Shown here one piece after another: positions 1 to 48,342 of a stretch of DNA of 48,342 bases (positions are counted from its first letter, which is position 1; each line of letters begins with the position of its first letter). Where the stretch lies: IMG/VR virus record IMGVR_UViG_3300029821_000008; one strand, given 5' to 3'. The position numbers were made by a program, and so were the translations under genes. A model generated the notes under the pieces. The model was not told the DNA's origin. It made no database searches and worked only from the letters and a program-made list of their open reading frames with translations. The DNA comes from a virus.

Positions 1-127
1 GAGTACAAAGGAATAGATTTAGCCACTGGCAAAATACTATTTCACATAAAAATAGGAGTAGCGACAAATAATATTACTGAGTTTATTGCCTTATCCCATG
101 CGGTATTAAAAGCCTCAAAGGAAGGAA
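1..127. repeat. Terminal direct repeat identical to 48216..48342 (circular-contig overlap)
   Basis: Bases 1-127 (gagtacaaaggaatag...caaaggaaggaa) recur base-for-base as the last 127 bases. The overlap lies inside one continuous ORF. Confidence 0.9.
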
Positions 128-396
128 TAAAAACAGATATTTATACCGATTCAATAACTGCCTTATCATGGTTACGGAAGAAATCAGCTAATAGTAATTT
201 GATTCCTGGGCGTAATACTCAGACCGCAATAGATATATTAAAGAGGGTTGAAGATGCACTAAGGCCACTGGATATTGTAAAGGCCGGATCTGATGAATTA
301 TTAGTTAATGCGACAATATCAGTATTGAAATGGTATACTTCCGAATGGGGTGAAATTCCTGCAGACTTTGGGCATAAGAATGTTACTCATGGATGA
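1..396 (+). CDS. Ribonuclease H (RNase HI-type), 3' part; same gene as 48153..48342 across the circular junction
   Basis: Frame 1 is open from base 1 to TGA 394-396. Joining 48153..48342 to 128..396 gives 459 nt (152 aa): MKKPTFGIAVDASTRGNPGPSEYKG...NNITEFIALSHAV...IYTDSITA. This matches the RNase H carboxylate motif pattern. Confidence 0.8.
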   Translation, partial: EYKGIDLATGKILFHIKIGVATNNITEFIALSHAVLKASKEGIKTDIYTDSITALSWLRKKSANSNLIPGRNTQTAIDILKRVEDALRPLDIVKAGSDELLVNATISVLKWYTSEWGEIPADFGHKNVTHG

Positions 397-1120
397 AACA
401 GCTATAAAATTATTTAGAAGTATTTTGGACAGTCAGGTATTTGCACATCCGATAGCTTTAAAGATATGGATATGGTGTTTATGTAAGGCTACTTATAAAA
501 AAAGGTTCCTTCCATTAAAGATAGGCAAGGGATATATAACGATTGAGTTATTGCCCGGGCAGTTTGTTTTTGGCCGATTTAAGGCAGAGGACGAACTCGG
601 AATTGACGGTTCAACTATTTATAAATGGATTCAAAGATTTGCGAGTGATGAATACAGCATGATTAATATAGACAGTAACAACCAATATTCTATTATAACT
701 ATCTGTAAATGGGAAGAGTATCAAGTCGAAAAACTAAGGAAGATAACAACCAAAGAACAACCAAAGAACAACAGCGTAACAACAGAGGAACAACAGCGTA
801 ACACAAACAATAATGTATATAAAGTAAATAATACTAATACATGGCGAAATGATTTTAATATTTATTTGGCAGAATGTAAGGAAGGTTATCGGTTGTTTAT
901 GGAAGATCAGGAGTTGTTAAAAAAGCAACAAAGATTAAACCCAGGGATAAATGTTAAGCTATCAATTGAAAAAGGGTATGCAAATTTTTGGAGCCAGGAA
1001 GCCGGATGGAAGCATAAAAAGAAATCCCGTTCAAAGGAAATAGACTGGAATTCCACAATAATAAATTCAATAGGCATAAATAAAGTGTACTACACAAAAG
1101 CTGAATTAGCAGTATTATGA
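389..1120 (+). CDS. Putative replication initiator / replisome-organizer-like DNA-binding protein
   Basis: ATG 389 overlaps the RNase H stop (ATGGATGA). GTG 350 and ATG 380 are alternative in-frame starts. It sits directly upstream of, and is coupled (ATGA at 1117) to, the primase-helicase gene. No strong family motif was recognised. Confidence 0.4.
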   Translation: MDETAIKLFRSILDSQVFAHPIALKIWIWCLCKATYKKRFLPLKIGKGYITIELLPGQFVFGRFKAEDELGIDGSTIYKWIQRFASDEYSMINIDSNNQYSIITICKWEEYQVEKLRKITTKEQPKNNSVTTEEQQRNTNNNVYKVNNTNTWRNDFNIYLAECKEGYRLFMEDQELLKKQQRLNPGINVKLSIEKGYANFWSQEAGWKHKKKSRSKEIDWNSTIINSIGINKVYYTKAELAVL

Positions 1121-2865
1121 TTGAGTCATTCAGAAAATATAAGTTAGCTGGTTTTTCCTGCCTTCCTACATCAAAGGACAAGCTTCCGGCAATTCCAAAA
1201 GGTGAAAGTTGGTTAATGGGATGGAATAACGAGTTTGAATATGAGCAGTCTTTTGGGATAGGTATTATTTGTGGTAATCCTTCCGGGAACCTTGAATGTA
1301 TTGATTTTGATAATCATTTTGGGGATGCAAAACAGGTTTTGTCGGACTTTCTGCAGATTGAAGAAATAAAGGCAATTTACGAAAAGTATAAACTTCCGAT
1401 TCAAAGTACAACATCAGGAGGCTTTCATTTACTTTACAGATGTTCAGTCGTTGCAGGGAATCAGAAACTAGCGTCCCGACCAAAGTATGATACAGCCACC
1501 CGAAAATATAAAAAAGACGTACTGATTGAAACCCGGGGCGAAGGCGGTTATTTTTGCGCTGATCCTACTCCTGGATATCAAGTTGTAAGAAATGATTTAT
1601 TGAAAGTTAAAAACATAACTCCTGAAGATAGGGAAATATTACTTTCAGGGTGCAAGTCATTTAATACCTATGCAGAAGTAAAACAGAGAGCGGAAGAAAA
1701 TAAAGATTTGCCAGGGAATCAATTTAACAATGATCCTTATTCTGTAAATGAGATGCAAAGGGCTTTGGTTAATGCCGGATGGTCAGAGCCACGTGAAGGA
1801 ATATGGTTGCGCCCCGGGAAGAAAAAGGGGATTTCCGCTACACTTGGTAAAGTTGCGCCCGGGGTGTTTTATAATTTTTCTACATCTGCAGATCCTTTTG
1901 AAGATAACCATCCTTATTCTGCTTTTCAGGTTGTTGCACTTTTGAATTACGGAGGTGACTTCAGTAGGTTTGCCCGGGATCTCGCAGTGAAATACAATCA
2001 GGATCCAAAGTCGGAAATAAAAAAAGAAGAAAAAACGGTCAACCAACTGGATGAAATAATCCGAAAGTCGTATATTGATACTGAGGTTCCTGTTGCAAAG
2101 CCGCCTGTAATAATGAAGATAAAGACTCGTTACGGAGCGGGGAATATATTTACCAGGGTGTTCACGCTAGGTAATTTCAGTGCAATATATGGTAAATCAA
2201 AAGCAAAGAAAACATTTTTAGCAACTATGTTTATGGCCTGTGCTTCCCGGGGCGGGGAATTGGATTATACAATACTTTCAGATTTACCGGAAAACAGGCC
2301 GGGCGTTGTGTTGTTTGATACGGAACAAAGTAGTTATGATGCTTATATCACTGCAAAAAGAGTCTGTGATATGTCAGGCAAATTTAAAAACAATTTTGGT
2401 TCATTTGATTTACGGGAATATTCCCCACTAGAGAGGTGTGAAATCATAAATCACTTCATTGAAAAACAAAGTAATCATATCAGCTTTATAGTAATTGACG
2501 GGATAGCTGATTTAGCAATGGCAATTAATGATGAGATTGAGGCTTCACGGGTTGTATCTCTTTTAATGAAGTGGACGAAAGTATATAATCTGCATATTTG
2601 TGTAATCATTCATCAAAACAAGAATGATAATTTTGCAACCGGCCATCTAGGATCTTCAATAATGAAAAAAGCAGAATGTTTAATTTCAGTTGCAAGAGAT
2701 ACCTGTGATAATTTAAGAAGTGATATTAATTGTGATTACATCAGAGGTGCAATGGAATTTGATAAGTTTTCAATTATCATAGATGAGAACGGAATCCCGA
2801 AAGTTGATCCTGATTTCAAGGCAAATGAAGTTGAAAAAAACGATCCTGCATTTTGGAATAAATGA
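1117..2865 (+). CDS. Bifunctional primase-polymerase (prim-pol) fused to a RecA-like (RepA/AAA_25-type) helicase ATPase
   Basis: The N-terminal region carries prim-pol-like motifs: ECIDFDNH, GGFHLLYRC, IETRGEGGYFCADP. The C-terminal region carries Walker A (YGKSKAKKT) and Walker B-like (FIVIDGIADL) motifs, plus IIHQNK. Confidence 0.8.
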   Translation: MIESFRKYKLAGFSCLPTSKDKLPAIPKGESWLMGWNNEFEYEQSFGIGIICGNPSGNLECIDFDNHFGDAKQVLSDFLQIEEIKAIYEKYKLPIQSTTSGGFHLLYRCSVVAGNQKLASRPKYDTATRKYKKDVLIETRGEGGYFCADPTPGYQVVRNDLLKVKNITPEDREILLSGCKSFNTYAEVKQRAEENKDLPGNQFNNDPYSVNEMQRALVNAGWSEPREGIWLRPGKKKGISATLGKVAPGVFYNFSTSADPFEDNHPYSAFQVVALLNYGGDFSRFARDLAVKYNQDPKSEIKKEEKTVNQLDEIIRKSYIDTEVPVAKPPVIMKIKTRYGAGNIFTRVFTLGNFSAIYGKSKAKKTFLATMFMACASRGGELDYTILSDLPENRPGVVLFDTEQSSYDAYITAKRVCDMSGKFKNNFGSFDLREYSPLERCEIINHFIEKQSNHISFIVIDGIADLAMAINDEIEASRVVSLLMKWTKVYNLHICVIIHQNKNDNFATGHLGSSIMKKAECLISVARDTCDNLRSDINCDYIRGAMEFDKFSIIIDENGIPKVDPDFKANEVEKNDPAFWNK

Positions 2866-2935
2866 CATAAGTCTTTCAAAAACCTGAGATTTGTCATATT
2901 TTATCAAAAATAAAAGGTTGTACTTTGAAATAAAA

Positions 2936-3121
2936 ATGGGCAAACTGATTCACCATAAATGGATAAAGAGAGACGGATTCAGAACTCATGAATGCGACAG
3001 GTGTGGAGTTATCCGGTATTGGGATGTACATTTTTACAAATTAATGTATAAAACAAGGTGGAAAATATGGTACTTTGGTATGCCTGATTGCATTATTCCT
3101 AATACAAAGTTAAATGGATAA
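2936..3121 (+). CDS. Hypothetical small Cys/His-containing protein
   Basis: ATG at 2936 lies inside the track ORF 2891..3121, which starts at a TTG. A near-consensus -7 box (gTACTTTGa) lies just upstream. Product: MGKLIHHKWIKRDGFRTHECDRCG... Confidence 0.4.
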   Translation: MGKLIHHKWIKRDGFRTHECDRCGVIRYWDVHFYKLMYKTRWKIWYFGMPDCIIPNTKLNG

Positions 3122-3428
3122 CGAAAGGACTGTAAATAAGATTTTACGGGATATTAAATTCGAGGGGCTGATTGATATTAACGACGCTCCGTCTTTAAGG
3201 AAATATATAAATGCCGCTTATGTATCAGGACTGGAAGAGGGTAAGAAAAAAAGTTATGCAGCTAATAAGAAAACAGTGATTTTGCTTAATAGAAATGGTG
3301 ATATTATCAGAGAATTTGAAAGTGCAGAGGAAGCATCAAGGCAAATGAAAGTAGGTGTACGTGGTATTTATCATTCGATTTATAGGGATAAAAAGAATCA
3401 CATAAAGAACTATTGGAAATACAAATAA
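3114..3428 (+). CDS. Hypothetical protein, possible NUMOD1/IENR-like helix-turn-helix DNA binder
   Basis: 104-aa ORF overlapping the previous stop. The C-terminal segment NRNGDIIREFESAEEASRQMKVGVRGIYHSI resembles the HTH modules attached to homing endonucleases. Confidence 0.45.
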   Translation: MDNERTVNKILRDIKFEGLIDINDAPSLRKYINAAYVSGLEEGKKKSYAANKKTVILLNRNGDIIREFESAEEASRQMKVGVRGIYHSIYRDKKNHIKNYWKYK

Positions 3429-3436
3429 CTAACGAT

Positions 3437-3757
3437 ATGGAAACACTACAAGACTACAACTGGAGAATAACAATAGGATTAGTTCTGCTTGTTATCGGAG
3501 TAATTATCGCAGGTGCTTACTTCATTGCCTGGTACGGAAAACAGCAGGCAAAGCTTGCAAGTGAGTACATGAGATACTACGAGAAGATTCAGAAAGTGCT
3601 GGATTATGAGATTTGCGAGCAGAACCGCCAATGGATTGAAAGACTCTTTGACAGGCTTGACAAATGCAAGTACAAGAACCGAGAGATGACAGAGGTGTTA
3701 ACAATGGAGTTCTTTCGGAAGTATGAAGATATCGCAAAGAAACGAGTTTTAGAATAG
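3437..3757 (+). CDS. Membrane protein (single N-terminal TM helix)
   Basis: ATG 3437 is in frame with the TTG-initiated track ORF 3413..3757. Hydrophobic stretch: ITIGLVLLVIGVIIAGAYFIAWY. Confidence 0.5.
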   Translation: METLQDYNWRITIGLVLLVIGVIIAGAYFIAWYGKQQAKLASEYMRYYEKIQKVLDYEICEQNRQWIERLFDRLDKCKYKNREMTEVLTMEFFRKYEDIAKKRVLE

Positions 3758-3760
3758 TTG

Positions 3761-3768
3761 TATCTTTG
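3761..3768 (+). promoter_or_regulatory. Bacteroidota-type -7 promoter box TAtcTTTG
   Basis: Exact TAnnTTTG match 31 nt upstream of ATG 3799, in a 41-nt intergenic gap. Confidence 0.45.
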
Positions 3769-3798
3769 CATTTTGGAGTATGAACGAATACCGTAAAA

Positions 3799-4200
3799 AT
3801 GGAAAAATTTATGACAACACTAATTTCAATATTATTTTGTACCTTGCTTTCCGCCCCTCCTAATAACTCAGGGATGGTCTTTGAAAGCGAAGGAATAAAC
3901 TACTACGAACCACTTATAAAAGCAGTGGTTATGGTTGAAAGCAGTAACGGAAAATATACTTACAATCCTGATGAGGGTGCGGTGGGGTGGTTTCAGATCC
4001 GTCAGGTCCGGGTTGATCATTACAATCAGATGCGGGGGACTAATTATAAGCTAACTGATTTCTATGATTATGATTTGAGCCGTGAAATGTTTCTTTGGTA
4101 TGCTTCCGGAAAGTCTTATGAGGTTGCTGCCAGGAATTGGAACGGCAAATGGGTATTAACGGAAAAGTATTGGAAACGAGTTAAGCAACATTTAAACTAA
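3799..4200 (+). CDS. Secreted lytic transglycosylase (SLT-like)
   Basis: N-terminal signal-like segment TTLISILFCTLLSAP. SLT-type motif VMVESSNGKY...EGAVGWFQIRQ with a catalytic Glu-Ser context. Confidence 0.7.
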   Translation: MEKFMTTLISILFCTLLSAPPNNSGMVFESEGINYYEPLIKAVVMVESSNGKYTYNPDEGAVGWFQIRQVRVDHYNQMRGTNYKLTDFYDYDLSREMFLWYASGKSYEVAARNWNGKWVLTEKYWKRVKQHLN

Positions 4201-4206
4201 GTAGCC

Positions 4207-4968
4207 ATGACAAAAATAGAACAGAAACAAGATGAGTTGATAAAATCACTTAAAGAGTTAGTCAATTTATGTGATGCGCCACAATATTTTGAAATAATTG
4301 CGGCAAAGAAAGCAATGAAAGAGATTGTTGAACACCATGAATCCGACCTCTCAGCCTTAAAAGCTATGGAGGGAGAAGATGTGAGTGATGAAAATGATTT
4401 TGTTCAGTATGTGACTAATCTATTATACATGGCTCATGGATTTGGAGAAGCGTCAGAGGGCGTTAATACTCCAGTATTTGATAAATGGGTAGAAAAAGAA
4501 ATGGAAAACATGAGTGAGTTTTACGCTTCTCATAATTTACTTGCAAGGAAGGTTAGTGATGAAATAATTAAACCAACTGCTGATATTGATTCTATAATGA
4601 GGTGGCTTAATGACGGTAACATAAAAGGTGATTTTGATTACGTATCATTAACTCCAAGGTATATTGCCGGATTAATACAGAGCTTTATAGCACAATGGGT
4701 ATTGCCAATACCTAAAACAGTAGAATTTCCGAATGATACTTATGAATTAACCACTACAGAAACCTGTAATAAAGTAATTACTGAGATAGATAAGTGTGAG
4801 TGTGGTCATATAGCACCGTTGGGATTTATACATTGGAATCAGGACGGGGATAGCACCTGTGTCAATTGCGTAAACGATATACTGATTGACCGGCTTGATA
4901 AAAAGAATAAGCAAATTAAGCGGCTTAAAGATAAAGCCCACAGAGACAATTTAATAAAGAAAGGATAG
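4207..4968 (+). CDS. Hypothetical protein with C-terminal Cys cluster (CECGH...CVNC)
   Basis: 253-aa ORF in the early block with no family motif recognised. Putative zinc ribbon near the C-terminus. Confidence 0.55.
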   Translation: MTKIEQKQDELIKSLKELVNLCDAPQYFEIIAAKKAMKEIVEHHESDLSALKAMEGEDVSDENDFVQYVTNLLYMAHGFGEASEGVNTPVFDKWVEKEMENMSEFYASHNLLARKVSDEIIKPTADIDSIMRWLNDGNIKGDFDYVSLTPRYIAGLIQSFIAQWVLPIPKTVEFPNDTYELTTTETCNKVITEIDKCECGHIAPLGFIHWNQDGDSTCVNCVNDILIDRLDKKNKQIKRLKDKAHRDNLIKKG

Positions 4969-4970
4969 AT

Positions 4971-5225
4971 ATGAAAGCATCAGGAGCTATTATTCAGCAA
5001 AGAAATATATCTGAAAATACAGCGGATGAATTTCATGCAACTTACAAAGGAAGAAATATTGATATTTCAACCGGTCATGGATTTGGGGAACCTAAATGGA
5101 AACACCTGAAACGGTATGATATTACTGTCACTGTTAATGGCTCTTACGAAGTGAATACATGGCAAGACTTTCACGAAATGAGAGATGCAATACGATACGC
5201 ATTAAAAGGAGCTTGTTTAATCTAA
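4971..5225 (+). CDS. Hypothetical protein
   Basis: 84-aa ORF starting 2 nt after the previous stop. It ends in the conserved junction motif. Confidence 0.5.
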   Translation: MKASGAIIQQRNISENTADEFHATYKGRNIDISTGHGFGEPKWKHLKRYDITVTVNGSYEVNTWQDFHEMRDAIRYALKGACLI

Positions 5226-5240
5226 CAACCAATAACCATG
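5223..5240 (+). repeat. Gene-junction motif TAACAACCAATAACCATG (copy 1 of 3)
   Basis: It contains the stop of 4971..5225 and the start of 5238..5471. The same 18-mer, with one change, occurs at 6175..6192; a 17-nt version lacking one C occurs at 6529..6545. Confidence 0.8.
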
Positions 5241-5471
5241 GAAAGACCAATTCTACAAAAAATTATTGAACTGCAAGAATTTGCAGAAAAAGAAAACGAA
5301 CAGAGTGTGAATGTTGTATTGTTTGCATTGTCAGGAGCCATAAGAAGTGGAGATGAGAATTTACTCGCATCTATAGTTTTATCTGCTATTAAGGATGTCT
5401 TACTCCCAAAGGTTAAAGAAAAACAATCAAGGGAATCTATTTCAGATGCTGGTTACTTTAGTGATAATTAA
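5238..5471 (+). CDS. Hypothetical protein
   Basis: 77-aa ORF whose start codon lies in the junction motif. Confidence 0.5.
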   Translation: MERPILQKIIELQEFAEKENEQSVNVVLFALSGAIRSGDENLLASIVLSAIKDVLLPKVKEKQSRESISDAGYFSDN

Positions 5472-5482
5472 TAAGTGAGATA

Positions 5483-5824
5483 GTGATAAAGAAAGTTAAA
5501 ATCCCAATTTATTTTGGAGAGATTGTTATTATCCAAAAGAAGAAATTAAAAGACATCCCAAAGAAGTGGAGTATTGATTTTGATTTTCACGGATATGCAG
5601 CTACATGTTATACTAAAAATACTAAAGGTGGATGTTTACGAATAGTTATGGCTTTTATGAAGCCTACAACTCCTGAAATAATTACCCATGAGTCATATCA
5701 TGCTGTTAATTATCTATTTTCTCATAATGGTATAAAACATGATCCAACCAATGATGAGCATGGTGCTTTTATTTTAGGGTGGATAGTAAAACAGTGTCAT
5801 AAAAATCTGAAAGTAAAAACTTAA
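5483..5824 (+). CDS. Small HExxH metallopeptidase-like protein
   Basis: GTG start. The motif ITHESYHAV (HExxH) is followed by NDEHGAF. Confidence 0.5.
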   Translation: MIKKVKIPIYFGEIVIIQKKKLKDIPKKWSIDFDFHGYAATCYTKNTKGGCLRIVMAFMKPTTPEIITHESYHAVNYLFSHNGIKHDPTNDEHGAFILGWIVKQCHKNLKVKT

Positions 5825-5835
5825 CAATAAATAAT

Positions 5836-6177
5836 ATGGAAAACGTAAACGACATTAACAGAGAGCATGATCCTAATTATGTAAATAAACTAAAGGAATC
5901 ATTGCACATAGGAGCTAAGAAAGAAATAGCTTTTGCTGAAGTTCCTGCGGAAGAATCAAAGTTTTATGATTGGCACGATGCTTCAAAAGCAAAGCCATGC
6001 CCCGCCATAGGCTATAAATCTCTAAGTCCAAAGGTTGAAGTTAAGACTCCTCTTGGTGAAGGGACAGGATACTTTAATTGTACGGATAATGATTGGCTTG
6101 TTGAATTGTATGGAGATATTACAGATGAATTGCAAGCGTACAAAGATGTAACGCATTGGAGATTTATTAAACTCTAA
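5836..6177 (+). CDS. Hypothetical protein
   Basis: 113-aa ORF whose stop lies in junction motif copy 2. It has a weak resemblance to DUF551-type phage proteins (W..D...KP ... THW). Confidence 0.5.
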   Translation: MENVNDINREHDPNYVNKLKESLHIGAKKEIAFAEVPAEESKFYDWHDASKAKPCPAIGYKSLSPKVEVKTPLGEGTGYFNCTDNDWLVELYGDITDELQAYKDVTHWRFIKL

Positions 6178-6192
6178 CAACCAATAACCATT
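6175..6192 (+). repeat. Gene-junction motif TAACAACCAATAACCATT (copy 2, ATG degraded to ATT)
   Basis: Identical to copy 1 except for the final base. The ATT is in frame with, and has no stop before, ATG 6220. Confidence 0.8.
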
Positions 6193-6219
6193 GAAGTAAT
6201 AAACCTAACAAAAGAAAAG

Positions 6220-6531
6220 ATGGGACTATTTATTTGCGCAAAATGTAATTGTGTTGAAAATACTGCTCTTGGTCATTATTGGTCAAGGAATAATGTAAGT
6301 CTTAAATTATCTGATAACATGAAACAATATGAAAAGGGCGCAGCTCTTTGTTCAGAATGTATGCCTGCTGATGCTTCATTTTCTGACGGTAGTGGCAAAG
6401 GGAGAATTGGAACAGGTAAATGGCATGGTAAATTTCCAAAGCAAAATTATGATGATTGGAAAAATACTGATGAGGGTAAATTGTATGTAAGACAGGGTGA
6501 TTATTTGATGTATAATCCCCGCAAAAGTTAA
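6220..6531 (+). CDS. Hypothetical zinc-ribbon protein
   Basis: Cys pairs CAKCNC ... CSEC. 103 aa. The stop lies in junction motif copy 3. Confidence 0.5.
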   Translation: MGLFICAKCNCVENTALGHYWSRNNVSLKLSDNMKQYEKGAALCSECMPADASFSDGSGKGRIGTGKWHGKFPKQNYDDWKNTDEGKLYVRQGDYLMYNPRKS

Positions 6532-6545
6532 AACCAATAACCATG
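6529..6545 (+). repeat. Gene-junction motif TAAAACCAATAACCATG (copy 3)
   Basis: It contains the stop of 6220..6531 and the start of 6543..7607. Confidence 0.8.
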
Positions 6546-7607
6546 AAAGAGACAAGAGAAGAAACATACAGGAAAGTCTTTATTAAGACTGAAGCTGATT
6601 TCCCGAAAGAGAATGGTCTCTATTTCTGTGTCGATCAGAACAGGCACTATATAGGGGAAAGATCATTTGACAAGGCTGATAAAATTAACCTACATATATG
6701 GTCAGGAGTTGACTGGTACTTACAGCCAGTTACCGACAAAGAGGCGACAGGTGAGCAAGAGAAACGACCAGAAATAGTTTGTATTTGCGGTTCAGGAAGA
6801 TTTTTAATGCAAATGCACGAAGTCGAAGAAAGATTAACACTTGAAGGTAAAATAGTCTTAATGATTGGGGTAAACACAAAAGATGTTGCAAGAACTGAAA
6901 ATCTTGAACACTATAAACCCATGTTAGATGAATTACATTTAAGAAAAATTGATATATCTGACAAAGTGTTTGTGGTCAATGTAGGTGGTTATATCGGAGA
7001 AAGCACTCGTAAAGAAATAGTCTATTCAGAAAGCCATAAAAAATCAATAGAATATCTTGAACGTGAAACACAGGGGAAAGTACCTCATTTTGATATTGAG
7101 GGTGGGGGTGGAGTGACTGCGAATGAGATAGAGCAAGAGAAACAGACGACAGAGAGTCTGCAATACATTAAAAAGATAGAAACTCTTATTGGATTAGGAG
7201 ATACAATAAACATAAAAGCAAGGCTCATTCATTTAAAAAGAATGATCGAGGATGATTTACAGGCAATGGAGAAGTATGCCAGCCAGAGTCAATCACTACC
7301 ATCTGTAACAAGGCAATATCCTGCTTTATGTTCTGCTTGTAATGGAACTGGTTCTAATTTCAGTCAAATAGATATGATGAACACTTCTTCTGTTTGCAGG
7401 GTTTGTAATGGGGAAGGTATTATCACGGTAACAGAGTATTTTAAGTCCCAACTAAAGCAGGGATACCCGAAAGAGTTTGTTGAGTGGATAGCTATGAAAA
7501 TAAATAATCAGCAAATGTCTGTTACGTTTCAGAAAAAATATTCATTTGCCGGGAATGATTATACTTTTGACGAACTATTCACCTACTGGAAAGAACAAAT
7601 AAAATAG
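6543..7607 (+). CDS. Multidomain protein: Rossmann-like 'CGS-RF...GYIGESTxxEI' domain plus C-terminal DnaJ-type zinc finger
   Basis: The central segment is IVCICGSGRFLMQ...LHLRKIDISDKVFVVNVGGYIGESTRKEI. From memory, it resembles an uncharacterised nucleoside-deoxyribosyltransferase-like domain found in actinophages. The C-terminal region carries CSACNGTG...CRVCNGEG, two CxxCxGxG units. Confidence 0.55.
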   Translation: MKETREETYRKVFIKTEADFPKENGLYFCVDQNRHYIGERSFDKADKINLHIWSGVDWYLQPVTDKEATGEQEKRPEIVCICGSGRFLMQMHEVEERLTLEGKIVLMIGVNTKDVARTENLEHYKPMLDELHLRKIDISDKVFVVNVGGYIGESTRKEIVYSESHKKSIEYLERETQGKVPHFDIEGGGGVTANEIEQEKQTTESLQYIKKIETLIGLGDTINIKARLIHLKRMIEDDLQAMEKYASQSQSLPSVTRQYPALCSACNGTGSNFSQIDMMNTSSVCRVCNGEGIITVTEYFKSQLKQGYPKEFVEWIAMKINNQQMSVTFQKKYSFAGNDYTFDELFTYWKEQIK

Positions 7608-7672
7608 GCATGAGAACCCTCCTGATGACAAAATATACGATTACAAGGTTTTTTCATGTGGGAGGGCGATGC
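7608..7672 (+). terminator. Long imperfect hairpin at the end of the early block (possible terminator or regulatory RNA)
   Basis: Pairings: GCAT(7608-11)/ATGC(7669-72), CCCTCC(7617-22)/GGAGGG(7661-66), and ATGAcAAAA/TTTTtTCAT around a 15-nt loop. It lies immediately after stop 7605-07 and upstream of the promoter at 7686. Confidence 0.35.
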
Positions 7673-7685
7673 CTTTAAAATAAAT

Positions 7686-7716
7686 TTTGATTTAAAGTTT
7701 TGATTATTTACTTTTG
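7686..7716 (+). promoter_or_regulatory. Bacteroidota sigma-A type promoter (TTTG-N19-TActTTTG) of the glycan operon
   Basis: TTTG at 7686-7689, a 19-nt spacer, and TACTTTTG at 7709-7716. ATG 7721 follows 4 nt later. Confidence 0.6.
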
Positions 7717-7720
7717 AATT

Positions 7721-8485
7721 ATGAGAATCGCAATAGTCTGTACATATTTCCAAAGACAATTTCAGTTAAATAAGACTCTTTTATCCATTGCCAAAAGTTC
7801 ACATAAAGACTTTGAGGTCATAATTGTTGACGATTGTTCGCCGGATGATATAATACTACCTGAGGTTGATTTTAAGGTCACTGTGATTAAGATGAAGGAT
7901 AAGACCTGGACGAATCCCGAGCCTGCTTATAATATCGGAATAATCGAAGCCCTGAAAGGTAATCCTGACATTATAATACTTCAAAATGCAGAGTGCTATC
8001 ATGAAGGTGATATTTTAACTAATGCTCAAAGGATAACTTCTGAGAATTATATTTCATTCGGGTGTTATTGCCTTAATGAAGAAACTACTTTCAAAGAACA
8101 TAATATTTCGGAAGTAATCCAGTCAAGTAACATTGGAGCTGTGGATAACGGTCAAAATGCATGGTATAACCATCCTGTTTTTCGTCCCGTTGGTTATGAT
8201 TTTTGCAGTGCGATAACTGCTGATAATCTCAGAAAGCTAAACGGTTATGATGAGCGATTTTCTTTGGGCTGTGCTTATGGTGATGACTATTTGATTGAAC
8301 GGGTCCGAATGTTAGGATTAAAGATTGAAATCACTGAATATCCTTTTGTAGTTCATCAGTGGCACTATTCGAATCCTGGTCATCCTGATCATGAATTACT
8401 TTGCAAACGCAATGCAGAACTATTAAAACAGTTGGTTCCTGAAAATAAGTATAAAGCTATTCACTTAATGACTCCTGATTTATGA
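7721..8485 (+). CDS. Family 2 glycosyltransferase
   Basis: Motifs: MRIAIVCTYF..., EVIIVDDCSPDD, and LNGYDERFSLGCAYGDDYL (the Glyco_transf_7C-like tail typical of GT2). Confidence 0.75.
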   Translation: MRIAIVCTYFQRQFQLNKTLLSIAKSSHKDFEVIIVDDCSPDDIILPEVDFKVTVIKMKDKTWTNPEPAYNIGIIEALKGNPDIIILQNAECYHEGDILTNAQRITSENYISFGCYCLNEETTFKEHNISEVIQSSNIGAVDNGQNAWYNHPVFRPVGYDFCSAITADNLRKLNGYDERFSLGCAYGDDYLIERVRMLGLKIEITEYPFVVHQWHYSNPGHPDHELLCKRNAELLKQLVPENKYKAIHLMTPDL

Positions 8486-9006
8486 AAGATACTCCCGGAT
8501 GGTTTGACTTTGCAGACTTCTATGATTTTATTGCAGCTCATTTTAATGAAGGTACGTTTGTTGAAATTGGAGTATGGAAGGGGCTTTCAATTAAGTATTT
8601 GGCCGAAAAGGTAAAGAATAAGAATATTAAAGTTTTCGGCCTTGATACGTTCAAAGGAACTCCCGGGGAACATGATGATGATATCGATATAATCAATAAC
8701 AACTTACTTAAAACGTTCCTTAAAAATGTTATAGGTACGGGAATTCAGGCTCTTGTAGGCCGAAGCGATGAAGGACATGTGTTTTTTGACGATGAAAGTA
8801 TTGATTTTCTTTTCATAGACGCCGATCATCATTACGAAGCTGTAAAAAAAGATATTGAATTGTGGTACCCAAAGATTAAAAAGGGCGGTATTATTTCAGG
8901 TCATGATTATTATATTCAGGATCAGAACGGGGTAGTGTTAGCAGTTAATGAGGCTTTCCCTGATGTTAAAATATATTCCGGCAGTGTATGGTACAAAGTA
9001 AAGTAA
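8482..9006 (+). CDS. Class I SAM-dependent methyltransferase (Methyltransf_24-like)
   Basis: ATGA overlap with the upstream gene. Motifs: GTFVEIGVWKGLS, IDFLFIDADHHYEAV, GGIISGHDY. Confidence 0.7.
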   Translation: MKDTPGWFDFADFYDFIAAHFNEGTFVEIGVWKGLSIKYLAEKVKNKNIKVFGLDTFKGTPGEHDDDIDIINNNLLKTFLKNVIGTGIQALVGRSDEGHVFFDDESIDFLFIDADHHYEAVKKDIELWYPKIKKGGIISGHDYYIQDQNGVVLAVNEAFPDVKIYSGSVWYKVK

Positions 9007-9752
9007 TTGATTGCTTCATGTTTTTCAATGAAGTTGAACTTCTTGATCTGAGATTAAGAACCTTAAAGGATTATGTTGATTATTTTGTACTGGCAGAGAT
9101 AAATATAACTCATTCCGGCAAGCTAAAGCCATATTATTTTGATGAGTATAAACATCTTTTTGCTGAGTACAATATCATTCACTTAAAAGATATCGCTTAC
9201 CCTCAGTCGAATCCGTGGATAGTGGAAAATGCTCACAGGAACATGCTTAATCATTTTGATTGTGATCCTGATGACTATGTGATAATTTCTGACCTGGATG
9301 AGATCCCGAATCCTGAAAAGATTCATCAGGGAATTGAGCTAGGTTATCACTCATTCGGCTTTCATCAGGAACTGTACTGCTATTATGTGAATTGTAAGTC
9401 ATCTCAGGTTTGGGCCGGATCTGTCTGTACGAAAAGAAAATACATAAAGTCACCTCAGGATGTAAGAAACAATCGTTGTAATCAGCCTTTCAACTTTATT
9501 AACGGCGGCTGGCACTACACTTCAATGGGTGGCAAGGATCGGATAAGGCTAAAGTTTGATTCATTTGCTGAAACTGATTTTAACGTGGATCAATACATGA
9601 ATGATCAAAACCTGGATCAATGTCTACAGACCGGAAAGGATCTAACCGGAAGAACTGAGAGTTGTTTTCAAAAACAGTTTATAACTGAAAGCGAAGTGAC
9701 TCATAAAGAAGTTTTGACATGGAAGAATGATTATCCTGAATTTTGGAAATGA
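8988..9752 (+). CDS. GT17-like glycosyltransferase (beta-1,4-GlcNAc-transferase III-like family)
   Basis: The N-terminus VIDCFMFFNEVELLDLRLRTLKDYVDYFVLAE, together with ISDLDEIPNPE and GGWHYTSMGG, matches my recollection of the GT17 signature. Confidence 0.6.
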   Translation: MVQSKVIDCFMFFNEVELLDLRLRTLKDYVDYFVLAEINITHSGKLKPYYFDEYKHLFAEYNIIHLKDIAYPQSNPWIVENAHRNMLNHFDCDPDDYVIISDLDEIPNPEKIHQGIELGYHSFGFHQELYCYYVNCKSSQVWAGSVCTKRKYIKSPQDVRNNRCNQPFNFINGGWHYTSMGGKDRIRLKFDSFAETDFNVDQYMNDQNLDQCLQTGKDLTGRTESCFQKQFITESEVTHKEVLTWKNDYPEFWK

Positions 9753-10846
9753 GAGTTTTATTAATTAATCCCTGGGAGGGTGAAGTTTTCCCGACTCCTG
9801 CAGTTGGTTATTTACAATCAACTTTAAAGAGTAATGGAATTGAAGTTACTGCAACTGATTTGCTTTACGGGTCAGATGATTACGATTTAGTTGCCGTTAC
9901 TTTTCATTCATTCTCGGTAAAACATGCTCAAAAGATCAGAGAACACTACAAAGGTCGTTTGATTTGCGGTGGTCATCATCCGTCTGCTTTGCCAGAACAA
10001 ATGTTATCAATTGGCTATGATCAGGTAATTGTCGGAGAGGGCGAAAAAGCGATCATGGAAGTTGTTAACGGGAATATTTCAAAAATCATCAAAGGTGAAA
10101 TCTCAGAAATAGATTCAATTCCTTTCCCGGATTACTCAGGTTTGAACTTTTGGGGTACAATGGGAATACCTGTAATTACTTCCCGTGGCTGTCCTTTTTT
10201 ATGCTCATTCTGCGGTTCCACTTCATTTTGGGGCCACAAATACCGTATGCGATCTGCAGCCAATGTTTTGCAAGAGCTTGAATTAAGGGCAAGGGAAGGA
10301 TATAAGACTTTCATGGCTGAAGATGATAATTTCACCGCAAACAAAAAACGAGCTTTAGAAATCTGTTCCGGAATAGCTGAAATGGGAGTTTTCGAGTGGC
10401 AATGTGCTTCCCGTGCTGAATCTCTAGATGAGGAACTTTGCAGGGCTTTAAAATTAGCCGGCTGTAAAACTGTTTGGCTTGGTGTTGAATCTTTAAGCCA
10501 GGAATCACTTGATCGGTGCAATAAAAACACCACAGTTGAAAAGATGCTAAAAGGAATCGAGACAGCCGAAAGATTTGGCATTGAAACTATGTCACAGTTC
10601 ATTGTAGGACTTCCGGGCGACTCAGTGAAGGATATTCAACTCACAGTACAAAACATCCGCAAAAGTTCTATAAAGCGCAAAGGGACAAATATACTTTGGA
10701 TACTTCCCGGAACGGAAGCTTATAGAATCGCAAAACAAAAAGGCTTTAGTGATGAAATATATTTGCAGGATAATTCTTTATTTTATACATTTGAACAAAA
10801 CATGGAGACTTTAAGATATTGGTGTTCGCTAATTGAAAGAGTATGA
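9749..10846 (+). CDS. B12-binding-domain (class B) radical SAM enzyme
   Basis: ATG 9749 forms an ATGA overlap with the upstream stop; the track start 9743 is a TTG. The N-terminal domain is Rossmann-like (MRVLLINPWEG...LICGGHHPS). It is followed by the radical SAM cluster motif TSRGCPFLCSFCGS (CxxxCxxC). Confidence 0.75.
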   Translation: MRVLLINPWEGEVFPTPAVGYLQSTLKSNGIEVTATDLLYGSDDYDLVAVTFHSFSVKHAQKIREHYKGRLICGGHHPSALPEQMLSIGYDQVIVGEGEKAIMEVVNGNISKIIKGEISEIDSIPFPDYSGLNFWGTMGIPVITSRGCPFLCSFCGSTSFWGHKYRMRSAANVLQELELRAREGYKTFMAEDDNFTANKKRALEICSGIAEMGVFEWQCASRAESLDEELCRALKLAGCKTVWLGVESLSQESLDRCNKNTTVEKMLKGIETAERFGIETMSQFIVGLPGDSVKDIQLTVQNIRKSSIKRKGTNILWILPGTEAYRIAKQKGFSDEIYLQDNSLFYTFEQNMETLRYWCSLIERV

Positions 10847-11193
10847 GACTACTGACCTACCTTAAAAATCAACCTTTAATTCTTTGGATTTGGATAAAAG
10901 AAACCAAAATAGTCGGATTCTTTAAATCACTCTGGATATTACTTTTCAATTCAATCAAACAGCCTGCAATACTTCACGGCTATTTTAATGAGTGGTTTGC
11001 CCGTCAGTACAGAGCAAAGAGAGAACTCTATTGGCACAGAACGTGGAACCAGATGGGCAAGGAGCAGTTTATACTTCCTTTTCTTCCGGGAAAATTAATT
11101 GTCTGCTCAAAACTTGAATTGGAGGTCTACAAAAAGAAAGGTTTGATCAGTAAGAACGCATCTATAAGAAAGCTAACAAAAAAGTCATTATGA
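10843..11193 (+). CDS. Hypothetical basic/hydrophobic protein inside the glycan operon
   Basis: 116 aa with ATGA overlaps at both ends. It has hydrophobic N-terminal segments (LILWIWI, LWILLF). No family was recognised. Confidence 0.5.
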   Translation: MRLLTYLKNQPLILWIWIKETKIVGFFKSLWILLFNSIKQPAILHGYFNEWFARQYRAKRELYWHRTWNQMGKEQFILPFLPGKLIVCSKLELEVYKKKGLISKNASIRKLTKKSL

Positions 11194-12071
11194 GGATAGC
11201 AATAGTTGGCTCAGAGGGAAACATAGGTTCACAACTTGTGCCGCATTTAAAAAGTCAGTGGCACGTTATTCATAGATGCGATCAAGTGCAGGGATTCGCA
11301 CCTGATTACTCGGTTGTTAATATTCTCAATTCAGGTGACCTATTAAAGGTTTTCCTGGACTTCGAGCCCCAGGTAACGATCCTGCTTGCTGCAATGGTCA
11401 GCCGGGTAACGTGTGAAGCCTCGCCGCATCTGACAATAGATACCAATCTGACAGGACTTAATAACGTAATTCAGTTATGCAAGGCGTTTGATTCAAAGTT
11501 GGTTTACTTTTCCACATCAGAGGTTTATGGCAATATCGGGGGTGTATTGAGTGAAGACCGGGAATGCAAACCGAATAATTTATATGGACTAACTAAGTAT
11601 TTAGGTGAAAAGTTGGTGCAGTACGAGTTAAAGAATTATTTAATCGTGAGGCCGTTCATGTTTTACCGGGAAGGAGAAAAAACAGGAGAGAATCACAGCG
11701 CAATGATTCGTTTCGCTTATCACCTGTCGAGAAAAGAAAAGATAACTGTTCACAAAGGCTCCCTGAGATCCTGGCTGCATATCTCAGACGGAGTAAGAAT
11801 CATTGAGGCTCTTTTGTATCAGAAAGAATCTCATATTGTGAATATCGGATCAGGAGAACTGATAAGGACTGAATTGCTTGCAGCCAAAATTTGCGCTTAT
11901 TTCAATCTTAAGTATGAAGACTATGTTGATGAATACGAACTGCCTGGCAAAATGACCCTTGAAAAGATACCGGATATTACAAGGCAGACAGAACTCACTA
12001 GATTAATGCCTGAGATTACTCTTGACGAGGGGATAAAAAGAGTTTGTGATAAAATAATTTTGCTTAACTGA
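11190..12071 (+). CDS. NAD-dependent sugar epimerase/dehydratase (extended SDR)
   Basis: Motifs: MRIAIVGSEGNIGSQL (GxxGxxG), FSTSEVYG and YGLTKYLGEK (YxxxK). Confidence 0.8.
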   Translation: MRIAIVGSEGNIGSQLVPHLKSQWHVIHRCDQVQGFAPDYSVVNILNSGDLLKVFLDFEPQVTILLAAMVSRVTCEASPHLTIDTNLTGLNNVIQLCKAFDSKLVYFSTSEVYGNIGGVLSEDRECKPNNLYGLTKYLGEKLVQYELKNYLIVRPFMFYREGEKTGENHSAMIRFAYHLSRKEKITVHKGSLRSWLHISDGVRIIEALLYQKESHIVNIGSGELIRTELLAAKICAYFNLKYEDYVDEYELPGKMTLEKIPDITRQTELTRLMPEITLDEGIKRVCDKIILLN

Positions 12072-12090
12072 TTTATTAGTTATAAATTTG
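12059..12090 (+). promoter_or_regulatory. Bacteroidota-type promoter (TTTG-N20-TAaaTTTG) ahead of the packaging/structural module
   Basis: TTTG at 12059-12062 and TAAATTTG at 12083-12090. The first downstream ATG is at 12105. Confidence 0.55.
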
Positions 12091-12104
12091 TCAAAAATAC
12101 CTGA

Positions 12105-12284
12105 ATGAGATATACAAATGAATTTGGGTTATTCGTGGATCAAGCGCAACCGATTAATAGAACCTTTGCAGTATTGATGATCAAAAATACAGAGCACAGG
12201 AAGGTATTGAACAGGCAGCCAGTAATAATATGGGTAGATAGCATTGCCTTATTGTGGTTTGACTGGGAGGTATTGAGTAACTAA
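12105..12284 (+). CDS. Hypothetical small protein (59 aa, below the ORF-track cutoff)
   Basis: ATG 12105 lies 15 nt after the -7 box, and the frame is open to TAA 12282-84. Product: MRYTNEFGLFVDQAQPINRTF... Confidence 0.3.
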   Translation: MRYTNEFGLFVDQAQPINRTFAVLMIKNTEHRKVLNRQPVIIWVDSIALLWFDWEVLSN

Positions 12285-12388
12285 TAATATAGTTATGAAA
12301 TCAGCAAAGATTAAGCCGTTCAAAAGCAAAAGCCTAAAAAGGTATCAGGAAGCTGAAAAGTATAAAAGGATAAACAGAGAAAAGAAAC

Positions 12389-12976
12389 ATGGCAAAAAAG
12401 AATAAAACTGTTTTAGATGAAGCGGAAGAGTTGTTGGATGACTCCGGTTTAACTGAACGGAATAAAATCTTTTGTCGTGAATATATATTTGATTGGAATG
12501 CAACTCGCTCATATACAATTGCGTACCCTGATGTTAATAGTCCCGAAGCAGCAAGAGCGGCAGCAAGTAGGTTGTTAACTAATGTTAATGTTAAGGCTTA
12601 CATTGAGCTTATTCAAAAGGACTTAGAGAAACTTGCAGGAATCAGCAGAATGAAAGTCATTTCAGAACATGCTAAAATGGCCTTTTCTTCTATTGCACAC
12701 TTACATAATACATGGATAACAAGAAAAGAATTCAATAAACTTACCGATGAGCAAAAAGCATGTATTAAATCAATTGAATCATCAGTAGAAACAAAAAATA
12801 TTGGCGGAAGAAATGCCGCAAATCAAAAATTTATTGATGTTGAAACTGTGAAAATTACACTTTACGATAAGCAAAAGAGCCTTGATGCTATAAATAAGAT
12901 GCTAGGTTATGATGCTCCGATTAAATTTCAGGGCGAATTAACCATTCCGCAATTACCTGATGTAATAATAAGATAA
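12389..12976 (+). CDS. terS: Terminase small subunit (Terminase_2 family)
   Basis: The segment LTERNKIFCREYIFDWNATRSYTIAYPDVNSPEAARAAASRLLTNVNVKAYI is typical of the family. It lies directly upstream of terL with an overlapping stop/start. Confidence 0.75.
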   Translation: MAKKNKTVLDEAEELLDDSGLTERNKIFCREYIFDWNATRSYTIAYPDVNSPEAARAAASRLLTNVNVKAYIELIQKDLEKLAGISRMKVISEHAKMAFSSIAHLHNTWITRKEFNKLTDEQKACIKSIESSVETKNIGGRNAANQKFIDVETVKITLYDKQKSLDAINKMLGYDAPIKFQGELTIPQLPDVIIR

Positions 12977-14418
12977 TGGCAGTAATTGAACAAGAAGTAA
13001 GTAGTCCGCAGAAAGTGATCCTTAGATCAAGGGCATGGATTAACTTGTTTCTTGCAGGTGTTGGATCAGGAAAAACACATTTAGCTGGGATTATCAGTTA
13101 TTGTAATATTAGGAAGTTTTCAAAGATCAGAGGCTTTATCGGTGCAAATACCTATGAGCAATTAAATAATTCCACAATGTTCCGCATCCGGGAATACTGG
13201 AAATCAATAGGACTAACTGAATGGTCAAAAGAAAATCCGAATGGTTTATATGTTGTTGGAAAGCAGCCGCCGCCTCACTTTAAAAGAGATGGTCATAATT
13301 TTGACCGTTATGACAGTATTGTTTCATTCATAAACGGGGGAATAGCTTTCATGGGAGCTTTAGAGAATGCAAAAACACATGAGGGCAAGGAGTTTGGATG
13401 GGCTATTTTGGATGAAACAAAAGACACCAGGGAATCAGATGTTAAAGAAATTATATTGGCCAGGTTAAGGCAAAAGGGAATGTTTAATGAACAGGGTGAA
13501 GAATGGAACCCGCTTTATATTCTTACCTCCCCGGCAAAGGTTGACTGGATCAATGAAATGTTTGAACTGGAAAAAAGTATAGATGAAATATCAGCAAAAA
13601 TATTCTCAGATAAGACTTTTTTTCAAAAAGAGTTCGGAGGTAAATTAGTTACTATATCTTCGACGTATCATAATCAAAAGAATCTTCCGGCTAATTATAT
13701 TCAGAACGTACTGGATAACAATACCGAGGAAAGAGGCAAAGCACTTATTTACGGGCATCCTTTTGTTTCAACCGGCGGAGAATTCTACTCATCCTTTGAC
13801 CGATTAAAGCACGTTAAGACTTTCAAATACGATCCTTCGCTACCTTTACATTTATCATTTGATCAAAACTCAGTGCCTTATAACTCATGCGGGATCAGCC
13901 AGGTTGTTAACGTCAACGGAATTTGGGAATGTAGGTTCATTGACGAAATCGCTTTAGAGAATCCACGGAATTCAACTGAGGAAGTCTGTGAGGAGTTTAT
14001 GATGCGATACCCAAACCATAAAGCAGGTCTATACTATTACGGTGATGCTTCAGGTCACAACCGTACAACAATGAACAAAGATTTCAAGCATCATTATGAG
14101 GTTATTGATTTTAAGCTCAGGAAATACATGAACAATGGATCCGACAGGACTCTGATAAGTAATCCTTCAGTTGTTAGGTGCAGAGATTTTATAAACCTTA
14201 TCTTTGAAGATAAATTGCCTGTAAGAATTTACTTTGATGAGAGTTGCAAAAAGATGATTGCTGACATGATGTACACTAAGCAGGCTCTTGACGGCACGAA
14301 GGATAAGCACATAGTAACTGACAAAGATACAGGCGATAAGTATCAGAAATACGGGCATTTTTCGGACTTACTTACTTATAAATGCGTTGAACTATTTAAA
14401 AACTTTTACAATGGGTAA
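12976..14418 (+). CDS. terL: Terminase large subunit
   Basis: Walker A (LAGVGSGKTH), Walker B (WAILDETKD), and a C-terminal nuclease-like acidic region. 480 aa. Confidence 0.85.
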   Translation: MAVIEQEVSSPQKVILRSRAWINLFLAGVGSGKTHLAGIISYCNIRKFSKIRGFIGANTYEQLNNSTMFRIREYWKSIGLTEWSKENPNGLYVVGKQPPPHFKRDGHNFDRYDSIVSFINGGIAFMGALENAKTHEGKEFGWAILDETKDTRESDVKEIILARLRQKGMFNEQGEEWNPLYILTSPAKVDWINEMFELEKSIDEISAKIFSDKTFFQKEFGGKLVTISSTYHNQKNLPANYIQNVLDNNTEERGKALIYGHPFVSTGGEFYSSFDRLKHVKTFKYDPSLPLHLSFDQNSVPYNSCGISQVVNVNGIWECRFIDEIALENPRNSTEEVCEEFMMRYPNHKAGLYYYGDASGHNRTTMNKDFKHHYEVIDFKLRKYMNNGSDRTLISNPSVVRCRDFINLIFEDKLPVRIYFDESCKKMIADMMYTKQALDGTKDKHIVTDKDTGDKYQKYGHFSDLLTYKCVELFKNFYNG

Positions 14419-14463
14419 CTAAAATATTAGTTAGTAACGAATTTACCGGTAAAACACAATAAA

Positions 14464-16215
14464 ATGGATAAAATCACAGCCCTCGAATTACTGAAAAAAG
14501 TAATTAAAGAAAATATAACTCATCAGGACTATGACAGGGTAGTTGAGTTAGCTGACAAGTACTACAAGATGAAAACCGGCGACGGCATTACTGATCTCCT
14601 GTTAAACATGGTCACACGGGAAACGGAAGAGGAGTTCAAGCAAAGATGTGAGATTTCAAAGTCTGTTGTGCCTTCGATTCTTAATTCAACACAACTTCCG
14701 TTTCAGAAAGCATTAAGAAAAACGCCGCTTCTCAGGGAGATTCTTTACAAAGATCAGGACAGGGCGACTGAATTGGAAGAGAATATTGGCACTTACTGGG
14801 GTCAGAAGTCGCTGGAAGAGTATTTGGAATGGGCTGTTATTGATTACAACTACATTGATCCGAACGCTTTTTTGATTACTGAATTTGACGAATTTGATTC
14901 AAATGTCGAAAAGGCCAGTCCTTATCCGTTCATTGCAACATCGGCAGAAGCGATAATGTTTGAGTATAAAAATGAGAACCTTCAATACTTGATTGTCAAA
15001 CTTCCGATAAAGGTACTGGAAAACGGGGTTGAACGGGACGGGGATAAATACACTATGTATCTGGGTGAAGATACTATTCAGCTTACAGAAGTGCCTGCAG
15101 ATACCGCTACTTTGGACGGTGCAGAAGTTTATGAGATCAATTCAAAGTATTATGCTTACCAGGAGTTTGAACCGAAAGCCGATAAAGTGCCAGCTCAGAG
15201 ATTTGGCTATTTAAGGGATTCAGAAACTAAAGGCAGGACGTTTGTATCTGTATTTCATCCTATTCTCTTGCTTCTTGAAAAACTGATGAAAACTGATTCA
15301 GAGCTTGATCTTTCAACTGCTATGACTGCCTTTCCTCAAAGGTTTGCTTATGTTGACAGATGCTCAAACAAAGAATGCAACGGAGGTAAACTTTTGGATG
15401 GTCATACAGTTTGCGGAAATTGTAATGGTACCGGACAACAGCCTTTACATGGTGGAGTAAAAGATGTGATTACGCTGACAATTCCAAGAGATCCGCTTCA
15501 GATGATTGACCTTGAAAAGATGCTGGTTTACAAAGCCCCTCCGATTGACTTACTGATCTTCAATAAAGAGTACATCAATGATCTTCGTATCTTGATTCAT
15601 ACAATGATGTTTAATAACGAAATTGCAACACGTTCAGAGGTTGCAACGGCTGTTACGGCTACGGAAAAGAACTTCGGAGCCGATAATATGAACGACACGC
15701 TTTATCCTTTTGCCCGGAATTACTCCTCACTTTGGGAGTTTGTCGTTACTGACATAGCCACGTTTACGGATTTAAGTGACGGGTTATCAGTTCATCATAA
15801 ATTCCCGAATGACTTCAAAATGAAAGGAATCATTGAACTAATGGGAGAGCTGAAGGTCGCTAAAGATGCAGGGGTAGCCAGTTCTACTATCGCAGCCATT
15901 GAAGATGACATTAATGAGATTCTTTACTCGGACCGTCCGGGTGACTTAAAACGAATCAAAGTTAAATCACTGATGAATCCCTTCAGAGGTCAACCGGAAG
16001 CAACTACAAGACTTTTAATCAGTCAGGGATTAACAACTGAGTTTAATGCTGTACTTTGGTCTAATCTTGAATCTATCTTTAACGACTTAGAATTGGAAAC
16101 ACCTGATATTTATGAAATGAATACTAAGGTAATCAGGGAGAAAGTTAAGGTTAAGACGGATGAGTATATCGCACAGATGAAAGCGGAAGCACCTGAGCCA
16201 CAAAATCAATTCTGA
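14464..16215 (+). CDS. Putative portal protein with an inserted CxxC...CxxCxGxG zinc-finger module
   Basis: A 583-aa ORF immediately after terL, so the call rests on position and size. It carries CSNKECNGGKLLDGHTVCGNCNGTGQQ at 15361..15441. Confidence 0.5.
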   Translation: MDKITALELLKKVIKENITHQDYDRVVELADKYYKMKTGDGITDLLLNMVTRETEEEFKQRCEISKSVVPSILNSTQLPFQKALRKTPLLREILYKDQDRATELEENIGTYWGQKSLEEYLEWAVIDYNYIDPNAFLITEFDEFDSNVEKASPYPFIATSAEAIMFEYKNENLQYLIVKLPIKVLENGVERDGDKYTMYLGEDTIQLTEVPADTATLDGAEVYEINSKYYAYQEFEPKADKVPAQRFGYLRDSETKGRTFVSVFHPILLLLEKLMKTDSELDLSTAMTAFPQRFAYVDRCSNKECNGGKLLDGHTVCGNCNGTGQQPLHGGVKDVITLTIPRDPLQMIDLEKMLVYKAPPIDLLIFNKEYINDLRILIHTMMFNNEIATRSEVATAVTATEKNFGADNMNDTLYPFARNYSSLWEFVVTDIATFTDLSDGLSVHHKFPNDFKMKGIIELMGELKVAKDAGVASSTIAAIEDDINEILYSDRPGDLKRIKVKSLMNPFRGQPEATTRLLISQGLTTEFNAVLWSNLESIFNDLELETPDIYEMNTKVIREKVKVKTDEYIAQMKAEAPEPQNQF

Positions 16216-16901
16216 TGGGAAAATTTGCAAGCAGAGATTCAACAGGAACGCCCGTTGCATGGGGCGACATAACAGGGAAGCCCTCGACATTTGCCCCGAT
16301 AGTTCATGACAATACGGCTCATAGTCCTGCTTATGCTCCCATTGCTAATCCCACGTTCACAGGGACCGTAACAATAGCCTCAGAGTTAAGAATCACAAGT
16401 CCTGGTAATGGGATATTTGGAAGTCTTTTGGATGTATCTTCTCAGAAACTTGAAGCAGGATCAACGGCAGGATATAGGTCAGCAGTTGAAATTTACGGAG
16501 GTTCATCGAGTCCGGCAAATACAATTAAATTTCTGACGGCTTCAACAGAGAGGACAAAGGTAGATAATAATGGATTGTCAGTTTTTGGGAGGGCAACTAT
16601 CGAAAAGGCAGACGGTGCTTCAAGCATTATCCAGATTTTAACAAATGACGGCGGAGCAAATAATGAATATTTTGCCACATATAATATGGCAGATGATTTT
16701 TTGTTTGTATCTAATAAAAACGGAGGCGGTACTGTTAAGAATATTCATTTTGGCCTGGGTGGTAGTGATACCATTGCTACGAGTGCAAAGGTGACAATTC
16801 TTGCAAATGGAAACGTAGGCATTGGAACCACGTCCCCAGCAGAAAAACTTCACGTCTCGGGTAATGGACTATTTACAGGCGATGTAATTTGTTACGGATA
16901 A
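16215..16901 (+). CDS. Tail-fibre-like protein
   Basis: The N-terminal motif VAWGDITGKPSTFAPIVHDNTAH and the C-terminal motif GNVGIGTTSPAEKLHVSGNG are both common in phage fibre proteins. Confidence 0.55.
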   Translation: MGKFASRDSTGTPVAWGDITGKPSTFAPIVHDNTAHSPAYAPIANPTFTGTVTIASELRITSPGNGIFGSLLDVSSQKLEAGSTAGYRSAVEIYGGSSSPANTIKFLTASTERTKVDNNGLSVFGRATIEKADGASSIIQILTNDGGANNEYFATYNMADDFLFVSNKNGGGTVKNIHFGLGGSDTIATSAKVTILANGNVGIGTTSPAEKLHVSGNGLFTGDVICYG

Positions 16902-16942
16902 TATAGTACTGGCGTTTACAAATATTTGAGTATCTTTATAAT

Positions 16943-17317
16943 ATGAAAATATCAGCTATATATAAAATTCAAAGTAAATTAAAGCCTGAACGGTGCTATG
17001 TTGGCAGTGCCGTTAATATAAATTCAAGATGGGAAGCACACAAAAGGACTTTAAGATTAGATAAGCATCATTCACAGCAACTTCAGCGACATGTAGGTAA
17101 GTATGGAATTGAAGATTTAGTATTCATAATTATTGAGCCGTGTTTCCCGGAGTTTTTAATTATTCGTGAGCAATATTATATTGACACATTAAAGCCTTAC
17201 TTCAATTCCTGTAAAATCGCAGGGAGTACATTAGGTATCAGATATAAATTATCGGAAGAAACAAGAAAAAAAATAAGTCTTGCATTAAAAGAAAGAAAAT
17301 TTAAATTAGTATCTTAG
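16943..17317 (+). CDS. GIY-YIG homing endonuclease
   Basis: Motifs: AIYKIQS...CYVGSAVNINSRWEAHKR...REQYYID (GIY, YIG, Arg and Glu). The C-terminal region SEETRKKIS is NUMOD-like. Confidence 0.85.
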   Translation: MKISAIYKIQSKLKPERCYVGSAVNINSRWEAHKRTLRLDKHHSQQLQRHVGKYGIEDLVFIIIEPCFPEFLIIREQYYIDTLKPYFNSCKIAGSTLGIRYKLSEETRKKISLALKERKFKLVS

Positions 17318-17319
17318 TT

Positions 17320-18783
17320 ATGGCTGTCTTACCAAATACGGATTTGGCATTAAGTGATGTAAGGACTAAGTTAGGATATTCTGCTGATTGGTCTTTATTT
17401 AATATTGGCATAAGTAATTTGGTGAATAGGTGGAGTAAATACAAAACTGTTCGGGCATATGGAACAGGTGCGAATATACACGAAAGAGGCAAAGACGATG
17501 CAGGTTATTGGGGTTTTAATTTCTCAGGGTCGAATCCTGACAAATGGGATTATTTAAAACCCAGGGGCGGCGAACCAGGAGGTGCAATATCAGGATATGA
17601 TGAACCTGTAAGGCTGGGTGACTTCCGAGGCTATGAACATGACAGAACACTAGCTTATCCTTCAATTCAATGCCGGGATACTGACAACGCATGGGATGCT
17701 AATATTTATCCTTCCGGCACTCCTTATCTTCAGAGATGGTATTGCAGGGCGCATCGTAGTGCATCTTCCGTCATTATCATTCCTTCTGATCTTAATTACG
17801 GGGCGACTAATTTTGATGATCTTTATGTAGGGTTGTGGATAAATGCAACCGGAGGTCCGTGGTATAAAACATTTGGACAGGTAAAGGATCTTACCTTTGC
17901 AAAGAGCTGGAATATGTCAATCAGTTGTGAAATTACTACATGGATCGGCGAGTATCCTGCTTACGCTAATTTCCCGTATCATATTGGAAATGTTGATTGG
18001 AAAGTGATTCTTTCAACAGGGGCTGCATCCAATTGGACCGCTTCAGTTCCAGGATCGATTATTTATTTTACAGGAATCACCGAAGGCGGTAGTCCTGACA
18101 CATGGGACACTGACGGTACGAACGTTTATATTAATGCCGGATCTTTTACTATTCATGACTGGCTGAAGGTATCTGATAATGCGCTTATTCACGGAGCAGG
18201 AGGTGAGGCGGAAGATATTACTGTTTATTGTTCTTACGCTGGAGGCCCTCCTGACTGGACGGCTGCGGTAATAACGGGAGGCACATGGATAACACTCGCC
18301 TGTAATGATGACGGCACTCCGGTTAACTGCAACCTGGTTCAAAGTGGATTCAATACAAGAGTAACAACTGACGCAATTCCGGATGTAAGTTCTGTGACTG
18401 TTTATAAGGACGCCTCAGATAGTTACGATTGGGTATTGGTATCGGAGAGCGGAGATGTTGACCCAAAGTTAGAGCGTGACGGACTTGTGAGGGTGACATC
18501 AAATTCAATCACTCAGGACATTACAGTCAGTCAGGGTTACGCCGGAGACACTGCATTAACATTCACTTACAAGACAGACACAGACGGTGTTGACTTTCCT
18601 CCCTCGAACGGGACAATAGAATATGTAGTCAAGAGAGGCGCAACTCAGGTCTATCCCTCATCGGGATGGGCAACAGCTAGCGGGCAGAGGGCTGGTGTTG
18701 ACAACACTGTTAACATTGCTGATATTGGAGAAACTGCTTTAAATACGGATTATTCTGTTTATATTCGCTTAGTATTAATTTAA
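17320..18783 (+). CDS. Hypothetical virion/receptor-binding-like protein
   Basis: 487-aa ORF rich in Gly, Thr, Trp and Asp, following the fibre-like gene. No enzymatic motif was recognised. Confidence 0.4.
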   Translation: MAVLPNTDLALSDVRTKLGYSADWSLFNIGISNLVNRWSKYKTVRAYGTGANIHERGKDDAGYWGFNFSGSNPDKWDYLKPRGGEPGGAISGYDEPVRLGDFRGYEHDRTLAYPSIQCRDTDNAWDANIYPSGTPYLQRWYCRAHRSASSVIIIPSDLNYGATNFDDLYVGLWINATGGPWYKTFGQVKDLTFAKSWNMSISCEITTWIGEYPAYANFPYHIGNVDWKVILSTGAASNWTASVPGSIIYFTGITEGGSPDTWDTDGTNVYINAGSFTIHDWLKVSDNALIHGAGGEAEDITVYCSYAGGPPDWTAAVITGGTWITLACNDDGTPVNCNLVQSGFNTRVTTDAIPDVSSVTVYKDASDSYDWVLVSESGDVDPKLERDGLVRVTSNSITQDITVSQGYAGDTALTFTYKTDTDGVDFPPSNGTIEYVVKRGATQVYPSSGWATASGQRAGVDNTVNIADIGETALNTDYSVYIRLVLI

Positions 18784-18793
18784 AAACCAAACA

Positions 18794-19051
18794 ATGAAAA
18801 GATTATTCGGAATTTTAATGCTCATGTTTTTTGCGCTCGTAATGAGCTGCGAAAAGGACAAATGTTATGTCTGCGAAACACGTACAGATGTAGGAACTAC
18901 GTTAGAGGCCTCGACTTCAAAGGATGTTTATCTGAGTGAAATGGAAATTGGCCCCAGGTTCTACGAAAGTCAAAACAGTTCAGTTGTAGTAAAAGACATT
19001 GGAGGCGGCCCATACTACTCGCAGACAATAACCAAATGCAGGGAAAAATGA
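18794..19051 (+). CDS. Lipoprotein (possible superinfection-exclusion or surface-modifying moron)
   Basis: Signal peptide MKRLFGILMLMFFALVMSC with a lipobox-like V-M-S-C. Confidence 0.6.
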   Translation: MKRLFGILMLMFFALVMSCEKDKCYVCETRTDVGTTLEASTSKDVYLSEMEIGPRFYESQNSSVVVKDIGGGPYYSQTITKCREK

Positions 19052-19239
19052 AAGTAGTCGCTGTAAAACCAGAAGACTGGAAAAAACTAACTGAATATGT
19101 CGAGGATCTCAAACCGTCTTTTTATAAAGCAGAAAAGGCGGTTGAGATTCAGGCTATATTCCGTTCGGCAATAGTTGTTGAATTGCAGGAACAAAAAGCA
19201 GAGCCGGAAGTTAAACCGGAATCAAAAGATGAGATTTAG
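19048..19239 (+). CDS. Hypothetical acidic protein
   Basis: ATG 19048 forms an ATGA overlap with the lipoprotein stop and is in frame with the track ORF 19036..19239. Confidence 0.45.
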   Translation: MKVVAVKPEDWKKLTEYVEDLKPSFYKAEKAVEIQAIFRSAIVVELQEQKAEPEVKPESKDEI

Positions 19240-19828
19240 TATTATTTGCCCCAGCCGTCTTATCCCATACCCCGGATGTGCCTCGTATTTGGATCAGAAA
19301 ATAGTGAGAGCTATTGAATCGGTACTATCTCAGAGCTTTACAGACTTTGAATTGATAGTCATTGCGGATGGGTGTATAAAAACAAATGCTATTATAAGCA
19401 TGAATTTTGCTGACAGTAGGATAGTTTTGCTCGAATGCAAGCACAAAGCGATATTTGACAATTTACCTCGTAATACAGGCATTGAAGCGGCCAAAGGTGA
19501 ATATATCATTTACGTTGATGCTGATGACTATTGGGGGGAAGATCATTTAAAGAAGATCGAAAAGAATCTCTCTAATTATGATTGGGTCTGGTACAATGAT
19601 ATTATCTTCAATGGAGAGTGGATCGAAAGAGCTTGCAATATCAAAAGCCTTGGAGGTTGTGGAACGTCAAACGTGTGCCATAAAAGAAGTCTTAATTTGC
19701 GTTGGGGCCGTCCGGGTTACGCTCATGACTTTCACTTCTTGCAGCAGCTTTTAAGATTTCCGAATAACACTAAAATAGAAACACCGGAGTATTTTTGTTG
19801 TCACATCCCTGGAAATTATGATGTTTAG
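19229..19828 (+). CDS. Family 2 glycosyltransferase
   Basis: ATG 19229 gives MRFSIICPSRL...; the track start 19175 is a TTG. Motifs: FELIVIADGC and YIIYVDADDYW (DxD). Confidence 0.7.
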   Translation: MRFSIICPSRLIPYPGCASYLDQKIVRAIESVLSQSFTDFELIVIADGCIKTNAIISMNFADSRIVLLECKHKAIFDNLPRNTGIEAAKGEYIIYVDADDYWGEDHLKKIEKNLSNYDWVWYNDIIFNGEWIERACNIKSLGGCGTSNVCHKRSLNLRWGRPGYAHDFHFLQQLLRFPNNTKIETPEYFCCHIPGNYDV

Positions 19829-19830
19829 CT

Positions 19831-20010
19831 ATGTATAATGTTTTACCGACAAATGATTTAAAAAAACATTCAGAGAATTCAACTTGTGAATGTAAACCGA
19901 AAGTAATCTATGAAAACGGTGAAATGATTATTATTCATAATTCATACGATGGTCGGGAATATAAAGAAAGGTTAATTGAAGATATTAAACAACAAATAAA
20001 ATTACAATGA
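19831..20010 (+). CDS. Hypothetical small protein (59 aa, below the track cutoff)
   Basis: ATG 19831 to TGA 20008-10, with an ATGA overlap onto the next gene. Product: MYNVLPTNDLKKHSENSTCECKPKV...IIIHNSYDGREY. Confidence 0.45.
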   Translation: MYNVLPTNDLKKHSENSTCECKPKVIYENGEMIIIHNSYDGREYKERLIEDIKQQIKLQ

Positions 20011-20228
20011 GTACAGGATGGGAAAATCATGAACCAGCTCCAATGGAGTTTTTTCATAGCAGATTAATGCATTATTTTCATGAATTTAGGCTATTAAAAA
20101 CTGAAAACATTGAAGTTAAGATGGATGGGAGTGATTTCAGTGAAATAGTAGTTAAGGCCAAAAATGAAACCTATGCTAAATACCCAAAGCAAAAACTTCA
20201 GGAGCCTATCTTAAAAACTGATATGTAA
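20007..20228 (+). CDS. Hypothetical protein
   Basis: 73-aa ORF, tightly packed between its neighbours. Confidence 0.45.
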   Translation: MSTGWENHEPAPMEFFHSRLMHYFHEFRLLKTENIEVKMDGSDFSEIVVKAKNETYAKYPKQKLQEPILKTDM

Positions 20229-20843
20229 ATGAAAATAGCAGCAGTAACAATCACTTACAATCGATTAGAGTTGACCAAAAGAACAATCGATAGTTTTTAC
20301 AGTAAGACAAATGTAGATTATCATCTCTTTGTCGATAACGGAAGCTCAGACGGCACTCAGGACTATTTAAAGAGTAGGTTTGATCATATCTTCTTGGATC
20401 AGAACTACGGTATAACAGAAGCCTTTAAAACAGCTGTGGAGCGATTAACAGACTTTGATTTTATCCTTAAACTCGATAATGATATTGAAACGGTCACAGA
20501 CGACATCTTAAATAAGATGCTGAACTTTTACGAATTGAACGGATTAAAGTATGTTTGTTCACCGGTCGATTTGAATTTGGACCCTAATTATGCGCCACGT
20601 TTAACTGGAAAAGGAATGTTACACGGTTTTAATGTGAGCTACGTTTCTCATACCGGCGGGGCTTTTCAGTTAATCCCTATTGATATTTGTCTGAAGTTAA
20701 TGGAAGATTACCGCAACTTTAAACTCGGTGATCAGGCTATTGGAGGTTTTTATAAATCTCAGGGATATAAACCTGTTTATCTTTTAGATTTGGAAATGAA
20801 ACATATTGGATTGAATCAGTCAACTGGAAATTACATACTATGA
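20229..20843 (+). CDS. Family 2 glycosyltransferase
   Basis: Motifs: MKIAAVTITYNR, LFVDNGSSDGT and ILKLDNDIE (DxD). Confidence 0.75.
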   Translation: MKIAAVTITYNRLELTKRTIDSFYSKTNVDYHLFVDNGSSDGTQDYLKSRFDHIFLDQNYGITEAFKTAVERLTDFDFILKLDNDIETVTDDILNKMLNFYELNGLKYVCSPVDLNLDPNYAPRLTGKGMLHGFNVSYVSHTGGAFQLIPIDICLKLMEDYRNFKLGDQAIGGFYKSQGYKPVYLLDLEMKHIGLNQSTGNYIL

Positions 20844-21073
20844 CATACAATATTAATACAGTCGAAAAGACTATTGAAATTATCGGGGAATATTCTGTAA
20901 AAGAACTGTTATCCCTGCTTAATAGTTTAACTGAATCAAAGATCATTGATGAGGAATACAAAGTTAAGGCGGAATTAATTTCCTATCCGTATTATCCCAT
21001 TATTTATCCCGTGCAACCGCAATATCCATATTATCCTACTTATCGCATAGAATGGAATCCATATAAACTATGA
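20840..21073 (+). CDS. Hypothetical protein with a Tyr/Pro-rich C-terminal tail
   Basis: ATGA overlaps at both ends. The tail reads SYPYYPIIYPVQPQYPYYPTYRIEWNPYKL. Confidence 0.5.
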   Translation: MTYNINTVEKTIEIIGEYSVKELLSLLNSLTESKIIDEEYKVKAELISYPYYPIIYPVQPQYPYYPTYRIEWNPYKL

Positions 21074-21720
21074 CCTACGACCTCATAATAATATCCCAGA
21101 GCAAAGGCGACTTAATCAGGGTTACCCAGCAGTGCATTGATTCAGCTCGGAAAGATAATGCAGAATTGAATATCATTGTCGTGGAAACCGGTGATCCTTA
21201 TCCTTACCATGTAGATAAGATCGTAAAATACGAAGGAGAATTTAATTACAATAAGGCTTTAAATCTTGGTTTGCAGTATGCCAAATCAGACTATCAGGTA
21301 CTTTGCAATAACGACATTATCTTTCATTCCGGATGGTCAAAGATGGGTGACATAATGAAAGTGAATGAGTATTTATCCGCTTCCGCACTATCAAATGATC
21401 AGAGGCAAAGTATCTGTAAAAAAGGAAATGTAGCGTATGAAGGTTATGTGATAGGGATTCACTTGACAGGGTGGTGTATATTCACTGCAAAAGAACTCTG
21501 GCCGCTGATTGGTAAGTTAAGCGAAAAACACCGTTTCTGGTTCTCTGATAATGTGTATGCGGATCAGTTGATTCAGGCAAAGATTAAACACGCTCTGATT
21601 TGCTCTATTCAAGTTGATCATTTGGGAAGTCGGACCTTGCAGAAACAGCCACGGAATGTTCAGCAGTTATATACATATTCACAGGGCCGGGCTGTCAGGG
21701 AATTTAAAAGTATAAGATAA
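21070..21720 (+). CDS. Glycosyltransferase, GT2-like
   Basis: Motifs: YDLIIISQSKGD..., LNIIVVETGD, YNKALNLG and VLCNNDIIF. This matches the general layout of the GT-A fold. Confidence 0.55.
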   Translation: MTYDLIIISQSKGDLIRVTQQCIDSARKDNAELNIIVVETGDPYPYHVDKIVKYEGEFNYNKALNLGLQYAKSDYQVLCNNDIIFHSGWSKMGDIMKVNEYLSASALSNDQRQSICKKGNVAYEGYVIGIHLTGWCIFTAKELWPLIGKLSEKHRFWFSDNVYADQLIQAKIKHALICSIQVDHLGSRTLQKQPRNVQQLYTYSQGRAVREFKSIR

Positions 21721-21956
21721 TGCCAAGGACAAAGAACATAGAGAAAACAATACCTAAGCTTTACAGACGAAAGTTTGAAGATGTGGCATTGCTTTTTTAT
21801 GTCCGTGGTCAGGTATCTATAATGCCGGCTGTCACTATTGAGAAAGCTATAATTAACTTTTTTCGAGAGATAGGGGACGAAGATTATAACCTGGAATCAG
21901 CTATAACGACTTATATGAATCTTAAAAAGGAATATTTTGATCTATTAAGAACATGA
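21720..21956 (+). CDS. Hypothetical protein
   Basis: 78-aa ORF that starts at the last base of the upstream stop codon (TAATG overlap). Confidence 0.45.
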   Translation: MPRTKNIEKTIPKLYRRKFEDVALLFYVRGQVSIMPAVTIEKAIINFFREIGDEDYNLESAITTYMNLKKEYFDLLRT

Positions 21957-22906
21957 AAACGCCACGTCGGATAACAGAGATATTAAATCGCAAACAGGAA
22001 TTTATAGACCTTAATCGGGATAAGTTAGAGGCCTCTGTTATTAAACTTCAGGACCGGCTTTTAAGCGACCTGCTCTCAGAGTTAATTCCTCAACTGGATA
22101 TTAAAGACGGAGTGATTACAGATAACGTAAAGAATTACCGTCTGCTTTCAGGGCTGGATAAGATTTACACAGATTTTACAGTCGTTTCAAATTCTATAAT
22201 CACTTCACAGGTCGTAAAAGTCACTACGGGACTGACTGAGATAGGAATGGAGTATTTTAAAATGGTACTCAATGAAGATATGCTCAGCAGGTTTGACAGG
22301 GTTGTAAGTTCTACCGTGAATAAAATGAATCTTCGAATAGGAATAAATAGCAAGGGCACAATCAAAGGCGGCTTCCTGGATTCAATCATTAAAGACCCGA
22401 CCGCTGCAACTTCTATTAAAAACTATGTCTCTAAATCCGTAACAGGACAGATTGATTCAAAAGAGTTCATTAAAGGACTGAGTAAATTAGTGACAGGAAA
22501 TAAAAAGACCGGACTTCTGGAAAGGCAGTACCAGCGATACAGTTATGATTTATATCAACAATATGACCGTGCTTACAATGTTTCGCTGGCTCAGGAGTTT
22601 GACATGAAGTATTTCCTTTATCAGGGCGGCTTAATTGAAGATTCAAGGGATTTTTGCGTTGCTCACAATAATAAAGTATGGTCTGTTGATGAGGCTGCTG
22701 ATTGGGATAGATGGATGCCTTGGATGGGTGAATACCCTCCGGACTATGTTATTAAAGGTGACCCATATGTGATACCTAGTTATTTGGGTTACGCAGGTTA
22801 TCAGCCATTGATTGACTTCGGAGGGTATAATTGTCGTCACGGGATCGGGTTCATTTCTGATGAACTTGCAATGCAATTAAGGCCGGAACTTAAGGGAAGT
22901 GAATAA
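21953..22906 (+). CDS. Head morphogenesis protein (Mu F / SPP1 gp7-like)
   Basis: C-terminal motifs DSRDFCVAHNNKVWSVDEA and GGYNCRHG resemble the D.RTC..C...G and NCRC signatures of the family. Confidence 0.6.
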   Translation: MKTPRRITEILNRKQEFIDLNRDKLEASVIKLQDRLLSDLLSELIPQLDIKDGVITDNVKNYRLLSGLDKIYTDFTVVSNSIITSQVVKVTTGLTEIGMEYFKMVLNEDMLSRFDRVVSSTVNKMNLRIGINSKGTIKGGFLDSIIKDPTAATSIKNYVSKSVTGQIDSKEFIKGLSKLVTGNKKTGLLERQYQRYSYDLYQQYDRAYNVSLAQEFDMKYFLYQGGLIEDSRDFCVAHNNKVWSVDEAADWDRWMPWMGEYPPDYVIKGDPYVIPSYLGYAGYQPLIDFGGYNCRHGIGFISDELAMQLRPELKGSE

Positions 22907-22944
22907 ATATTAAAAATATAGTTGTTTAATTAATAATTTAGTTT

Positions 22945-22952
22945 TAATTTTG
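22945..22952 (+). promoter_or_regulatory. Bacteroidota-type -7 box TAatTTTG
   Basis: Exact TAnnTTTG match 16 nt upstream of ATG 22969. A GTTG lies about 20 nt upstream as a weak -33 element. Confidence 0.45.
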
Positions 22953-22968
22953 AAAATAATTTCACATT

Positions 22969-23322
22969 ATGGAATCAGTCACACTCGAAAAGAACTATCA
23001 AAGACGGCAATTCAGCCCTAAAGCGGCCAAGATTGCCATTGAGCACTACGGATGGTCAGAGATTACCACTCCTGCGAAGCCCTCAGAGGTAGGCACAAAA
23101 ACCAAGCCTCCGATAATTGATAAGCCTATCAAACTCAAAGAGATTCCGATTGAAAAGAAAATTGAGGTTAATGATGATCTGGCTGTAGGTGAGAAAAAAG
23201 AAATCATAACCGATGATTCAGGAGTAAGACTTGCAGATGAAAATAAGAATGTTCCTGATGAAGTAAAAGAGGTTAAAGTTAAGAAGACCCGTAAATCACC
23301 TGTTAAATCCAAATCAAAATGA
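22969..23322 (+). CDS. Hypothetical Lys/Glu-rich protein
   Basis: 117-aa charged, low-complexity protein upstream of the scaffold gene. Confidence 0.45.
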   Translation: MESVTLEKNYQRRQFSPKAAKIAIEHYGWSEITTPAKPSEVGTKTKPPIIDKPIKLKEIPIEKKIEVNDDLAVGEKKEIITDDSGVRLADENKNVPDEVKEVKVKKTRKSPVKSKSK

Positions 23323-23507
23323 TGCACGAAATCACATCAAAGAAAACCGGCAAAATTCAGATAGTATCTGATGAAGTCTGGGATAACGTCGTTGCACGTG
23401 GATGGGGAAAGAAATACAATCATACCGTACTAAAGGAATACAAACTCAAAGAGGTTCCTATTATACCCGCAGAAGTAAAAACCAAAACAGTTAAAAAAGA
23501 TGGATAA
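23319..23507 (+). CDS. Hypothetical protein
   Basis: 62-aa ORF with an ATGA overlap. Confidence 0.4.
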   Translation: MMHEITSKKTGKIQIVSDEVWDNVVARGWGKKYNHTVLKEYKLKEVPIIPAEVKTKTVKKDG

Positions 23508-24378
23508 AAAAATTGATGCGCAAGCATTTGAGGCATTTGCGGTGAAAGCCTTTAAACTCACTACTGAGGACTTGGCCAGCCTTTATAATGAAGCCGGAGA
23601 ATTGACAGACTTTTCTTTAATAGAGCGCAAAGACACCGAAAGGATATCGAAACTTTCAACCGAGAAAAACAACCAGTATAACAGAGGCTTAAAGGAAGGG
23701 GCCCTGAAACTGGAAAACGCCCTCAAAGAAAAGTATGAAGTCGAATCTGATTTACTGGGGATCGAATTATTTGATCATGTCATTGAAACAAAGGTCTCAG
23801 AAGTGCAGAAGGCCGCACCGGAGGAAGTTCTAAAACATCCCGAAGTTATAAAGGCCCTGAACGAAAAAGATAAGGTATTAAAGGCTAAGGACAAAGAATG
23901 GCAGCAGAAGCTTGACGATAAGGAAAGTGAAATAAATGCTGCTAATCTCTTCAAAGAGGTCGAATCCGTTGGATTGGCCGAGTTTGAAAACCTTAATCCT
24001 ATCCTTCCCGAGGATGCACGTAAGTCTAAGGCTCTGAAAGATGTTCTTGTGGGTGATTTGAAGAAATACAAGTACCAGAAAGACGCAGACGGGTTTATTG
24101 TCCTGAAAGAGGACGGAACACCGCTACAGGATGCACACGGTAATAATGTAAACTTCAAAGATCACATTAAGGAACACGCCGAAAGGTATTTTGATTTTAA
24201 AGCTGCTGAAGATCGTTCCAGTGCCGGAAATAAAGGTACTAACGGACAAGCTCAGGGCAAAAAGATCAGAGCACCAAAAGACAAAGCAGATTATGTTACA
24301 ATGATGGGAGACAATACTTTGACACCGCAGGAGCGAGTTGCTATTAAGAATTTAGCAGTCGCAGCAAAGATTGTTTAA
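23500..24378 (+). CDS. Putative scaffolding protein
   Basis: 292-aa highly charged protein that looks helical, lying immediately upstream of the capsid gene. Confidence 0.5.
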   Translation: MDKKIDAQAFEAFAVKAFKLTTEDLASLYNEAGELTDFSLIERKDTERISKLSTEKNNQYNRGLKEGALKLENALKEKYEVESDLLGIELFDHVIETKVSEVQKAAPEEVLKHPEVIKALNEKDKVLKAKDKEWQQKLDDKESEINAANLFKEVESVGLAEFENLNPILPEDARKSKALKDVLVGDLKKYKYQKDADGFIVLKEDGTPLQDAHGNNVNFKDHIKEHAERYFDFKAAEDRSSAGNKGTNGQAQGKKIRAPKDKADYVTMMGDNTLTPQERVAIKNLAVAAKIV

Positions 24379-24394
24379 CATTATAAATTGAAAA

Positions 24395-25408
24395 ATGAGC
24401 CAAATTGCAACTATTGATTGTGGATACCTCGCAACCGTTCAGGCTATGGCCGATGAGTTGTGGATAGATCCGATAAAAAACATTGACCTCATAGCCGACG
24501 CCGAAAGCGCAAGGGCTGTTCTTGAAAACCAGCAGGTACGTATGGGTGAACTTCAGGTAAAAGACAAAAAGAAAGTCGTTTCCCTTGAATGGCTCACTGC
24601 ATGTGATGCTGATACTACTTCCTGTACTGATGACTGTTCGATTGACGGTGATGACGCTACTCCGGAATGCCGGGAGTATGAAATTGCCTGTCTTCAGGAA
24701 TCAACCTTTAAAGTAGGTGACAGAGTATACAGGGAAAAGACCATTAACCCGGCTGAATCTATTGCTTTCAATCTTGAACGCCGGAAGAAACTTCTGGATG
24801 AATGGATAGCGCAGTATATCATAACCGGACTTGTGGCTAATGCAGGCACTAACGCCTTCACCGGATCGCCGGGAACCGTCGCTGCTGCTCTCACTACTAT
24901 TCCCGCTGGCAACTGGAACGACAATATCTGGGGTTACTTTGCAAGGACAGCACGTGGGAATAAATTTGCTTCCCCGTATGCAATAACCGGAGATAATCTT
25001 TTCCAGCTTATTTATAACCGTCTGGCTGATTTTGCCAATGCTAATGGTAAAGGAAATGTGAATCGTATGGGTGACCTTCGTAACAGGATGTATCTTGATC
25101 CTGAGAACGTCGAAGCGATTGCCGCTGGCTATACCTTTTTACTGCACCGTACCGCTGTTGCTTTCGTTGGCAAGAGCTGGTATCCACTTGGAGCCGCTAA
25201 CGCTGTACAACTGACAGCAGACCGCATGGCATGGAGTGAAATGTCAAGAAATCTCCCGGGTATATCTTACGATGTATTCACCGAGAGGACTTGCGTCAAT
25301 AACGAGTACTACACTGCCTTTAAGGTACAGCTTCACGGGGTGTTTGCTCTGAATCCTACTCCTTGCAGTGAAACCAATACAGGTATACTTGCATTTTCAT
25401 GTGTTTGA
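24395..25408 (+). CDS. Putative major capsid protein
   Basis: 337 aa. The call rests on its position after the scaffold gene, the strong terminator that follows, and its non-charged globular composition. Confidence 0.6.
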   Translation: MSQIATIDCGYLATVQAMADELWIDPIKNIDLIADAESARAVLENQQVRMGELQVKDKKKVVSLEWLTACDADTTSCTDDCSIDGDDATPECREYEIACLQESTFKVGDRVYREKTINPAESIAFNLERRKKLLDEWIAQYIITGLVANAGTNAFTGSPGTVAAALTTIPAGNWNDNIWGYFARTARGNKFASPYAITGDNLFQLIYNRLADFANANGKGNVNRMGDLRNRMYLDPENVEAIAAGYTFLLHRTAVAFVGKSWYPLGAANAVQLTADRMAWSEMSRNLPGISYDVFTERTCVNNEYYTAFKVQLHGVFALNPTPCSETNTGILAFSCV

Positions 25409-25409
25409 T

Positions 25410-25430
25410 AAACTAATTTAAAGTTTATAA
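25410..25430 (+). repeat. 21-nt motif AAACTAATTTAAAGTTTATAA (copy 1; copy 2 at 33281..33301)
   Basis: An exact 21-mer lying immediately after the stop codon of two different structural genes. Confidence 0.85.
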
Positions 25431-25434
25431 AAAT

Positions 25435-25469
25435 AAAAGGTACTTGTATTAACTTGCAAGTACCTTTTT
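25435..25469 (+). terminator. Rho-independent terminator after the capsid gene
   Basis: Perfect 12-bp stem aaaaggtacttg (25435-46) / caagtacctttt (25457-68) with a 10-nt loop and a T-run. Confidence 0.8.
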
Positions 25470-25481
25470 AATATCATCAAA

Positions 25482-26552
25482 ATGAGCGCAAATAATTTAT
25501 GTTTTGAGAATATTTTCGGATTTTCACGCAGCTCTGATATTTGTGTGGATGACTGGGATCCTTCGTATGCCGTATCGGCTTCCGGTAACTACATAGATGA
25601 GTTGCCTGGAATGAGCTTAAGAATCCTGGATACAGTCGGTGGAAAGGATTCAATTTGGGACCTGATGTCTAATGCCCGGCAAAATGGTATTAATACCTTT
25701 AAAGCAGACATCTTTTCAGAGCTGATGAAGTACAATGAGTACCGGAGAGAGAAGTTTCAGGGTGAAATAGGTCACCGGAGATTTACCCAGGTAATAACAA
25801 AAGACACTTATCACGGGATGCGGATGTTTTCTGATATCCGTGGCGGGGTGTTTACTCTCAGGGGTGTTACTTTGAATCTTAACTCAACTGAGAATGTGAA
25901 CCTTTTGATCTATGATGACTTTGATCTTCTGCATACCGTTGCAATTTCATCCGAGGCTGGGAAACCTAAGTTAACCACGATAACTCCGATTGAACTTGAA
26001 CTCAATGGCAATTATTATTTCATTTATGCGCCCGTAGGAACGCCGTACAATAACAAAATGACTTGCGGGTGCGGTGGGTATCGCTGGTGTTTTAATACCG
26101 AGAAACCGTGTTATAATCAGTCTAAAGAGAACTGGACGCTGTGGTCAATGGCCGGAGGGATACACGGAGACGACGTTTCAAAACGTGAACGCTGGGGAGT
26201 GGGTCAGTACGCTCAGGGACTAAGACTGCACGGAGATTTTAAATGTGATGCAATGGCAATGCTCTGCACGGATGCTTCGGACTTTAAGAATAACGAAATT
26301 GATTCAGCTATTGCATGGGCCATACTATGGAAGTCTGCTGAATATTTAACCTATGCAATTAAGAATAGTGAGGAAGTTTCACGCTACGTACTTATTGGGG
26401 CGGACGATGTTATGAATACTAACATGCAGTTCTATTCCGATAAATACGCCGCATTGATAAATTATATAGCTGAAAACATTGAGCCGTCAAGGAGTGAATG
26501 CCTCCGTTGCAGGCCGGTCATGGGCTTTGGTAAAACTTCACAAAGGATATGA
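25482..26552 (+). CDS. Hypothetical structural protein (Cys-rich, 356 aa)
   Basis: It lies between the capsid and neck/tail genes and carries CGCGGYRWCFNTEKPC. No family was recognised. Confidence 0.4.
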   Translation: MSANNLCFENIFGFSRSSDICVDDWDPSYAVSASGNYIDELPGMSLRILDTVGGKDSIWDLMSNARQNGINTFKADIFSELMKYNEYRREKFQGEIGHRRFTQVITKDTYHGMRMFSDIRGGVFTLRGVTLNLNSTENVNLLIYDDFDLLHTVAISSEAGKPKLTTITPIELELNGNYYFIYAPVGTPYNNKMTCGCGGYRWCFNTEKPCYNQSKENWTLWSMAGGIHGDDVSKRERWGVGQYAQGLRLHGDFKCDAMAMLCTDASDFKNNEIDSAIAWAILWKSAEYLTYAIKNSEEVSRYVLIGADDVMNTNMQFYSDKYAALINYIAENIEPSRSECLRCRPVMGFGKTSQRI

Positions 26553-27142
26553 GCATAACTCTCTTACAACTCAGTCAAAGACTGCAAGGCATGGCAGGTT
26601 ATTTGGAAGGGCCGGAGCTTGGGAATGTAATGGTTAAAATGGCTTCCGAGGCTTTGGCATTGAATAAACAGAGAGTGCAGGAGACAGGTAAAAATGCAAA
26701 GGGAGAGAGTTTTGATAAATACTCTACCAAACCGATGCTTTCAGGCTCAAAGAACATGACTAAATCAGCTTTTAACTCAATTGCAGGGAGTAAGAAGAAA
26801 CGGGCTGAACTGGATTGGAGAACTGTAAACGGTCATTCTTTGTTTGTCATCCCGGGAGGTTATAAGCAGTTCCGGGAACTTCATGGAAGACAAACGGGAT
26901 TTGTTGATTTTACTCTATCGGGTAGGATGTGGAACAATATAAAGTTAGTCTCTGATCGTGCAGAGCTTAACTCCGGGGTTGCGGTGATAAAAGCCACTGA
27001 GGAACTGTCAAAGAAGAAACTCGAAGGGAACACTAAGCGCCGGGGTGAAATACTTGGACTGTCAAAGTCAGAGGAAGAAAGACTATCTGATATTTATGAA
27101 GTTTGGGTTGAATCAGGACTGAGAAAAAACAAACTGCTATGA
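26549..27142 (+). CDS. Putative head-tail joining / tail completion protein (gp10-like)
   Basis: The call rests on position and size. ATGA overlap. It shows weak similarity to virion morphogenesis proteins (VDFTLSGRMWNNIK). Confidence 0.35.
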   Translation: MSITLLQLSQRLQGMAGYLEGPELGNVMVKMASEALALNKQRVQETGKNAKGESFDKYSTKPMLSGSKNMTKSAFNSIAGSKKKRAELDWRTVNGHSLFVIPGGYKQFRELHGRQTGFVDFTLSGRMWNNIKLVSDRAELNSGVAVIKATEELSKKKLEGNTKRRGEILGLSKSEEERLSDIYEVWVESGLRKNKLL

Positions 27143-27726
27143 ACAATAAAATTGCCGACATAATTAAGGGACAAATTGAAGGATTAACCTGGATTGATAA
27201 AATCGCTGGCTTAGTTCAAACTGCAAATGTCAGGATTACAAGCGGAGAAACAGCAACCGAGAAATCATACCCGATAAGTTGTAATATCACTGCTGATGCC
27301 TGTATGAAAGGCGGATATCAGGATTTATGCCCGAACTCAAAAAAGAAATCAATTGTTTATTTTGAGGACCGGGGACTTACTTTTGACCGTCAGGAAGGAA
27401 ATCATCTGTATTATGTTTCTTCTTTACGTTTGGTTTGCTGGTTAAATCTTCAGTTAATCCAGGAAGAAGCCTGTAAAAAAGACGTTACCGGGTGCGGAAC
27501 GTCAGGCGACTACGTTTTAGAAGTTATTAAAAAGTTCGACTATAAGCCATTTAACTCAGGCGGATTGTACGGAATTATGATTCATCCGCCTTCACAAGTT
27601 GAAAGATCGGTTGATATATTCTCAAAGTACACTTATTCAGAGGTTTCTACGCAGTTTTTAATGTTTCCGTACGATTATTTTAGTTTGGATTTTTCAGTAG
27701 ATTTTTTTGTGCCATGTTTGACATAG
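27139..27726 (+). CDS. Hypothetical tail/neck protein
   Basis: 195-aa ORF with an ATGA overlap, upstream of the chaperone pair. Confidence 0.35.
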   Translation: MNNKIADIIKGQIEGLTWIDKIAGLVQTANVRITSGETATEKSYPISCNITADACMKGGYQDLCPNSKKKSIVYFEDRGLTFDRQEGNHLYYVSSLRLVCWLNLQLIQEEACKKDVTGCGTSGDYVLEVIKKFDYKPFNSGGLYGIMIHPPSQVERSVDIFSKYTYSEVSTQFLMFPYDYFSLDFSVDFFVPCLT

Positions 27727-28001
27727 TAAAAATATCAATCATCTGTTTTGTTTTCTATATTCTGGGAGAGCCGGGCCAAATATTCGGCTGGTATCAGAAG
27801 TTAATCAATCCTTTGCCTGAGTGGTTATGGAAACCACTTGGAGGCTGTCTGAAATGCTTTTGCGCACAGGTTTTGTCTCATTACTACTGGATAACTCATT
27901 TACACAACTATAATATCATAGATCAACTATTTTACCCTTCAATGGGAATTATGATTGTTATAACACTAAACTACCTATATGAACTCACTCAGAAAGATTG
28001 A
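27714..28001 (+). CDS. Small integral membrane protein embedded in the tail module
   Basis: Hydrophobic segments ISIICFVFYILG and MGIMIVITLNYL, plus a CLKCFC motif. It overlaps both neighbours. Confidence 0.5.
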   Translation: MFDIVKISIICFVFYILGEPGQIFGWYQKLINPLPEWLWKPLGGCLKCFCAQVLSHYYWITHLHNYNIIDQLFYPSMGIMIVITLNYLYELTQKD

Positions 28002-28479
28002 CTTTGCCCACGAAAAGTATTTTGAATGCAACGGGCGTAAATTTTACGTTAACGAATCTTTGTCATTTACCCGTTACAAAGAACTCCAGAAGATAAGTAT
28101 TGAATTTGGCTACTCTGCTAATTTCGAGGACATATTTAAGAATCTGGCAAAGTCTATTGAGGCCTACAACAAACATGATTACTTCAATATGTCGATTATT
28201 CTTTATAAGATTCAGGAAGGGATAAAGAACCTGGAGGACAAAGATGATCCGGCACTGAGGATTTGCGCTTTATTCATTAACGAATCGGATGAAGATGTTA
28301 CCATTTATAACGAGGCCTTAATGAAAGATAAAATTGATTGCTGGGGGAGGGAGCTTGATATTGCGCCTTTTTTTTACTTAGCAGCGAGTTTGGTGCCTCA
28401 ATGGACGCACATTTACGAGCTGCATATCCGAGATGGTTTGAAGTCAGAAGAACCACTGAAAGAAAGCCTCAATCCATAG
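27979..28479 (+). CDS. Tail assembly chaperone (G-like, zero-frame product)
   Basis: 166 aa, directly upstream of the tape measure gene. It contains the slippery T-run at 28368-28375. Confidence 0.65.
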   Translation: MNSLRKIDFAHEKYFECNGRKFYVNESLSFTRYKELQKISIEFGYSANFEDIFKNLAKSIEAYNKHDYFNMSIILYKIQEGIKNLEDKDDPALRICALFINESDEDVTIYNEALMKDKIDCWGRELDIAPFFYLAASLVPQWTHIYELHIRDGLKSEEPLKESLNP

Positions 28480-28625
28480 CGAATGAAAAAAAGGATTTGG
28501 ATAAGTTTTGGAGAGATTTGATATTTGCTGCCTGCGGAAAAGACCCTGGCAAAATGAATGAGGTTGTTAAGATGGATGTATTTGATTTTTTTGCTTACAT
28601 TGATAATATAAAGAGCAATGGATAA
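27979..28625 (+). CDS. Tail assembly chaperone, frameshifted GT-like product (27979..28374 joined at -1 to 28374..28625)
   Basis: The downstream ORF (track 28401..28625) is in the -1 frame relative to 27979..28479 and ends overlapping the tape measure start. The predicted fusion is about 215 aa. Confidence 0.55.
28368..28374 (+). other. -1 programmed ribosomal frameshift slippery heptamer T_TTT_TTT
   Basis: The zero-frame codons are cct ttt ttt tac. The -1 frame opens at 28359, just after a TGA, and stays open to 28625. Confidence 0.65.
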
Positions 28626-30741
28626 CGTGGAAATTCGCTTGGTGACAAACAATGCCAGTGCTGTAAAGGGAATCCGGGAGGTTGCTGCTGAATCCCAGAA
28701 ACTTCATACAAACACTGAGCGTCAACAGAAAAGACAGATCGGTCTTATTGCTGATATTGAAAAAGAGCTCGCAAATCTTCAGACAGCCCAGAAGAATGCA
28801 ATGACTATTGAGCATATTGAAAAGTACAATAAGAAAATTGCAGAAGCGAAAAAGAACCTCGAGGCGTATAATAAAGCCGGTGTTGAATCAGAAAAACAAA
28901 CAAGCTCGCTTTCGCAGACAATAGGCAAGTGGGTCGTTGGATTGGGACTGGCCACAGTAGCACTCAGGGCCGTAAAAGATGCTGTTTTGGCTACTACTCA
29001 CGGAATGAATGCTTTTAACATAGCTGCCGCTACTGGTAAACAGATGATGTATAACCTTGTTACTGGGTCTTCTGATTTAACAAAAGGGCTAAAAGGAGTA
29101 ATCGAGGCTCAGAAAGAGTTAAACAGATTAAGGATACAGGACAAAGTAGATACTTACAATGCAAAAATTGAGTTACTTCAGTTTAATATAGCTCTCATTA
29201 AGGCAAAAGATCAAACAAAGAGCGTCACTGAAAGAATTGCTGAATATGATAAAGCGATAGAGCACAAAAGAAAGGCCACTGAAATAGAAATCAAGTCAAC
29301 GGAAGATCAGATAGCAGCCTATGAAAAGATTCGTAAAGAGAGCCCGAAGAATGAAGATGCGCTCATGAAAATTATCGAACTTGAAACACGGTTGATTGAT
29401 CTTCGCATAAATCAAACTTCAGCCCTGAAAGAGATCAGCTCTATGCGGTCGGGACTGCTTAAGAAAGAACGCCAGGATATGTTTGATCGTTGGTTTGCTG
29501 AAATTGAAACTGAAAATAAAGCCTATGCAGAAAAACTCAAGGCTCAAAAGAAATACTTAGACCTCTCACAGAAACTCCTGGATGAATACGAAAGATCAAA
29601 CATTGATTCTTTAACGGGTGCTGAAAAGTTAAGAGCTATCAGGGATTTTGGTCTTAAGCAGATCAGGGAACTCATGATTATTCTCTCAGAAGCCGGGAAG
29701 ATCACAGCGGAGCAGGATGAAATGTTCACGAAGCTCGGAGAAAATGTTATAAAGTCTTACAAAGAGGGAATGAAGAAAGAGGCAAAAATTCCCTTAAAAG
29801 ACAAAGAAGCAATATCTAAGGCACTGCTGGCAGGGCTCCCCATTAAGGAAGGAATACAAGAATACGGCGGTGTTGCTCCGACGGGAATGGAGGAGTTCTC
29901 AGTTTGGAAACTACTTGGTATTGACCCTGATGATGACGAAGGGAAACGGGCTATTGATAATTTAAAATCGGCGACTGCTGAAGTATTTAAAATCATTGAT
30001 GACACTTATCAAAAAAGAGTTGATGATGCCGAACGGACACGAAGTCTGTTAGACACCCGAATTTCAGAGGCTCAGAGTGCTTTAGAATCAGAGATAAGAC
30101 TTCATGAGGCCGGATATGCTTCTAATATAGCTGCCAAGCAGAAAGAAATAGAAATGCTTAAGGCGCAAAGAGAAAAAGCTTTAAAAGAGGAAGAAAAAGC
30201 GATTAAGGCTCAAAGGCAGATGGATGCCATTATGCAGGCATCCAGCCTATTAACAGCATCAGCCAATATAATCAAAGGCTTTTCAAAGTTGCCCTTAATC
30301 GGACAAATACTTTCTATTGCAGCCATTGGGGCCATGTTTGCTGCTTTCGCTGCTGCCAGAGTACAGGCGAGTAAAATAACAAAGCTCGCAGCAGGTGGCC
30401 ACGGTGAAGTCACAGGGCGTTTACACTCTCAGGGCGGTGAAAGGTTCTCAGATCATATCGAAGTCGAACAGGGTGAACGATGGGGCGTACTTAACCGGTC
30501 TGCATCCCGAAAATATGGAACTGTTTTTAATAAGATGGTTGATTCATTTAATAAAGACAATCTCTCCGTTGGAAAAGGTTTGAATATAAACAATATCTCA
30601 ATCCAAAATGAGGGGCCAAACAAGCGACTGGATGAAGTGAATAGTAACTTAAGACAGATACGGTCAAAGGAGGAAATAATAGTCTTAAACGGGATGACAG
30701 TGTATAAAAAAGGAAACTCAGTAAGGGTAATTAAGAAATGA
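28618..30741 (+). CDS. Tail tape measure protein
   Basis: 707 aa. It has long charged, probably helical stretches and a hydrophobic segment (LIGQILSIAAIGAMFAAFAAA), and follows the chaperone pair. Confidence 0.8.
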   Translation: MDNVEIRLVTNNASAVKGIREVAAESQKLHTNTERQQKRQIGLIADIEKELANLQTAQKNAMTIEHIEKYNKKIAEAKKNLEAYNKAGVESEKQTSSLSQTIGKWVVGLGLATVALRAVKDAVLATTHGMNAFNIAAATGKQMMYNLVTGSSDLTKGLKGVIEAQKELNRLRIQDKVDTYNAKIELLQFNIALIKAKDQTKSVTERIAEYDKAIEHKRKATEIEIKSTEDQIAAYEKIRKESPKNEDALMKIIELETRLIDLRINQTSALKEISSMRSGLLKKERQDMFDRWFAEIETENKAYAEKLKAQKKYLDLSQKLLDEYERSNIDSLTGAEKLRAIRDFGLKQIRELMIILSEAGKITAEQDEMFTKLGENVIKSYKEGMKKEAKIPLKDKEAISKALLAGLPIKEGIQEYGGVAPTGMEEFSVWKLLGIDPDDDEGKRAIDNLKSATAEVFKIIDDTYQKRVDDAERTRSLLDTRISEAQSALESEIRLHEAGYASNIAAKQKEIEMLKAQREKALKEEEKAIKAQRQMDAIMQASSLLTASANIIKGFSKLPLIGQILSIAAIGAMFAAFAAARVQASKITKLAAGGHGEVTGRLHSQGGERFSDHIEVEQGERWGVLNRSASRKYGTVFNKMVDSFNKDNLSVGKGLNINNISIQNEGPNKRLDEVNSNLRQIRSKEEIIVLNGMTVYKKGNSVRVIKK

Positions 30742-32459
30742 ACTATACTTTTCATCTTACAATCGGATCCACGGTAACGGAAGTTTTCCCTTTGAACTTT
30801 CTGGAGACTTCTTTAGTTGACGAACAAGAACAGAATAAGATCTTTTACCGTCGGAAGTTTAACGGCAAATTAACTTTCGTTAACAATAACGGAGATGACG
30901 ACTTTGACCTTCTTTACGCTGTTCAGCAAACAACTCCTTGTTCTAAATTGTTATTTGAGATAAAGAAAAACGCCGTCAACTACTGGAGTGGTTATTTCTC
31001 TGTTTCAGAAGGTGATTTTGATTTGAATAAATGCACTTTTGAGGTCACCCCTTTGCCTGATGATGACTATGCCGAATTACTTGACAAAGCAGATGATCAG
31101 TACAATATTTTAAGTCGTACCTCTTACACAACAACTGCAGGGGCGTTTATTTATACCCGGTGCCGGATGCTTTATAATAACGCTATAGCTCCCGACAAAA
31201 CAAAAAACGTTCTTGAATACCTGGCAGATAATATTTTAACCGGGGTCGCAGTTTCGAGTACCTTCTTTACCGCAGCCACAAATCCGGCCACTTTAGCGGC
31301 CTCGCATGTTCGTTATCTGATGATAGCTCAGAAAAGTGACATAATAAGGAATCAATCCACGGATGCAGCCACGGTGGCAATGATGAGCTGGAATGACCTG
31401 ATGGAAATACTCTGGGGGATGTTTCAGGTCGTTTGGGATTACGATTCCAATACGAACACAATTAACGTCGAGCATATTTCTTTCTGGTCCCCTTCGGCAG
31501 GTATGGATCTTCGCTCTCAGCCAATAGCAAAGAATAATAAATTTGCTTACCTGAAAGAGAAGATGCCGAAGTATGAAAAATTCTCATGGATGGAGGCGCT
31601 TGCAGAAAACTTTAAGGGTCGCATGATTCAGTACATCTCCGAATGTGTTGATCAGAATCCGGAAAGTAACACCCTTGAAACGATTCTTCCGGTCACCACG
31701 GATTTAGAGTATATTCAGACTACTCCACTAGAAATTGCCGACGAGGGGTTTGTTGTTATTGCTAATACCTACTCCGGAGGTGTTTATCTGGTTGAAAGAA
31801 TGCTCGGAAAATATCTTAATGAGGTAAGATATAACATGCATCTTTCGTGGGCTAACCTTCATGATTCTTATTACAGGCACGAGAGAGTTCTCCCTGAGGG
31901 GTATATGAACGGTGCTTTAACTGATTTTTGGTCAGCTCAAAAAAACAAGTCCCAGGATTGTTTCGCTATCGTTTGCCCGGCGGACGGTTACGACCCTGCG
32001 GATTATATAACTACGGAGCTGGGTGAAACTTACTTCGGGGGTCAAAAGGGACGGGTTTTAAGCTCGTCTTTAAATCCCAAAGGCGAAATGAAGTTTCAGT
32101 TAGGCTATTCTGACCCGGGAGTTGCTCAGGTTCCTATAACAGAGAGTAAATGGATACTTATTACCGAGGGCGAATGCGGATCATTCTCTGCTGTTCTTTC
32201 AGAGGCGGCCGATGCTGATCTTCCTATAGTAATAAAGTACATTATTTATGATGAGGATTTTAATGTGGTTTGCTCTGATACGGTTGACGGGGAGACATGG
32301 ACGATAACCACGGGACTAACTTCAGACACGTTTTCGCTCACTCTTTGTGGCGTGATCCCGGCCGGCGGATGTATCAGATACACTAATATACCTTTTGAAG
32401 TTACCGGTAAGCCTGAATGGCCTATTGGATTTAATCCTGCTAATTGCAATTGCGAATGA
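30738..32459 (+). CDS. Putative distal tail / baseplate protein
   Basis: 573-aa ORF with an ATGA overlap onto the tape measure stop. The call is positional only. Confidence 0.35.
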   Translation: MNYTFHLTIGSTVTEVFPLNFLETSLVDEQEQNKIFYRRKFNGKLTFVNNNGDDDFDLLYAVQQTTPCSKLLFEIKKNAVNYWSGYFSVSEGDFDLNKCTFEVTPLPDDDYAELLDKADDQYNILSRTSYTTTAGAFIYTRCRMLYNNAIAPDKTKNVLEYLADNILTGVAVSSTFFTAATNPATLAASHVRYLMIAQKSDIIRNQSTDAATVAMMSWNDLMEILWGMFQVVWDYDSNTNTINVEHISFWSPSAGMDLRSQPIAKNNKFAYLKEKMPKYEKFSWMEALAENFKGRMIQYISECVDQNPESNTLETILPVTTDLEYIQTTPLEIADEGFVVIANTYSGGVYLVERMLGKYLNEVRYNMHLSWANLHDSYYRHERVLPEGYMNGALTDFWSAQKNKSQDCFAIVCPADGYDPADYITTELGETYFGGQKGRVLSSSLNPKGEMKFQLGYSDPGVAQVPITESKWILITEGECGSFSAVLSEAADADLPIVIKYIIYDEDFNVVCSDTVDGETWTITTGLTSDTFSLTLCGVIPAGGCIRYTNIPFEVTGKPEWPIGFNPANCNCE

Positions 32460-33280
32460 AAACAGTAATAACAACACTACCGATTTACGATAAACTGGCA
32501 AAACAGTGTTATCAAAGATCAAACGGAACAGGTCATGGGATTCATCCTATAATAAGCCCCTTAGAGAGACTTCCTTCATTTCAGTGGATAGACGGCACGG
32601 ACGGAGCCAGTACAGTGACTAAAATAGAGCTAATAAGCGAGACAGGGGCCGCTACGGATATAACGGCTTCACACTTTACTACATGCCCTAAACCGGCCTC
32701 GTTTGCCATATCAGGGGATGTTTATTTCCAGTATAAGGGAAATGCTTTGGATACTGATCTTCCGTGTGGTCGGTTTTATCTTAAGATCACAATGAATAAC
32801 TCTAAGATTTATTATAGTGAGTGGTTCCAGGTCGAGGACGTTTACGATAAAACGACTTATTCAAGTAAGTACCTGATTTTCGCTTTTACCAATACTTATG
32901 ATCTTGGGACAATTCTTTATCAGGACGGGTTCATTCAGACCCTTTGGATTGAATCTGAGACAATGGAGCCCTCATTTCCGCTGAAAGAGGAAGGACAGGA
33001 AAATGCTGACGGTCGCTTTATAAGGACTTTCGGCCGACAGACTAAGAAGTACACAGCCCGCACTAAAGTAGTTCCTGATTACATGGTTGACGTACTAAAT
33101 CGGATGAGACTATGCAGTTCAATTACTTTAAGGGACTTGGTCGGAGATTTGAATACAGTCTATAACGTGGAAGTTGAACACGAATGGTTGTTTGATGATA
33201 AGTACTACGCAAAAGTTGATTTGACGTTTGATTATGATGAGACTGTTTTAGTAAGTGGTTGCAATACGAACATTCCGTAA
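32456..33280 (+). CDS. Putative tail tip/baseplate protein
   Basis: ATG 32456 forms an ATGA overlap with the upstream stop; the track start 32444 is a TTG. The call is positional only. Confidence 0.3.
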   Translation: MKTVITTLPIYDKLAKQCYQRSNGTGHGIHPIISPLERLPSFQWIDGTDGASTVTKIELISETGAATDITASHFTTCPKPASFAISGDVYFQYKGNALDTDLPCGRFYLKITMNNSKIYYSEWFQVEDVYDKTTYSSKYLIFAFTNTYDLGTILYQDGFIQTLWIESETMEPSFPLKEEGQENADGRFIRTFGRQTKKYTARTKVVPDYMVDVLNRMRLCSSITLRDLVGDLNTVYNVEVEHEWLFDDKYYAKVDLTFDYDETVLVSGCNTNIP

Positions 33281-33301
33281 AAACTAATTTAAAGTTTATA
33301 A
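33281..33301 (+). repeat. 21-nt motif AAACTAATTTAAAGTTTATAA (copy 2)
   Basis: Identical to 25410..25430, and starts directly after the TAA at 33278-80. Confidence 0.85.
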
Positions 33302-33320
33302 GAAAAGATAAGATATGAAG

Positions 33321-33328
33321 TAAATTTG
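33321..33328 (+). promoter_or_regulatory. Bacteroidota-type -7 box TAaaTTTG
   Basis: Exact TAnnTTTG match 25 nt upstream of ATG 33354. The possible -33 element (TTTA) lies inside the 21-nt repeat. Confidence 0.45.
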
Positions 33329-33353
33329 AAGTATTAATTTAAAATAAACAATT

Positions 33354-33911
33354 ATGTCGGTACTCGTCCTTAATCCGTGCCCCACAGACTGCACGGGATC
33401 ATTAGAAGCGGTAAGCTTCAACGAATGCACCCCTGATATACATTACGGGGAGATATCCAAACTATATGTCGCACGGTCAGATGCGGCTGATTTTACCAGT
33501 CCTGACCTGTTGGCAGAATGGACTGCAAGGTTATCGGACACGGCGGTTGATGCCGATAGTATCCGTACTTTAATCGGTATCGGAGAATTGGCTCCGGCTG
33601 AAAAAACTGAAATACTGATTTCCGGCGGTCGTACTATTTATTCACCAAAGACTTTTAATATTCTCTTCGAGGTGGATGAAACAAACGACACGAACTATGA
33701 ATTTCTTCTCTCAACGGAGTGCAACCTGAAATTCAAATTCTGGTTCGAGACTTCAGACGGGATGCTTTACGGAGGAAAAACCGGAATAGAGGCCGTATTT
33801 GGCATGGATGCCCCGATTCCAAAGGGAAGAGAGGAAATCGCTAAGTTCATGGTTTCTATCAAGTGGAAATCAGCTAACAGTCCTTTGAGAAATATTTCAC
33901 CAATGTTTTAA
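33354..33911 (+). CDS. Hypothetical structural protein (possibly a tail tube-like protein)
   Basis: 185 aa, with its own promoter-like element. No motif-level support for a function. Confidence 0.35.
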   Translation: MSVLVLNPCPTDCTGSLEAVSFNECTPDIHYGEISKLYVARSDAADFTSPDLLAEWTARLSDTAVDADSIRTLIGIGELAPAEKTEILISGGRTIYSPKTFNILFEVDETNDTNYEFLLSTECNLKFKFWFETSDGMLYGGKTGIEAVFGMDAPIPKGREEIAKFMVSIKWKSANSPLRNISPMF

Positions 33912-33929
33912 TCTTTAAAATCAATAGAA

Positions 33930-34172
33930 ATGGCAGAATGTAAAGTAATGCCCGCTACACTATTAGAAATGTTAGCGAGTACAATAATGACAGATGACGA
34001 CGGAGATACATATTTCAATGTCATTTGCTTCACCGGAACCGGTCTCGAATCGGCTTTCACTTGCGGACTTCAGGGTCAGGATTTGGAACAGTTCATTGTC
34101 AATAATGGCTTCGGAGTTGATGCCAATGGCAAGCCCGCTATTAAGTTGAATATTTGTACACAGGAGGCATAA
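33930..34172 (+). CDS. Hypothetical protein
   Basis: 80-aa acidic ORF. Confidence 0.4.
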   Translation: MAECKVMPATLLEMLASTIMTDDDGDTYFNVICFTGTGLESAFTCGLQGQDLEQFIVNNGFGVDANGKPAIKLNICTQEA

Positions 34173-34525
34173 TGGCGTTTGGTATTGAATGCGGTGGCAT
34201 GGTTCCAGCCCCGCTGTCGATTGGAGGAACCGAAGGGGTGTTCCCGTTATTTGTTACGGGAGCCGATCCTGACATAGGAGGCACAGACGGTCAGATAGTT
34301 GACATGACTGCCGAATCAGAGGATTACGCCCCTGCTGATATCGGAAGCGGCACGTTTGTAATTGTTATTGAGACAGATGCGCCTATTGAGGTACAACTTG
34401 CTAACGGTACCGATTTTACAATTACCCAGGCACAGGCAACGGCTCACCTAGGTCAGTGGTATCCTGCGCTTTTGAAAAAAGTATATAAGACCGGTACGAC
34501 TGGTACATTTTCAGTAGGACAATAG
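34172..34525 (+). CDS. Hypothetical protein
   Basis: ATG 34172 forms a TAATG overlap and is preceded by a rare perfect AGGAGG at 34162-67. The track start 34154 is a TTG. Confidence 0.45.
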   Translation: MAFGIECGGMVPAPLSIGGTEGVFPLFVTGADPDIGGTDGQIVDMTAESEDYAPADIGSGTFVIVIETDAPIEVQLANGTDFTITQAQATAHLGQWYPALLKKVYKTGTTGTFSVGQ

Positions 34526-34547
34526 AGTGACCGAGGTCGCTCTTTTT
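34525..34547 (+). terminator. Rho-independent terminator
   Basis: Stem gagtgac (34525-31) / gtcgctc (34536-42) with one G-U pair, loop CGAG, then TTTTT at 34543-47. Confidence 0.65.
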
Positions 34548-34561
34548 AATAACTTGCAACT

Positions 34562-36403
34562 ATGGCAATAGGAAACGCAATAGGAATACCGTTTAAATTG
34601 GGGAGTTCGTACTGGACTCCACAAAGAAAGCCAACTTATATTGCATTAGAAATTTTATCTGATACATCAATTAAGGTTTATTGGCAAGACCCTATTGACA
34701 ATACACCTGATGGAATAAAAATATATGCAAATGATGTATTAAAGGAAACAGTTGCTTTTGGAGTAGAAACAAAAGATATTACTGGACTTACTGCAAACAC
34801 AGAGTATACAGTTAAGGTTGTTGCATATAAAGGGACACATGAATCAGCAGCCATATCAGATATTGCACGAACATTTGAGAAGTGGTTTCTAGCAGGGGGT
34901 ATTTCTGCTGATAATGCTAAAGTAGCTTATTATCCAAAAGGAAAGGCAACTCTTGCAGAAAGTTATATTAATGAAGTTAATCCTGGGACTAATGATCAGG
35001 TTGCAGTTGTAGCTCCCACACTTGATGCAGATGGGTGGAATTTTAACGGATCACAATACCTAAGGAATGGACTTGTACCTGTTAATAATCAAACATGGTC
35101 GTCAATAGTAAGATTCTCAAATTGGGTTGCTGCTAATAGTGCAAGTATATTTGGTATTTATGAAAGTGCTGACAAGCAATTCAGGCTAAGTATTGACAAT
35201 GCTTCAAATGCTATTTATGGAGGCAATGGCGGTCAAAGTGTTGGTATTGTACCAAAATTAACGCAGGGCGTTTTAGCTTTTGCGGGAGCAAATATATTCA
35301 TTAATTCAGTAGTTAATGGAGCTACCATTCCGGTGGGTTCAGGGAGTTTTACATATGATGAATATACAGGACAGGTTCATTATAGTTCTAATTCAGGATG
35401 GTTTACAGGTAAAATACAATCAAGGGCAACATATAATGCAGTTTTAACAGCGGCACAGATTTACAAGCTAACTGTTGAAGTGGAAGATTATGCAGTTCAG
35501 AAAAAGAATTACGTTGCTCGTAAATTTGGTGCTTTAATATGTTGGGGACTGCCTTCGTTTTTTAATTACACTGCATCTGAAAAAGCTCCTGCAAATGGAA
35601 ATCCAGATTTATTTAATCCGACAGGTATAGACATGGATGAATGGCTTGATACGCTTGTAGCATCAGGTATGAAGTATGCTATTCTGACAGTGAAACATCA
35701 TGACGGTTTCTGCTTATGGCCTTCAACTTATTCGGCAGGATTATACACTCCTTATTCAATAGCACAGTCAGCATGGTATACGGCAAATGGCAATCGGGAC
35801 ATTACTGCCGAGTTTTGTACAAAATGCAGAGAAAGAAACTTAAAGGTTGGATTGTATTTTTCAATCCTTGATGAAACATGGGAGGCAAGAACAAGCAAAG
35901 ATGAGACAACGGATGCTGCTGCGTATATTGCAATGATACAGGGTCAATTAAATGAACTGCTTTCTAATTACGGGAATATTGATTCTTTATGGTTTGATGG
36001 TTGGCAATGGCACACAGGGTATGCAAATATTCCTTATTCAACAATTTATAACTACATCAAAGGGAAGCAGGCTAATTGTGTGGTAGTAGATAATAATAGA
36101 GCAACGGTTGCTTTATCATCACCGACAGAGATATTGGTATATGAAAAGAACGGCACAGGTGATATTCCTGAAGCAAACTATAAACTCGCTGAGGAAACAC
36201 AAACCATAAGAAGCGATGTTCATTGGTACTGGCATCCAGATGATGCACAGACAGTAGCAAAATATTACACCAAAGCAGAAGTAAACAACTTGAAATCTTT
36301 GATTAATACAAGAGGTGGTGCTTTCTTACTTGGTGTAAGTCCTGATACTTCAGGTCATTTACCTGCTGTTCAAAAGGAATTACTTGAATCATTGACAACT
36401 TAG
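34562..36403 (+). CDS. Tail-associated FN3 / LamG-like lectin / GH29 alpha-L-fucosidase fusion protein
   Basis: An FN3-like segment (SIKVYWQDP...LTANTEYTVKVVAYKG) is followed by a ConA/LamG-like segment. The GH29 motifs are KFGALICWG, SGMKYAILTVKHHDGFCLWPS, KVGLYFS and IDSLWFDGW. Confidence 0.75.
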   Translation: MAIGNAIGIPFKLGSSYWTPQRKPTYIALEILSDTSIKVYWQDPIDNTPDGIKIYANDVLKETVAFGVETKDITGLTANTEYTVKVVAYKGTHESAAISDIARTFEKWFLAGGISADNAKVAYYPKGKATLAESYINEVNPGTNDQVAVVAPTLDADGWNFNGSQYLRNGLVPVNNQTWSSIVRFSNWVAANSASIFGIYESADKQFRLSIDNASNAIYGGNGGQSVGIVPKLTQGVLAFAGANIFINSVVNGATIPVGSGSFTYDEYTGQVHYSSNSGWFTGKIQSRATYNAVLTAAQIYKLTVEVEDYAVQKKNYVARKFGALICWGLPSFFNYTASEKAPANGNPDLFNPTGIDMDEWLDTLVASGMKYAILTVKHHDGFCLWPSTYSAGLYTPYSIAQSAWYTANGNRDITAEFCTKCRERNLKVGLYFSILDETWEARTSKDETTDAAAYIAMIQGQLNELLSNYGNIDSLWFDGWQWHTGYANIPYSTIYNYIKGKQANCVVVDNNRATVALSSPTEILVYEKNGTGDIPEANYKLAEETQTIRSDVHWYWHPDDAQTVAKYYTKAEVNNLKSLINTRGGAFLLGVSPDTSGHLPAVQKELLESLTT

Positions 36404-36466
36404 TGGCTTCGGTTCCTATATAACTATTTGATAAGTTAATTAACAAATAATCAATAAAGTAAAAAA

Positions 36467-37414
36467 ATGGGCTTTTTCAGAAAATTAAAGACAATAGATG
36501 AGATGCTGCCTGGGTTTTGGCTTAAAAAAGAAACAGAAGTAAGCCATAAAGTAGCTTTGACTTATCATTCGATGTGTCTTGTTTTTGCTGACTGGCTTGA
36601 GACAAAAGGGAAGCGGAATCTTCCTATGATAAAGATCACCCAGGATGATATGACAGAGTTTTTCTATTATCTGGGCCGGGATAAGAACCTGGATAAGCCA
36701 ACATGTGAAAAATATTGCATGAACATAAAAGCCTTCTGGAAGTATGCCGAGGAGTATGGAGAGGTTAATGAGCTGCCATTTGATCATATAACATTTCCGA
36801 GAAAGAAAAAGGACCAGGGAGCTGAGATGATACAAGCAAGTCATTTAAGGTTAGTACTTGAAGAAATGAGAGATCACCAACCACACTTGTTTTTAGCTGC
36901 TATGACTCAGTATTATTGTTTTATAAGACCTGGAAAAGAGTTAAGGTTATTAAAAGTAAACGACATTGATTTAGACAAAGGGCTTATAACTATCAGACAA
37001 GAAAACGCTAAAAACAAAAAGAAACAAATAGTAACTATGCCACAACAACTTATAGATATTTATAAACAATTTGGTATAGAAAACGAAGATAAAAATTATT
37101 ATGTATTTGGTAAAAAGAAAAAACCAGGTACAATTCCATTTTCTGTAAACATGTTAAGGTGGCAATTTAACAAAGTTAGAGAAAAACTTGATTTACCAAA
37201 AGAATACAAATGGTATAGTTTTAAACACAGTGGGGCGAGTAATTTACACCTTAGTGGCATATCAATGCGTGAGTTGATGGATCAACTTCGACATACAAAA
37301 CTAGAAGCGACTAGTCATTATTTGAAAAAGCACTGTGGTATTGTTAATGATAGAATAAGGAATAATTTTCCTATGCAATGTTATGGAATTGGCGACTGTA
37401 AAATACCAATATAA
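36467..37414 (+). CDS. int: Tyrosine recombinase / integrase
   Basis: An N-terminal SAM-like domain, box I (CFIRPGKELRLLKVNDID), a Lys in ENAKNKKKQ, and box II-like (YSFKHSGAS...LRHTKLEATSHYL) with a terminal Tyr. Confidence 0.8.
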   Translation: MGFFRKLKTIDEMLPGFWLKKETEVSHKVALTYHSMCLVFADWLETKGKRNLPMIKITQDDMTEFFYYLGRDKNLDKPTCEKYCMNIKAFWKYAEEYGEVNELPFDHITFPRKKKDQGAEMIQASHLRLVLEEMRDHQPHLFLAAMTQYYCFIRPGKELRLLKVNDIDLDKGLITIRQENAKNKKKQIVTMPQQLIDIYKQFGIENEDKNYYVFGKKKKPGTIPFSVNMLRWQFNKVREKLDLPKEYKWYSFKHSGASNLHLSGISMRELMDQLRHTKLEATSHYLKKHCGIVNDRIRNNFPMQCYGIGDCKIPI

Positions 37415-37435
37415 CACAGTAAAAATAACATTAAC

Positions 37436-37464
37436 TTAGTTGCATCGGTCTTTGACGCAACTAA
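37436..37464. other. Hairpin / inverted repeat just downstream of int (candidate attP core or terminator)
   Basis: 8-bp stem ttagttgc / gcaactaa with an inner gtc-ttt-gac mini-stem. No T-run follows. Confidence 0.3.
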
Positions 37465-37485
37465 AGCTGAATAATATAATACGAT

Positions 37486-37872
37486 ATGAATCACGAATGC
37501 ACAATGAAAGACGAATTAACTGAGATGGTTAAAAGTCTTCAAAACTCTGTCAAATGGACACTCGGCATTTGCGCCGGTACGATATTGTTTTTGGTAATTG
37601 CCATTGTTACTGTGCAAACTAAGCAGACAGCTCATGAGGTGTGGTTGCAAAAGATAAACGACAATTATGCTCCACTGGTAGTCGTGCAGGACATATCAAA
37701 AGACAATAGTAATCTGATTAAGATTTTACAGATGCTTCCTGAGACAACAAAAAATGATCCTCGTTACATTAATGCAGTTAACGAAAGTCAGTCATTCCAA
37801 ACTGAGGCATTAAGAAGGGCTGCAAGTGCAAAAAGAAGCACCGGCGGTGCAGGAATTGGAGGCTCGGAATGA
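37486..37872 (+). CDS. Membrane-anchored protein (single TM)
   Basis: TM segment WTLGICAGTILFLVIAIVTV. 128 aa, at the head of the lysis region. Confidence 0.45.
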   Translation: MNHECTMKDELTEMVKSLQNSVKWTLGICAGTILFLVIAIVTVQTKQTAHEVWLQKINDNYAPLVVVQDISKDNSNLIKILQMLPETTKNDPRYINAVNESQSFQTEALRRAASAKRSTGGAGIGGSE

Positions 37873-37943
37873 TAATTAAACTTTTGATACTGTCACTGGT
37901 AATGACTATATTGTGGATATTGTTTTTCAGAAAAAGGAGGTAA
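37869..37943 (+). CDS. 24-aa hydrophobic micro-protein
   Basis: ATGA overlap with the upstream stop. Product: MIIKLLILSLVMTILWILFFRKRR. Confidence 0.3.
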   Translation: MIIKLLILSLVMTILWILFFRKRR

Positions 37944-37944
37944 A

Positions 37945-38004
37945 ATGGATATCCAGGTAAGAAGGTTTGCTTTTAAAGAGTCGTACACTATCGGTCGATT
38001 ATAA
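37945..38004 (+). pseudogene. 19-codon gene stump with a perfect Shine-Dalgarno site (truncated phage protein N-terminus)
   Basis: AAGGAGGT at 37934-41, then ATG 37945, giving MDIQVRRFAFKESYTIGRL and a stop. From memory, this resembles the N-terminus (..R......YTIG.L) of a 120-130 aa protein family in Bacteroidota phages (possibly DUF5675). The HNH cassette follows. Confidence 0.3.
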
Positions 38005-38013
38005 AATATTGAT

Positions 38014-38021
38014 TATATTTG
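38014..38021 (+). promoter_or_regulatory. Bacteroidota-type -7 box TAtaTTTG in front of the HNH gene
   Basis: Exact TAnnTTTG match 19 nt upstream of ATG 38041. Confidence 0.4.
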
Positions 38022-38040
38022 ATTTAATAAATATAATTAT

Positions 38041-38850
38041 ATGGGAATTGAAATTACTAATAAAACAAAAGAGAAAAGAGTTGCATCATGTATAGCTTCA
38101 TGGAAGAACAGAAATGATTATATACAAGACATAAAACATCCCTATATTTATAATGTATGGAGATCTTTTATGTTTACACTAAGAGGGAAGAAAATAGGAT
38201 ATGATAAATCGTGGAGCGACTATAGAACATTTTATAATGATGTATTTTCTGCATATACAGAAGGATATAGATTTCAACGCATAAATAAAAAAGAAGCATT
38301 TGGACCGTTAAATTATATATGGGTTCCTGATAATTCACTTTCAATTTTAAGGGATAACACTATCTTAATTACTTATAACGGCGAAAGCCTATCAATGAAA
38401 GAATGGGCTATTCGATTAAATGTATCTTATCCCGGGATAAAGAATCGTTATTATAAACATAAAGAATATTCTGTAGATGAGGTACTTCTTGGTAAACATA
38501 AATCCCCTCCAAAGCCAAAAATGAATGCAAATGAATTATCTTATCAAAAATTAAGAGATAAGGCATCAAAAATGTGTTCATCTTATAGAACAAAAGATCG
38601 AAAATCAAGATTTGAGTTTAATTTAGATATAAAATGGCTTATTGAGAATATATTGTTTAAACCGTGTTCATATTGTGGAACCAAAGATCATATTGGGTGT
38701 GATAGGATAGATAATAACAAAGGGCATACAAAAGATAATGTAATTCCTTGTTGTTATGTTTGTAATACAGTAAGAGGAAATAACTTTACTGTTGACGAAA
38801 TGAAAATATTAGGTAAGTGTATATCTGGAATAAATAAAAATAGACAATGA
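38041..38850 (+). CDS. HNH homing endonuclease
   Basis: C-terminal CSYCGTKDHIGCDRIDNNKGHTKDNVIPCCYVCNTVRGN, an HNH motif with flanking Cys pairs. Confidence 0.8.
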   Translation: MGIEITNKTKEKRVASCIASWKNRNDYIQDIKHPYIYNVWRSFMFTLRGKKIGYDKSWSDYRTFYNDVFSAYTEGYRFQRINKKEAFGPLNYIWVPDNSLSILRDNTILITYNGESLSMKEWAIRLNVSYPGIKNRYYKHKEYSVDEVLLGKHKSPPKPKMNANELSYQKLRDKASKMCSSYRTKDRKSRFEFNLDIKWLIENILFKPCSYCGTKDHIGCDRIDNNKGHTKDNVIPCCYVCNTVRGNNFTVDEMKILGKCISGINKNRQ

Positions 38851-39278
38851 ATCATTTTTCAGAAACATCAAAAGCAAGATTAGAAACTTGCCACAGGGAT
38901 CTCAGATTATTATTTGCTCACGTTATACAAGATTTTGACTGTACTATTGTTTGCGGCCACAGAGATAAACCAGAACAAGATAAAGCCTTTGCGGAAGGTA
39001 AAAGCAAATTACCATACCCACAATCTAAACATAACTCTAATCCTTCGTGGGCTGTCGATGCTGCGCCGTATATTGACGGGAAGGTTGATTGGTCACGGGA
39101 TCAGCTTTTATTCTTTGCAGGGTACGTAAAAGGCAAGGCAGATCAATTATATAAAATCGGAACCATGTCACACCGGATAAGACTTGGTGCTGACTTCTCA
39201 GGTGACAACGATATTAATGACGAAAGATTTAAAGATGAACCTCACTTTGAACTTATACGCAATGAAAAAGATATTTAA
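38847..39278 (+). CDS. Endolysin, peptidase M15 (VanY / L-alanyl-D-glutamate peptidase-like)
   Basis: Motifs: CGHRDKPEQDKAF, SKHNSNPSWAVDAAP and EPHFEL, a zinc-ligand H..D...H pattern. Confidence 0.75.
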   Translation: MNHFSETSKARLETCHRDLRLLFAHVIQDFDCTIVCGHRDKPEQDKAFAEGKSKLPYPQSKHNSNPSWAVDAAPYIDGKVDWSRDQLLFFAGYVKGKADQLYKIGTMSHRIRLGADFSGDNDINDERFKDEPHFELIRNEKDI

Positions 39279-39357
39279 CTTTATAGTCGAGTATTGGCCA
39301 TATATTGGCTTTACAATAGTTTTTGGATTACTCATTTATTTATGTGAAACGCTATGA
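39262..39357 (+). CDS. 31-aa hydrophobic micro-protein (holin/antiholin accessory candidate)
   Basis: ATG 39262 lies in an alternative frame at the end of the endolysin gene. Product: MKKIFNFIVEYWPYIGFTIVFGLLIYLCETL. Its stop forms an ATGA overlap with ATG 39354. Confidence 0.35.
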   Translation: MKKIFNFIVEYWPYIGFTIVFGLLIYLCETL

Positions 39358-39683
39358 TTTACTGGATAATGTTTTTCGCAGGTACTCTTGCTTATTTCCT
39401 TTATAAGTTTATAACCAGGAGTAAAAAGACAATTGCACCGACTCTTAAATTCTGGTGGAAGGATAACGCTCCGGAACTGCTTTTGTCGTTCATTGTTGAC
39501 TTTGCCGTTGCCCTTGCTCTTATCGGAGAGATAGGTAATTTCGATCCGACAAAGATGACTTTCATCCCTGAATGGCTTCCGTTTGGATTTGTTGTTAAGT
39601 TGTTTTTCTTCTTTATCGGTTACGGCGGCGGGCTGGTAGTTTATAGCATACTTCAAAAAAAGGTCAAAGATGTCAAAGGTTAA
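39354..39683 (+). CDS. Holin-like membrane protein (about 3 TM segments)
   Basis: Hydrophobic segments IYWIMFFAGTLAYFLY, LLLSFIVDFAVALALIG and LFFFFIGYGGGLVVYSI, adjacent to the endolysin. Confidence 0.5.
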   Translation: MIYWIMFFAGTLAYFLYKFITRSKKTIAPTLKFWWKDNAPELLLSFIVDFAVALALIGEIGNFDPTKMTFIPEWLPFGFVVKLFFFFIGYGGGLVVYSILQKKVKDVKG

Positions 39684-40242
39684 ACTGATCATTCTTATTG
39701 CGGTTATCGTTTTAATCGGGGCCCTGGCTTCCGGATTACAAATCTATTTTAAGAAATACCAGTCAGAAAAAGCAGAACGGGAAAGGCTTTGGAATAACAA
39801 TCTTCAATTAACAGCCGAGAAACGAACGCATTTAGCATTAATTTACACGAAAGATGAATTTATAAGGGTTATATCCGACTCACTACGAAAGTCGCTTGAT
39901 TCGCTTAAGATTAAGCCAAAACAGGTAATTAAGGTTATATATCGCACTTTGACCGATATCGACACCGTTAACCATACTGTTTTTGTCGATTACCGGAAAA
40001 CTCACTGGCTTGTTTCTGATACGGGTAATTGCTTTATATGGTCTGGCATGGCATTTTTAAGTGACACTTCTTTGAAGGTAACCCGTACAGATTTCAAGTA
40101 TGAAAATAGTTTACCGGAATTATATTGGACTGAACGGCCTCACAAATTTCTTTTTATAAAGTGGGGAAAACGAAAGGTCAAACATATCACTTCCCCAAAA
40201 TGCGGAGGGATAAGTCAGGAAACAATTATTGAGATAAAATAG
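39670..40242 (+). CDS. Spanin-like / membrane-anchored lysis accessory protein
   Basis: An N-terminal TM (LIILIAVIVLIGALASGL) is followed by a charged helical region. It is the last gene before a terminator. Confidence 0.35.
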   Translation: MSKVKLIILIAVIVLIGALASGLQIYFKKYQSEKAERERLWNNNLQLTAEKRTHLALIYTKDEFIRVISDSLRKSLDSLKIKPKQVIKVIYRTLTDIDTVNHTVFVDYRKTHWLVSDTGNCFIWSGMAFLSDTSLKVTRTDFKYENSLPELYWTERPHKFLFIKWGKRKVKHITSPKCGGISQETIIEIK

Positions 40243-40285
40243 GTTTTGGTTTTTTCATATGGTTTTAGTAGTTTAGTTAGGCATT

Positions 40286-40317
40286 AGAGGTCAGTATTAA
40301 CTGGCCTCTTTTGTTTT
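40286..40317 (+). terminator. Rho-independent terminator after the lysis cassette
   Basis: 9-bp stem agaggtcag / ctggcctct with one G-U pair, loop tattaa, then TTTTGTTTT. Confidence 0.7.
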
Positions 40318-40341
40318 GTATTATAAATATTATTATATTTG
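40310..40341 (+). promoter_or_regulatory. Bacteroidota-type promoter (TTTG-N20-TAtaTTTG)
   Basis: TTTG at 40310-13 and TATATTTG at 40334-41. The roughly 95-nt leader contains a second hairpin (aaagccctc...gagggggcttt). Confidence 0.5.
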
Positions 40342-40441
40342 CTTTTGTATTCTGGTAGATACATGAAGATATTGGTTTGATAACCATAAAGCCCTCTCTC
40401 GTTTCTACCAGAACTTGAGGGGGCTTTTAAATTTATATATA

Positions 40442-40915
40442 ATGAAAGAAATAAAATTAACACAGGGGAAAATTGCATTAGTTGACGACGAAGATTTTGA
40501 ATATCTAAATCAATTCAAGTGGTATGCTTTGAAAAACAGGAACACATATTATGCTCAAAGAATGAAAACAATAAATGGAAAAGAGAGAGCAATAAAGATG
40601 CATCGAATAATAATGAATACTCCAAAAGGGATAGAAACCGATCATCGGGATCCTAACGGACTGAACAATCAAAAATACAACTTAAGGAATATAACATTTG
40701 GTCAAAATAGAATGAACAGGCTGAAAAATAAAAATGGCTCATCGCAATATAAGGGGGTTACTTATAATAATGGATATTTGATTGCACAAATAAAAGCAGA
40801 TGGAATACTTCACCGACTAGGAAGTTTTGATAATGAAAAAGATGCCGCAATAGCCTACAATGAAGCTGCAATAAAATATCACGGTGAATTTGCCAGCCTC
40901 AATGTAATCGAATAA
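40442..40915 (+). CDS. HNH endonuclease with AP2 DNA-binding domain
   Basis: ATG 40442 gives MKEIKLTQGKIALVDDEDFEYL. Motifs: ETDHRDPNGLNNQKYNLR (HNH_3-like) and the AP2-like YKGVTYNNGYLIAQI...LGSFDNEKDAAIAYNEAAIKYHGEFA. Confidence 0.8.
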   Translation: MKEIKLTQGKIALVDDEDFEYLNQFKWYALKNRNTYYAQRMKTINGKERAIKMHRIIMNTPKGIETDHRDPNGLNNQKYNLRNITFGQNRMNRLKNKNGSSQYKGVTYNNGYLIAQIKADGILHRLGSFDNEKDAAIAYNEAAIKYHGEFASLNVIE

Positions 40916-40986
40916 TTTTTCAGAAATCTTCAAAAGTATGATTTTTATCATTGTATAGACAGTTATAAAGACTTTACTTTGCTTTC

Positions 40987-41163
40987 ATGAAACAAGATTC
41001 TATCCGTTACGAAGTCGAGGGGCAAGTTTACAAAAGCACTCCTGATACAGAACAACAAAGATTCAGGGAAATGAAAGCAAATCACAGACCTGATTCTATT
41101 GTGAAGTGTATTGATTCGGATGGTAGTGTTTTGGATGAACTGAGACTTGATGAACTAATATGA
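40987..41163 (+). CDS. Hypothetical small protein (58 aa)
   Basis: Below the track cutoff. It is the first of three successive ATGA-coupled small ORFs, with a TAcTTTG-like box at 40974-80. Confidence 0.4.
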   Translation: MKQDSIRYEVEGQVYKSTPDTEQQRFREMKANHRPDSIVKCIDSDGSVLDELRLDELI

Positions 41164-41291
41164 AAAGCAAATTATCAACTAAGTGGTTTTATTGTAAAGT
41201 ATGCGGAACCCGACACCGGAGTTATGCAATGAAAGATATTTGCGAAGAACTATGTATGAAAATATTAACCTCTAACAAACCAAAGAAATGA
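41160..41291 (+). CDS. Hypothetical small Cys-containing protein (43 aa)
   Basis: ATGA overlaps at both ends, with a CKVCG...C..LC pattern. Confidence 0.35.
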   Translation: MKSKLSTKWFYCKVCGTRHRSYAMKDICEELCMKILTSNKPKK

Positions 41292-41437
41292 AACAGCTCT
41301 TTTATCTTAACGACAATCCTGAGTTCTTTGAGACGGTTGAATCTGATCTGATAACCTGGATTTATAAATATAACGGTCAAGCTTCATATTCCGTTGCACT
41401 CAGAGAATTAATCGAAACTAACTATAATCTAAACTGA
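41288..41437 (+). CDS. Hypothetical small protein (49 aa)
   Basis: ATGA overlap upstream. The next gene starts 3 nt after its stop. Confidence 0.35.
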   Translation: MKQLFYLNDNPEFFETVESDLITWIYKYNGQASYSVALRELIETNYNLN

Positions 41438-41439
41438 CT

Positions 41440-41622
41440 ATGACTCCATTTGCAGACCTAGCCCTATGCAATACAATTGCAGAAGTAAAGCAGGTAAGAA
41501 GGAAGTACATTGATTATATGCCTGATTATTTGAAATGGAAATTTGAGAACTGGATACAGCATTCAATGAGGCGGATATCCAGGATTGAACGGGAGAAATG
41601 CCAAGCAGAAAATCAGGAATAA
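41440..41622 (+). CDS. Hypothetical protein
   Basis: 60-aa ORF from the track. Confidence 0.4.
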   Translation: MTPFADLALCNTIAEVKQVRRKYIDYMPDYLKWKFENWIQHSMRRISRIEREKCQAENQE

Positions 41623-41672
41623 ATAAAGTAATTAACGGAGTCTCAGGTTTACCAAAGCGAAAGAAGCAAGTT

Positions 41673-41743
41673 CCCTGATTAATTAGTCCTGTGTAAATCT
41701 CCGACTAACAATAAGCAATAGATTGAAGTAAAATTAATCAGGG
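41673..41743. repeat. 12-bp perfect inverted repeat CCCTGATTAATT / AATTAATCAGGG (47-nt spacer) followed by a T-run
   Basis: The arms are at 41673-84 and 41732-43, with TATTTTTT after the second arm. The 8-mer CCCTGATT recurs at 42621-28, just after the radical SAM gene. Confidence 0.6.
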
Positions 41744-41779
41744 TATTTTTTGATTTGATTTACAACTAATAATAGGCAA

Positions 41780-42604
41780 ATGAAAATAATTCGGGTCTTT
41801 CCGAGAAAAACAAATGCAACTCCGAGCGATGACAATGTTGTTATTAATCAGATGCCTGATTTATATGATGAAGCCGATCAAATTCATGTATCCGTTACTT
41901 TTACATGGGATATTCCGAGGGCGGAATTATTATATAAGGCATGGGGTTATGCAGGAAATGTTTCTATCGGAGGTCCGGCATTTAATCAGAGTGGGAACGA
42001 TTTTATTCCCGGAATGTATTTAAAGCATGGATATACCATTACATCAAGGGGATGCCCTAATAAATGTTGGTTTTGTTCTGTGCCTAAAAGAGATCCTGTT
42101 TTAAGAGAATTTGAAATTAAGCCGGGATATAATATTGTTGATGACAATTTACTTGCTTGTTCTGATCAGCACATAATCAAAGTATTTGAAATGTTAAAAA
42201 CACAAAGTCAACCAGCGATATTCAGCGGAGGTATTGAGGCAAAACTATTAAAACAGTGGCACGTTGATTTATTTGCATCTATACGGATGAAAGAGTTGTT
42301 TTGCGCTTATGATACGCCCGATGACTATGAGCCATTGGTTGAAGCCGGAAAGCTGCTTAAACAGGCCAATATCACTTATGAGAATCGGAAAGCACGTTGT
42401 TATGTTCTAATCGGGTATCCAAATGATACTTTTGAGAAAGCATTAAAACGTATTAAGCAAACATTAGATGCCGGATTTTTCCCATTTGCAATGCTTTGGA
42501 GAGATGAAAAAGGTGAATTTAAAAGAGAATGGAAACAGTTTCAGAGACAATGGGCAAATCCAATTATAACAGCAGTAAATAGTAAAATATTGTTGAAAAC
42601 CTGA
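41780..42604 (+). CDS. Orphan radical SAM enzyme (short N-terminal Rossmann-like region plus CxxxCxxC core)
   Basis: TSRGCPNKCWFCSVPK cluster motif. 274 aa, with no partner biosynthetic genes nearby. Confidence 0.7.
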   Translation: MKIIRVFPRKTNATPSDDNVVINQMPDLYDEADQIHVSVTFTWDIPRAELLYKAWGYAGNVSIGGPAFNQSGNDFIPGMYLKHGYTITSRGCPNKCWFCSVPKRDPVLREFEIKPGYNIVDDNLLACSDQHIIKVFEMLKTQSQPAIFSGGIEAKLLKQWHVDLFASIRMKELFCAYDTPDDYEPLVEAGKLLKQANITYENRKARCYVLIGYPNDTFEKALKRIKQTLDAGFFPFAMLWRDEKGEFKREWKQFQRQWANPIITAVNSKILLKT

Positions 42605-42664
42605 TTTATATCATTGTTTACCCTGATTCCCTGCCTTATCTTCACATAAACAAAAACGAAAGAA

Positions 42665-42925
42665 ATGAATTACTTACCCGAATTAATCGAATGCCTCAGA
42701 CCTGAATCTGACACTAACGCAATGTTAAAAGCTCAGGAACAAATTCAGGAAGATGAGAACTCCTGTGATTACTGCAAAAGCTACAATGGTGAAAAACCGA
42801 CTGCAAAATTCACTTTAAAGGATCACTTCACCGGACTAATTGAGATAATTGATCTTTGCGATGACTGCCAGAATGAGGATCATATCTTCAGGAATAAAAC
42901 TGTATTACGTATATTTAAACTATAA
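42665..42925 (+). CDS. Hypothetical zinc-ribbon protein
   Basis: Cys pairs CDYC ... CDDC. 86 aa. Confidence 0.45.
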   Translation: MNYLPELIECLRPESDTNAMLKAQEQIQEDENSCDYCKSYNGEKPTAKFTLKDHFTGLIEIIDLCDDCQNEDHIFRNKTVLRIFKL

Positions 42926-42937
42926 TAACTAACTATC

Positions 42938-43132
42938 ATGAATGAATTTAAGATTGAAATCAGAGAAAAGACGACATGGGAAGGGATAACTTATTATTAC
43001 CTTTTTGTCAATGATGTATATATCAAACTTTCAAAAGAACTGAAAGAGATACAGGATGCCAGAGATGTTGCACTGGATGTTTATAAACAAGGCAAGCACC
43101 TTGAAACCATTGTTGAAAAGATCATACTATAA
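42938..43132 (+). CDS. Hypothetical protein
   Basis: 64-aa ORF whose stop/start junction with the next gene (TAACCAATG) resembles the 5.2-6.5 kb junction motif. Confidence 0.4.
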   Translation: MNEFKIEIREKTTWEGITYYYLFVNDVYIKLSKELKEIQDARDVALDVYKQGKHLETIVEKIIL

Positions 43133-43135
43133 CCA

Positions 43136-44035
43136 ATGGAAAGCAACTTTATAAAATCTGCCAAACTTGAAGTTAATTCTGCAAAGGATTATCATGGCAT
43201 AGAAAGCATATCGGTATCTGGGCTTAAAAAGATCAAAGTTTCTCCGGCGCATTATAAAGATGGTGAAGCAAAAGAGCCTACTGATGCAATGACTTTCGGA
43301 ACGGCTTATCACTGCTTTATTCTGGAGCCTGAAAAGTTTGAAAAAGAATATTATATCTTTGATGATTCAGTTGTTTGCGGGGCGTTAATTGCTAAAGGTG
43401 CAAAGAGTCCGAGGGCCACAGATGATTACAAGCAATGGAAAAAATCAGAAATGAGTTTTGCAGATGGTAAAATACTGCTTGACAAAGAAGATGCTGAGAA
43501 ATTAAAAGCAATGAAAGATCGGTTATTCTCTCATCCGTACGCAAAGATGCTTCTTACGAATGGCCGTCCTGAGGTCGGGATAACAGGAACACTTGAAACA
43601 ATGGCCGGGCAAATTACCGTAAAGATGAAACCTGATTATATAAAAGATAAGAAACATATTGTAGTTGATTTAAAAACCGCTGCTGATGCTTCTTTGGACG
43701 GATTTACAAGGGCTGCTGCTGATCAGGATTACCATATTCAGGCTGCATTTTATTCTGATATGGTTGAACTAATGAATAATGATCAGAGGCCTGTTACCTT
43801 TGTATTTATAGCGCAGGAGAAAATCAGGCCGTATGCTTTCAATCTTTTCGAATGTTCACCGCAATTTATCGGGCAGGGACGGTATGAATATGAACTACTT
43901 TTGCAGCTCTATAAATACTGTATTGATAACAACAAATGGCCGGGCTATCAGTGTTTTTGTCCGAATCGTTACGGCCTTCTTGAACTGAGTTTACCCAAAT
44001 GGGCTATCCGTAGTTTAGATTATTATACATATTAA
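43136..44035 (+). CDS. PD-(D/E)XK recombination exonuclease (RecB/Cas4/YqaJ-like)
   Basis: Motifs: GTAYHCFILEP, MKPDYIKDKKHIVVDLKTA (D...D/ExK) and YHIQAAFY (QxxxY). Confidence 0.7.
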   Translation: MESNFIKSAKLEVNSAKDYHGIESISVSGLKKIKVSPAHYKDGEAKEPTDAMTFGTAYHCFILEPEKFEKEYYIFDDSVVCGALIAKGAKSPRATDDYKQWKKSEMSFADGKILLDKEDAEKLKAMKDRLFSHPYAKMLLTNGRPEVGITGTLETMAGQITVKMKPDYIKDKKHIVVDLKTAADASLDGFTRAAADQDYHIQAAFYSDMVELMNNDQRPVTFVFIAQEKIRPYAFNLFECSPQFIGQGRYEYELLLQLYKYCIDNNKWPGYQCFCPNRYGLLELSLPKWAIRSLDYYTY

Positions 44036-44046
44036 ATGGTAAATAA

Positions 44047-44077
44047 TTTGATTATTTAATATTATAAAGTATCTTTG
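44047..44077 (+). promoter_or_regulatory. Consensus Bacteroidota promoter (TTTG-N19-TAtcTTTG) dedicated to the HNH-like gene
   Basis: TTTG at 44047-50 and TATCTTTG at 44070-77. ATG 44089 lies 11 nt downstream. Confidence 0.6.
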
Positions 44078-44088
44078 AAATAAAAACA

Positions 44089-44604
44089 ATGAAAAAGTGT
44101 AATAAATGCGGTATTGACAAACCATTGGATTTATTCTATAAATGTCCAACAATGAAAGACGGGCACTTTAATAAGTGCAAGGAATGTTTTGCAATTGAAG
44201 GAAAAGAAAAGTACAGTTTAAAAAAGCAAGATACAGAATGGAGGGAGTCTGAAAAAATAAGACATAGAGAAAAATATAAAAGGCTTGCTTATAAAAATAA
44301 ACCGCATGATTTAGACAAATTATTAGATGCAGTAAACAGGTGTAATCAAAAATATCCTGAAAAGTACAAAGCAAGAATATCATCTAATCATATGAAAGTA
44401 CCGTCTGGAATAGAAAAACATCATTGGTCATATAACGAAAATCATTATAAAGATATTATATATTTAACAAAAGAACAACACGTTATTGCACATAGGTATT
44501 TAATATATGATCAGGAGCGATTAATGTTTAGAACTATTTCAGGAGTTCTTTTGGACACAAAAGAAGCACACGAGAATTACATAAAAAACTATTATACTTA
44601 CTAA
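44089..44604 (+). CDS. Putative HNH-family homing endonuclease
   Basis: The N-terminal region CNKCGIDKPLDLFYK...KDGHFNKCKEC is typical of phage HNH enzymes. The core is IEKHHWSYNENH...LTKEQHVIAH. Confidence 0.55.
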   Translation: MKKCNKCGIDKPLDLFYKCPTMKDGHFNKCKECFAIEGKEKYSLKKQDTEWRESEKIRHREKYKRLAYKNKPHDLDKLLDAVNRCNQKYPEKYKARISSNHMKVPSGIEKHHWSYNENHYKDIIYLTKEQHVIAHRYLIYDQERLMFRTISGVLLDTKEAHENYIKNYYTY

Positions 44605-44606
44605 CT

Positions 44607-45197
44607 ATGGCAGAAGAAAGACAATTACCAAAACTGGCTGATCTATATTCAGACACTGAGTTGAAGATCGCACAAAATGACTTGAATATTCTTGTTAATG
44701 CGGAACCTAATCCGGGATGGTTAAGAGATCATCCATTCGCTAAAAAAGAGGTTGTGATTGACGGAAAGAAAGTCAAAGTACCTATTAAGTTCATCCCTAT
44801 TGAACGGATTGAATGGCTGTTAACCAGGATTTTCATCCGGTGGCATGTTGAAGTTAAGACCGTTCAGCTTATTGCTAACTCCGTACAGGTGACAGTAAGG
44901 CTCTATTATCAGGATGTTGTTACAAAAGAAATGCTTTGGCAGGATGGTATCGGGGCGGTTGCACTTCAGACTGATTCCGGGGCCGGAGCTGTGGAATTTG
45001 ATAAGATCAAAAGTAGTGCCGTTCAAATGGCTGCCCCTGCTGCTGAAACATATGCTGTAAAGGATGCTGCTGAAAAGATCGGTAAATTCTTTGGAAAGGA
45101 TATAAACAGGGCTACTCAGATTGATTATACAAACCTAATTGGATCTGTCCCTGAAAAGAAAGTGAATCATGAAGAAATGTTTGAGGAAGAAAAATAA
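44607..45197 (+). CDS. Putative single-strand annealing protein (Rad52/Sak-like)
   Basis: The call rests on its position between the exonuclease and the SSB-like gene, plus a conserved-looking core VQVTVRLYY...WQDGIGAVA...AAETYAVKDAAEKIGKFFG. Confidence 0.45.
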   Translation: MAEERQLPKLADLYSDTELKIAQNDLNILVNAEPNPGWLRDHPFAKKEVVIDGKKVKVPIKFIPIERIEWLLTRIFIRWHVEVKTVQLIANSVQVTVRLYYQDVVTKEMLWQDGIGAVALQTDSGAGAVEFDKIKSSAVQMAAPAAETYAVKDAAEKIGKFFGKDINRATQIDYTNLIGSVPEKKVNHEEMFEEEK

Positions 45198-45226
45198 TTA
45201 ATCTTTGGTAACTTAAAATTAAAAAC

Positions 45227-45580
45227 ATGGCAAATCTTAACATCAAAATCAACTTGCAGAATCTTAAATGTGCTTGCAGATTCGAGAAATCAAAATCGGG
45301 TTTAGTGGAATGTTTGATTATTCCGCTTGAATCAAATTACTTATTTAAAGGTGAAAAGGGCGTATATCTAGACCTGACAGCTTTTGAACTGAAGGAGATA
45401 AAGGACAAAAGAACTCATCTTTTAAAACAGCAACTTCCGAAAGAAGTGTTTAAAGCAATGTCAGATGAGGAAAAAAGAAATACTCCGATACTTGGTGACG
45501 TTTCAACATGGGAACATCAGGAAACTGCTCCGGTAAGTGATCTGAAAACATTGGATGAAAATTCGGATCTTCCGTTCTGA
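45227..45580 (+). CDS. Putative single-stranded DNA-binding protein with an SSB-type acidic C-terminal tip
   Basis: It ends in ...DENSDLPF, comparable to the DDDIPF tip of bacterial SSB, and sits in the recombination module. Confidence 0.45.
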   Translation: MANLNIKINLQNLKCACRFEKSKSGLVECLIIPLESNYLFKGEKGVYLDLTAFELKEIKDKRTHLLKQQLPKEVFKAMSDEEKRNTPILGDVSTWEHQETAPVSDLKTLDENSDLPF

Positions 45581-45993
45581 TGAAACGCAAACTATCAACT
45601 GATATTGACCGTAATATGGTTATAGCTTATATTCAGAGATTGGATATAAAAACTAAACTATATACGGTTGATGTCACTGAAAAGAGAGCCGGAAGATCAA
45701 TATCTCAAAACTCACTTTACTGGCTTTGGCTGACGTGTATTGAACATGAAACAGGTCAAGACAGAAATGAGATACACGACCTATTTAAAGAATTGTTTAT
45801 TTTACCAGTTGAAACAGAGATATTCGGAAGGAAAATAATCAGGCATACCACAACCGACAAAGATACTTCACAGTTCAAAATGTATCTGGATAAGATTCAA
45901 ATCTTTGCTTCAACTGAATTAGGAATCAAACTGCCTGATCCTGATGATAAATACTGGCAAGAATTTTATGAATATTATATCGACAAATTATGA
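45580..45993 (+). CDS. ninB: NinB/Orf-family recombination mediator
   Basis: GRSISQNSLYWLWLTCIEHETG matches the lambda NinB motif RSLDQNRKLWACLGDVS. Confidence 0.6.
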   Translation: MKRKLSTDIDRNMVIAYIQRLDIKTKLYTVDVTEKRAGRSISQNSLYWLWLTCIEHETGQDRNEIHDLFKELFILPVETEIFGRKIIRHTTTDKDTSQFKMYLDKIQIFASTELGIKLPDPDDKYWQEFYEYYIDKL

Positions 45994-46472
45994 ATGACAC
46001 TTCAAAAACACAAACAGTATCACGGCTTAATAAAGCTATTGAAACTGAAAGCCTTAAAATAGTCGAGGCTGCAGCTTGTATTGGTATCAGAGATACTTAC
46101 ATCTCAATGATGCGTAATGTTAAGTCATGGGGGCAATGCCCGTTATCGGCATGGGAAGCGGCTTTAAAATGGGTTAATTCCGGTCAGACTTTAAAGGAGT
46201 ATTCTGAAAAGCATGGTAAAGTGTTAGCACCTGAAAACCCTCACATTGAACTGGCTCCAAAGGTTATTGCCGTTAAAAAGCCTGAAATTAATGAACCTTT
46301 AATAAAAGTCAGGCCGGAAGCACTTGAAAAAAGACAGAAAGAACTTGCAGAAAGAAATAAAGAAGTAAGGCCGTCAAAGGGGCAAATGGTTGATATGCTT
46401 TTAGAGGAAAAAGAATCACTGAAGGCTAAGTTAGAAGCAATTGATGTTTTATTAAAACATTATATCTCATGA
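45990..46472 (+). CDS. Hypothetical protein, possible HTH DNA-binding N-terminus
   Basis: 160 aa with an ATGA overlap. It has a KIVEAAACIGIRDTYISMMRN segment and a charged helical C-terminus. Confidence 0.45.
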   Translation: MNDTSKTQTVSRLNKAIETESLKIVEAAACIGIRDTYISMMRNVKSWGQCPLSAWEAALKWVNSGQTLKEYSEKHGKVLAPENPHIELAPKVIAVKKPEINEPLIKVRPEALEKRQKELAERNKEVRPSKGQMVDMLLEEKESLKAKLEAIDVLLKHYIS

Positions 46473-46633
46473 TACATGAAGAAAATCACTTCAATGCTTT
46501 CGTCCTGAATGAATCCCGGATTAAGACAGATGATCGGGAGATAAATGAACACTCTCCTGAAAACTTACTCCCCGATGAACTTGATACTGACTGCATGGGT
46601 AACTGTTTTAGTGATGCTGATCCCGGGTTATGA
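46469..46633 (+). CDS. Hypothetical small acidic protein (54 aa)
   Basis: Below the track cutoff, with ATGA overlaps at both ends. It ends in ...CMGNCFSDADPGL. Confidence 0.4.
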   Translation: MIHEENHFNAFVLNESRIKTDDREINEHSPENLLPDELDTDCMGNCFSDADPGL

Positions 46634-46899
46634 GAAATATACCTCAACCGATAGATTTAACCAAACCCAAACAGGATTGGATTAAATGTTATGGTAGATT
46701 ACGAATAGGATATGTAAGTCGTACTACTTGGTGGCTATATGGATTGAAAAAAAGAAACTGGTATTTTATATTGCGATTTTATAAAAAGTATAATTATGAA
46801 ATTAATGAACCTGTTTCTTATTTTCAATTTACAATATTTGGTTTTCAGGCAGGATATTTATATAAAGGCAAATTACTAACTAATGGTAAAATGTTATGA
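46630..46899 (+). CDS. Hypothetical protein
   Basis: 89-aa aromatic-rich ORF with ATGA overlaps at both ends. Confidence 0.4.
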   Translation: MRNIPQPIDLTKPKQDWIKCYGRLRIGYVSRTTWWLYGLKKRNWYFILRFYKKYNYEINEPVSYFQFTIFGFQAGYLYKGKLLTNGKML

Positions 46900-47273
46900 C
46901 TGAAAAAATACTACACAAACAAGTCTGCCAGTATCTCAGGATGCAATACCCGAATGTGCTATTTAATTCTGATATGGCAGGATCAATGAAATTAACAATC
47001 GGTCAGGCGGTACAAATTAAGTCCCTGAGGTCAAACAGGGGCTTTCCGGACATTGTAATCTATGAGCCGAGAGGAATATGTCACGGATTGTTCATTGAGC
47101 TTAAAAACGAAGGTACTAAGCTGTATAAAAAGGACAACATGACGCCGACTACACCTCACATACTTGAACAAATGGAAATGCAGACAGAACTTCAGCAAAG
47201 AGGATATCGTTGCTCATTTGCTATTGGATTCGATGAGGCAAAAATTATAATCGACAATTATTTAAAACCCTGA
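46896..47273 (+). CDS. VRR-NUC domain nuclease
   Basis: RGFPDIVIYEPRGICHGLFIELKNEG, the PD...ExK pattern of the VRR-NUC family. Confidence 0.7.
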   Translation: MTEKILHKQVCQYLRMQYPNVLFNSDMAGSMKLTIGQAVQIKSLRSNRGFPDIVIYEPRGICHGLFIELKNEGTKLYKKDNMTPTTPHILEQMEMQTELQQRGYRCSFAIGFDEAKIIIDNYLKP

Positions 47274-47305
47274 TAAAAGTCATGAATTAAGAAGAAACTT
47301 AACTT

Positions 47306-47313
47306 TAAATTTG
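47306..47313 (+). promoter_or_regulatory. Bacteroidota-type -7 box TAaaTTTG
   Basis: Exact TAnnTTTG match 14 nt upstream of ATG 47328. Confidence 0.4.
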
Positions 47314-47327
47314 AGAAAAACTAAACT

Positions 47328-47963
47328 ATGGACTATAAAGAATTTCTAAAAACCAAACAAAAGCGGATCATTGAATCAGGATTTGAGGTCAAAAAGTTAA
47401 ACGATCATTTATTCCCCTTTCAGGAATTCATTGTCAGGCGTGCTTTAAGGAAATCAGACTCCTATCCAAATGAAGGATAAAAGATTCACTTATTATATTC
47501 CGATGCACGAACATGATAATTTTCCACGTTCTGCAGAAGGATTTAATGAGTTTTGGGGCTATGATCCTGAGTCCAGTTATGATCGTATTACTCAATATTC
47601 TCATCAGGTATGGCAAAGATATGCTTCACCGGTATGGATGGATATTGACGTGACTAACGTACTTCAATATACTACTGCCAGGGATCAGAATGATGAAAAG
47701 CATATTTGCCCTTTACAGTTAGATGTCATCAAAAGAATCATTCTGCTTTACTCAAATGAAGGCGAGACTGTTTTAAGTCCTTTTGGCGGCATTTGATCTG
47801 AAGGCTATCAGGCATTGATGATGAACCGAAAATCAATTAGTATTGAGCTTAAGAAGTCTTATTTTGACATTAACGTTAGGAATCATAGGAATGCAGTTGA
47901 ACAAAAAACCCAGTCTGTTTTTGAATTTGACATTGACGGTGAAGTCGGACATCTGAGAGATTA
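47328..47963 (+). pseudogene. Decayed N6/N4-type DNA methyltransferase gene: frame change plus an in-frame TGA inside the FxGxG SAM-binding motif
   Basis: There are three pieces. Piece 1 is 47328..47480, MDYKEFLKTKQKRIIESGFEV...LFPFQEFIVRRALRK. Piece 2 is 47470..47796 in another frame, ending HICPLQLDVIKRIILLYSNEGETVLSPFGGI then TGA. Piece 3 continues in the same frame as piece 2: SEGYQALMMNRKSISIELKKSYF... to TAA 47961-63. No (D/N/S)PP(Y/F) catalytic motif occurs in any piece. Confidence 0.65.
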
Positions 47964-47971
47964 AAATAAAT

Positions 47972-48002
47972 TTTGTTTATTAATATTTAAGTTGTAAATT
48001 TG
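47972..48002 (+). promoter_or_regulatory. Consensus Bacteroidota promoter (TTTG-N19-TAaaTTTG) of the replication operon
   Basis: TTTG at 47972-75 and TAAATTTG at 47995-48002. ATG 48022 lies 19 nt downstream. Confidence 0.6.
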
Positions 48003-48012
48003 TAGTGTAATT

Positions 48013-48279
48013 AGTAGCGACATGAATAGAAATAACTTCTTTAATAATATTGCCGGCTTCGGCTGCAACGTCCACGAAAAGGTTAAAGTGTCGCTACTTC
48101 CTTCAGTGGATTTGTTGTTTGGAGCCGGCATCATTTTTATAATAGTAGCGATATGAAAAAGCCGACATTTGGAATTGCAGTTGATGCTTCTACCCGGGGA
48201 AATCCCGGACCATCGGAGTACAAAGGAATAGATTTAGCCACTGGCAAAATACTATTTCACATAAAAATAGGAGTAGCGA
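48013..48279. promoter_or_regulatory. Cluster of four AGTAGCGA octamers (one inverted): candidate iterons or operators
   Basis: AGTAGCGA occurs at 48013-20, 48144-51 and 48272-79 (the last equals 57-64). The reverse complement TCGCTACT is at 48091-98. By eye I found no other copy in the genome. Confidence 0.4.
48022..48156 (+). CDS. 44-aa micro-protein with a hydrophobic C-terminus, coupled to RNase H
   Basis: Runs from ATG 48022 to TGA 48154-56, forming an ATGA overlap with the RNase H start. Product: MNRNNFFNNIAGFGCNVHEKVKVSLLPSVDLLFGAGIIFIIVAI. An RNA-structure interpretation of the same region is also possible. Confidence 0.35.
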   Translation: MNRNNFFNNIAGFGCNVHEKVKVSLLPSVDLLFGAGIIFIIVAI

Positions 48280-48342
48280 CAAATAATATTACTGAGTTTA
48301 TTGCCTTATCCCATGCGGTATTAAAAGCCTCAAAGGAAGGAA
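48153..48342 (+). CDS. Ribonuclease H, 5' part (continues at base 128 of the window through the circular junction)
   Basis: ATG 48153 gives MKKPTFGIAVDASTRGNPGPSEYKGIDLATGKILF..., in frame with 1..396. Confidence 0.8.
   Translation, partial: MKKPTFGIAVDASTRGNPGPSEYKGIDLATGKILFHIKIGVATNNITEFIALSHAVLKASKEG
48216..48342. repeat. Terminal direct repeat identical to 1..127
   Basis: Same evidence as for 1..127. Confidence 0.9.

Follow-up and report, generated by a model that had tools for sequence, protein, structure and literature searches.

This locus raises the question of what a phage would build with six overlapping plus-strand genes (7721-12071), encoding a GT2 glycosyltransferase (GT2a), a Methyltransf_24 methyltransferase (MT24), a GT17-like transferase, a B12-domain radical SAM enzyme (rSAM), a 116-aa protein and an extended SDR, and on which acceptor the product would be placed. 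The window (i.e. the whole stretch of DNA analysed, 48,342 nt) carries an exact 127-bp repeat common to both ends, a sign that the 48,215-bp assembly is circular. Together with two examined ~48.2-kb contigs (100% identical to the window, with differing start points), this bears out the 48-kb phage recognised in an earlier reading made from the letters alone (hereafter the sequence-only reading); an identical GT2a is present on 22 contigs, 11 of which are 20-50 kb long. The source is a complete temperate phage of anaerobic Bacteroidota (integrase at 36467-37414), whose genome holds at least nine sugar-transfer or sugar-tailoring genes in two clusters (7721-12071 and 19229-21720). We propose that these encode a wholly cytoplasmic system for glycan assembly and tailoring that most likely glycosylates the virion, a reading which, taken as a whole, we hold with middling confidence.

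All six open reading frames lie where the sequence-only reading had placed them (Table 1), and its family assignments hold (Pfam matches for five products: GT2a, MT24, GT17, rSAM and SDR), as do the gene overlaps: those at 8482, 9749, 10843 and 11190 each read exactly ATGA, and one of 19 nt joins MT24 (end at 9006) to GT17 (start at 8988). One gene caller starts GT17 at an internal Met (244 aa), and the rSAM frame opens with a TTG at 9743, its ATGA junction coming from the ATG at 9749. The consensus promoter proposed for the cluster was recovered as a Bacteroidota-type motif ending 5 nt ahead of the GT2a start codon: the window has 10 occurrences of the pattern as against 1.9 expected (none of 100 shuffles reached 10), and an 82% relative (L020) keeps both boxes and their spacing, with diverged sequence further upstream; a sigma-70 scan gave no enrichment (20 found vs 24 expected). 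Upstream of the promoter lies a hairpin with a T-rich run (0 of 200 shuffles fold equally well), probably a terminator or boundary element that ends the early operon. A mosaic junction is found at this hairpin: relative L031 is unrelated to the window upstream of 7603 and matches it from there on (98.6% identity).

Table 1. Coordinates of the features discussed in the text, with the evidence on which each assignment rests.
Feature	Position	Strand	Evidence
Hairpin and T-rich run	7606..7674	+	RNA fold -23.9 kcal/mol, z = -3.7
Bacteroidota-type promoter	7686..7716	+	TTTG-N19-TACTTTTG, fits -33/-7 consensus
GT2a, GT-A glycosyltransferase	7721..8485	+	PF00535 3e-7, 30.9 bits vs cut-off 23.3
MT24, SAM-dependent methyltransferase	8482..9006	+	PF13578 3e-20, TylF 8e-6
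GT17-like glycosyltransferase, DLD motif	8988..9752	+	PF04724 2e-20
rSAM, 365 aa, B12-binding-like N-terminal domain	9749..10846	+	PF04055 3e-23
116-aa conserved protein	10843..11193	+	no family match
Extended SDR, NDP-sugar dehydratase/epimerase/4-ketoreductase type	11190..12071	+	PF01370 2e-30
Second Bacteroidota-type promoter motif	12059..12090	+	pattern match, sequence read; overlaps SDR stop
Terminase small subunit	12389-12976	+	PF03592 9e-25
Terminase large subunit (TerL)	12976-14418	+	tblastn to annotated terminases
Portal	14464-16215	+	phrog_7376 2e-12
GT2b, core trio	19229..19828	+	PF00535 1.6e-12
GT2c, second core glycosyltransferase	20229..20843	+	PF00535 6.7e-11
GT2d, third core gene, weak GT2 match	21070..21720	+	PF00535 4.7e-3, sub-threshold
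Putative head-morphogenesis protein	21953-22906	+	gene order, co-conservation with portal
Putative scaffold-like protein	23500-24378	+	gene order, co-conservation with portal
Putative major capsid protein	24395-25408	+	gene order, co-conservation with portal
Putative head-associated protein, 356 aa	25482-26552	+	gene order, co-conservation with portal

The six genes are thus real, but as a system they are incomplete, the sequence-only reading having missed three GT2-type genes (GT2b, GT2c and GT2d) that terminase and portal genes (12389-16215) separate from the first cluster. As relative L004 has the first cluster nested inside the second (portal-GT2b-GT2a-GT2a'-GT17-rSAM-SDR-GT2c-GT2d-head genes), and as the split layout is repeated in L024, L026 and L029, we regard both clusters as one system. 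Within the portal lineage, 18 of the 19 contigs with at least 1 kb downstream of the portal carry the GT2 cluster after it (the exception being L086), and two portal relatives at 33-35% (L095 and L096) lack the cluster. GT2c is 58-90% identical in relatives of this lineage (dN/dS 0.07-0.11), with GT2d kept beside it at 47-81% and joined via small overlapping ORFs to the head gene at 21953; the GT2b frame opens with a TTG at 19175 and has its ATG at 19229. Across the whole lineage the trio and the head genes are inherited together, with matching divergence, and a scan for the Bacteroidota pattern found no promoter motif of its own in this cluster. The motif overlapping the SDR stop probably drives, judging by its sequence, the packaging/head (late) operon; the trio belongs to the head-morphogenesis operon and is passed on with portal and capsid genes. 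The identities of the head proteins (21953-26552) are putative, since none has a database family match.

The composition of the first cluster is not fixed in the way that a six-gene unit would imply. Across 37 non-redundant relatives (loci fetched by rSAM, which is therefore constant by construction), the recurrent core, as read from gene neighbourhoods, is GT2a-rSAM, often with an SDR adjacent, and three genes (MT24, GT17 and that of the 116-aa protein) are accessory, clade-specific add-ons. GT2a, the core glycosyltransferase and partner of rSAM, lies upstream of it in 25 of the 37 (the two are fused in one protein, P0257), and the SDR adjoins rSAM in 21. Only near-identical relatives (L019, L030-33) have MT24, probably a sugar O-methyltransferase, at this place, and in L078, L079 and L089 a gene between TerL and portal encodes a 38% homologue; GT17 was found in L001, L004 and L019 only (dN/dS 0.05 vs L001). 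The 116-aa protein (hydrophobic in its N-terminal part, basic in its C-terminal part) has no match in Pfam, NCBIfam or PHROG and only 16 clusters of homologues, every one unannotated. Within the clade of the window its gene stands invariably between rSAM and SDR, and its amino-acid identity is 93% in L019 and 83% in L020, with many synonymous changes in the DNA (dN/dS 0.06). Furthermore, recombination breakpoints occur at 7603 and within the cassette, and island contents vary among portal-lineage relatives. The best reading is that of a modular, late-expressed glycan system in which the core is conserved and the tailoring island hypervariable.

Since bacterial polysaccharide loci typically contain genes of these families, the cassette could be a piece of a host capsule or LPS locus, carried along passively and without a role for the phage, a possibility that the sequence-only reading had raised together with inactivated motifs. 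This is contradicted by several observations. In ~185,000 species genomes, rSAM and GT2a gave six hits, all on MAG contigs (47.6 and 72.7 kb, the others being fragments of 2.4-7.2 kb), so that both families are essentially phage-restricted and, as cellular genomes virtually lack them, were not taken over from host capsule loci. The cassette is conserved in a fixed relation to virion genes on more than 37 distinct phage contigs, and every cassette gene is under purifying selection (dN/dS 0.05-0.14 vs 0.06-0.09 for TerL and portal). The active-site motifs are intact: the three Cys of the rSAM motif TSRGCPFLCSFCGS (C148/C152/C155) are invariant across 31 relatives, as are D37 D38, Q88-N89-x-E91..H94 and D177 E178 of GT2a (NxE replacing the canonical DxD motif), and in one relative the rSAM cluster motif has become the homing site of an intein. 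We consequently give passive carriage a negligible probability, and consider that the glycan-building system is very probably restricted to phages. As the sequence-only reading had supposed, neither 50,697 phage records nor the literature searched contained a described phage system with such a gene combination; the same records hold no match to GT2a and no close relative of rSAM (best 25% identity).

The hallmark of the cassette is rSAM, a discrete family (more than 120 relatives at ≥55% identity, ~10 clusters at 50% identity). Its designation as a cobalamin-type enzyme stands as regards the domain, by a marginal match (PF02310 3e-8, 33.8 bits vs cut-off 32.1, model positions 51-120 alone being covered), but cobalamin use does not follow from it, since the best fold match of its AF2 model (pLDDT 91) is AprD4 (TMq 0.83, as compared with 0.74 for MgmA and 0.70-0.74 for TsrM). 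The B12-like domain of AprD4 reportedly binds no cobalamin, so that methylation is a candidate reaction of rSAM and no more; nor is any reaction transferable by homology, as all NCBIfam equivalog scores are far below their cut-offs (e.g. AprD4 76.7 vs 500). Several of the nearest families (ApyD, MgmA and TsrM) act on peptides or proteins and not on sugars, the best NCBIfam match is the RiPP enzyme ApyD (6.7e-34), and MgmA (a protein glutamine methylase) and TsrM (a tryptophan methylase) lead Foldseek by E-value. On these grounds, and given that the cassette sits among head genes and that the SDR is dispensable, being missing from types C' and D (about one third of the rSAM cassettes), rSAM might modify a phage or host protein, e.g. 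by C-methylating or cross-linking a capsid residue in the manner of MgmA, TsrM and RiPP enzymes, the nearby glycosyltransferases then modifying that protein separately or at a later step. We consider this improbable, because sub-cut-off scores point to a likeness generic to the superfamily, and because rSAM is always found amid glycosyltransferases and methyltransferases, never without adjacent glycosyltransferases (and once fused to GT2a). Moreover, the gene neighbourhood of its distant homologues (25-28% identity) is that of an NDP-sugar pathway (DegT aminotransferase, SDR, RmlA-like nucleotidyltransferase and GT8). A sugar is thus the probable substrate. The SDR has the motifs GxxGxxG (GSEGNIG) and YxxxK (YGLTK), further matches to RmlD_sub_bind (6e-23) and phrog_540 (2e-47), and PDB relatives among dTDP-glucose 4,6-dehydratase-related proteins and RmlD. 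Of the 19 distant loci, 13 have an SDR-family ORF within 7 kb (directly downstream in ~9), and the absence of an SDR from about one third of cassettes makes an obligate rSAM-reductase pair unlikely as a general rule.

The sequence-only reading had left host glycans, the virion or DNA as acceptors; of these, DNA is disfavoured and the virion appears preferable to host glycans. For DNA hypermodification, in which glycosyltransferases would act on modified bases against restriction and rSAM, SDR and methyltransferase would tailor the attached sugar, one may invoke the terminase genes adjoining the cassette, the match of MT24 to phrog_2675 (1.5e-22, labelled 'DNA methyltransferase') and the well-known phage glycosyltransferases of hydroxymethyl-pyrimidine DNA (cited in PMC12619734). 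Yet the ORFs scanned for families include no thymidylate-synthase-like or other hydroxymethylase, kinase or other base-modifying gene, the GT2 and GT17 types fall outside known DNA glucosyltransferase families, five or six glycosyltransferases imply a long glycan, and the core trio lies between portal and scaffold genes, all of which renders this reading very unlikely.

The main rival to virion glycosylation is modification of the host envelope, whereby the soluble enzymes would act on the host's undecaprenyl-linked intermediates of LPS, capsule or the general Bacteroidota protein O-glycan at the inner membrane face, and a host flippase and ligase would export the altered glycan. If true, it would mean superinfection exclusion in lysogens or, in late infection, a shield from competing phages and progeny not trapped on debris. 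As the phage is temperate and its first cluster has its own promoter, such a host-directed role, with expression in lysogens, is possible, and a lipoprotein-like ORF (18794-19051) in the region of the post-portal cluster hints at envelope-directed functions. The predicted GT2a structure (AF2, pLDDT 95.6) has a generic GT-A fold, to which polysaccharide polymerases/synthases and the wall-teichoic-acid enzymes TarS/TarP are as similar as polypeptide GalNAc-transferases; TarP is itself a prophage-encoded teichoic-acid glycosyltransferase. The same role has been proposed for a glycosyltransferase between portal and capsid genes in the Bacteroides-infecting 'Gratiaviridae' (Benler et al. 2021, PMC8008677). 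On the other hand, a hydropathy scan found no polytopic membrane protein anywhere in the genome, hence no Wzx/Wzy/Gtr-like protein (flippase or polymerase) and no initiating transferase, and the ORF scans yielded no nucleotidyltransferase, in agreement with the sequence-only reading; all enzymes of the system are soluble. Bacteroidota surface glycans differ from strain to strain, whereas the core trio is co-inherited with head genes. Beyond the near absence of rSAM and GT2a from cellular genomes, the cassette adjoins genes for packaging, head or tail in each of three distinct virion-module layouts: in unrelated phages it separates capsid from tail genes (L028) or, in 13 loci, is flanked by tailspike/tape-measure-like genes on one side and those of a ClpP prohead protease and portal on the other, and one bearer is a 122-kb phage encoding RecA and an RNR-like protein (faint Pfam match). 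We therefore regard envelope modification as rather unlikely.

Position and co-inheritance with head genes suggest, tentatively, a virion protein as acceptor, the head proteins (21953-26552) being candidates; as a point against it, those of the glycosyltransferase-bearing lineage show no Ser/Thr-rich tail or extension when compared with the glycosyltransferase-less L095. In the virion reading, the soluble glycosyltransferases would draw on host nucleotide sugars to assemble an oligosaccharide of ~5-6 residues during late infection, on an acceptor that the phage determines (most likely a head protein). The enzymes of the recombining island just upstream of the terminase (GT2a, MT24, GT17, rSAM, the 116-aa protein and SDR, under its own Bacteroidota promoter) would tailor it: SDR and rSAM may remodel one sugar, SDR oxidising or reducing at C4 and rSAM performing radical C-H chemistry, either C-methylation (if cobalamin is bound) or an AprD4-like dehydration whose keto product SDR would reduce to a deoxy sugar. 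GT2a would handle the remodelled sugar, and O-methylation by MT24 would cap the glycan.

Taken together, these observations point to a phage that probably produces an unusual glycan of its own, with the virus particle itself as the most likely site. Virion glycosylation has a precedent in mycobacteriophages (Freeman et al. 2023, as summarised in PMC10877033, PMC12619734 and PMC12363180), to whose glycosyltransferases those of the window phage have no detected homology. The AprD4/AprD3 pair offers a precedent for sugar deoxygenation by a radical SAM enzyme and a reductase. Swapping of island content between phages would generate glycan diversity, akin to that of bacterial O-antigen loci.

The cassette consists of six plus-strand ORFs at 7721-12071 (the GT2-type glycosyltransferase GT2a, the Methyltransf_24 protein MT24, GT17, the radical SAM enzyme rSAM, a 116-aa gene and SDR, in that order), which stand where the sequence-only reading had placed them, with ATGA read at 8482, 9749, 10843 and 11190, and with the 19-nt overlap that it had noted being common to MT24 and GT17. 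All five protein families that it had predicted were matched in Pfam: PF00535 by GT2a (3e-7, 30.9 bits vs cut-off 23.3), PF13578 (Methyltransf_24) by MT24 (3e-20, 73.4 bits vs 26.3), PF04724 by GT17 (2e-20, 73.4 bits vs 26, covering model positions 73-299 of 348), PF04055 by rSAM (3e-23, 83.3 bits vs 29.5) and PF01370 (extended-SDR Epimerase) by SDR (2e-30, 106.4 bits vs 20.9). MT24 additionally matched PF05711 (TylF; 8e-6, 25.7 bits vs 23), a PHROG labelled DNA methyltransferase and, weakly and as the only match in a PDB sequence search, 6g7d (which we take to be a mycobacterial sugar 1-O-methyltransferase); it appears to be a Methyltransf_24/TylF-like O-methyltransferase family member, for which sugar and DNA are both candidate substrates. 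The same PDB search gave no match for GT17. The SDR translation carries an NAD(P) motif (GxxGxxG as GSEGNIG) and a catalytic YxxxK (as YGLTK), and resembles dTDP-glucose 4,6-dehydratase-related proteins and RmlD-type 4-ketoreductases; against the NCBIfam equivalogs it stayed far below every cut-off (best rmlD, 78 vs 224) and corresponded to no specific enzyme (RmlD, RmlB, GalE or heptose epimerase). The 116-aa ORF had no match in Pfam, NCBIfam or PHROGs, and its homologues (16 clusters, within the clade of the window only) always lie between rSAM and SDR; with 93% and 83% amino-acid identity in relatives, many synonymous changes and a dN/dS of 0.06, we take it to be a real gene. The consensus promoter claimed at 7686-7716 is of the Bacteroidota -33/-7 type (TTTG-N19-TACTTTTG), a motif that occurs 10 times in the window (vs 1.9 expected; 0 of 100 shuffles reached 10), and it is kept in an 82% relative (L020) despite diverged sequence further upstream. 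A sigma-70 promoter and terminator scan of 6000-13500 gave no enrichment, and sigma-70 was discarded as the cassette promoter type in favour of the Bacteroidota motif. Ahead of the promoter lies a stable hairpin (7606-7674; dG -23.9, z = -3.7).

Features of the phage genome discussed in the text, in order of position
Feature	Coordinates	Strand	Remarks
354-aa protein directly upstream of the cassette	6543-7607	+	DnaJ-type CxxCxGxG zinc finger, 3.8e-5 (below threshold); phrog_8027 match
rSAM, 365 aa	9749-10846	+	
Block between portal and GT2 trio: 228-aa tail-fibre-repeat-like protein, GIY-YIG homing endonuclease, 487-aa protein	16215-18783	+	
GIY-YIG homing endonuclease	16943-17317	+	PF01541, 2.9e-8
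85-aa ORF, lipoprotein-like signal peptide and lipobox (MKRLFGILMLMFFALVMSC...)	18794-19051	+	inside structural region, just before GT2b cluster
GT2b	19229-19828	+	PF00535, 1.6e-12; 48.1 bits vs 23.3
GT2c	20229-20843	+	PF00535, 6.7e-11; 42.8 bits vs 23.3
GT2d	21070-21720	+	PF00535 weak, 4.7e-3; 17.3 bits, below cut-off 23.3
HNH / endonuclease VII-type nuclease genes, early and recombination region	38041-38850, 40415-40915, 44089-44604	+	
Second, unrelated radical SAM domain protein, 274 aa	41780-42604	+	phrog_9298, 2.7e-22; PF04055, 5.9e-7

Three further GT2-type genes (GT2b-d) lie between the portal gene and the head-morphogenesis, scaffold and capsid genes, chained to the head genes by overlapping small ORFs and with no promoter motif of their own. 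The related locus L004 shows the order TerS-TerL-portal-GT2b-[GT2a-GT2a'-GT17-rSAM-SDR]-GT2c-GT2d-head-scaffold-capsid and, since it nests the first cluster inside the second, we consider the two clusters to be one system that is split in the window (a split layout that is repeated in L024, L026 and L029). The initial description of a six-gene unit therefore stands as regards the six genes and falls short as regards extent, the three GT2-type genes at 19229-21720 belonging to the system as well. The AF2 model of GT2a (pLDDT 95.6) has a GT-A Rossmann-like fold, with 599 PDB matches in Foldseek at E<=1e-3, the best 50 of which are all GT-A glycosyltransferases (TMq <=0.69; polysaccharide, teichoic-acid and polypeptide transferases alike); the acceptor class sought from these matches came out as generic GT-A only, and a PDB sequence search gave one match (E = 0.06). 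GT2a has no canonical DxD, the expected position being taken by an invariant Q88-N89-A-E91...H94 (read from the sequence, not superposed); the motif is present in GT17 (DLD), GT2b (DAD) and GT2c (DND).

The comparative set comprised 48 viral loci fetched via rSAM, together with MAG and metagenome loci, dereplicated to 37 close (>=53% rSAM identity) and 19 distant (25-35%) ones whose neighbouring ORFs were clustered; rSAM is constant in this set by construction. Among the close loci, GT2a lies just upstream of rSAM in at least 25 of 37 and SDR just downstream in at least 21 of 37 (lower bounds, as many contigs are incomplete), and an SDR-family ORF is found within 7 kb of rSAM in 13 of the 19 distant loci. 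The SDR is missing from the C' and D cassette types, and is replaced in some cassettes by a 450-530-aa GT2_4/GT92-like protein and in others by two unknown proteins plus an FkbM methyltransferase and a GT11 fucosyltransferase-like protein; with about one third of the cassettes having no SDR, the idea of an obligate rSAM+SDR pair was downgraded. MT24 and GT17 occur in few relatives only and, the 116-aa gene being equally limited to its clade, the six-gene set did not emerge from the synteny search as a fixed unit. The cassette invariably borders virion genes, and three arrangements of these modules were seen: it lies upstream of the terminase or after the portal (the lineage of the window and L004), between capsid/head-completion and tail genes with another portal family (L028 and five similar loci), or between tailspike/tape-measure-like genes and a ClpP prohead protease plus phrog_11226 portal (13 loci).

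A second set was fetched by portal; of the 19 contigs in it that are 55-85% identical in this protein and reach >=1 kb past its gene, 18 carried a GT2 cluster right after the portal, with the full GT2b-c-d trio in 11 of them and GT2b+GT2d in L072, L073 and L076. L086 has no GT2 match in 3.1 kb downstream of the portal, and in L095 and L096, which are more distant at 33-35% portal identity, the portal is directly followed by the head gene. The island upstream of the terminase varies from phage to phage: it holds rSAM cassettes in the clade of the window, L073 and L090, a GT2a-like gene only in L074, L075, L077 and L094, FkbM and GT11 genes (and no rSAM) in L083, and nothing recognisable in L080, L081 and L092. 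Since an MT24-like gene (38-39% identity) is found between TerL and portal in three contigs (L078:8085, L079:1232 and L089:3228), the tailoring genes are found at several alternative positions near the packaging genes. Furthermore, L031 and L032 share the cassette and late genes with the window at 98.6% identity and have unrelated genes upstream of 7603, a recombination breakpoint (in L031) that coincides with the stable hairpin directly ahead of the cassette promoter. From GT2a to GT17, L019 matches the window at 100%, after which its identity drops to 97% (rSAM), 93% (116-aa gene) and 79% (SDR), which points to recombination inside the cassette; in this 97% relative, rSAM and the 116-aa gene are moreover separated by a 52-aa ORF (L019:3524-3682) that is absent from the window. 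Taken together, the comparisons give a picture of a conserved core accompanied by a hypervariable, recombining tailoring island.

The rSAM alignment, searched against ~185,000 species genomes, gave six matches, all on MAG contigs (47.6 and 72.7 kb, or fragments of 2.4-7.2 kb) and none on an isolate chromosome. The 50,697 deposited phage records held no close rSAM homologue (best 25% identity, Streptomyces phage SF3) and no GT2a homologue, and at the DNA level the cassette had only a weak 112-bp match to a 735-kb uncultured phage. The close rSAM family amounts to ~10 clusters among 1.84 billion representatives, beyond which the scores fall from 449 to ~270 to ~200 bits, into the general B12-rSAM superfamily. 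The GT2a motifs and the rSAM Fe-S motif are invariant (the CxxxCxxC, C148/C152/C155, in 31 sequences), and every gene of the cassette has a dN/dS of 0.05-0.14, on a par with TerL and portal. In one rSAM homologue (P0258, from a single 3.8-kb Logan contig) CxxxCxxC is interrupted by a classical HNH intein (SRGCPFK/C...VLVHN/CSFCAS), a location that would fit the general tendency of inteins toward highly constrained sites. The possibility, raised at the outset, that the block is a common host capsule-locus fragment carried passively is contradicted by these phage-restricted families with MAG-only rSAM matches, by the invariant motifs, by the low dN/dS and by the intein within CxxxCxxC, and we reject it as an explanation of the cassette.

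The ends of the window (1-127 and 48216-48342) share an exact 127-bp direct repeat, which indicates a circular assembly (k-mer overlap) with a true genome length of 48,215 bp; the window is a complete phage genome. Of the 22 contigs on which an identical GT2a was found, 11 are 20-50 kb long, and two ~48.2-kb contigs that were compared are 100% identical to the window with differing start points. The gene content (DnaD-like loader, primase-polymerase, TerS, TerL, portal, tyrosine integrase, endolysin, RecE-like exonuclease and NinB) suggests that the phage is temperate, in view of the integrase among others. TerL is at most 29% identical to that of any deposited phage, the nearest being Bacteroides, Flavobacterium and Salinibacter phages, and related contigs sit in MAG bins of Prolixibacteraceae and Bacteroidales; on the basis of the promoter type, these bins and the distant TerL relatives, we consider an anaerobic Bacteroidota species the most likely host. 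A host chromosome context for the cassette was sought and none was found (the 122-kb contig L027 is a large phage itself), and tRNA and Rfam scans of the window gave no match. Among the remaining genes, the load of homing-type endonucleases (several HNH/endonuclease VII-type, plus a GIY-YIG in the late region) is unusually high for a 48-kb genome. The second radical SAM protein, for which no solved relative was found by sequence, sits among recombination and HNH-endonuclease genes. The block between portal and GT2 trio, whose 487-aa protein had no family match, is missing from L026 (portal, 108-aa ORF, GT2b) and is present in L031 and L032 in a longer GIY-YIG/NUMOD3 version; the 85-aa lipoprotein-like ORF could be a superinfection-exclusion or envelope-directed moron.

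The model of rSAM (365 aa, pLDDT 91) combines a Rossmann-like domain with a radical SAM barrel and has no C-terminal domain; the N-terminal domain is five-stranded and superposes on those of TsrM, MgmA and AprD4. The match to the B12-binding family is marginal and partial (PF02310, 33.8 bits vs 32.1, model positions 51-120 only), and by our own reading the sequence holds an SxS...GG resembling the SxL...GG of B12 domains and no DxHxxG. AprD4, whose B12-like domain reportedly binds no cobalamin, is the solved structure nearest to rSAM in sequence (2e-18) as well as in geometry (TMq 0.83, rmsd 3.8 A); MgmA and TsrM (TMq 0.70-0.74), OxsB and MiaB come next among the structural matches. Foldseek with the model did not discriminate an AprD4-like enzyme from a cobalamin methylase, and the BFVD matches were uncharacterised phage COG1032 proteins only. 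Since all NCBIfam equivalogs (ApyD, HpnJ, PhpK, BchE, AprD4 and others) scored far below cut-off, no reaction can be transferred to rSAM by homology. The term 'cobalamin-type' used by the sequence-only reading holds as a description of a domain, given the B12-binding match, and no further, AprD4 fitting as well or better; the enzyme can be classed neither with the class B methylases nor among AprD4 orthologues. Its context argues for sugar chemistry, because rSAM has never been seen without adjoining GTs, because an SDR is frequently adjacent, and because its distant homologues sit in a putative nucleotide-sugar pathway. These homologues (25-28% identity; L057-L070, viral contigs of 18-128 kb) share a conserved neighbour block, DegT aminotransferase - rSAM - SDR - RmlA-like nucleotidyltransferase (1e-51) - GT8 - (GT1-like), which by its predicted gene functions is another phage nucleotide-sugar pathway. 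A 640-aa protein on one ENA contig of 2.3 kb (P0257), in which GT2a (47% identity) is fused to rSAM (58% identity), could be a genuine Rosetta-stone fusion or else result from a 1-nt error at an ATGA junction, and we accord it little weight.

As for the acceptor of the glycan, the statement that the phage carries no Wzx/Wzy or initiating transferase gene was borne out by a hydropathy scan of all plus-strand ORFs of >=50 aa: no polytopic protein was detected, a 109-aa ORF next to the endolysin reaching the highest count with 2 TM segments, and every product of the cassette is soluble. Because the genome encodes no polytopic membrane protein, it would lack a flippase, a polymerase, an initiating transferase and anything Gtr-like. 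Pfam and PHROG scans of the non-structural ORFs (a few short ORFs and the tail genes excepted) revealed no dCMP/dUMP hydroxymethylase of the thymidylate-synthase family and no other base-modifying gene, on which ground we reject DNA glycosylation. From the acceptors suggested earlier (host glycan, virion or DNA), DNA is thus disfavoured, and virion proteins and host lipid-linked glycans are retained. We tentatively propose that virion proteins, probably those of the head, may well be the acceptor, since the core GTs belong to the head operon and, throughout the lineage, diverge in step with portal and capsid, and since the cassette lies within virion modules of three structural layouts (including that of a 122-kb phage with RecA and an RNR-like protein, the latter a faint Pfam match). 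On the other hand, the GT-A fold of GT2a is generic, and a comparison of the major capsid protein, the 356-aa protein, the head-morphogenesis protein and the scaffold with those of the GT-less L095 revealed no convincing acceptor tails or insertions. That the system would instead modify the host envelope (host lipid-linked glycans) seems less likely to us: a temperate lifestyle and a first cluster with its own promoter would suit this reading, and a GT between the portal and capsid genes of Bacteroides 'Gratiaviridae' has been proposed as a host-capsule modifier (Benler et al. 2021, PMC8008677), whereas the head-operon position of the core GTs and their co-divergence with portal and capsid speak against it.

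Phage-encoded glycan machinery is of a known kind, and what distinguishes the present one is its phage-specific minimal B12-domain rSAM, its core GTs embedded in the head operon and its hypervariable tailoring island. Since no cultured phage carries the system, we infer both acceptor and chemistry. As a speculation that we regard as rather doubtful, many uncultured phages of anaerobes (Bacteroidota included) might coat their own capsids with an oligosaccharide, its conserved inner part being made by the head-operon GTs and its outer part diversified by a recombining 'serotype island' in which rSAM, as the hallmark, would produce a C-methylated, deoxygenated or rearranged non-host sugar. If true, this would represent a viral analogue of O-antigen variation as well as a radical SAM sugar chemistry that is new. 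To our knowledge, mycobacteriophages are the only phages whose own enzymes have been shown to glycosylate the virion; a widespread head-operon system in anaerobe phages would make such glycosylation general, with a bearing on host-range engineering and on how immune systems, mucus and bacterial defences recognise phages. Moreover, the rSAM family is attractive for enzymology (discrete, compact at 365 aa, confidently modelled, strongly constrained, with a minimal B12 domain and a link to sugars), and the combination of conserved core and hypervariable island leads to testable predictions on glycan diversification in viruses.

In comparison with known systems, rSAM shares with the class B methylases (TsrM, MgmA, TokK, CysS and GenK type) the Rossmann-like B12-binding match and the CxxxCxxC core (Foldseek E-values 1e-19 to 1e-13), and differs in being the smallest, without their C-terminal domains. 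HpnJ was its second-best NCBIfam match (1.3e-33) and, at 116.6 bits vs a cut-off of 577.6, rSAM is not an HpnJ orthologue. In hopanoid glycosylation HpnI (a GT2) attaches a sugar that HpnJ (a B12-domain rSAM) then rearranges; the pairing of GT2 and rSAM is common to both systems, whereas the acceptor there is a lipid of bacterial membranes. AprD4 is a radical SAM 1,2-diol dehydratase acting on a sugar, which together with the NADPH-dependent reductase AprD3 accomplishes the C3' deoxygenation of apramycin (PMC5461906). The phage enzyme has the same two-domain architecture, and the partnership with AprD3 would parallel the recurrent rSAM-SDR adjacency; however, the identity to AprD4 is only ~20% (NF033070, 76.7 bits vs cut-off 500), the substrate there is an aminoglycoside pseudodisaccharide of an antibiotic pathway, and about one in three phage cassettes has no SDR.

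The GtrABC and TarP prophage systems are likewise temperate-phage GT2-type transferases that change a surface glycan, and TarP is among the structural neighbours of GT2a. They differ in comprising 1-3 genes near attP or the integrase (vs nine in and around the head operon here), and Gtr-type and O-antigen modules rely on GtrA/GtrB/GtrC-type membrane proteins or Wzx/Wzy/O-acetyltransferase, for which the hydropathy scan gave no candidate in the window; we know of no report of rSAM or SDR tailoring in GtrABC/TarP systems. As the defining components of Gtr-type seroconversion and of DNA-glucosylation systems were both sought and found absent, the present system would be neither. The claim that no described phage system combines such enzymes agrees with our literature search, which found no phage glycan cassette with a B12-type rSAM.

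In the mycobacteriophages Che8, Corndog and Myrna, cytoplasmic phage GTs decorate the phage's own capsid and tail-tube proteins, with gene sets that vary between phages and in temperate and lytic ones alike, according to the summaries of Freeman et al. 2023 (Cell Host Microbe) in PMC10877033, PMC12619734 and PMC12363180. Phage-encoded GTs in variable gene sets are the likeness, virion glycosylation being suggested here by gene position; the differences lie in the hosts (Actinobacteria there, anaerobic Bacteroidota here) and in the embedding of the core GTs of the window in the head operon, and a tblastn search of 50,697 phage records gave no mycobacteriophage match for GT2a, GT2b or GT2c. We are not aware of a radical SAM enzyme or SDR having been described in the mycobacteriophage system, nor of a B12-domain rSAM as a component of giant-virus glycosylation machinery. 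Chloroviruses and Mimivirus employ their own NDP-sugar enzymes (4,6-dehydratases, aminotransferases and methyltransferases) and GTs to build unusual virion glycans without host machinery, a logic like that proposed for the system of the window, although these are giant viruses of eukaryotes and there is no homology at the level of the cassette. By analogy, the phage system would work in the manner of mycobacteriophage and giant-virus virion glycosylation, as a counterpart homologous to neither.

Follow-up and report, generated by a model that had tools for sequence, protein, structure and literature searches.

The window analysed here, a stretch of 48,342 nucleotides (IMGVR_UViG_3300029821_000008), holds a complete phage genome of 48.2 kb with a 127-bp terminal repeat. 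The phage belongs to a large clade whose members measure roughly 48-53 kb and probably infect Bacteroidales. As described in the initial annotation, 12 ORFs separate the portal gene from a divergent Mu-F-like gene, and all of them were found at their annotated coordinates on the + strand. They are tightly packed or overlapping, with start/stop codon overlaps throughout. The genes terS, terL and portal lie directly upstream. The previously proposed fibre-like protein, GIY-YIG endonuclease, lipoprotein and three GT2-like glycosyltransferases (GTs) were borne out by family matches, a signal peptide and fold. The following features were assigned:

14464-16215, + strand: portal gene, left anchor (phrog_7376 portal, E 2e-12)
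16215-16901, + strand: fib228, chimeric fibre-like protein (weak tail-fibre PHROG matches)
16943-17317, + strand: free-standing GIY-YIG homing endonuclease (PF01541, E 2.9e-8, above cut-off; phrog_314, E 2.7e-19)
17320-18783, + strand: unk487, all-beta multidomain protein (AF2 model; 24-member family)
18794-19051, + strand: lipo85, small lipoprotein (signal peptide ending ..ALVMSC, Cys19)
19036-19239, + strand: s67, small ORF overlapping the GT_a start codon, not conserved (no homologue among fetched loci)
19229-19828, + strand: GT_a, clade-core GT2/GT-A glycosyltransferase (PF00535, E 1e-12, above cut-off)
19831-20010, + strand: s59, small ORF between GT_a and GT_b, conserved in 5 loci
20007-20228, + strand: s73, small ORF between GT_a and GT_b, conserved in no fetched locus
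20229-20843, + strand: GT_b, GT2 glycosyltransferase in an exchangeable slot (PF00535, E 6.7e-11, above cut-off)
20840-21073, + strand: s77, small ORF, not conserved (no homologue among fetched loci)
21070-21720, + strand: GT_c, clade-core GT-A glycosyltransferase (phrog_22332, E 3.8e-27; below Pfam cut-off)
21720-21956, + strand: s78, small conserved protein, between GT_c and MuF in at least 29 loci
21953-22906, + strand: MuF317, divergent Mu-F/SPP1 gp7-like head morphogenesis gene, right anchor (PF04233 among homologues)

Both anchors were characterized via their homologues. For the portal protein, IMG/VR yielded 110 relatives (80 kept; identity 33-85%), and the protein carries an invariant four-cysteine motif of the CxxCxGxG type. 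The window's MuF317 protein itself matched no Pfam or PHROG family. PF04233 (Phage_Mu_F) was the top family among its homologues, matched by 3 of 18 with a best E of 3e-4, which weakly supports a Mu-F identity, and two motifs, DSRDFCxxHNNKV and GGYNCRH, do not vary. MuF317 is followed by a coiled-coil scaffold-like gene (p292) and by p337, a putative capsid gene identified by its position. In two distant relatives without GTs (L024 and L025), the MuF homologue directly follows the portal gene with a gap of 96-290 nt, in good agreement with the earlier proposal that the two genes were ancestrally adjacent.

Synteny was compared across those distinct related contigs that extend 3 kb or more past the portal gene, 36 in all; two of them end too early, leaving 33 informative relatives and one distant one. 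All 33 show the order portal, 0-2.6 kb of variable sequence, GT_a, (GT_b), GT_c, s78, MuF at clade portal identities of 54-85%, while in the distant contig (portal 35% identical) the cassette is missing and portal adjoins MuF. GT_a was present in 33/33 informative relatives, starting no more than 100 nt from the portal stop codon in 13, and GT_b in 26/33. Sequence identity of the GTs rises with that of portal, MuF and p337 (rho 0.64-0.87). The s78 gene, which returned nothing in family profile searches, co-occurs with the cassette and is missing from both GT-less relatives. Since gene order is the same in all informative relatives and divergence runs in step with the head genes, the cassette at 19229-21956 is best described as core and not as an island: it is a vertically inherited part of the clade's head-assembly operon and did not arise as an insertion in this phage. 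Either the clade ancestor gained it between its portal and Mu-F-like genes, or the distant lineage lost it.

The 5.7-kb stretch thus consists of two parts with separate histories, a variable one (16215-19228) and the clade core (19229-21956), and we hold this view of its architecture and evolution with high confidence. The initial annotation had treated the whole stretch as a single accessory island. Such a recently acquired moron island, splitting the two genes by chance, would fit with the portal-to-MuF gap being the largest of the loci compared, with the absence of a counterpart of the left 3 kb in relatives and with the presence of a homing endonuclease. It can hardly be sustained given the conserved order and co-divergence of the right-hand 2.7 kb from GT_a to s78, which has the GC content of the genome as a whole, and the composite nature of the left part. 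For 19229-21956 it was rejected on synteny across the informative relatives; the claim survives for 16215-19228, which, as compared with fetched loci, is the only strain-specific part and sits at a positionally conserved hotspot for fibre and cargo genes.

This left part is composite, joining a clade-typical fibre N-terminus to a foreign fibre tip with a lipoprotein and a homing endonuclease. The start codon of fib228 overlaps the portal stop codon, and its N-terminus (MGKFASRD) fits MG(R/K)(Y/F)AS, the motif that ten or more distinct relatives carry in their first gene after portal. Its C-terminus (..GDVICYG) matches those of the large tail proteins encoded ahead of unk487 homologues in phages unrelated to this one. 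In four unrelated lineages of phages, including a crAss-like one, unk487 homologues sit at the tail module's distal end; no clade relative has one at the post-portal position. Its AF2 model (pLDDT 80) consists of tandem beta-sandwich domains and gave no specific match in the PDB. The protein probably serves as a distal component of the fibre or as part of the tail tip. An unrelated phage (L044-L047) has a corresponding pair where its tail module ends, with 78% identity for unk487 and 56% for lipo85; there the lipo85 homologue, with a canonical LASC lipobox in L044, also directly follows the unk487 homologue. None of fib228, unk487 and lipo85 occurs in any clade relative among the fetched loci. 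The fib228 C-terminal adaptor, unk487 and lipo85 were taken over from an unrelated phage, out of its tail-fibre module, with fib228 presumably acting as a fibre. The GIY-YIG gene, placed exactly between fibre and tip genes, lodged there later; it is AT-rich (GC 0.31 compared with 0.378 for the genome), and its homologues are found elsewhere in the genomes of relatives and of unrelated phages. A sigma-70-like site (11/12 matches) lies at 16915-16942, as found by a scan not covering Bacteroidota promoters. Lipoproteins recur at this hotspot, being encoded also in L089 and L038.

GT_a, GT_b and GT_c are each small (ca. 200 residues), soluble, single-domain GT-A enzymes without a transmembrane segment, and their catalytic motifs are intact and invariant in 42-51 distinct sequences. 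This holds for YxDxDD in GT_a (51 sequences) and for DNGSxDGT and LDND in GT_b. The slot of GT_b is exchangeable: it is occupied by a different GT2 in L002, by a weakly DXD-glycosyltransferase-like ORF in L005 (E 0.0035, below the Pfam cut-off) and is empty in L032. HMM classification placed GT_a and GT_b above the Pfam GT2 cut-off and GT_c below it, and the GT-A fold expected of the latter was clearly recovered in its AF2 model (pLDDT 86.9). Foldseek matched this model to WrtF in the PDB (E 1.6e-9, TM 0.69), as well as to ppGalNAc-Ts and K4CP, and its best BFVD matches were A0A218M8R0 (TM 0.80) and a glycosyltransferase of Gordonia phage Sixama (TM 0.83).

Among 50,697 GenBank phage records, GT_c homologues were found only in Gordonia phages and in Cluster J Mycobacterium phages. 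They lie between capsid and connector genes in the Cluster J phage LittleE, a placement described previously (PMC3706429), just upstream of terL in Yvonnetastic, and between adaptor and major tail protein in Sixama. Profile comparison with hhalign aligned GT_c with the C-domains of LittleE gp17 (99.8%) and Yvonnetastic gp25 (99.7%), and GT_a with LittleE gp15 (94%) and the Yvonnetastic gp25 N-domain (81%). GT_a and GT_c thus resemble the N- and C-terminal halves of two-domain, chondroitin-polymerase-like GTs that reside in or beside the virion gene modules of Cluster J mycobacteriophages and two Gordonia phage lineages.

Based on these findings, the best reading is that late, soluble enzymes glycosylate a component of the virion. 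We advance it tentatively, at slightly less than even odds; blended with the two-part architecture into one figure, the account receives a probability of roughly 0.55. Judging from gene packing, and with a promoter scan that excludes Bacteroidota promoters, the three GTs would be late products, made alongside portal, MuF, scaffold and capsid. In the cytoplasm they would draw on host nucleotide sugars to assemble a short glycan on part of the virion, either the capsid or some other conserved structural protein. The proposed substrate is strengthened by the conservation of the cassette in every informative clade member and its co-divergence with the head genes, by internal terminator-like sites not exceeding chance level, and by the homology of GT_c and GT_a to GTs embedded in actinobacteriophage structural modules. 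The complete genome also encodes no polytopic membrane protein. Several points count against it. Set against its counterpart in the GT-less L024, p337 has no Ser/Thr-rich extension peculiar to the clade, GT_c carries NND where the canonical DXD is expected, and a tyrosine integrase gene (36467-37414) makes a temperate lifestyle, and hence host-directed functions, possible. Host glycans linked to lipids or to the wall can likewise serve as targets of soluble GT-A enzymes. In Che8, Corndog and Myrna, phage GTs have been shown to glycosylate the virion (Freeman 2023, summarised in PMC12363180). The window GTs are not specific homologues of the proven Che8 enzymes (best, GT_a to gp108, hhalign probability 49%), and our literature search returned no evidence for glycosylated Cluster J, Yvonnetastic or Sixama virions. 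Outside the actinobacteriophages, this clade is a candidate bearer of sugar-coated virions.

The position of the cassette directly downstream of terS, terL and portal would also be accounted for if the GTs glycosylated modified bases (5hmC, 5hmU, 5hoC) in phage DNA before packaging and thereby evaded restriction. DNA-glycosylating GT-A enzymes are common in viromes and sometimes lie beside terminase or structural genes, with epimerases and secondary GTs; in known pathways the hydroxyl acceptor requires a thymidylate-synthase homologue, or 5mYOX/TET plus a cytosine methyltransferase (bioRxiv 10.1101/2023.12.21.572611; PMC13326640). None of these was detected in Pfam/PHROG scans covering most ORFs of at least 100 residues in the complete genome, which also revealed no phage DNA polymerase or nucleotide-metabolism module; the sole DNA-methylase match was an N6/N4-methylase fragment (47470-47796). 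As the nearest homologues from isolated phages reside in structural modules, we regard DNA as a very unlikely substrate.

A further group of sugar-related genes lies upstream of the portal gene:

7721-12071, + strand: sugar operon (Pfam and NCBIfam assignments)
7721-8485, + strand: GT2 of this operon (Pfam/NCBIfam)
8988-9752, + strand: GT17-like gene of this operon (Pfam/NCBIfam)

With the three cassette enzymes these two bring the genome to five GTs, the number given in the initial annotation. The operon additionally encodes a TylF-like methyltransferase, a B12-radical SAM protein, p116 and an RmlD-like SDR. Its nucleotide-sugar and sugar-methylation enzymes would also fit a role of the soluble GTs in altering a glycan of the host surface, be it capsular polysaccharide, LPS or a lipid-linked intermediate, during infection or lysogeny, either blocking superinfection or preventing readsorption of progeny to debris, in parallel to prophage TarP acting on wall teichoic acid or to O-antigen-converting phages. 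PHROG matches of GT_a and GT_b named for GtrB-like O-antigen conversion, NCBIfam neighbours among exopolysaccharide, teichuronic acid and colanic acid GTs (all far below cut-offs), the integrase gene and the lipoproteins of the neighbouring hotspot point in the same direction. We nevertheless consider host-envelope remodelling unlikely. Conversion genes are typically variable morons close to attachment sites, while this cassette lies within the operon of portal, MuF, scaffold and capsid, diverging in step with it in 33/33 informative relatives. No GtrA, GtrC, Wzx or Wzy-like membrane partner is encoded in the complete genome, and lipo85 travels with unk487 and not with the GTs, which speaks against the earlier suggestion of a moron island uniting lipoprotein and GTs. 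GT_c has 206 homologues; among the 120 of 206 clusters listed, most long contigs are ca. 50 kb and none exceeds 72 kb, and a scan of 185,579 species genomes gave a single match, on a 20.5-kb MAG contig. From these contig sizes and this single match there is no sign of integrated prophages. Finally, all genes lie on one strand, and genome scans recognised no repressor module.

If, as we favour, the glycan is built on the virion, the swappable GT_b together with the upstream operon could diversify it between strains. The operon is the truly patchy accessory part of the genome, with each of its genes present in only 0-8 fetched loci and in differing combinations.

The stretch between the portal gene and the gene for the Mu-F-like protein MuF317 (16215-21956) is not one island but a cassette of glycosyltransferases (GTs) that belongs to the core of its clade, preceded by a variable hotspot carrying fibre, homing endonuclease and lipoprotein genes. 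All twelve ORFs that the initial annotation had placed here were recovered at their positions, and their start and stop codons mostly abut or overlap. An exact 127-bp direct terminal repeat (1-127 and 48216-48342) shows that the window is a complete phage genome of ca. 48.2 kb, either terminally redundant or assembled as a circle. Every gene that could be recognised is on the + strand, and neither tRNA genes nor Rfam families were detected. The following genes serve as landmarks:

7721-8485, + strand, GT2 gene of the upstream sugar operon
8988-9752, + strand, GT17-like (GnT-III-like) gene of the upstream sugar operon
12389-12976, + strand, terS (PF03592)
12976-14418, + strand, terL
14464-16215, + strand, portal gene (phrog_7376, E 2e-12)
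21953-22906, + strand, MuF317, Mu-F-like protein of 317 aa
23500-24378, + strand, p292, coiled-coil scaffold-like protein
24395-25408, + strand, p337, putative capsid protein of 337 aa

The initial count of five GTs in the genome holds and consists of the two operon genes and the three genes of the cassette, GT_a, GT_b and GT_c. Many relatives of this genome are present in IMG/VR; no isolated relative was found when 50,697 GenBank phage records were searched by megablast with the region and by tblastn with the portal and MuF proteins. One metagenome-assembled (MAG) contig with a match is labelled Bacteroidales bacterium UBA8908, and based on this single label the putative host is probably a Gram-negative member of the Bacteroidales.

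To compare gene order, window proteins were mapped onto all fetched loci and duplicates were removed, which left 36 distinct loci that contain a portal gene followed by 3 kb or more of sequence. GT_a and GT_c are found in 33 of them in the order portal-GT_a-(GT_b)-GT_c-s78-MuF, where s78 is a protein of 78 aa; two loci end too early to show whether the cassette is present. The last one, L024, has a portal protein only 35% identical to that of the window and carries a MuF homologue 96 nt past the portal gene with no GTs; L025 is similar (96-290 nt across these two loci). Since the distance from the portal stop codon to the start of GT_a is no more than 100 nt in 13 relatives, portal-GT_a-GT_b-GT_c-s78-MuF can be taken as the basic arrangement. 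GT_b is absent in 7 of the 33 relatives, and its slot can be occupied by a different GT2 (L002), by a weak DXD-GT-like ORF (L005; E 0.0035, below the Pfam cut-off) or by nothing (L032).

Identities of the GTs to the window copies track those of portal, MuF and p337 (Spearman rho 0.64-0.87), and the GC content of all three genes equals the genome mean. Catalytic motifs are invariant in 42-51 distinct sequences (GT_a: YxDxDD; GT_b: DNGSxDGT and LDND; GT_c: NND). The s78 gene accompanies the cassette in at least 29 loci and is found in none of the GT-less relatives; a word-based search for s78 homologues returned only relatives at 77% identity or more. This co-divergence, together with GC content, invariant motifs and the co-occurrence of s78, points to vertical inheritance of the cassette under purifying selection. 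Judged from these comparisons, and by the criterion that the initial annotation itself had set, 19229-21956 is a conserved core of the clade and not an insertion. A single 5.7-kb accessory island, as proposed initially, is therefore not retained for this part, which is present in 33 of 33 informative relatives, and survives only for 16215-19228, for which homologues in relatives number zero. Portal and MuF genes do stand next to each other in the distant loci L024 and L025, as expected by the initial annotation. Broken canonical synteny is thus no evidence of a recent island, which corrects the way such regions are read. One further clade member, L043 (ENA ERZ25039554 contig_22356, 72 kb), was left out of the analysis. 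Its terL, portal and GT_b regions are split into short ORFs, probably by assembly errors of the frameshift-prone long-read type; it also carries three extra GTs upstream of terS.

The left 3 kb behave differently. No homologues of the fibre-like protein fib228, the 487-aa protein unk487, the lipoprotein lipo85 or the small ORF s67 were found in any clade relative, and the post-portal site is a hotspot where cargo recurs. The first post-portal gene of at least 10 distinct relatives shares the type of N-terminal motif seen in fib228 (MGKFASRD in the window; MGRFASKE, MGRYASYE, MSGYASRD or MSYASKD elsewhere). Beyond the motif, its sequence is hypervariable, fibre-like and rich in repeats (93-750 aa), and one or two further ORFs follow in some cases. 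In other relatives the site holds a DUF5131 radical-SAM-like gene, a gene for a small lipoprotein or nothing. The DUF5131 gene (phage Gp37/Gp68, GWYxWAWxPVxGCxHGCxYCY) replaces or adjoins the fibre gene in many relatives (L019:6852-7433, L040:7233-7814, L018:5472-6059, L010:12182-12736 and L119-L133). The small lipoproteins or secreted proteins of L089 (a 98-aa ORF at the portal stop codon) and L038 (3988-4416), MKQILILFLLLTAC.. and MNKLLLIIILCFSS.., are unrelated to lipo85, so lipoprotein cargo recurs independently at the hotspot. The lipoprotein call itself stands: the signal peptide of lipo85 ends at Cys19, and a homologue has the canonical lipobox LASC.

Together, unk487 and lipo85 make up a module of two genes. 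Their counterparts in L044-L047, a phage unrelated in other respects, are 78% and 56% identical and come after genes for a tape-measure protein, a protein of 270 aa and a tail protein of 879 aa. The distal end of the tail module is also where more distant unk487 homologues are found, in a siphovirus-like contig (L156), a prophage (L157) and a crAss-like phage (L158). In the latter the gene lies between those for the Ring protein (PF24228) and the muzzle protein (PF25731) (L158:6620-13948), which shows that the family crosses very different tail architectures. Proteins encoded just upstream of unk487 homologues end in KGDVICYGV, GSLMVYSS or GTLMIYSV, and fib228 ends in TGDVICYG. Based on this match, fib228 can be read as a chimera of a clade-specific N-terminal anchor and a C-terminal adaptor belonging with the tip protein unk487. 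An AF2 model of unk487 (pLDDT 80) is a string of beta-sandwich domains. We did not assign unk487 as a specific receptor-binding protein, as the fold search with this model gave only generic tandem Ig/FN3-like matches (TM 0.1-0.2).

The GIY-YIG gene exactly fills the gap between fib228 and unk487. Its identification is solid (PF01541, 34.3 bits against a cut-off of 22.6), with an additional weak NUMOD3 match (E 0.014). The gene is AT-rich, has a near-consensus sigma-70-like site upstream and has copies of 42-64% identity at other sites in L007, L018, L026, L033, L041, L046 and L047, upstream of terL in L007 and L018. These features are typical of a free-standing homing endonuclease, which we predict it to be. 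As with the free-standing GIY-YIG genes of T-even phages, it is intergenic, lies between two co-adapted genes and has copies scattered in relatives. GC and GC3 mark only this gene and the small ORF s59 as foreign; the high GC of unk487 is absent at third codon positions. Like the T5 pb5/Llp-type pairs of receptor-binding protein and lipoprotein, unk487 and lipo85 are transferred between phages as a pair whose usual place is the distal end of tail modules. However, they have no sequence or fold match to that pair, and here they are found in the head module behind the portal gene, functionally fused to a clade-specific fibre N-terminus. The left half illustrates modular fibre evolution, with a clade anchor, a foreign tip and lipoprotein, and a homing endonuclease between co-adapted genes.

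The three cassette GTs are single-domain proteins of ca. 200 aa each and lack membrane segments (maximum 19-residue hydropathy 0.96-1.32). Their initial description as GT2-like is borne out for GT_a (48.7 bits) and GT_b (42.8 bits), which score above the Pfam GT2 cut-off of 23.3 bits, whereas GT_c (17.3 bits) falls below it and yet has a GT-A fold in its AlphaFold model. GT_c was the only GT modelled (AF2; pLDDT 86.9, pTM 0.84), and a Foldseek search of the model against the PDB gave 467 matches at E<=1e-3. The top matches were WrtF fucosyltransferase, ppGalNAc-T1/T2, chondroitin polymerase K4CP and RmlT, with TM scores of 0.65-0.70. The predicted structure is unambiguously a single Rossmann-like alpha/beta/alpha GT-A fold. 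At the DXD position, invariant D-A-D-D is seen in GT_a, D-N-D in GT_b and N-N-D at the equivalent strand end in GT_c; the latter would represent either a variant motif or a metal-independent mechanism. For the sugar enzymes, no equivalog-level NCBIfam assignment was obtained.

The only isolated-phage homologues of GT_c given by tblastn, at 29-35% identity, come from 22 records of Gordonia phages and 6 of Cluster J Mycobacterium phages. GT_c matches phrog_22332 at positions 186-374 of 408 (E 3.8e-27), and hhalign relates it with 99.7-99.8% probability to residues 185-374 of LittleE gp17 and 214-409 of Yvonnetastic gp25, the C-terminal domain in each case. It is also homologous to the C-terminal domain of Sixama gp91 (structure TM 0.83). 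GT_a has no match to phrog_22332; hhalign relates it to LittleE gp15 (94%) and to the N-domain of Yvonnetastic gp25 (residues 3-169; 81%). GT_b and the two upstream GTs match none of the LittleE and Yvonnetastic enzymes in profile comparison. The actinobacteriophage GT has both domains fused, whereas here GT_a has a gene of its own, located 1.2 kb upstream of that for GT_c and separated from it by a third, exchangeable GT, GT_b. GT_a would accordingly be a split homologue of the two-domain GT (Omega gp16, Yvonnetastic gp25, Sixama gp91) and not a member of the fused architecture. Given these domain matches and the presence of K4CP among the structural matches of GT_c, the universally conserved GT_a and GT_c look like split halves of a chondroitin-polymerase-like bifunctional enzyme with an exchangeable third transferase between them.

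Gene context adds to this likeness. In the actinobacteriophage clusters (Cluster J mycobacteriophages Omega and LittleE, gp15-21; Gordonia phages Yvonnetastic, gp24-25, and Sixama, gp91-92), as here, several GT-A genes interrupt a virion-assembly operon, and SAM methyltransferases stand beside the GTs in both (PMC3706429 for theirs). In LittleE, the capsid and head-tail connector genes are separated by four GTs and a kinase; Pope et al. 2013 (PMC3706429) described an 8-10-gene interruption of the Cluster J structural operon and gave its role as unknown. Yvonnetastic carries two GTs (gp24-25) just upstream of terL, and Sixama two (gp91-92) between the head-tail adaptor and the major tail protein; a right-arm location is limited to the Ronaldovirus group. 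The systems differ in host (Actinobacteria compared with putative Bacteroidales) and in site, since LittleE-type clusters lie between capsid and connector genes and the cassette described here between portal and Mu-F genes. The conserved 78-aa partner s78 further sets the present cassette apart. Clusters of GTs in phage structural modules and virion glycosylation are of a known kind, and what is new here is the host phylum, the portal/Mu-F position, the split domains with an exchangeable middle gene, and s78.

A few mycobacteriophages are, to our knowledge, the only phages in which glycosylation of virions by phage-encoded enzymes has been demonstrated; it shields their particles from antibodies. 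PMC12363180 names Che8, Corndog (gp38) and Myrna as phages for which glycosylation of virions by phage GTs was demonstrated (Freeman et al. 2023), and states that phage GTs decorate capsid and tail-tube proteins of mycobacteriophages. Che8 gp108-110 are three tandem GTs (391, 232 and 211 aa), similar in number and size to the cassette. However, they are found at the right end of the genome and not in the head module, and glycosylation is demonstrated for the Che8 type, compared with a prediction from genes for the window. The best hhalign match to gp108-110 was that of GT_a to gp108 (48.9%, E 1.8e-4), all others being at most 7%, and Che8, Corndog and Myrna were not among the matches listed for tblastn of the three GTs (for one query, the best 25 of 69 records). 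These searches argue against a specific relation of the window GTs to the Che8 enzymes beyond the GT-A superfamily. A further parallel exists in chlorovirus PBCV-1, which uses ca. 200-aa cytoplasmic GT-A domains and a sugar methyltransferase (A064R, A111/114R, A075L) to build a virus-specific glycan on its major capsid protein without host machinery. This system has been reviewed (PMC9614988, PMC5408694). The likeness is one of description; PBCV-1 is a eukaryotic giant virus with dispersed GT genes.

The Mu-F gene was the weakest call of the initial annotation and is kept with qualification. MuF317 has no Pfam or PHROG match and none to the PF04233 model at E<=0.1; PF04233 is the most frequent family among its homologues (3 of 18, best E 3e-4). 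The protein contains the invariant motifs DSRDFCxxHNNKV and GGYNCRH, and its homologue comes directly after the portal gene in L024 and L025, while in the window its gene precedes those for p292 and then p337. Motifs and gene position fit a divergent Mu-F/gp7 protein. Profile searches of PDB sequences with MuF317, GT_c and p337 gave chance-level matches only. Pfam scans of p337 homologues were uninformative, and p337 itself has no Pfam, PHROG or PDB-sequence relative; its designation as putative capsid protein is by position. p337 is unusually Cys-rich, with at least 9 Cys invariant across the clade and in L024. Compared with its counterpart in GT-less L024, it shows no clade-specific Ser/Thr-rich extension that could serve as an acceptor, only the many invariant Cys.

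The sugar operon directly upstream of terS (7721-12071) encodes a GT2, a TylF-like O-methyltransferase, a GT17-like enzyme, a B12-binding radical SAM methyltransferase-like protein, p116 (an ORF of 116 aa) and an RmlD-like SDR. Each of these genes occurs in only 0-8 fetched loci; combinations differ and even positions vary, as shown by a methyltransferase found between terL and portal in L007 and L018. In contrast to the cassette, this operon is a truly accessory glyco-module.

Taken together, the most economical mechanism would be that a conserved virion component is glycosylated late, in the cytoplasm, and that the glycan diversifies between strains; to this reading we assign a probability of roughly 45%. 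It is favoured by the obligatory position of the cassette in the head operon, by co-divergence with head genes and by the solubility of the enzymes. In its favour, too, no partner genes for modifying DNA or exporting glycans were found, and the enzymes are kin to GTs of structural modules. GT_a, GT_b and GT_c would act late, in the cytoplasm and on a conserved virion component. Late expression is deduced from gene packing and from terminator-like sites that are not above chance; a promoter and terminator scan of 7-27 kb gave nothing above shuffled expectation with a tool whose model does not include Bacteroidota promoters. The fibre as sole acceptor was rejected, as at least 13 relatives keep the GTs without a post-portal fibre gene. 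In a fuller and slightly more tentative version of this scheme, the clade would glycosylate its own virions with a phage-built glycan, using the split chondroitin-polymerase-like GT_a/GT_c and an exchangeable third GT, and the swappable GT_b and the patchy upstream operon would give rise to strain 'glycotypes'.

Remodelling of the host envelope by the cassette GTs seems unlikely to us. Two points speak for it: the genome encodes an integrase, and lipid-linked glycans can be substrates of soluble GT-A enzymes. However, no ORF of the complete genome has more than two hydrophobic segments and a polytopic membrane protein is therefore lacking, which excludes remodelling via a Gtr- or Wzx/Wzy-type pathway of the phage's own. 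GT_a and GT_b do weakly match GtrB-like PHROGs through the GT2 nucleotide-binding half. Yet unlike the GtrA/GtrB/GtrC cassettes of temperate enterobacterial phages, they come without C-terminal TM helices, GtrA flippase or GtrC, and their cassette is not adjacent to the integrase or an attachment site and is core rather than moron. For the 120 GT_c homologue clusters listed (of 206), contig size reaches at most 72 kb, with most of the long contigs at ca. 50 kb, and a scan of 185,579 species genomes gave a single match; both results argue against a prophage lifestyle. Glycosylation of phage DNA is far less probable still. Known pathways need a thymidylate-synthase homologue, or a TET/5mYOX enzyme together with a C5-methyltransferase, to provide the hydroxylated base, and none of these was detected in Pfam and PHROG scans of the ORFs of the complete genome, some of which are small or without assignment.

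Virion glycosylation, if correct, would be the first phage-encoded case outside actinobacteriophages and would imply that head modules across phyla have repeatedly drawn on a single GT lineage. A diverse and environmentally widespread clade keeps three GTs, related to those of actinobacteriophage head modules, as an obligatory part of its head operon, which suggests that glycan-coated virions may be far commoner than appreciated. The cassette also represents a compact test system with three GT genes, a 78-aa partner and a handful of candidate acceptors.

Several further features of the genome were recorded. The portal protein contains an invariant four-Cys insertion resembling a DnaJ-type CxxCxGxG zinc finger at residues ca. 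300-324 (C300, C305, C317, C320, G322, G324), which is kept even in 33-35% identical relatives, and a 354-aa protein (6543-7607) also matches the DnaJ_CXXCXGXG model. A gene for a tyrosine integrase/recombinase (36467-37414; phrog_1, E 2e-31) immediately follows the tail genes and shares its strand with all other genes; a repressor module was not recognised in the genome, nor were integrated copies evident in genomes. Putative homing/HNH endonuclease genes are found at 38041-38850, 44089-44604 and 16943-17317. A second radical SAM protein (41780-42604; phrog_9298), unrelated to the sugar operon, lies in the early/replication region and adjoins an exonuclease gene (43136-44035). Near the genome end, the match of a 108-aa ORF (47470-47796) to the N6/N4 DNA methylase model is confined to the C-terminal portion of the model (positions 133-191 of 221); the ORF may be a truncated or split methyltransferase.

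Follow-up and report, generated by a model that had tools for sequence, protein, structure and literature searches.

The stretch of DNA analysed here (the window, 48,342 nt, IMG/VR record IMGVR_UViG_3300029821_000008) is the genome of a 48-kb phage with an integrase, and all of its features described below lie on the plus strand. An open reading frame at 34562..36403 (ATG start, stop codon included) encodes a 613-aa fusion of an FN3, a LamG-like and a GH29 domain, and an identical 613-aa protein was found on 13 metagenomic contigs of ~48.1–48.4 kb each. The gene is the last after the tape-measure and distal tail genes, as the original prediction had it: it comes after a tail block (28618..34525) composed of the tape-measure gene (28618-30741; phrog_20660, tail length tape measure protein, E 8e-37) and five further genes encoding 573-, 278-, 185-, 80- and 117/123-aa proteins. 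Other PHROG matches in this block were to families of unknown function (phrog_19383 and phrog_35885), and no Pfam match was found within it. The GH29 gene is more AT-rich than these preceding tail genes, which had also been noticed by eye (37.5% versus 42.0% GC; GC3 of 0.235 versus 0.38–0.46 in 28618-34525), its GC content equals the genome mean (37.8%), with the tail genes being the GC-rich ones, and a low third-position GC was seen again in genes of this family on several backbones.

A terminator-like hairpin separates the two, at nearly the position originally given (34524..34548; an 8-bp stem with a 4-nt loop at 34524-34543, followed by TTTTT). The hairpin starts within the stop codon that closes the 117/123-aa gene before it, and its stem and T5 run end 18 nt and ~14 nt, respectively, 5' of the GH29 ATG. 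Other phages do not conserve it: their homologous gene either abuts or overlaps the structural gene in front of it, and attenuated read-through was therefore dropped as a family trait. No terminator-like site was found downstream of the gene, a sigma-70 promoter scan performed no better than on shuffled sequence, and no TAnnTTTG motif was present near the gene start.

Immediately 3' of the GH29 gene lies a tyrosine integrase gene (36467..37414), homologues of which also follow the homologous GH29 gene on other phage contigs (L011/L012, 39% identity; L018, 60%). Further downstream are genes for a 128-aa holin-like protein with one predicted membrane span (37486..37872; weak XhlA match, E 0.002, under the Pfam cut-off) and an endolysin (38847..39278; phrog_465, E 1.5e-29). 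The 128-aa protein is 33% identical to the product of L010 11964-12344, which directly follows the L010 GH29 gene, while endolysin homologues lie two genes past the GH29 gene in L010 (65% identity) and shortly past it in L024; the GH29 gene is ahead of lysis genes in all three (window, L010, L024), with the integrase and HNH genes intervening in the window. No tRNA genes were found in the phage genome. The Bacteroidota-type host proposed earlier is plausible, given a Shine-Dalgarno core upstream of just 1 of 56 genes, the presence of TAnnTTTG motifs in the genome, and nearest terminases from Bacteroides, Flavobacterium and Salinibacter phages.

Pfam matches, the AF2 model and profiles built from homologues together bear out the predicted domain order of FN3, ConA/LamG-like and GH29. 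The protein begins with a peptide of ~24 residues (34562..34633) that is disordered in the whole-protein model (pLDDT <50 at aa 1-17) and consists of a Gly-rich stretch followed by SYWTPQRKP, which is conserved in the alignment of relatives as SxYWxTRxP. In 24 relatives, scanning hydropathy over the initial 45 residues revealed no signal-peptide-like segment (maximum 10-residue Kyte-Doolittle mean in the window protein, 1.40), and no lipobox-like Cys was found near the N-terminus of the window protein. The FN3 (fibronectin type III) domain (aa 24-103; 34631..34870) was supported by Pfam (fn3, E 7e-7, 29.8 bits against a cut-off of 25, aa 24-99), by a family profile compared with fibronectin FN3 structures (E 2e-13) and by beta-sandwich strands at aa 26-103 of the model; it would serve as a single spacer domain between the N-terminal peptide and the lectin-like module.

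The middle segment (aa 105-296; 34874..35449) had no Pfam match in the window protein itself, but Laminin_G_3 (PF13385) was matched by 8 of 20 homologues (best E 3e-6) and by several stand-alone homologues too. When modelled alone, the module gave a jelly-roll with a pLDDT of 95.5, and its fold resembled the lectin-like jelly-rolls of sialidases (Trypanosoma sialidase C-terminal domain), GH43 arabinanase (AbnA domain 4) and clostridial neurotoxins (Hc), with further structural matches to CBM40 and a cyanophage tailspike. Foldseek E-values against the sialidase, AbnA, neurotoxin and CBM40 domains were 7.5e-6 to 4e-4 and query-normalised TM-scores 0.55–0.64 (0.41 for CBM40), although sequence identity was just 10–20%. 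On the model, and with the profile match coming via relatives, the module is predicted to be a member of the ConA-like lectin/glucanase superfamily. Viral-library matches to the FN3-LamG half included proteins annotated as ‘minor tail protein’, ‘central tail hub’ and ‘ConA-like lectin’. The LamG module also forms a phage family of its own, with >1000 clusters at E below 1e-10, chiefly stand-alone proteins of ~220 aa; this emerged from an alignment-based search, used in place of a word-index search that gave three weak matches for the segment alone. In one phage contig (L013) a stand-alone module adjoins a Pel9A-like beta-helix protein, in another (L019) it is a separate gene immediately 5' of a Cys-variant GH29 gene of the type described below, and other proteins carry it joined to an SGNH/GDSL esterase or to a metallophosphoesterase. 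It looks to be an interchangeable building block that is widespread in phages.

A helical linker (aa 297-319; 35450..35518; model helices at aa 297-308 and 312-319) leads into the (beta/alpha)8 catalytic domain (aa 320-613; 35519..36400), which proved to be a genuine GH29 domain as proposed. Pfam Alpha_L_fucos (PF01120) was matched at E 5.1e-41 (141.7 bits, cut-off 25.2; aa 301-611) over positions 14-336 of the 345 in the profile and was also matched by all 20 aligned relatives. Solved GH29 enzymes were matched by sequence at E 4e-27 to 1e-39, and the whole-protein model (pLDDT 84.4) matched AlfB, AfcB, BT2192, 9EU1 and AlfC in Foldseek at ~E 1e-18, with target-normalised TM-scores of 0.50–0.71. 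The barrel forms the C-terminal end of the protein, with neither a C-terminal beta-sandwich nor an F5/8 type C domain.

Of the motifs quoted originally, all three are present (KFGALICWG, aa 321-329; KHHDGFCLWPS, aa 378-388; LWFDGW, aa 476-481), and alignment showed the catalytic Asp and the candidate Glu residues to be conserved. The predicted nucleophile, Asp479 (codon 35996..35998) in LWFDGW, corresponds to TM0306 D224, FucA1 D225 and D172 of B. infantis AfcB, the last located by alignment count and named in the title of PDB 3UET (D172A/E217A mutant); Asp occupies this position in 24/24 clade members and 96/96 other GH29 matches, in line with family-wide conservation of the nucleophile (PMC9548408). 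Acid/base positions described for GH29 enzymes are E266 in TM0306, E288 in Bt2970 and D276 in FucA1, where E289 is also essential (PMC9548408). Two candidates were identified in the phage protein: Glu528 (codon 36143..36145), 49 residues after the nucleophile (compare TmaFuc E266 and FucA1 D276), aligned to the Glu of IFERD in 9EU1 and conserved in 24/24 clade members and 91/96 other GH29 matches; and Glu544 (codon 36191..36193), 65 residues after it (compare Bt2970 E288 and FucA1 E289), aligned to the Glu of LETCET in 9EU1 and present in 23/24 clade members. The invariance of D479, E528, Y432, W477 and R550 in the 24 relatives, together with the near-invariance of E544, argues for retained catalysis. 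Membership of the GH29-B subfamily (alpha-1,3/4-fucosidases) was considered and rejected: RW(I/V)GNE, which we take to be the GH29-B acid/base motif, usually with an F5/8 type C domain after it, is absent from the window protein, and HMMER alignments to GH29-B structures end at about residue 508-525. Within GH29-B the acid/base is conserved and assignable from sequence (PMC11189522). In the window protein the N-terminal half of the barrel scored best against GH29-B structures, and the C-terminal half was aligned by GH29-A structures only.

The sugar pocket departs from this conserved picture. The first of the quoted motifs, KFGALICWG, is not a canonical GH29 hallmark, since its Cys replaces a near-universal His (HWG/HFN): Cys327 (codon 35540..35542) lies at the position of TmaFuc His34, and HMMER alignments to 9EU1, 5K9H, 4ZRX and 3EYP all place a His there. 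Cys was found at this position in 20/24 clade members, compared with His in 91/96 other GH29 matches. In TmaFuc, His34 hydrogen-bonds the axial O4 of fucose and lines the pocket for the C6 methyl group, and a His of this type has been termed invariant in alpha-L-fucosidases (PMC9774334). The His pair of KHHDGF (His379-His380, codons 35696..35701; TmaFuc His128/His129) is kept in the window protein but replaced in 11/24 clade members; pocket positions (C327, H379/H380) vary across relatives while the catalytic residues stay. Fucose specificity is doubtful because Cys327 sits where alpha-L-fucosidases have their invariant His, and the sugar removed is, judging from this substitution and the variable His pair, probably not plain L-fucose, or not only L-fucose. 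The specificity likely differs among the phages, as expected of a host-range determinant. The name ‘alpha-L-fucosidase’ given to the protein in the original prediction is likewise in doubt on these grounds, two GH29 enzymes with the His-to-Cys change having very low activity (nmol/min/mg) on pNP-Fuc, -Glc and -Gal (PMC9774334).

The near-inactivity of those two enzymes also means that the domain could be a poor enzyme or could need another substrate, and it bears on whether the barrel hydrolyses anything useful at all. It might instead be a non-catalytic sugar-binding head that acts with the LamG module as an adhesin for receptor binding or mucus adherence. Loss of the O4-binding His (Cys in 20/24) and of the HH pair (11/24) within the clade, and the low aryl-substrate activities just cited, agree with such a role, as does the glycan binding of FN3/Ig-like domains on phage surfaces: mucus adherence has been proposed for Ig-like decoration proteins, and Hoc can recognise fucose on MUC2 (PMC11853027). 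However, a nucleophile, candidate acid/bases, Y432, W477 and R550 that are invariant or nearly so at 38–49% identity form the pattern of an active enzyme, and we consider a purely adhesive barrel very unlikely.

A scan of IMG/VR with the single protein returned zero relatives, and a profile scan returned 11 loci. Full-length relatives whose contigs were read share 38–49% identity with the window protein, and all are on phage contigs with dissimilar structural genes. GH29 matches in deposited phage records were confined to six unannotated human-faecal contigs, and no characterised phage GH29 is described in the reviews and surveys consulted. In 185,579 species genomes (GTDB) the best match was a 34%-identical GH29 domain in a Planctomycetota MAG, and this one-genome-per-species scan therefore yielded no prophage copy, host assignment or bacterial donor. 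Among the contigs read, the clade is confined to those of phages. The suggestion of a recent acquisition, probably from a bacterial genome, was not supported, the contig-checked full-length relatives being phage-borne and at most 49% identical and the best GTDB match only 34% identical. Of the six human-faecal contigs, the one examined (L017) was rejected as a source of a clade member: its GH29 protein is a canonical GH29-B enzyme with an F5/8 type C domain and the sequence DVRWIGNEAG, and its gene lies beside NrdD, outside structural blocks.

The genes of the relatives are at the end of structural blocks, often right before lysis genes or an integrase, but their position relative to head and tail genes varies by backbone. 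In L016 the clade member comes after a tape-measure homologue and a 760-aa protein, 3' of Phage_tail_2 genes, whereas in L006, L008, L009 and L010 the GH29 gene abuts or overlaps a preceding gene that is itself downstream of head/portal genes, and in L006, L009 and L010 it comes after head or portal genes, not tail. A small protein (83–100 aa) precedes it in L006, L009 and L010; its comparison with the 117-aa protein of the window gave a 16-column C-terminal match only (hhalign probability 5.6%), and no counterpart was found in L012. The L018 tail proteins showed no similarity to those of the window, though gene lengths are similar, and most genes neighbouring the GH29 gene had no PHROG family.

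Our preferred reading, to which we give about an even chance, is that of a late-expressed retaining exo-glycosidase of family GH29 that is likely borne on the virion at the tail end and acts on a host-surface glycan. The protein would be made together with the structural proteins late in infection; lacking an evident signal peptide, it would leave the cell only on or with virions, and is most probably an accessory enzyme carried at the tail end of the particle. The lectin-like module would dock it to a surface polysaccharide of the host, and the GH29 domain would clip a terminal alpha-L-linked residue of the fucose type (a 6-deoxy-L-hexose). Such clipping would uncap or destroy the surface glycan, so that the phage could reach its receptor during adsorption or would not be held on debris. 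Attachment to the virion is plausible. The original description of the protein as virion-associated and in the tail-fibre position stands as to gene position in the window and L016 but not as to the head/portal neighbours elsewhere; nor was a tail-fibre or tailspike anchor domain recognised, the N-terminus being the disordered ~24-aa peptide followed by FN3, and no PHROG family was matched at E up to 0.01. Counting against a virion enzyme are also the predicted domains, which are globular rather than a trimeric fibre or beta-helix, the variable gene position described above, and the hairpin that parts the gene from the tail genes.

Some of the same features would suit a soluble enzyme that remains cytoplasmic and unassembled until it is freed at burst, when it would strip fucose-type caps from capsule, slime or debris, keeping progeny from being trapped or giving access to neighbouring cells. 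A protein with globular domains, no detectable virion anchor and no signal peptide fits this description, and its gene immediately precedes holin-like and endolysin genes in L010 and has an endolysin homologue close by in L024; if the integrase and HNH genes are disregarded, the window shows the same arrangement. Against this, the gene is packed into structural blocks and abuts structural genes (L016, L006, L008, L009), and the FN3-LamG half is like proteins annotated as tail components. Targeting by a lectin-like module would be useful in either case, so the data hardly separate this lysis-stage role from the virion-borne one; we regard it as possible but rather unlikely.

Adjacency to the integrase and an unusually low GC3 are features of ‘moron’ genes and likewise count against a virion enzyme. 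The gene would then be a lysogenic-conversion or auxiliary metabolic gene, expressed from the prophage to open fucosylated glycans to the host or to alter the host surface. The terminator just upstream, the low GC3 relative to neighbouring genes, the homologous integrase adjoining the gene in three backbones (window, L011/L012 and L018) and the listing of GH29 among ‘AMGs’ in a rumen virome survey are consistent with this view. However, the protein has no signal peptide, evident lipoprotein signal or additional C-terminal sorting domain, leaving a lysogen unable to export it; the 18 nt between terminator and ATG are too short for a promoter, with no TAnnTTTG nearby; and the family also occurs fused into structural operons on contigs where an integrase is absent from the stretches read. 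We consider a moron role highly improbable.

With the solved GH29 enzymes compared (T. maritima TM0306; B. longum subsp. infantis AfcB/Blon_2336, 3UES and 3MO4; B. thetaiotaomicron BT2192, 3EYP; L. casei AlfB/AlfC; the 9EU1 GH29A enzyme) the phage protein shares the Pfam family, the (beta/alpha)8 fold, the WFDG Asp, KHHDGF and the Tyr/Trp/Glu positions, and its catalytic domain is close in size to the minimal AlfC and BaGH29 (target-normalised TM-scores ~0.70, rank 34, and 0.68, rank 49). Unlike them, it has Cys for the O4-binding His, no C-terminal beta-sandwich or F5/8 type C domain and no signal peptide, carries FN3 and LamG at its N-terminus and has its gene in structural blocks of phages. 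His34 is also substituted in some other GH29 enzymes, namely the alpha-L-glucosidases ClAgl29A/B (Asp) and Coraliomargarita akajimensis Caka_0506 and Caka_0536 (Cys) (PMC9774334); the last two have Cys in common with the phage protein, and all four are bacterial and without an FN3/LamG fusion, with signal peptides predicted for ClAgl29A/B. A GH29-like ‘depolymerase’ has also been predicted in a Curtobacterium prophage region (HHpred to 6GN6) and proposed to remove receptor modifications (PMC9862828). It resembles the present protein in having a GH29 fold in a phage-derived region, but it concerns a single prophage of a Gram-positive actinobacterium, with no FN3-LamG described and no pocket analysis (PMC9862828), and was not shown to be a family across many phages like the clade described here. 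The phage protein has an FN3/Ig-type domain like T4-type Hoc, and its gene follows capsid genes in some backbones, but no capsid-binding domain was recognised, a catalytic domain is carried, and the gene is at the tail end in the window and L016. Among the virion-borne glycan enzymes of phages are endosialidases and several kinds of tailspike, namely endoglycosidases, lyases and SGNH esterases. The phage GH29 protein is similar to these in its place at the end of the tail block, its carbohydrate-binding-type module and its probably variable specificity; unlike tailspike endo-depolymerases it would be exo-acting, removing single terminal residues, and it has no beta-helix, evident trimeric fibre or known anchor domain.

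The window also contains a possibly linked glycan-synthesis cluster (7721..12071), whose link to the GH29 gene is suggested by co-occurrence only. It encodes a GT2, a Methyltransf_24/TylF-like O-methyltransferase, a GT17-like protein, a B12-binding radical SAM enzyme, a 116-aa ORF and an RmlD-like NDP-sugar reductase/epimerase, this last SDR enzyme being not nameable from its best NCBIfam match (RmlD, 78 bits against a cut-off of 224). Similar glycan genes were found near the GH29 gene in 5 of 7 other backbones examined, at ≤10 kb in L006, L009, L010, L016 and the P0009 contig; in the window the cluster is ~22 kb upstream. None were seen in three contigs that have the stand-alone LamG module only. 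This distribution hints at a functional link of the GH29 gene with glycosyltransferase, methyltransferase and sugar-nucleotide genes. One conceivable form of it is a write-and-erase pair, in which the phage would synthesise a modified glycan, such as a methylated 6-deoxy-L-hexose, and place it either on its virion proteins or on the surface of the infected cell, and the altered O4/C6 pocket of the matching Cys-variant GH29 would recognise the modified sugar or the unmodified host version, thereby controlling adsorption, release or superinfection. We regard such a pairing as distinctly unlikely.

Most known phage enzymes that target sugars on the host surface are esterases or depolymerases of the endo type, and an exo-acting, cap-removing phage glycosidase would bring in another means of receptor unmasking. 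The phage-confined GH29 clade with its changed pocket may offer a source of enzymes for rare L-sugars that lack known glycosidases, while recognition of the swappable LamG module, whether alone or with GH29, SGNH esterase or phosphoesterase partners, would aid the annotation of many ‘hypothetical’ phage proteins. With glycan-synthesis genes accompanying the GH29 gene so repeatedly, it becomes possible to test whether phages of Bacteroidota-type hosts add sugars to themselves or to the host.

The ORF at 34562..36403 (+) encodes a 613-aa product in which the original prediction of an FN3-like repeat, a ConA/LamG-like segment and a GH29 domain was borne out by Pfam, by PDB searches and by structure modelling with AlphaFold2 and Foldseek. 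Pfam placed fn3 at aa 24-99 (E 7e-7) and Alpha_L_fucos (PF01120) at aa 301-611 (E 5.1e-41), and sequence searches of the PDB with the C-terminal half returned GH29 enzymes only, headed by B. infantis AfcB, BT2192, 5K9H and 9EU1. In the whole-protein AlphaFold2 model (20 homologues as input; pLDDT 84.4, pTM 0.73), aa 1-17 are disordered, aa 26-103 fold as an FN3 sandwich and aa 119-291 as a jelly-roll, aa 297-319 form a helical linker, and a TIM barrel takes up the rest of the chain to its very end, so that there is neither a C-terminal beta-sandwich nor an F5/8 type C domain; Foldseek matched this model to solved GH29 enzymes (E about 1e-18). The middle module gave no Pfam match in this protein, and Laminin_G_3 was matched in 8 of 20 homologues. 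Modelled separately (pLDDT 95.5), the module resembled lectin-like jelly-rolls, among them those of trypanosomal sialidases, domain 4 of a GH43 arabinanase, the binding domains of clostridial neurotoxins, a cyanophage tailspike and CBM40.

Catalysis is likely to have been kept, because the nucleophile Asp and a Glu at both candidate acid/base positions are conserved. D479 (in LWFDGW) aligned with the AfcB nucleophile D172, and this position is Asp in all 24 relatives that form the clade of the window protein and in all 96 other GH29 hits. The GH29 acid/base site varies by enzyme (E266 in TM0306, E288 in Bt2970 and D276 in FucA1, where E289 is essential too; PMC9548408), and the window protein has Glu at both spacings that match published positions: E528, 49 residues beyond the nucleophile (Glu in 24/24 clade members and 91/96 others), and E544, 65 residues beyond it (23/24 clade members). 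All three residues are in place in the alignment, with E528 and E544 both candidates for the acting Glu. A non-catalytic adhesin would have to be reconciled with invariant catalytic residues, and we consider it improbable.

While the original assignment to GH29 stands, the name alpha-L-fucosidase that came with it is doubtful, as judged from the alignments: the window protein fails a defining test, because Cys327 replaces a His termed 'invariant in alpha-L-fucosidases' (PMC9774334). This is His34 of TmaFuc; paired with His128, it binds fucose at the axial O4 and also lines the pocket for C6 (PMC9774334). The position is His (HWG/HFN motif) in all aligned solved GH29 enzymes and in 91 of the 96 other homologues, and Cys in 20 of the 24 clade members. 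Two bacterial GH29 enzymes with the same His-to-Cys change showed mere nmol/min/mg activities on pNP-fucoside, -glucoside and -galactoside (PMC9774334). The His pair of KHHDGF is present in the window protein and substituted in 11/24 clade members. Canonical GH29-B was considered and rejected, as the protein lacks the RW(I/V)GNE motif found in a true GH29-B of another viral contig (L017); alignments of the window protein with GH29-B structures end past strand 6. The L017 enzyme (MT835508.1, a human-faecal 'Bacteriophage sp.'; 6935-8359) carries FCHFG, KHHDGF and DVRWIGNEAG and an additional C-terminal region, a putative F5/8 type C domain, and has no signal peptide. Its gene neighbours one for an anaerobic ribonucleotide reductase, and the enzyme is another kind of viral GH29.

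The LamG-like module proved to be widespread as a protein of its own. A full-database search with aa 1-300 returned 2311 clusters at E up to 0.001 (1088 at E up to 1e-10), most of them stand-alone proteins of about 210-240 aa that aligned to aa 105-300, shared the motif WWLSGGI..AN..AAYQPKGA.SLA.SY.NLANPGT and carried no source name beyond 'hypothetical protein' (P0130-P0350). All three contigs with stand-alone LamG genes that were read are of phage: in L013 the gene (8001-8702) adjoins that for a Pel9A-like beta-helix protein, in L014 a tandem pair (7275-8666) lies near a capsid gene, and in L015, whose phage encodes a family A DNA polymerase, the gene (8001-8681) follows large genes of structural size. 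Fusions of the module with a GDSL/SGNH esterase (P0157) and with a metallophosphoesterase (P0184) occur too. In the viral contig L019 (51% GC) a gene for the LamG module (8983-9678, 231 aa) stands next to a separate one for a Cys-variant GH29 barrel (9720-10607, 295 aa), with a stop codon and about 40 nt between them. The swapping of fusion partners and this split suggest a targeting or docking part that bears varied enzymatic heads.

The window itself is probably a complete genome, since 13 contigs of about 48.1-48.4 kb, found in several samples, encode an identical protein. Large terminase (12976-14418) and portal (14464-16215) genes are followed by that for the tape-measure protein (28618-30741), five genes without an assigned role and the GH29 gene; next come a tyrosine integrase (36467-37414, Phage_int_SAM_5 domain), a holin-like one-span membrane protein (37486-37872), an HNH endonuclease (38041-38850) and an endolysin (38847-39278). 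At 28.6% GC (GC3 0.18) the HNH gene is the most GC-poor in the genome; it separates two genes, holin-like and endolysin, that adjoin in contig L010, and it therefore looks like an inserted mobile endonuclease. Among the head genes, a 124-aa ORF (16943-17317) shares 60% identity with part of a GIY-YIG/NUMOD3 protein of L010 (251 aa, 8427-9182) and is probably a shortened relative of a homing endonuclease. The early region holds genes for a Prim-Pol/AAA_25 primase-helicase-like protein, a weak second radical SAM match and DUF3799 (1117-2865, 41780-42604 and 43136-44035). A variant of the phage, L004 (JGI 3300038334 contig, locus 1105-7898), encodes an identical GH29 protein; there the 573-aa gene after the tape measure appears as two called genes (290 and 219 aa), and genes of 335 and 183 aa replace those of 356 and 197 aa.

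A bacterium of the phylum Bacteroidota is the probable host. A Shine-Dalgarno core precedes only 1 of 56 genes (14% in random windows), genes have A-rich leaders, and TAnnTTTG occurs seven times between genes (3761, 7709, 22945, 33321, 38014, 40334 and 44070), each time 12-81 nt ahead of a gene; the assignment is read from gene starts of a type general in that phylum. The Phage_int_SAM_5 domain of the integrase points the same way. By terminase sequence the closest phages are those of Bacteroides, Flavobacterium and Salinibacter (24-29% identity), and a search of 185,579 species genomes found no prophage copy.

About 24 full-length homologues (38-49% identity) have the architecture in common, and all those whose contigs were read lie on phage-like contigs, where no similarity was detectable between the window's structural proteins and the other structural proteins. 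The fusion gene is followed by an integrase homologous to that of the window in L011/L012 (39% identity) and L018 (60%). In L010 it comes after genes for a protease, the capsid, the portal and DUF6712 and directly precedes homologues of the 128-aa membrane protein (33%) and the endolysin (65%); in L006 it belongs with the same head block, and in L009 it comes after an SU10-type capsid gene. The L016 clade member shares the N-terminal peptide, the FN3 domain and the Cys-variant barrel but has a different middle domain; its gene directly follows a tape-measure homologue and a gene for a 760-aa protein, with Phage_tail_2 genes upstream. The GH29 protein of L024 has Asn in place of His34, and its gene lies ahead of an endolysin homologue. 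The common pattern is that of a late gene ending the structural block, usually just ahead of lysis genes or integrase, with no evident export signal; a signal-peptide-like segment was found in the first 45 residues of none of the 24 relatives.

A small conserved protein (83-100 aa, 41-58% identity) is encoded directly ahead of the GH29 gene in L006 (9325-9627), L009 (9748-9999) and L010 (9741-9998); the 117-aa protein upstream in the window shares with it a short C-terminal motif only (KKVYKTGTTGT against RKIFxTGT), which is not significant. A few genes past the GH29 gene, a DUF5675 protein (136-166 aa) occupies the slot of the window's endolysin in L011 (4485-4919), L016 (10283-10693) and the P0009 contig (12604-13104), and by analogy it may be the lysis enzyme of these phages.

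In L006, L008, L009 and L010 there is no gap between the fusion gene and its upstream neighbour in the block, the two being contiguous or overlapping. A moron or metabolic gene expressed from the prophage would lack both promoter space and an export signal, and is very unlikely. We see about an even chance that the product is a late, lectin-targeted GH29 exo-glycosidase, most probably virion-borne and with shifted specificity. An enzyme otherwise alike but set free in soluble form at lysis is a lesser, though real, possibility, and one that present data hardly separate from the virion-borne reading.

The terminator noted ahead of the gene is real, as a hairpin of terminator-like type (stem-loop 34524-34543 followed by T5), and so is the AT-richness relative to the preceding tail genes (37.5% against 42.0% GC; GC3 0.235 against 0.38-0.46), which leaves the gene level with the genome mean of 37.8%. 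The recent bacterial acquisition read from that composition found no support. Low GC3 is a family trait, falling 0.10-0.27 below co-resident genes in 6 of 10 backbones (0.20-0.32 where other genes average 0.35-0.50, in the window, L006, L008, L009, L011 and L016), and none of the 185,579 species genomes offered a bacterial donor, the best being the barrel of a Planctomycetota MAG at 34% identity. The low GC3 argues for movement among phages, or for a constraint on codon usage, over a recent bacterial origin.

Just ahead of the terminase genes the window carries a glycan-synthesis cluster (7721-12071) of a GT2 glycosyltransferase (7721-8485), a Methyltransf_24/TylF-like O-methyltransferase (8482-9006), a GT17-like protein (8988-9752), a B12-binding radical SAM enzyme (9743-10846), a 116-aa ORF and an RmlD-like NDP-sugar reductase/epimerase (11190-12071). 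In 5 of 7 other backbones read (L006, L009, L010, L016 and the P0009 contig, which has a whole sugar-nucleotide pathway set like a heptose or 6-deoxy-sugar route) the GH29 gene has similar genes within 10 kb of it, and none were found in L008, L011/L012 or the three LamG-only contigs. Virion glycosylation is known in mycobacteriophages. That the cluster and the Cys-variant GH29 work as a functional pair is a possible reading, though an improbable one.

A single earlier prediction of a GH29-like 'depolymerase' concerns a prophage region of Curtobacterium (PMC9862828), and a rumen-virome list of 'AMGs' includes GH29. The literature searched held no account of the FN3-LamG-GH29 architecture or its spread over unrelated phage backbones, of the clade-wide His-to-Cys change or of the stand-alone LamG family, and no PHROGs family matched the window protein. 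The protein is a variant of a known broader kind, the phage-borne enzymes that act on surface glycans. Made late in infection and most probably riding on the virion as a tail-end accessory, the exo-glycosidase would be brought to host surface polysaccharide by its LamG-like module, where the GH29 domain would cut off a terminal alpha-L fucose-type residue and so unmask a receptor or avoid trapping; mucin trimming is a bare possibility. The His-to-Cys change would have moved the sugar specificity, which would differ among phages.
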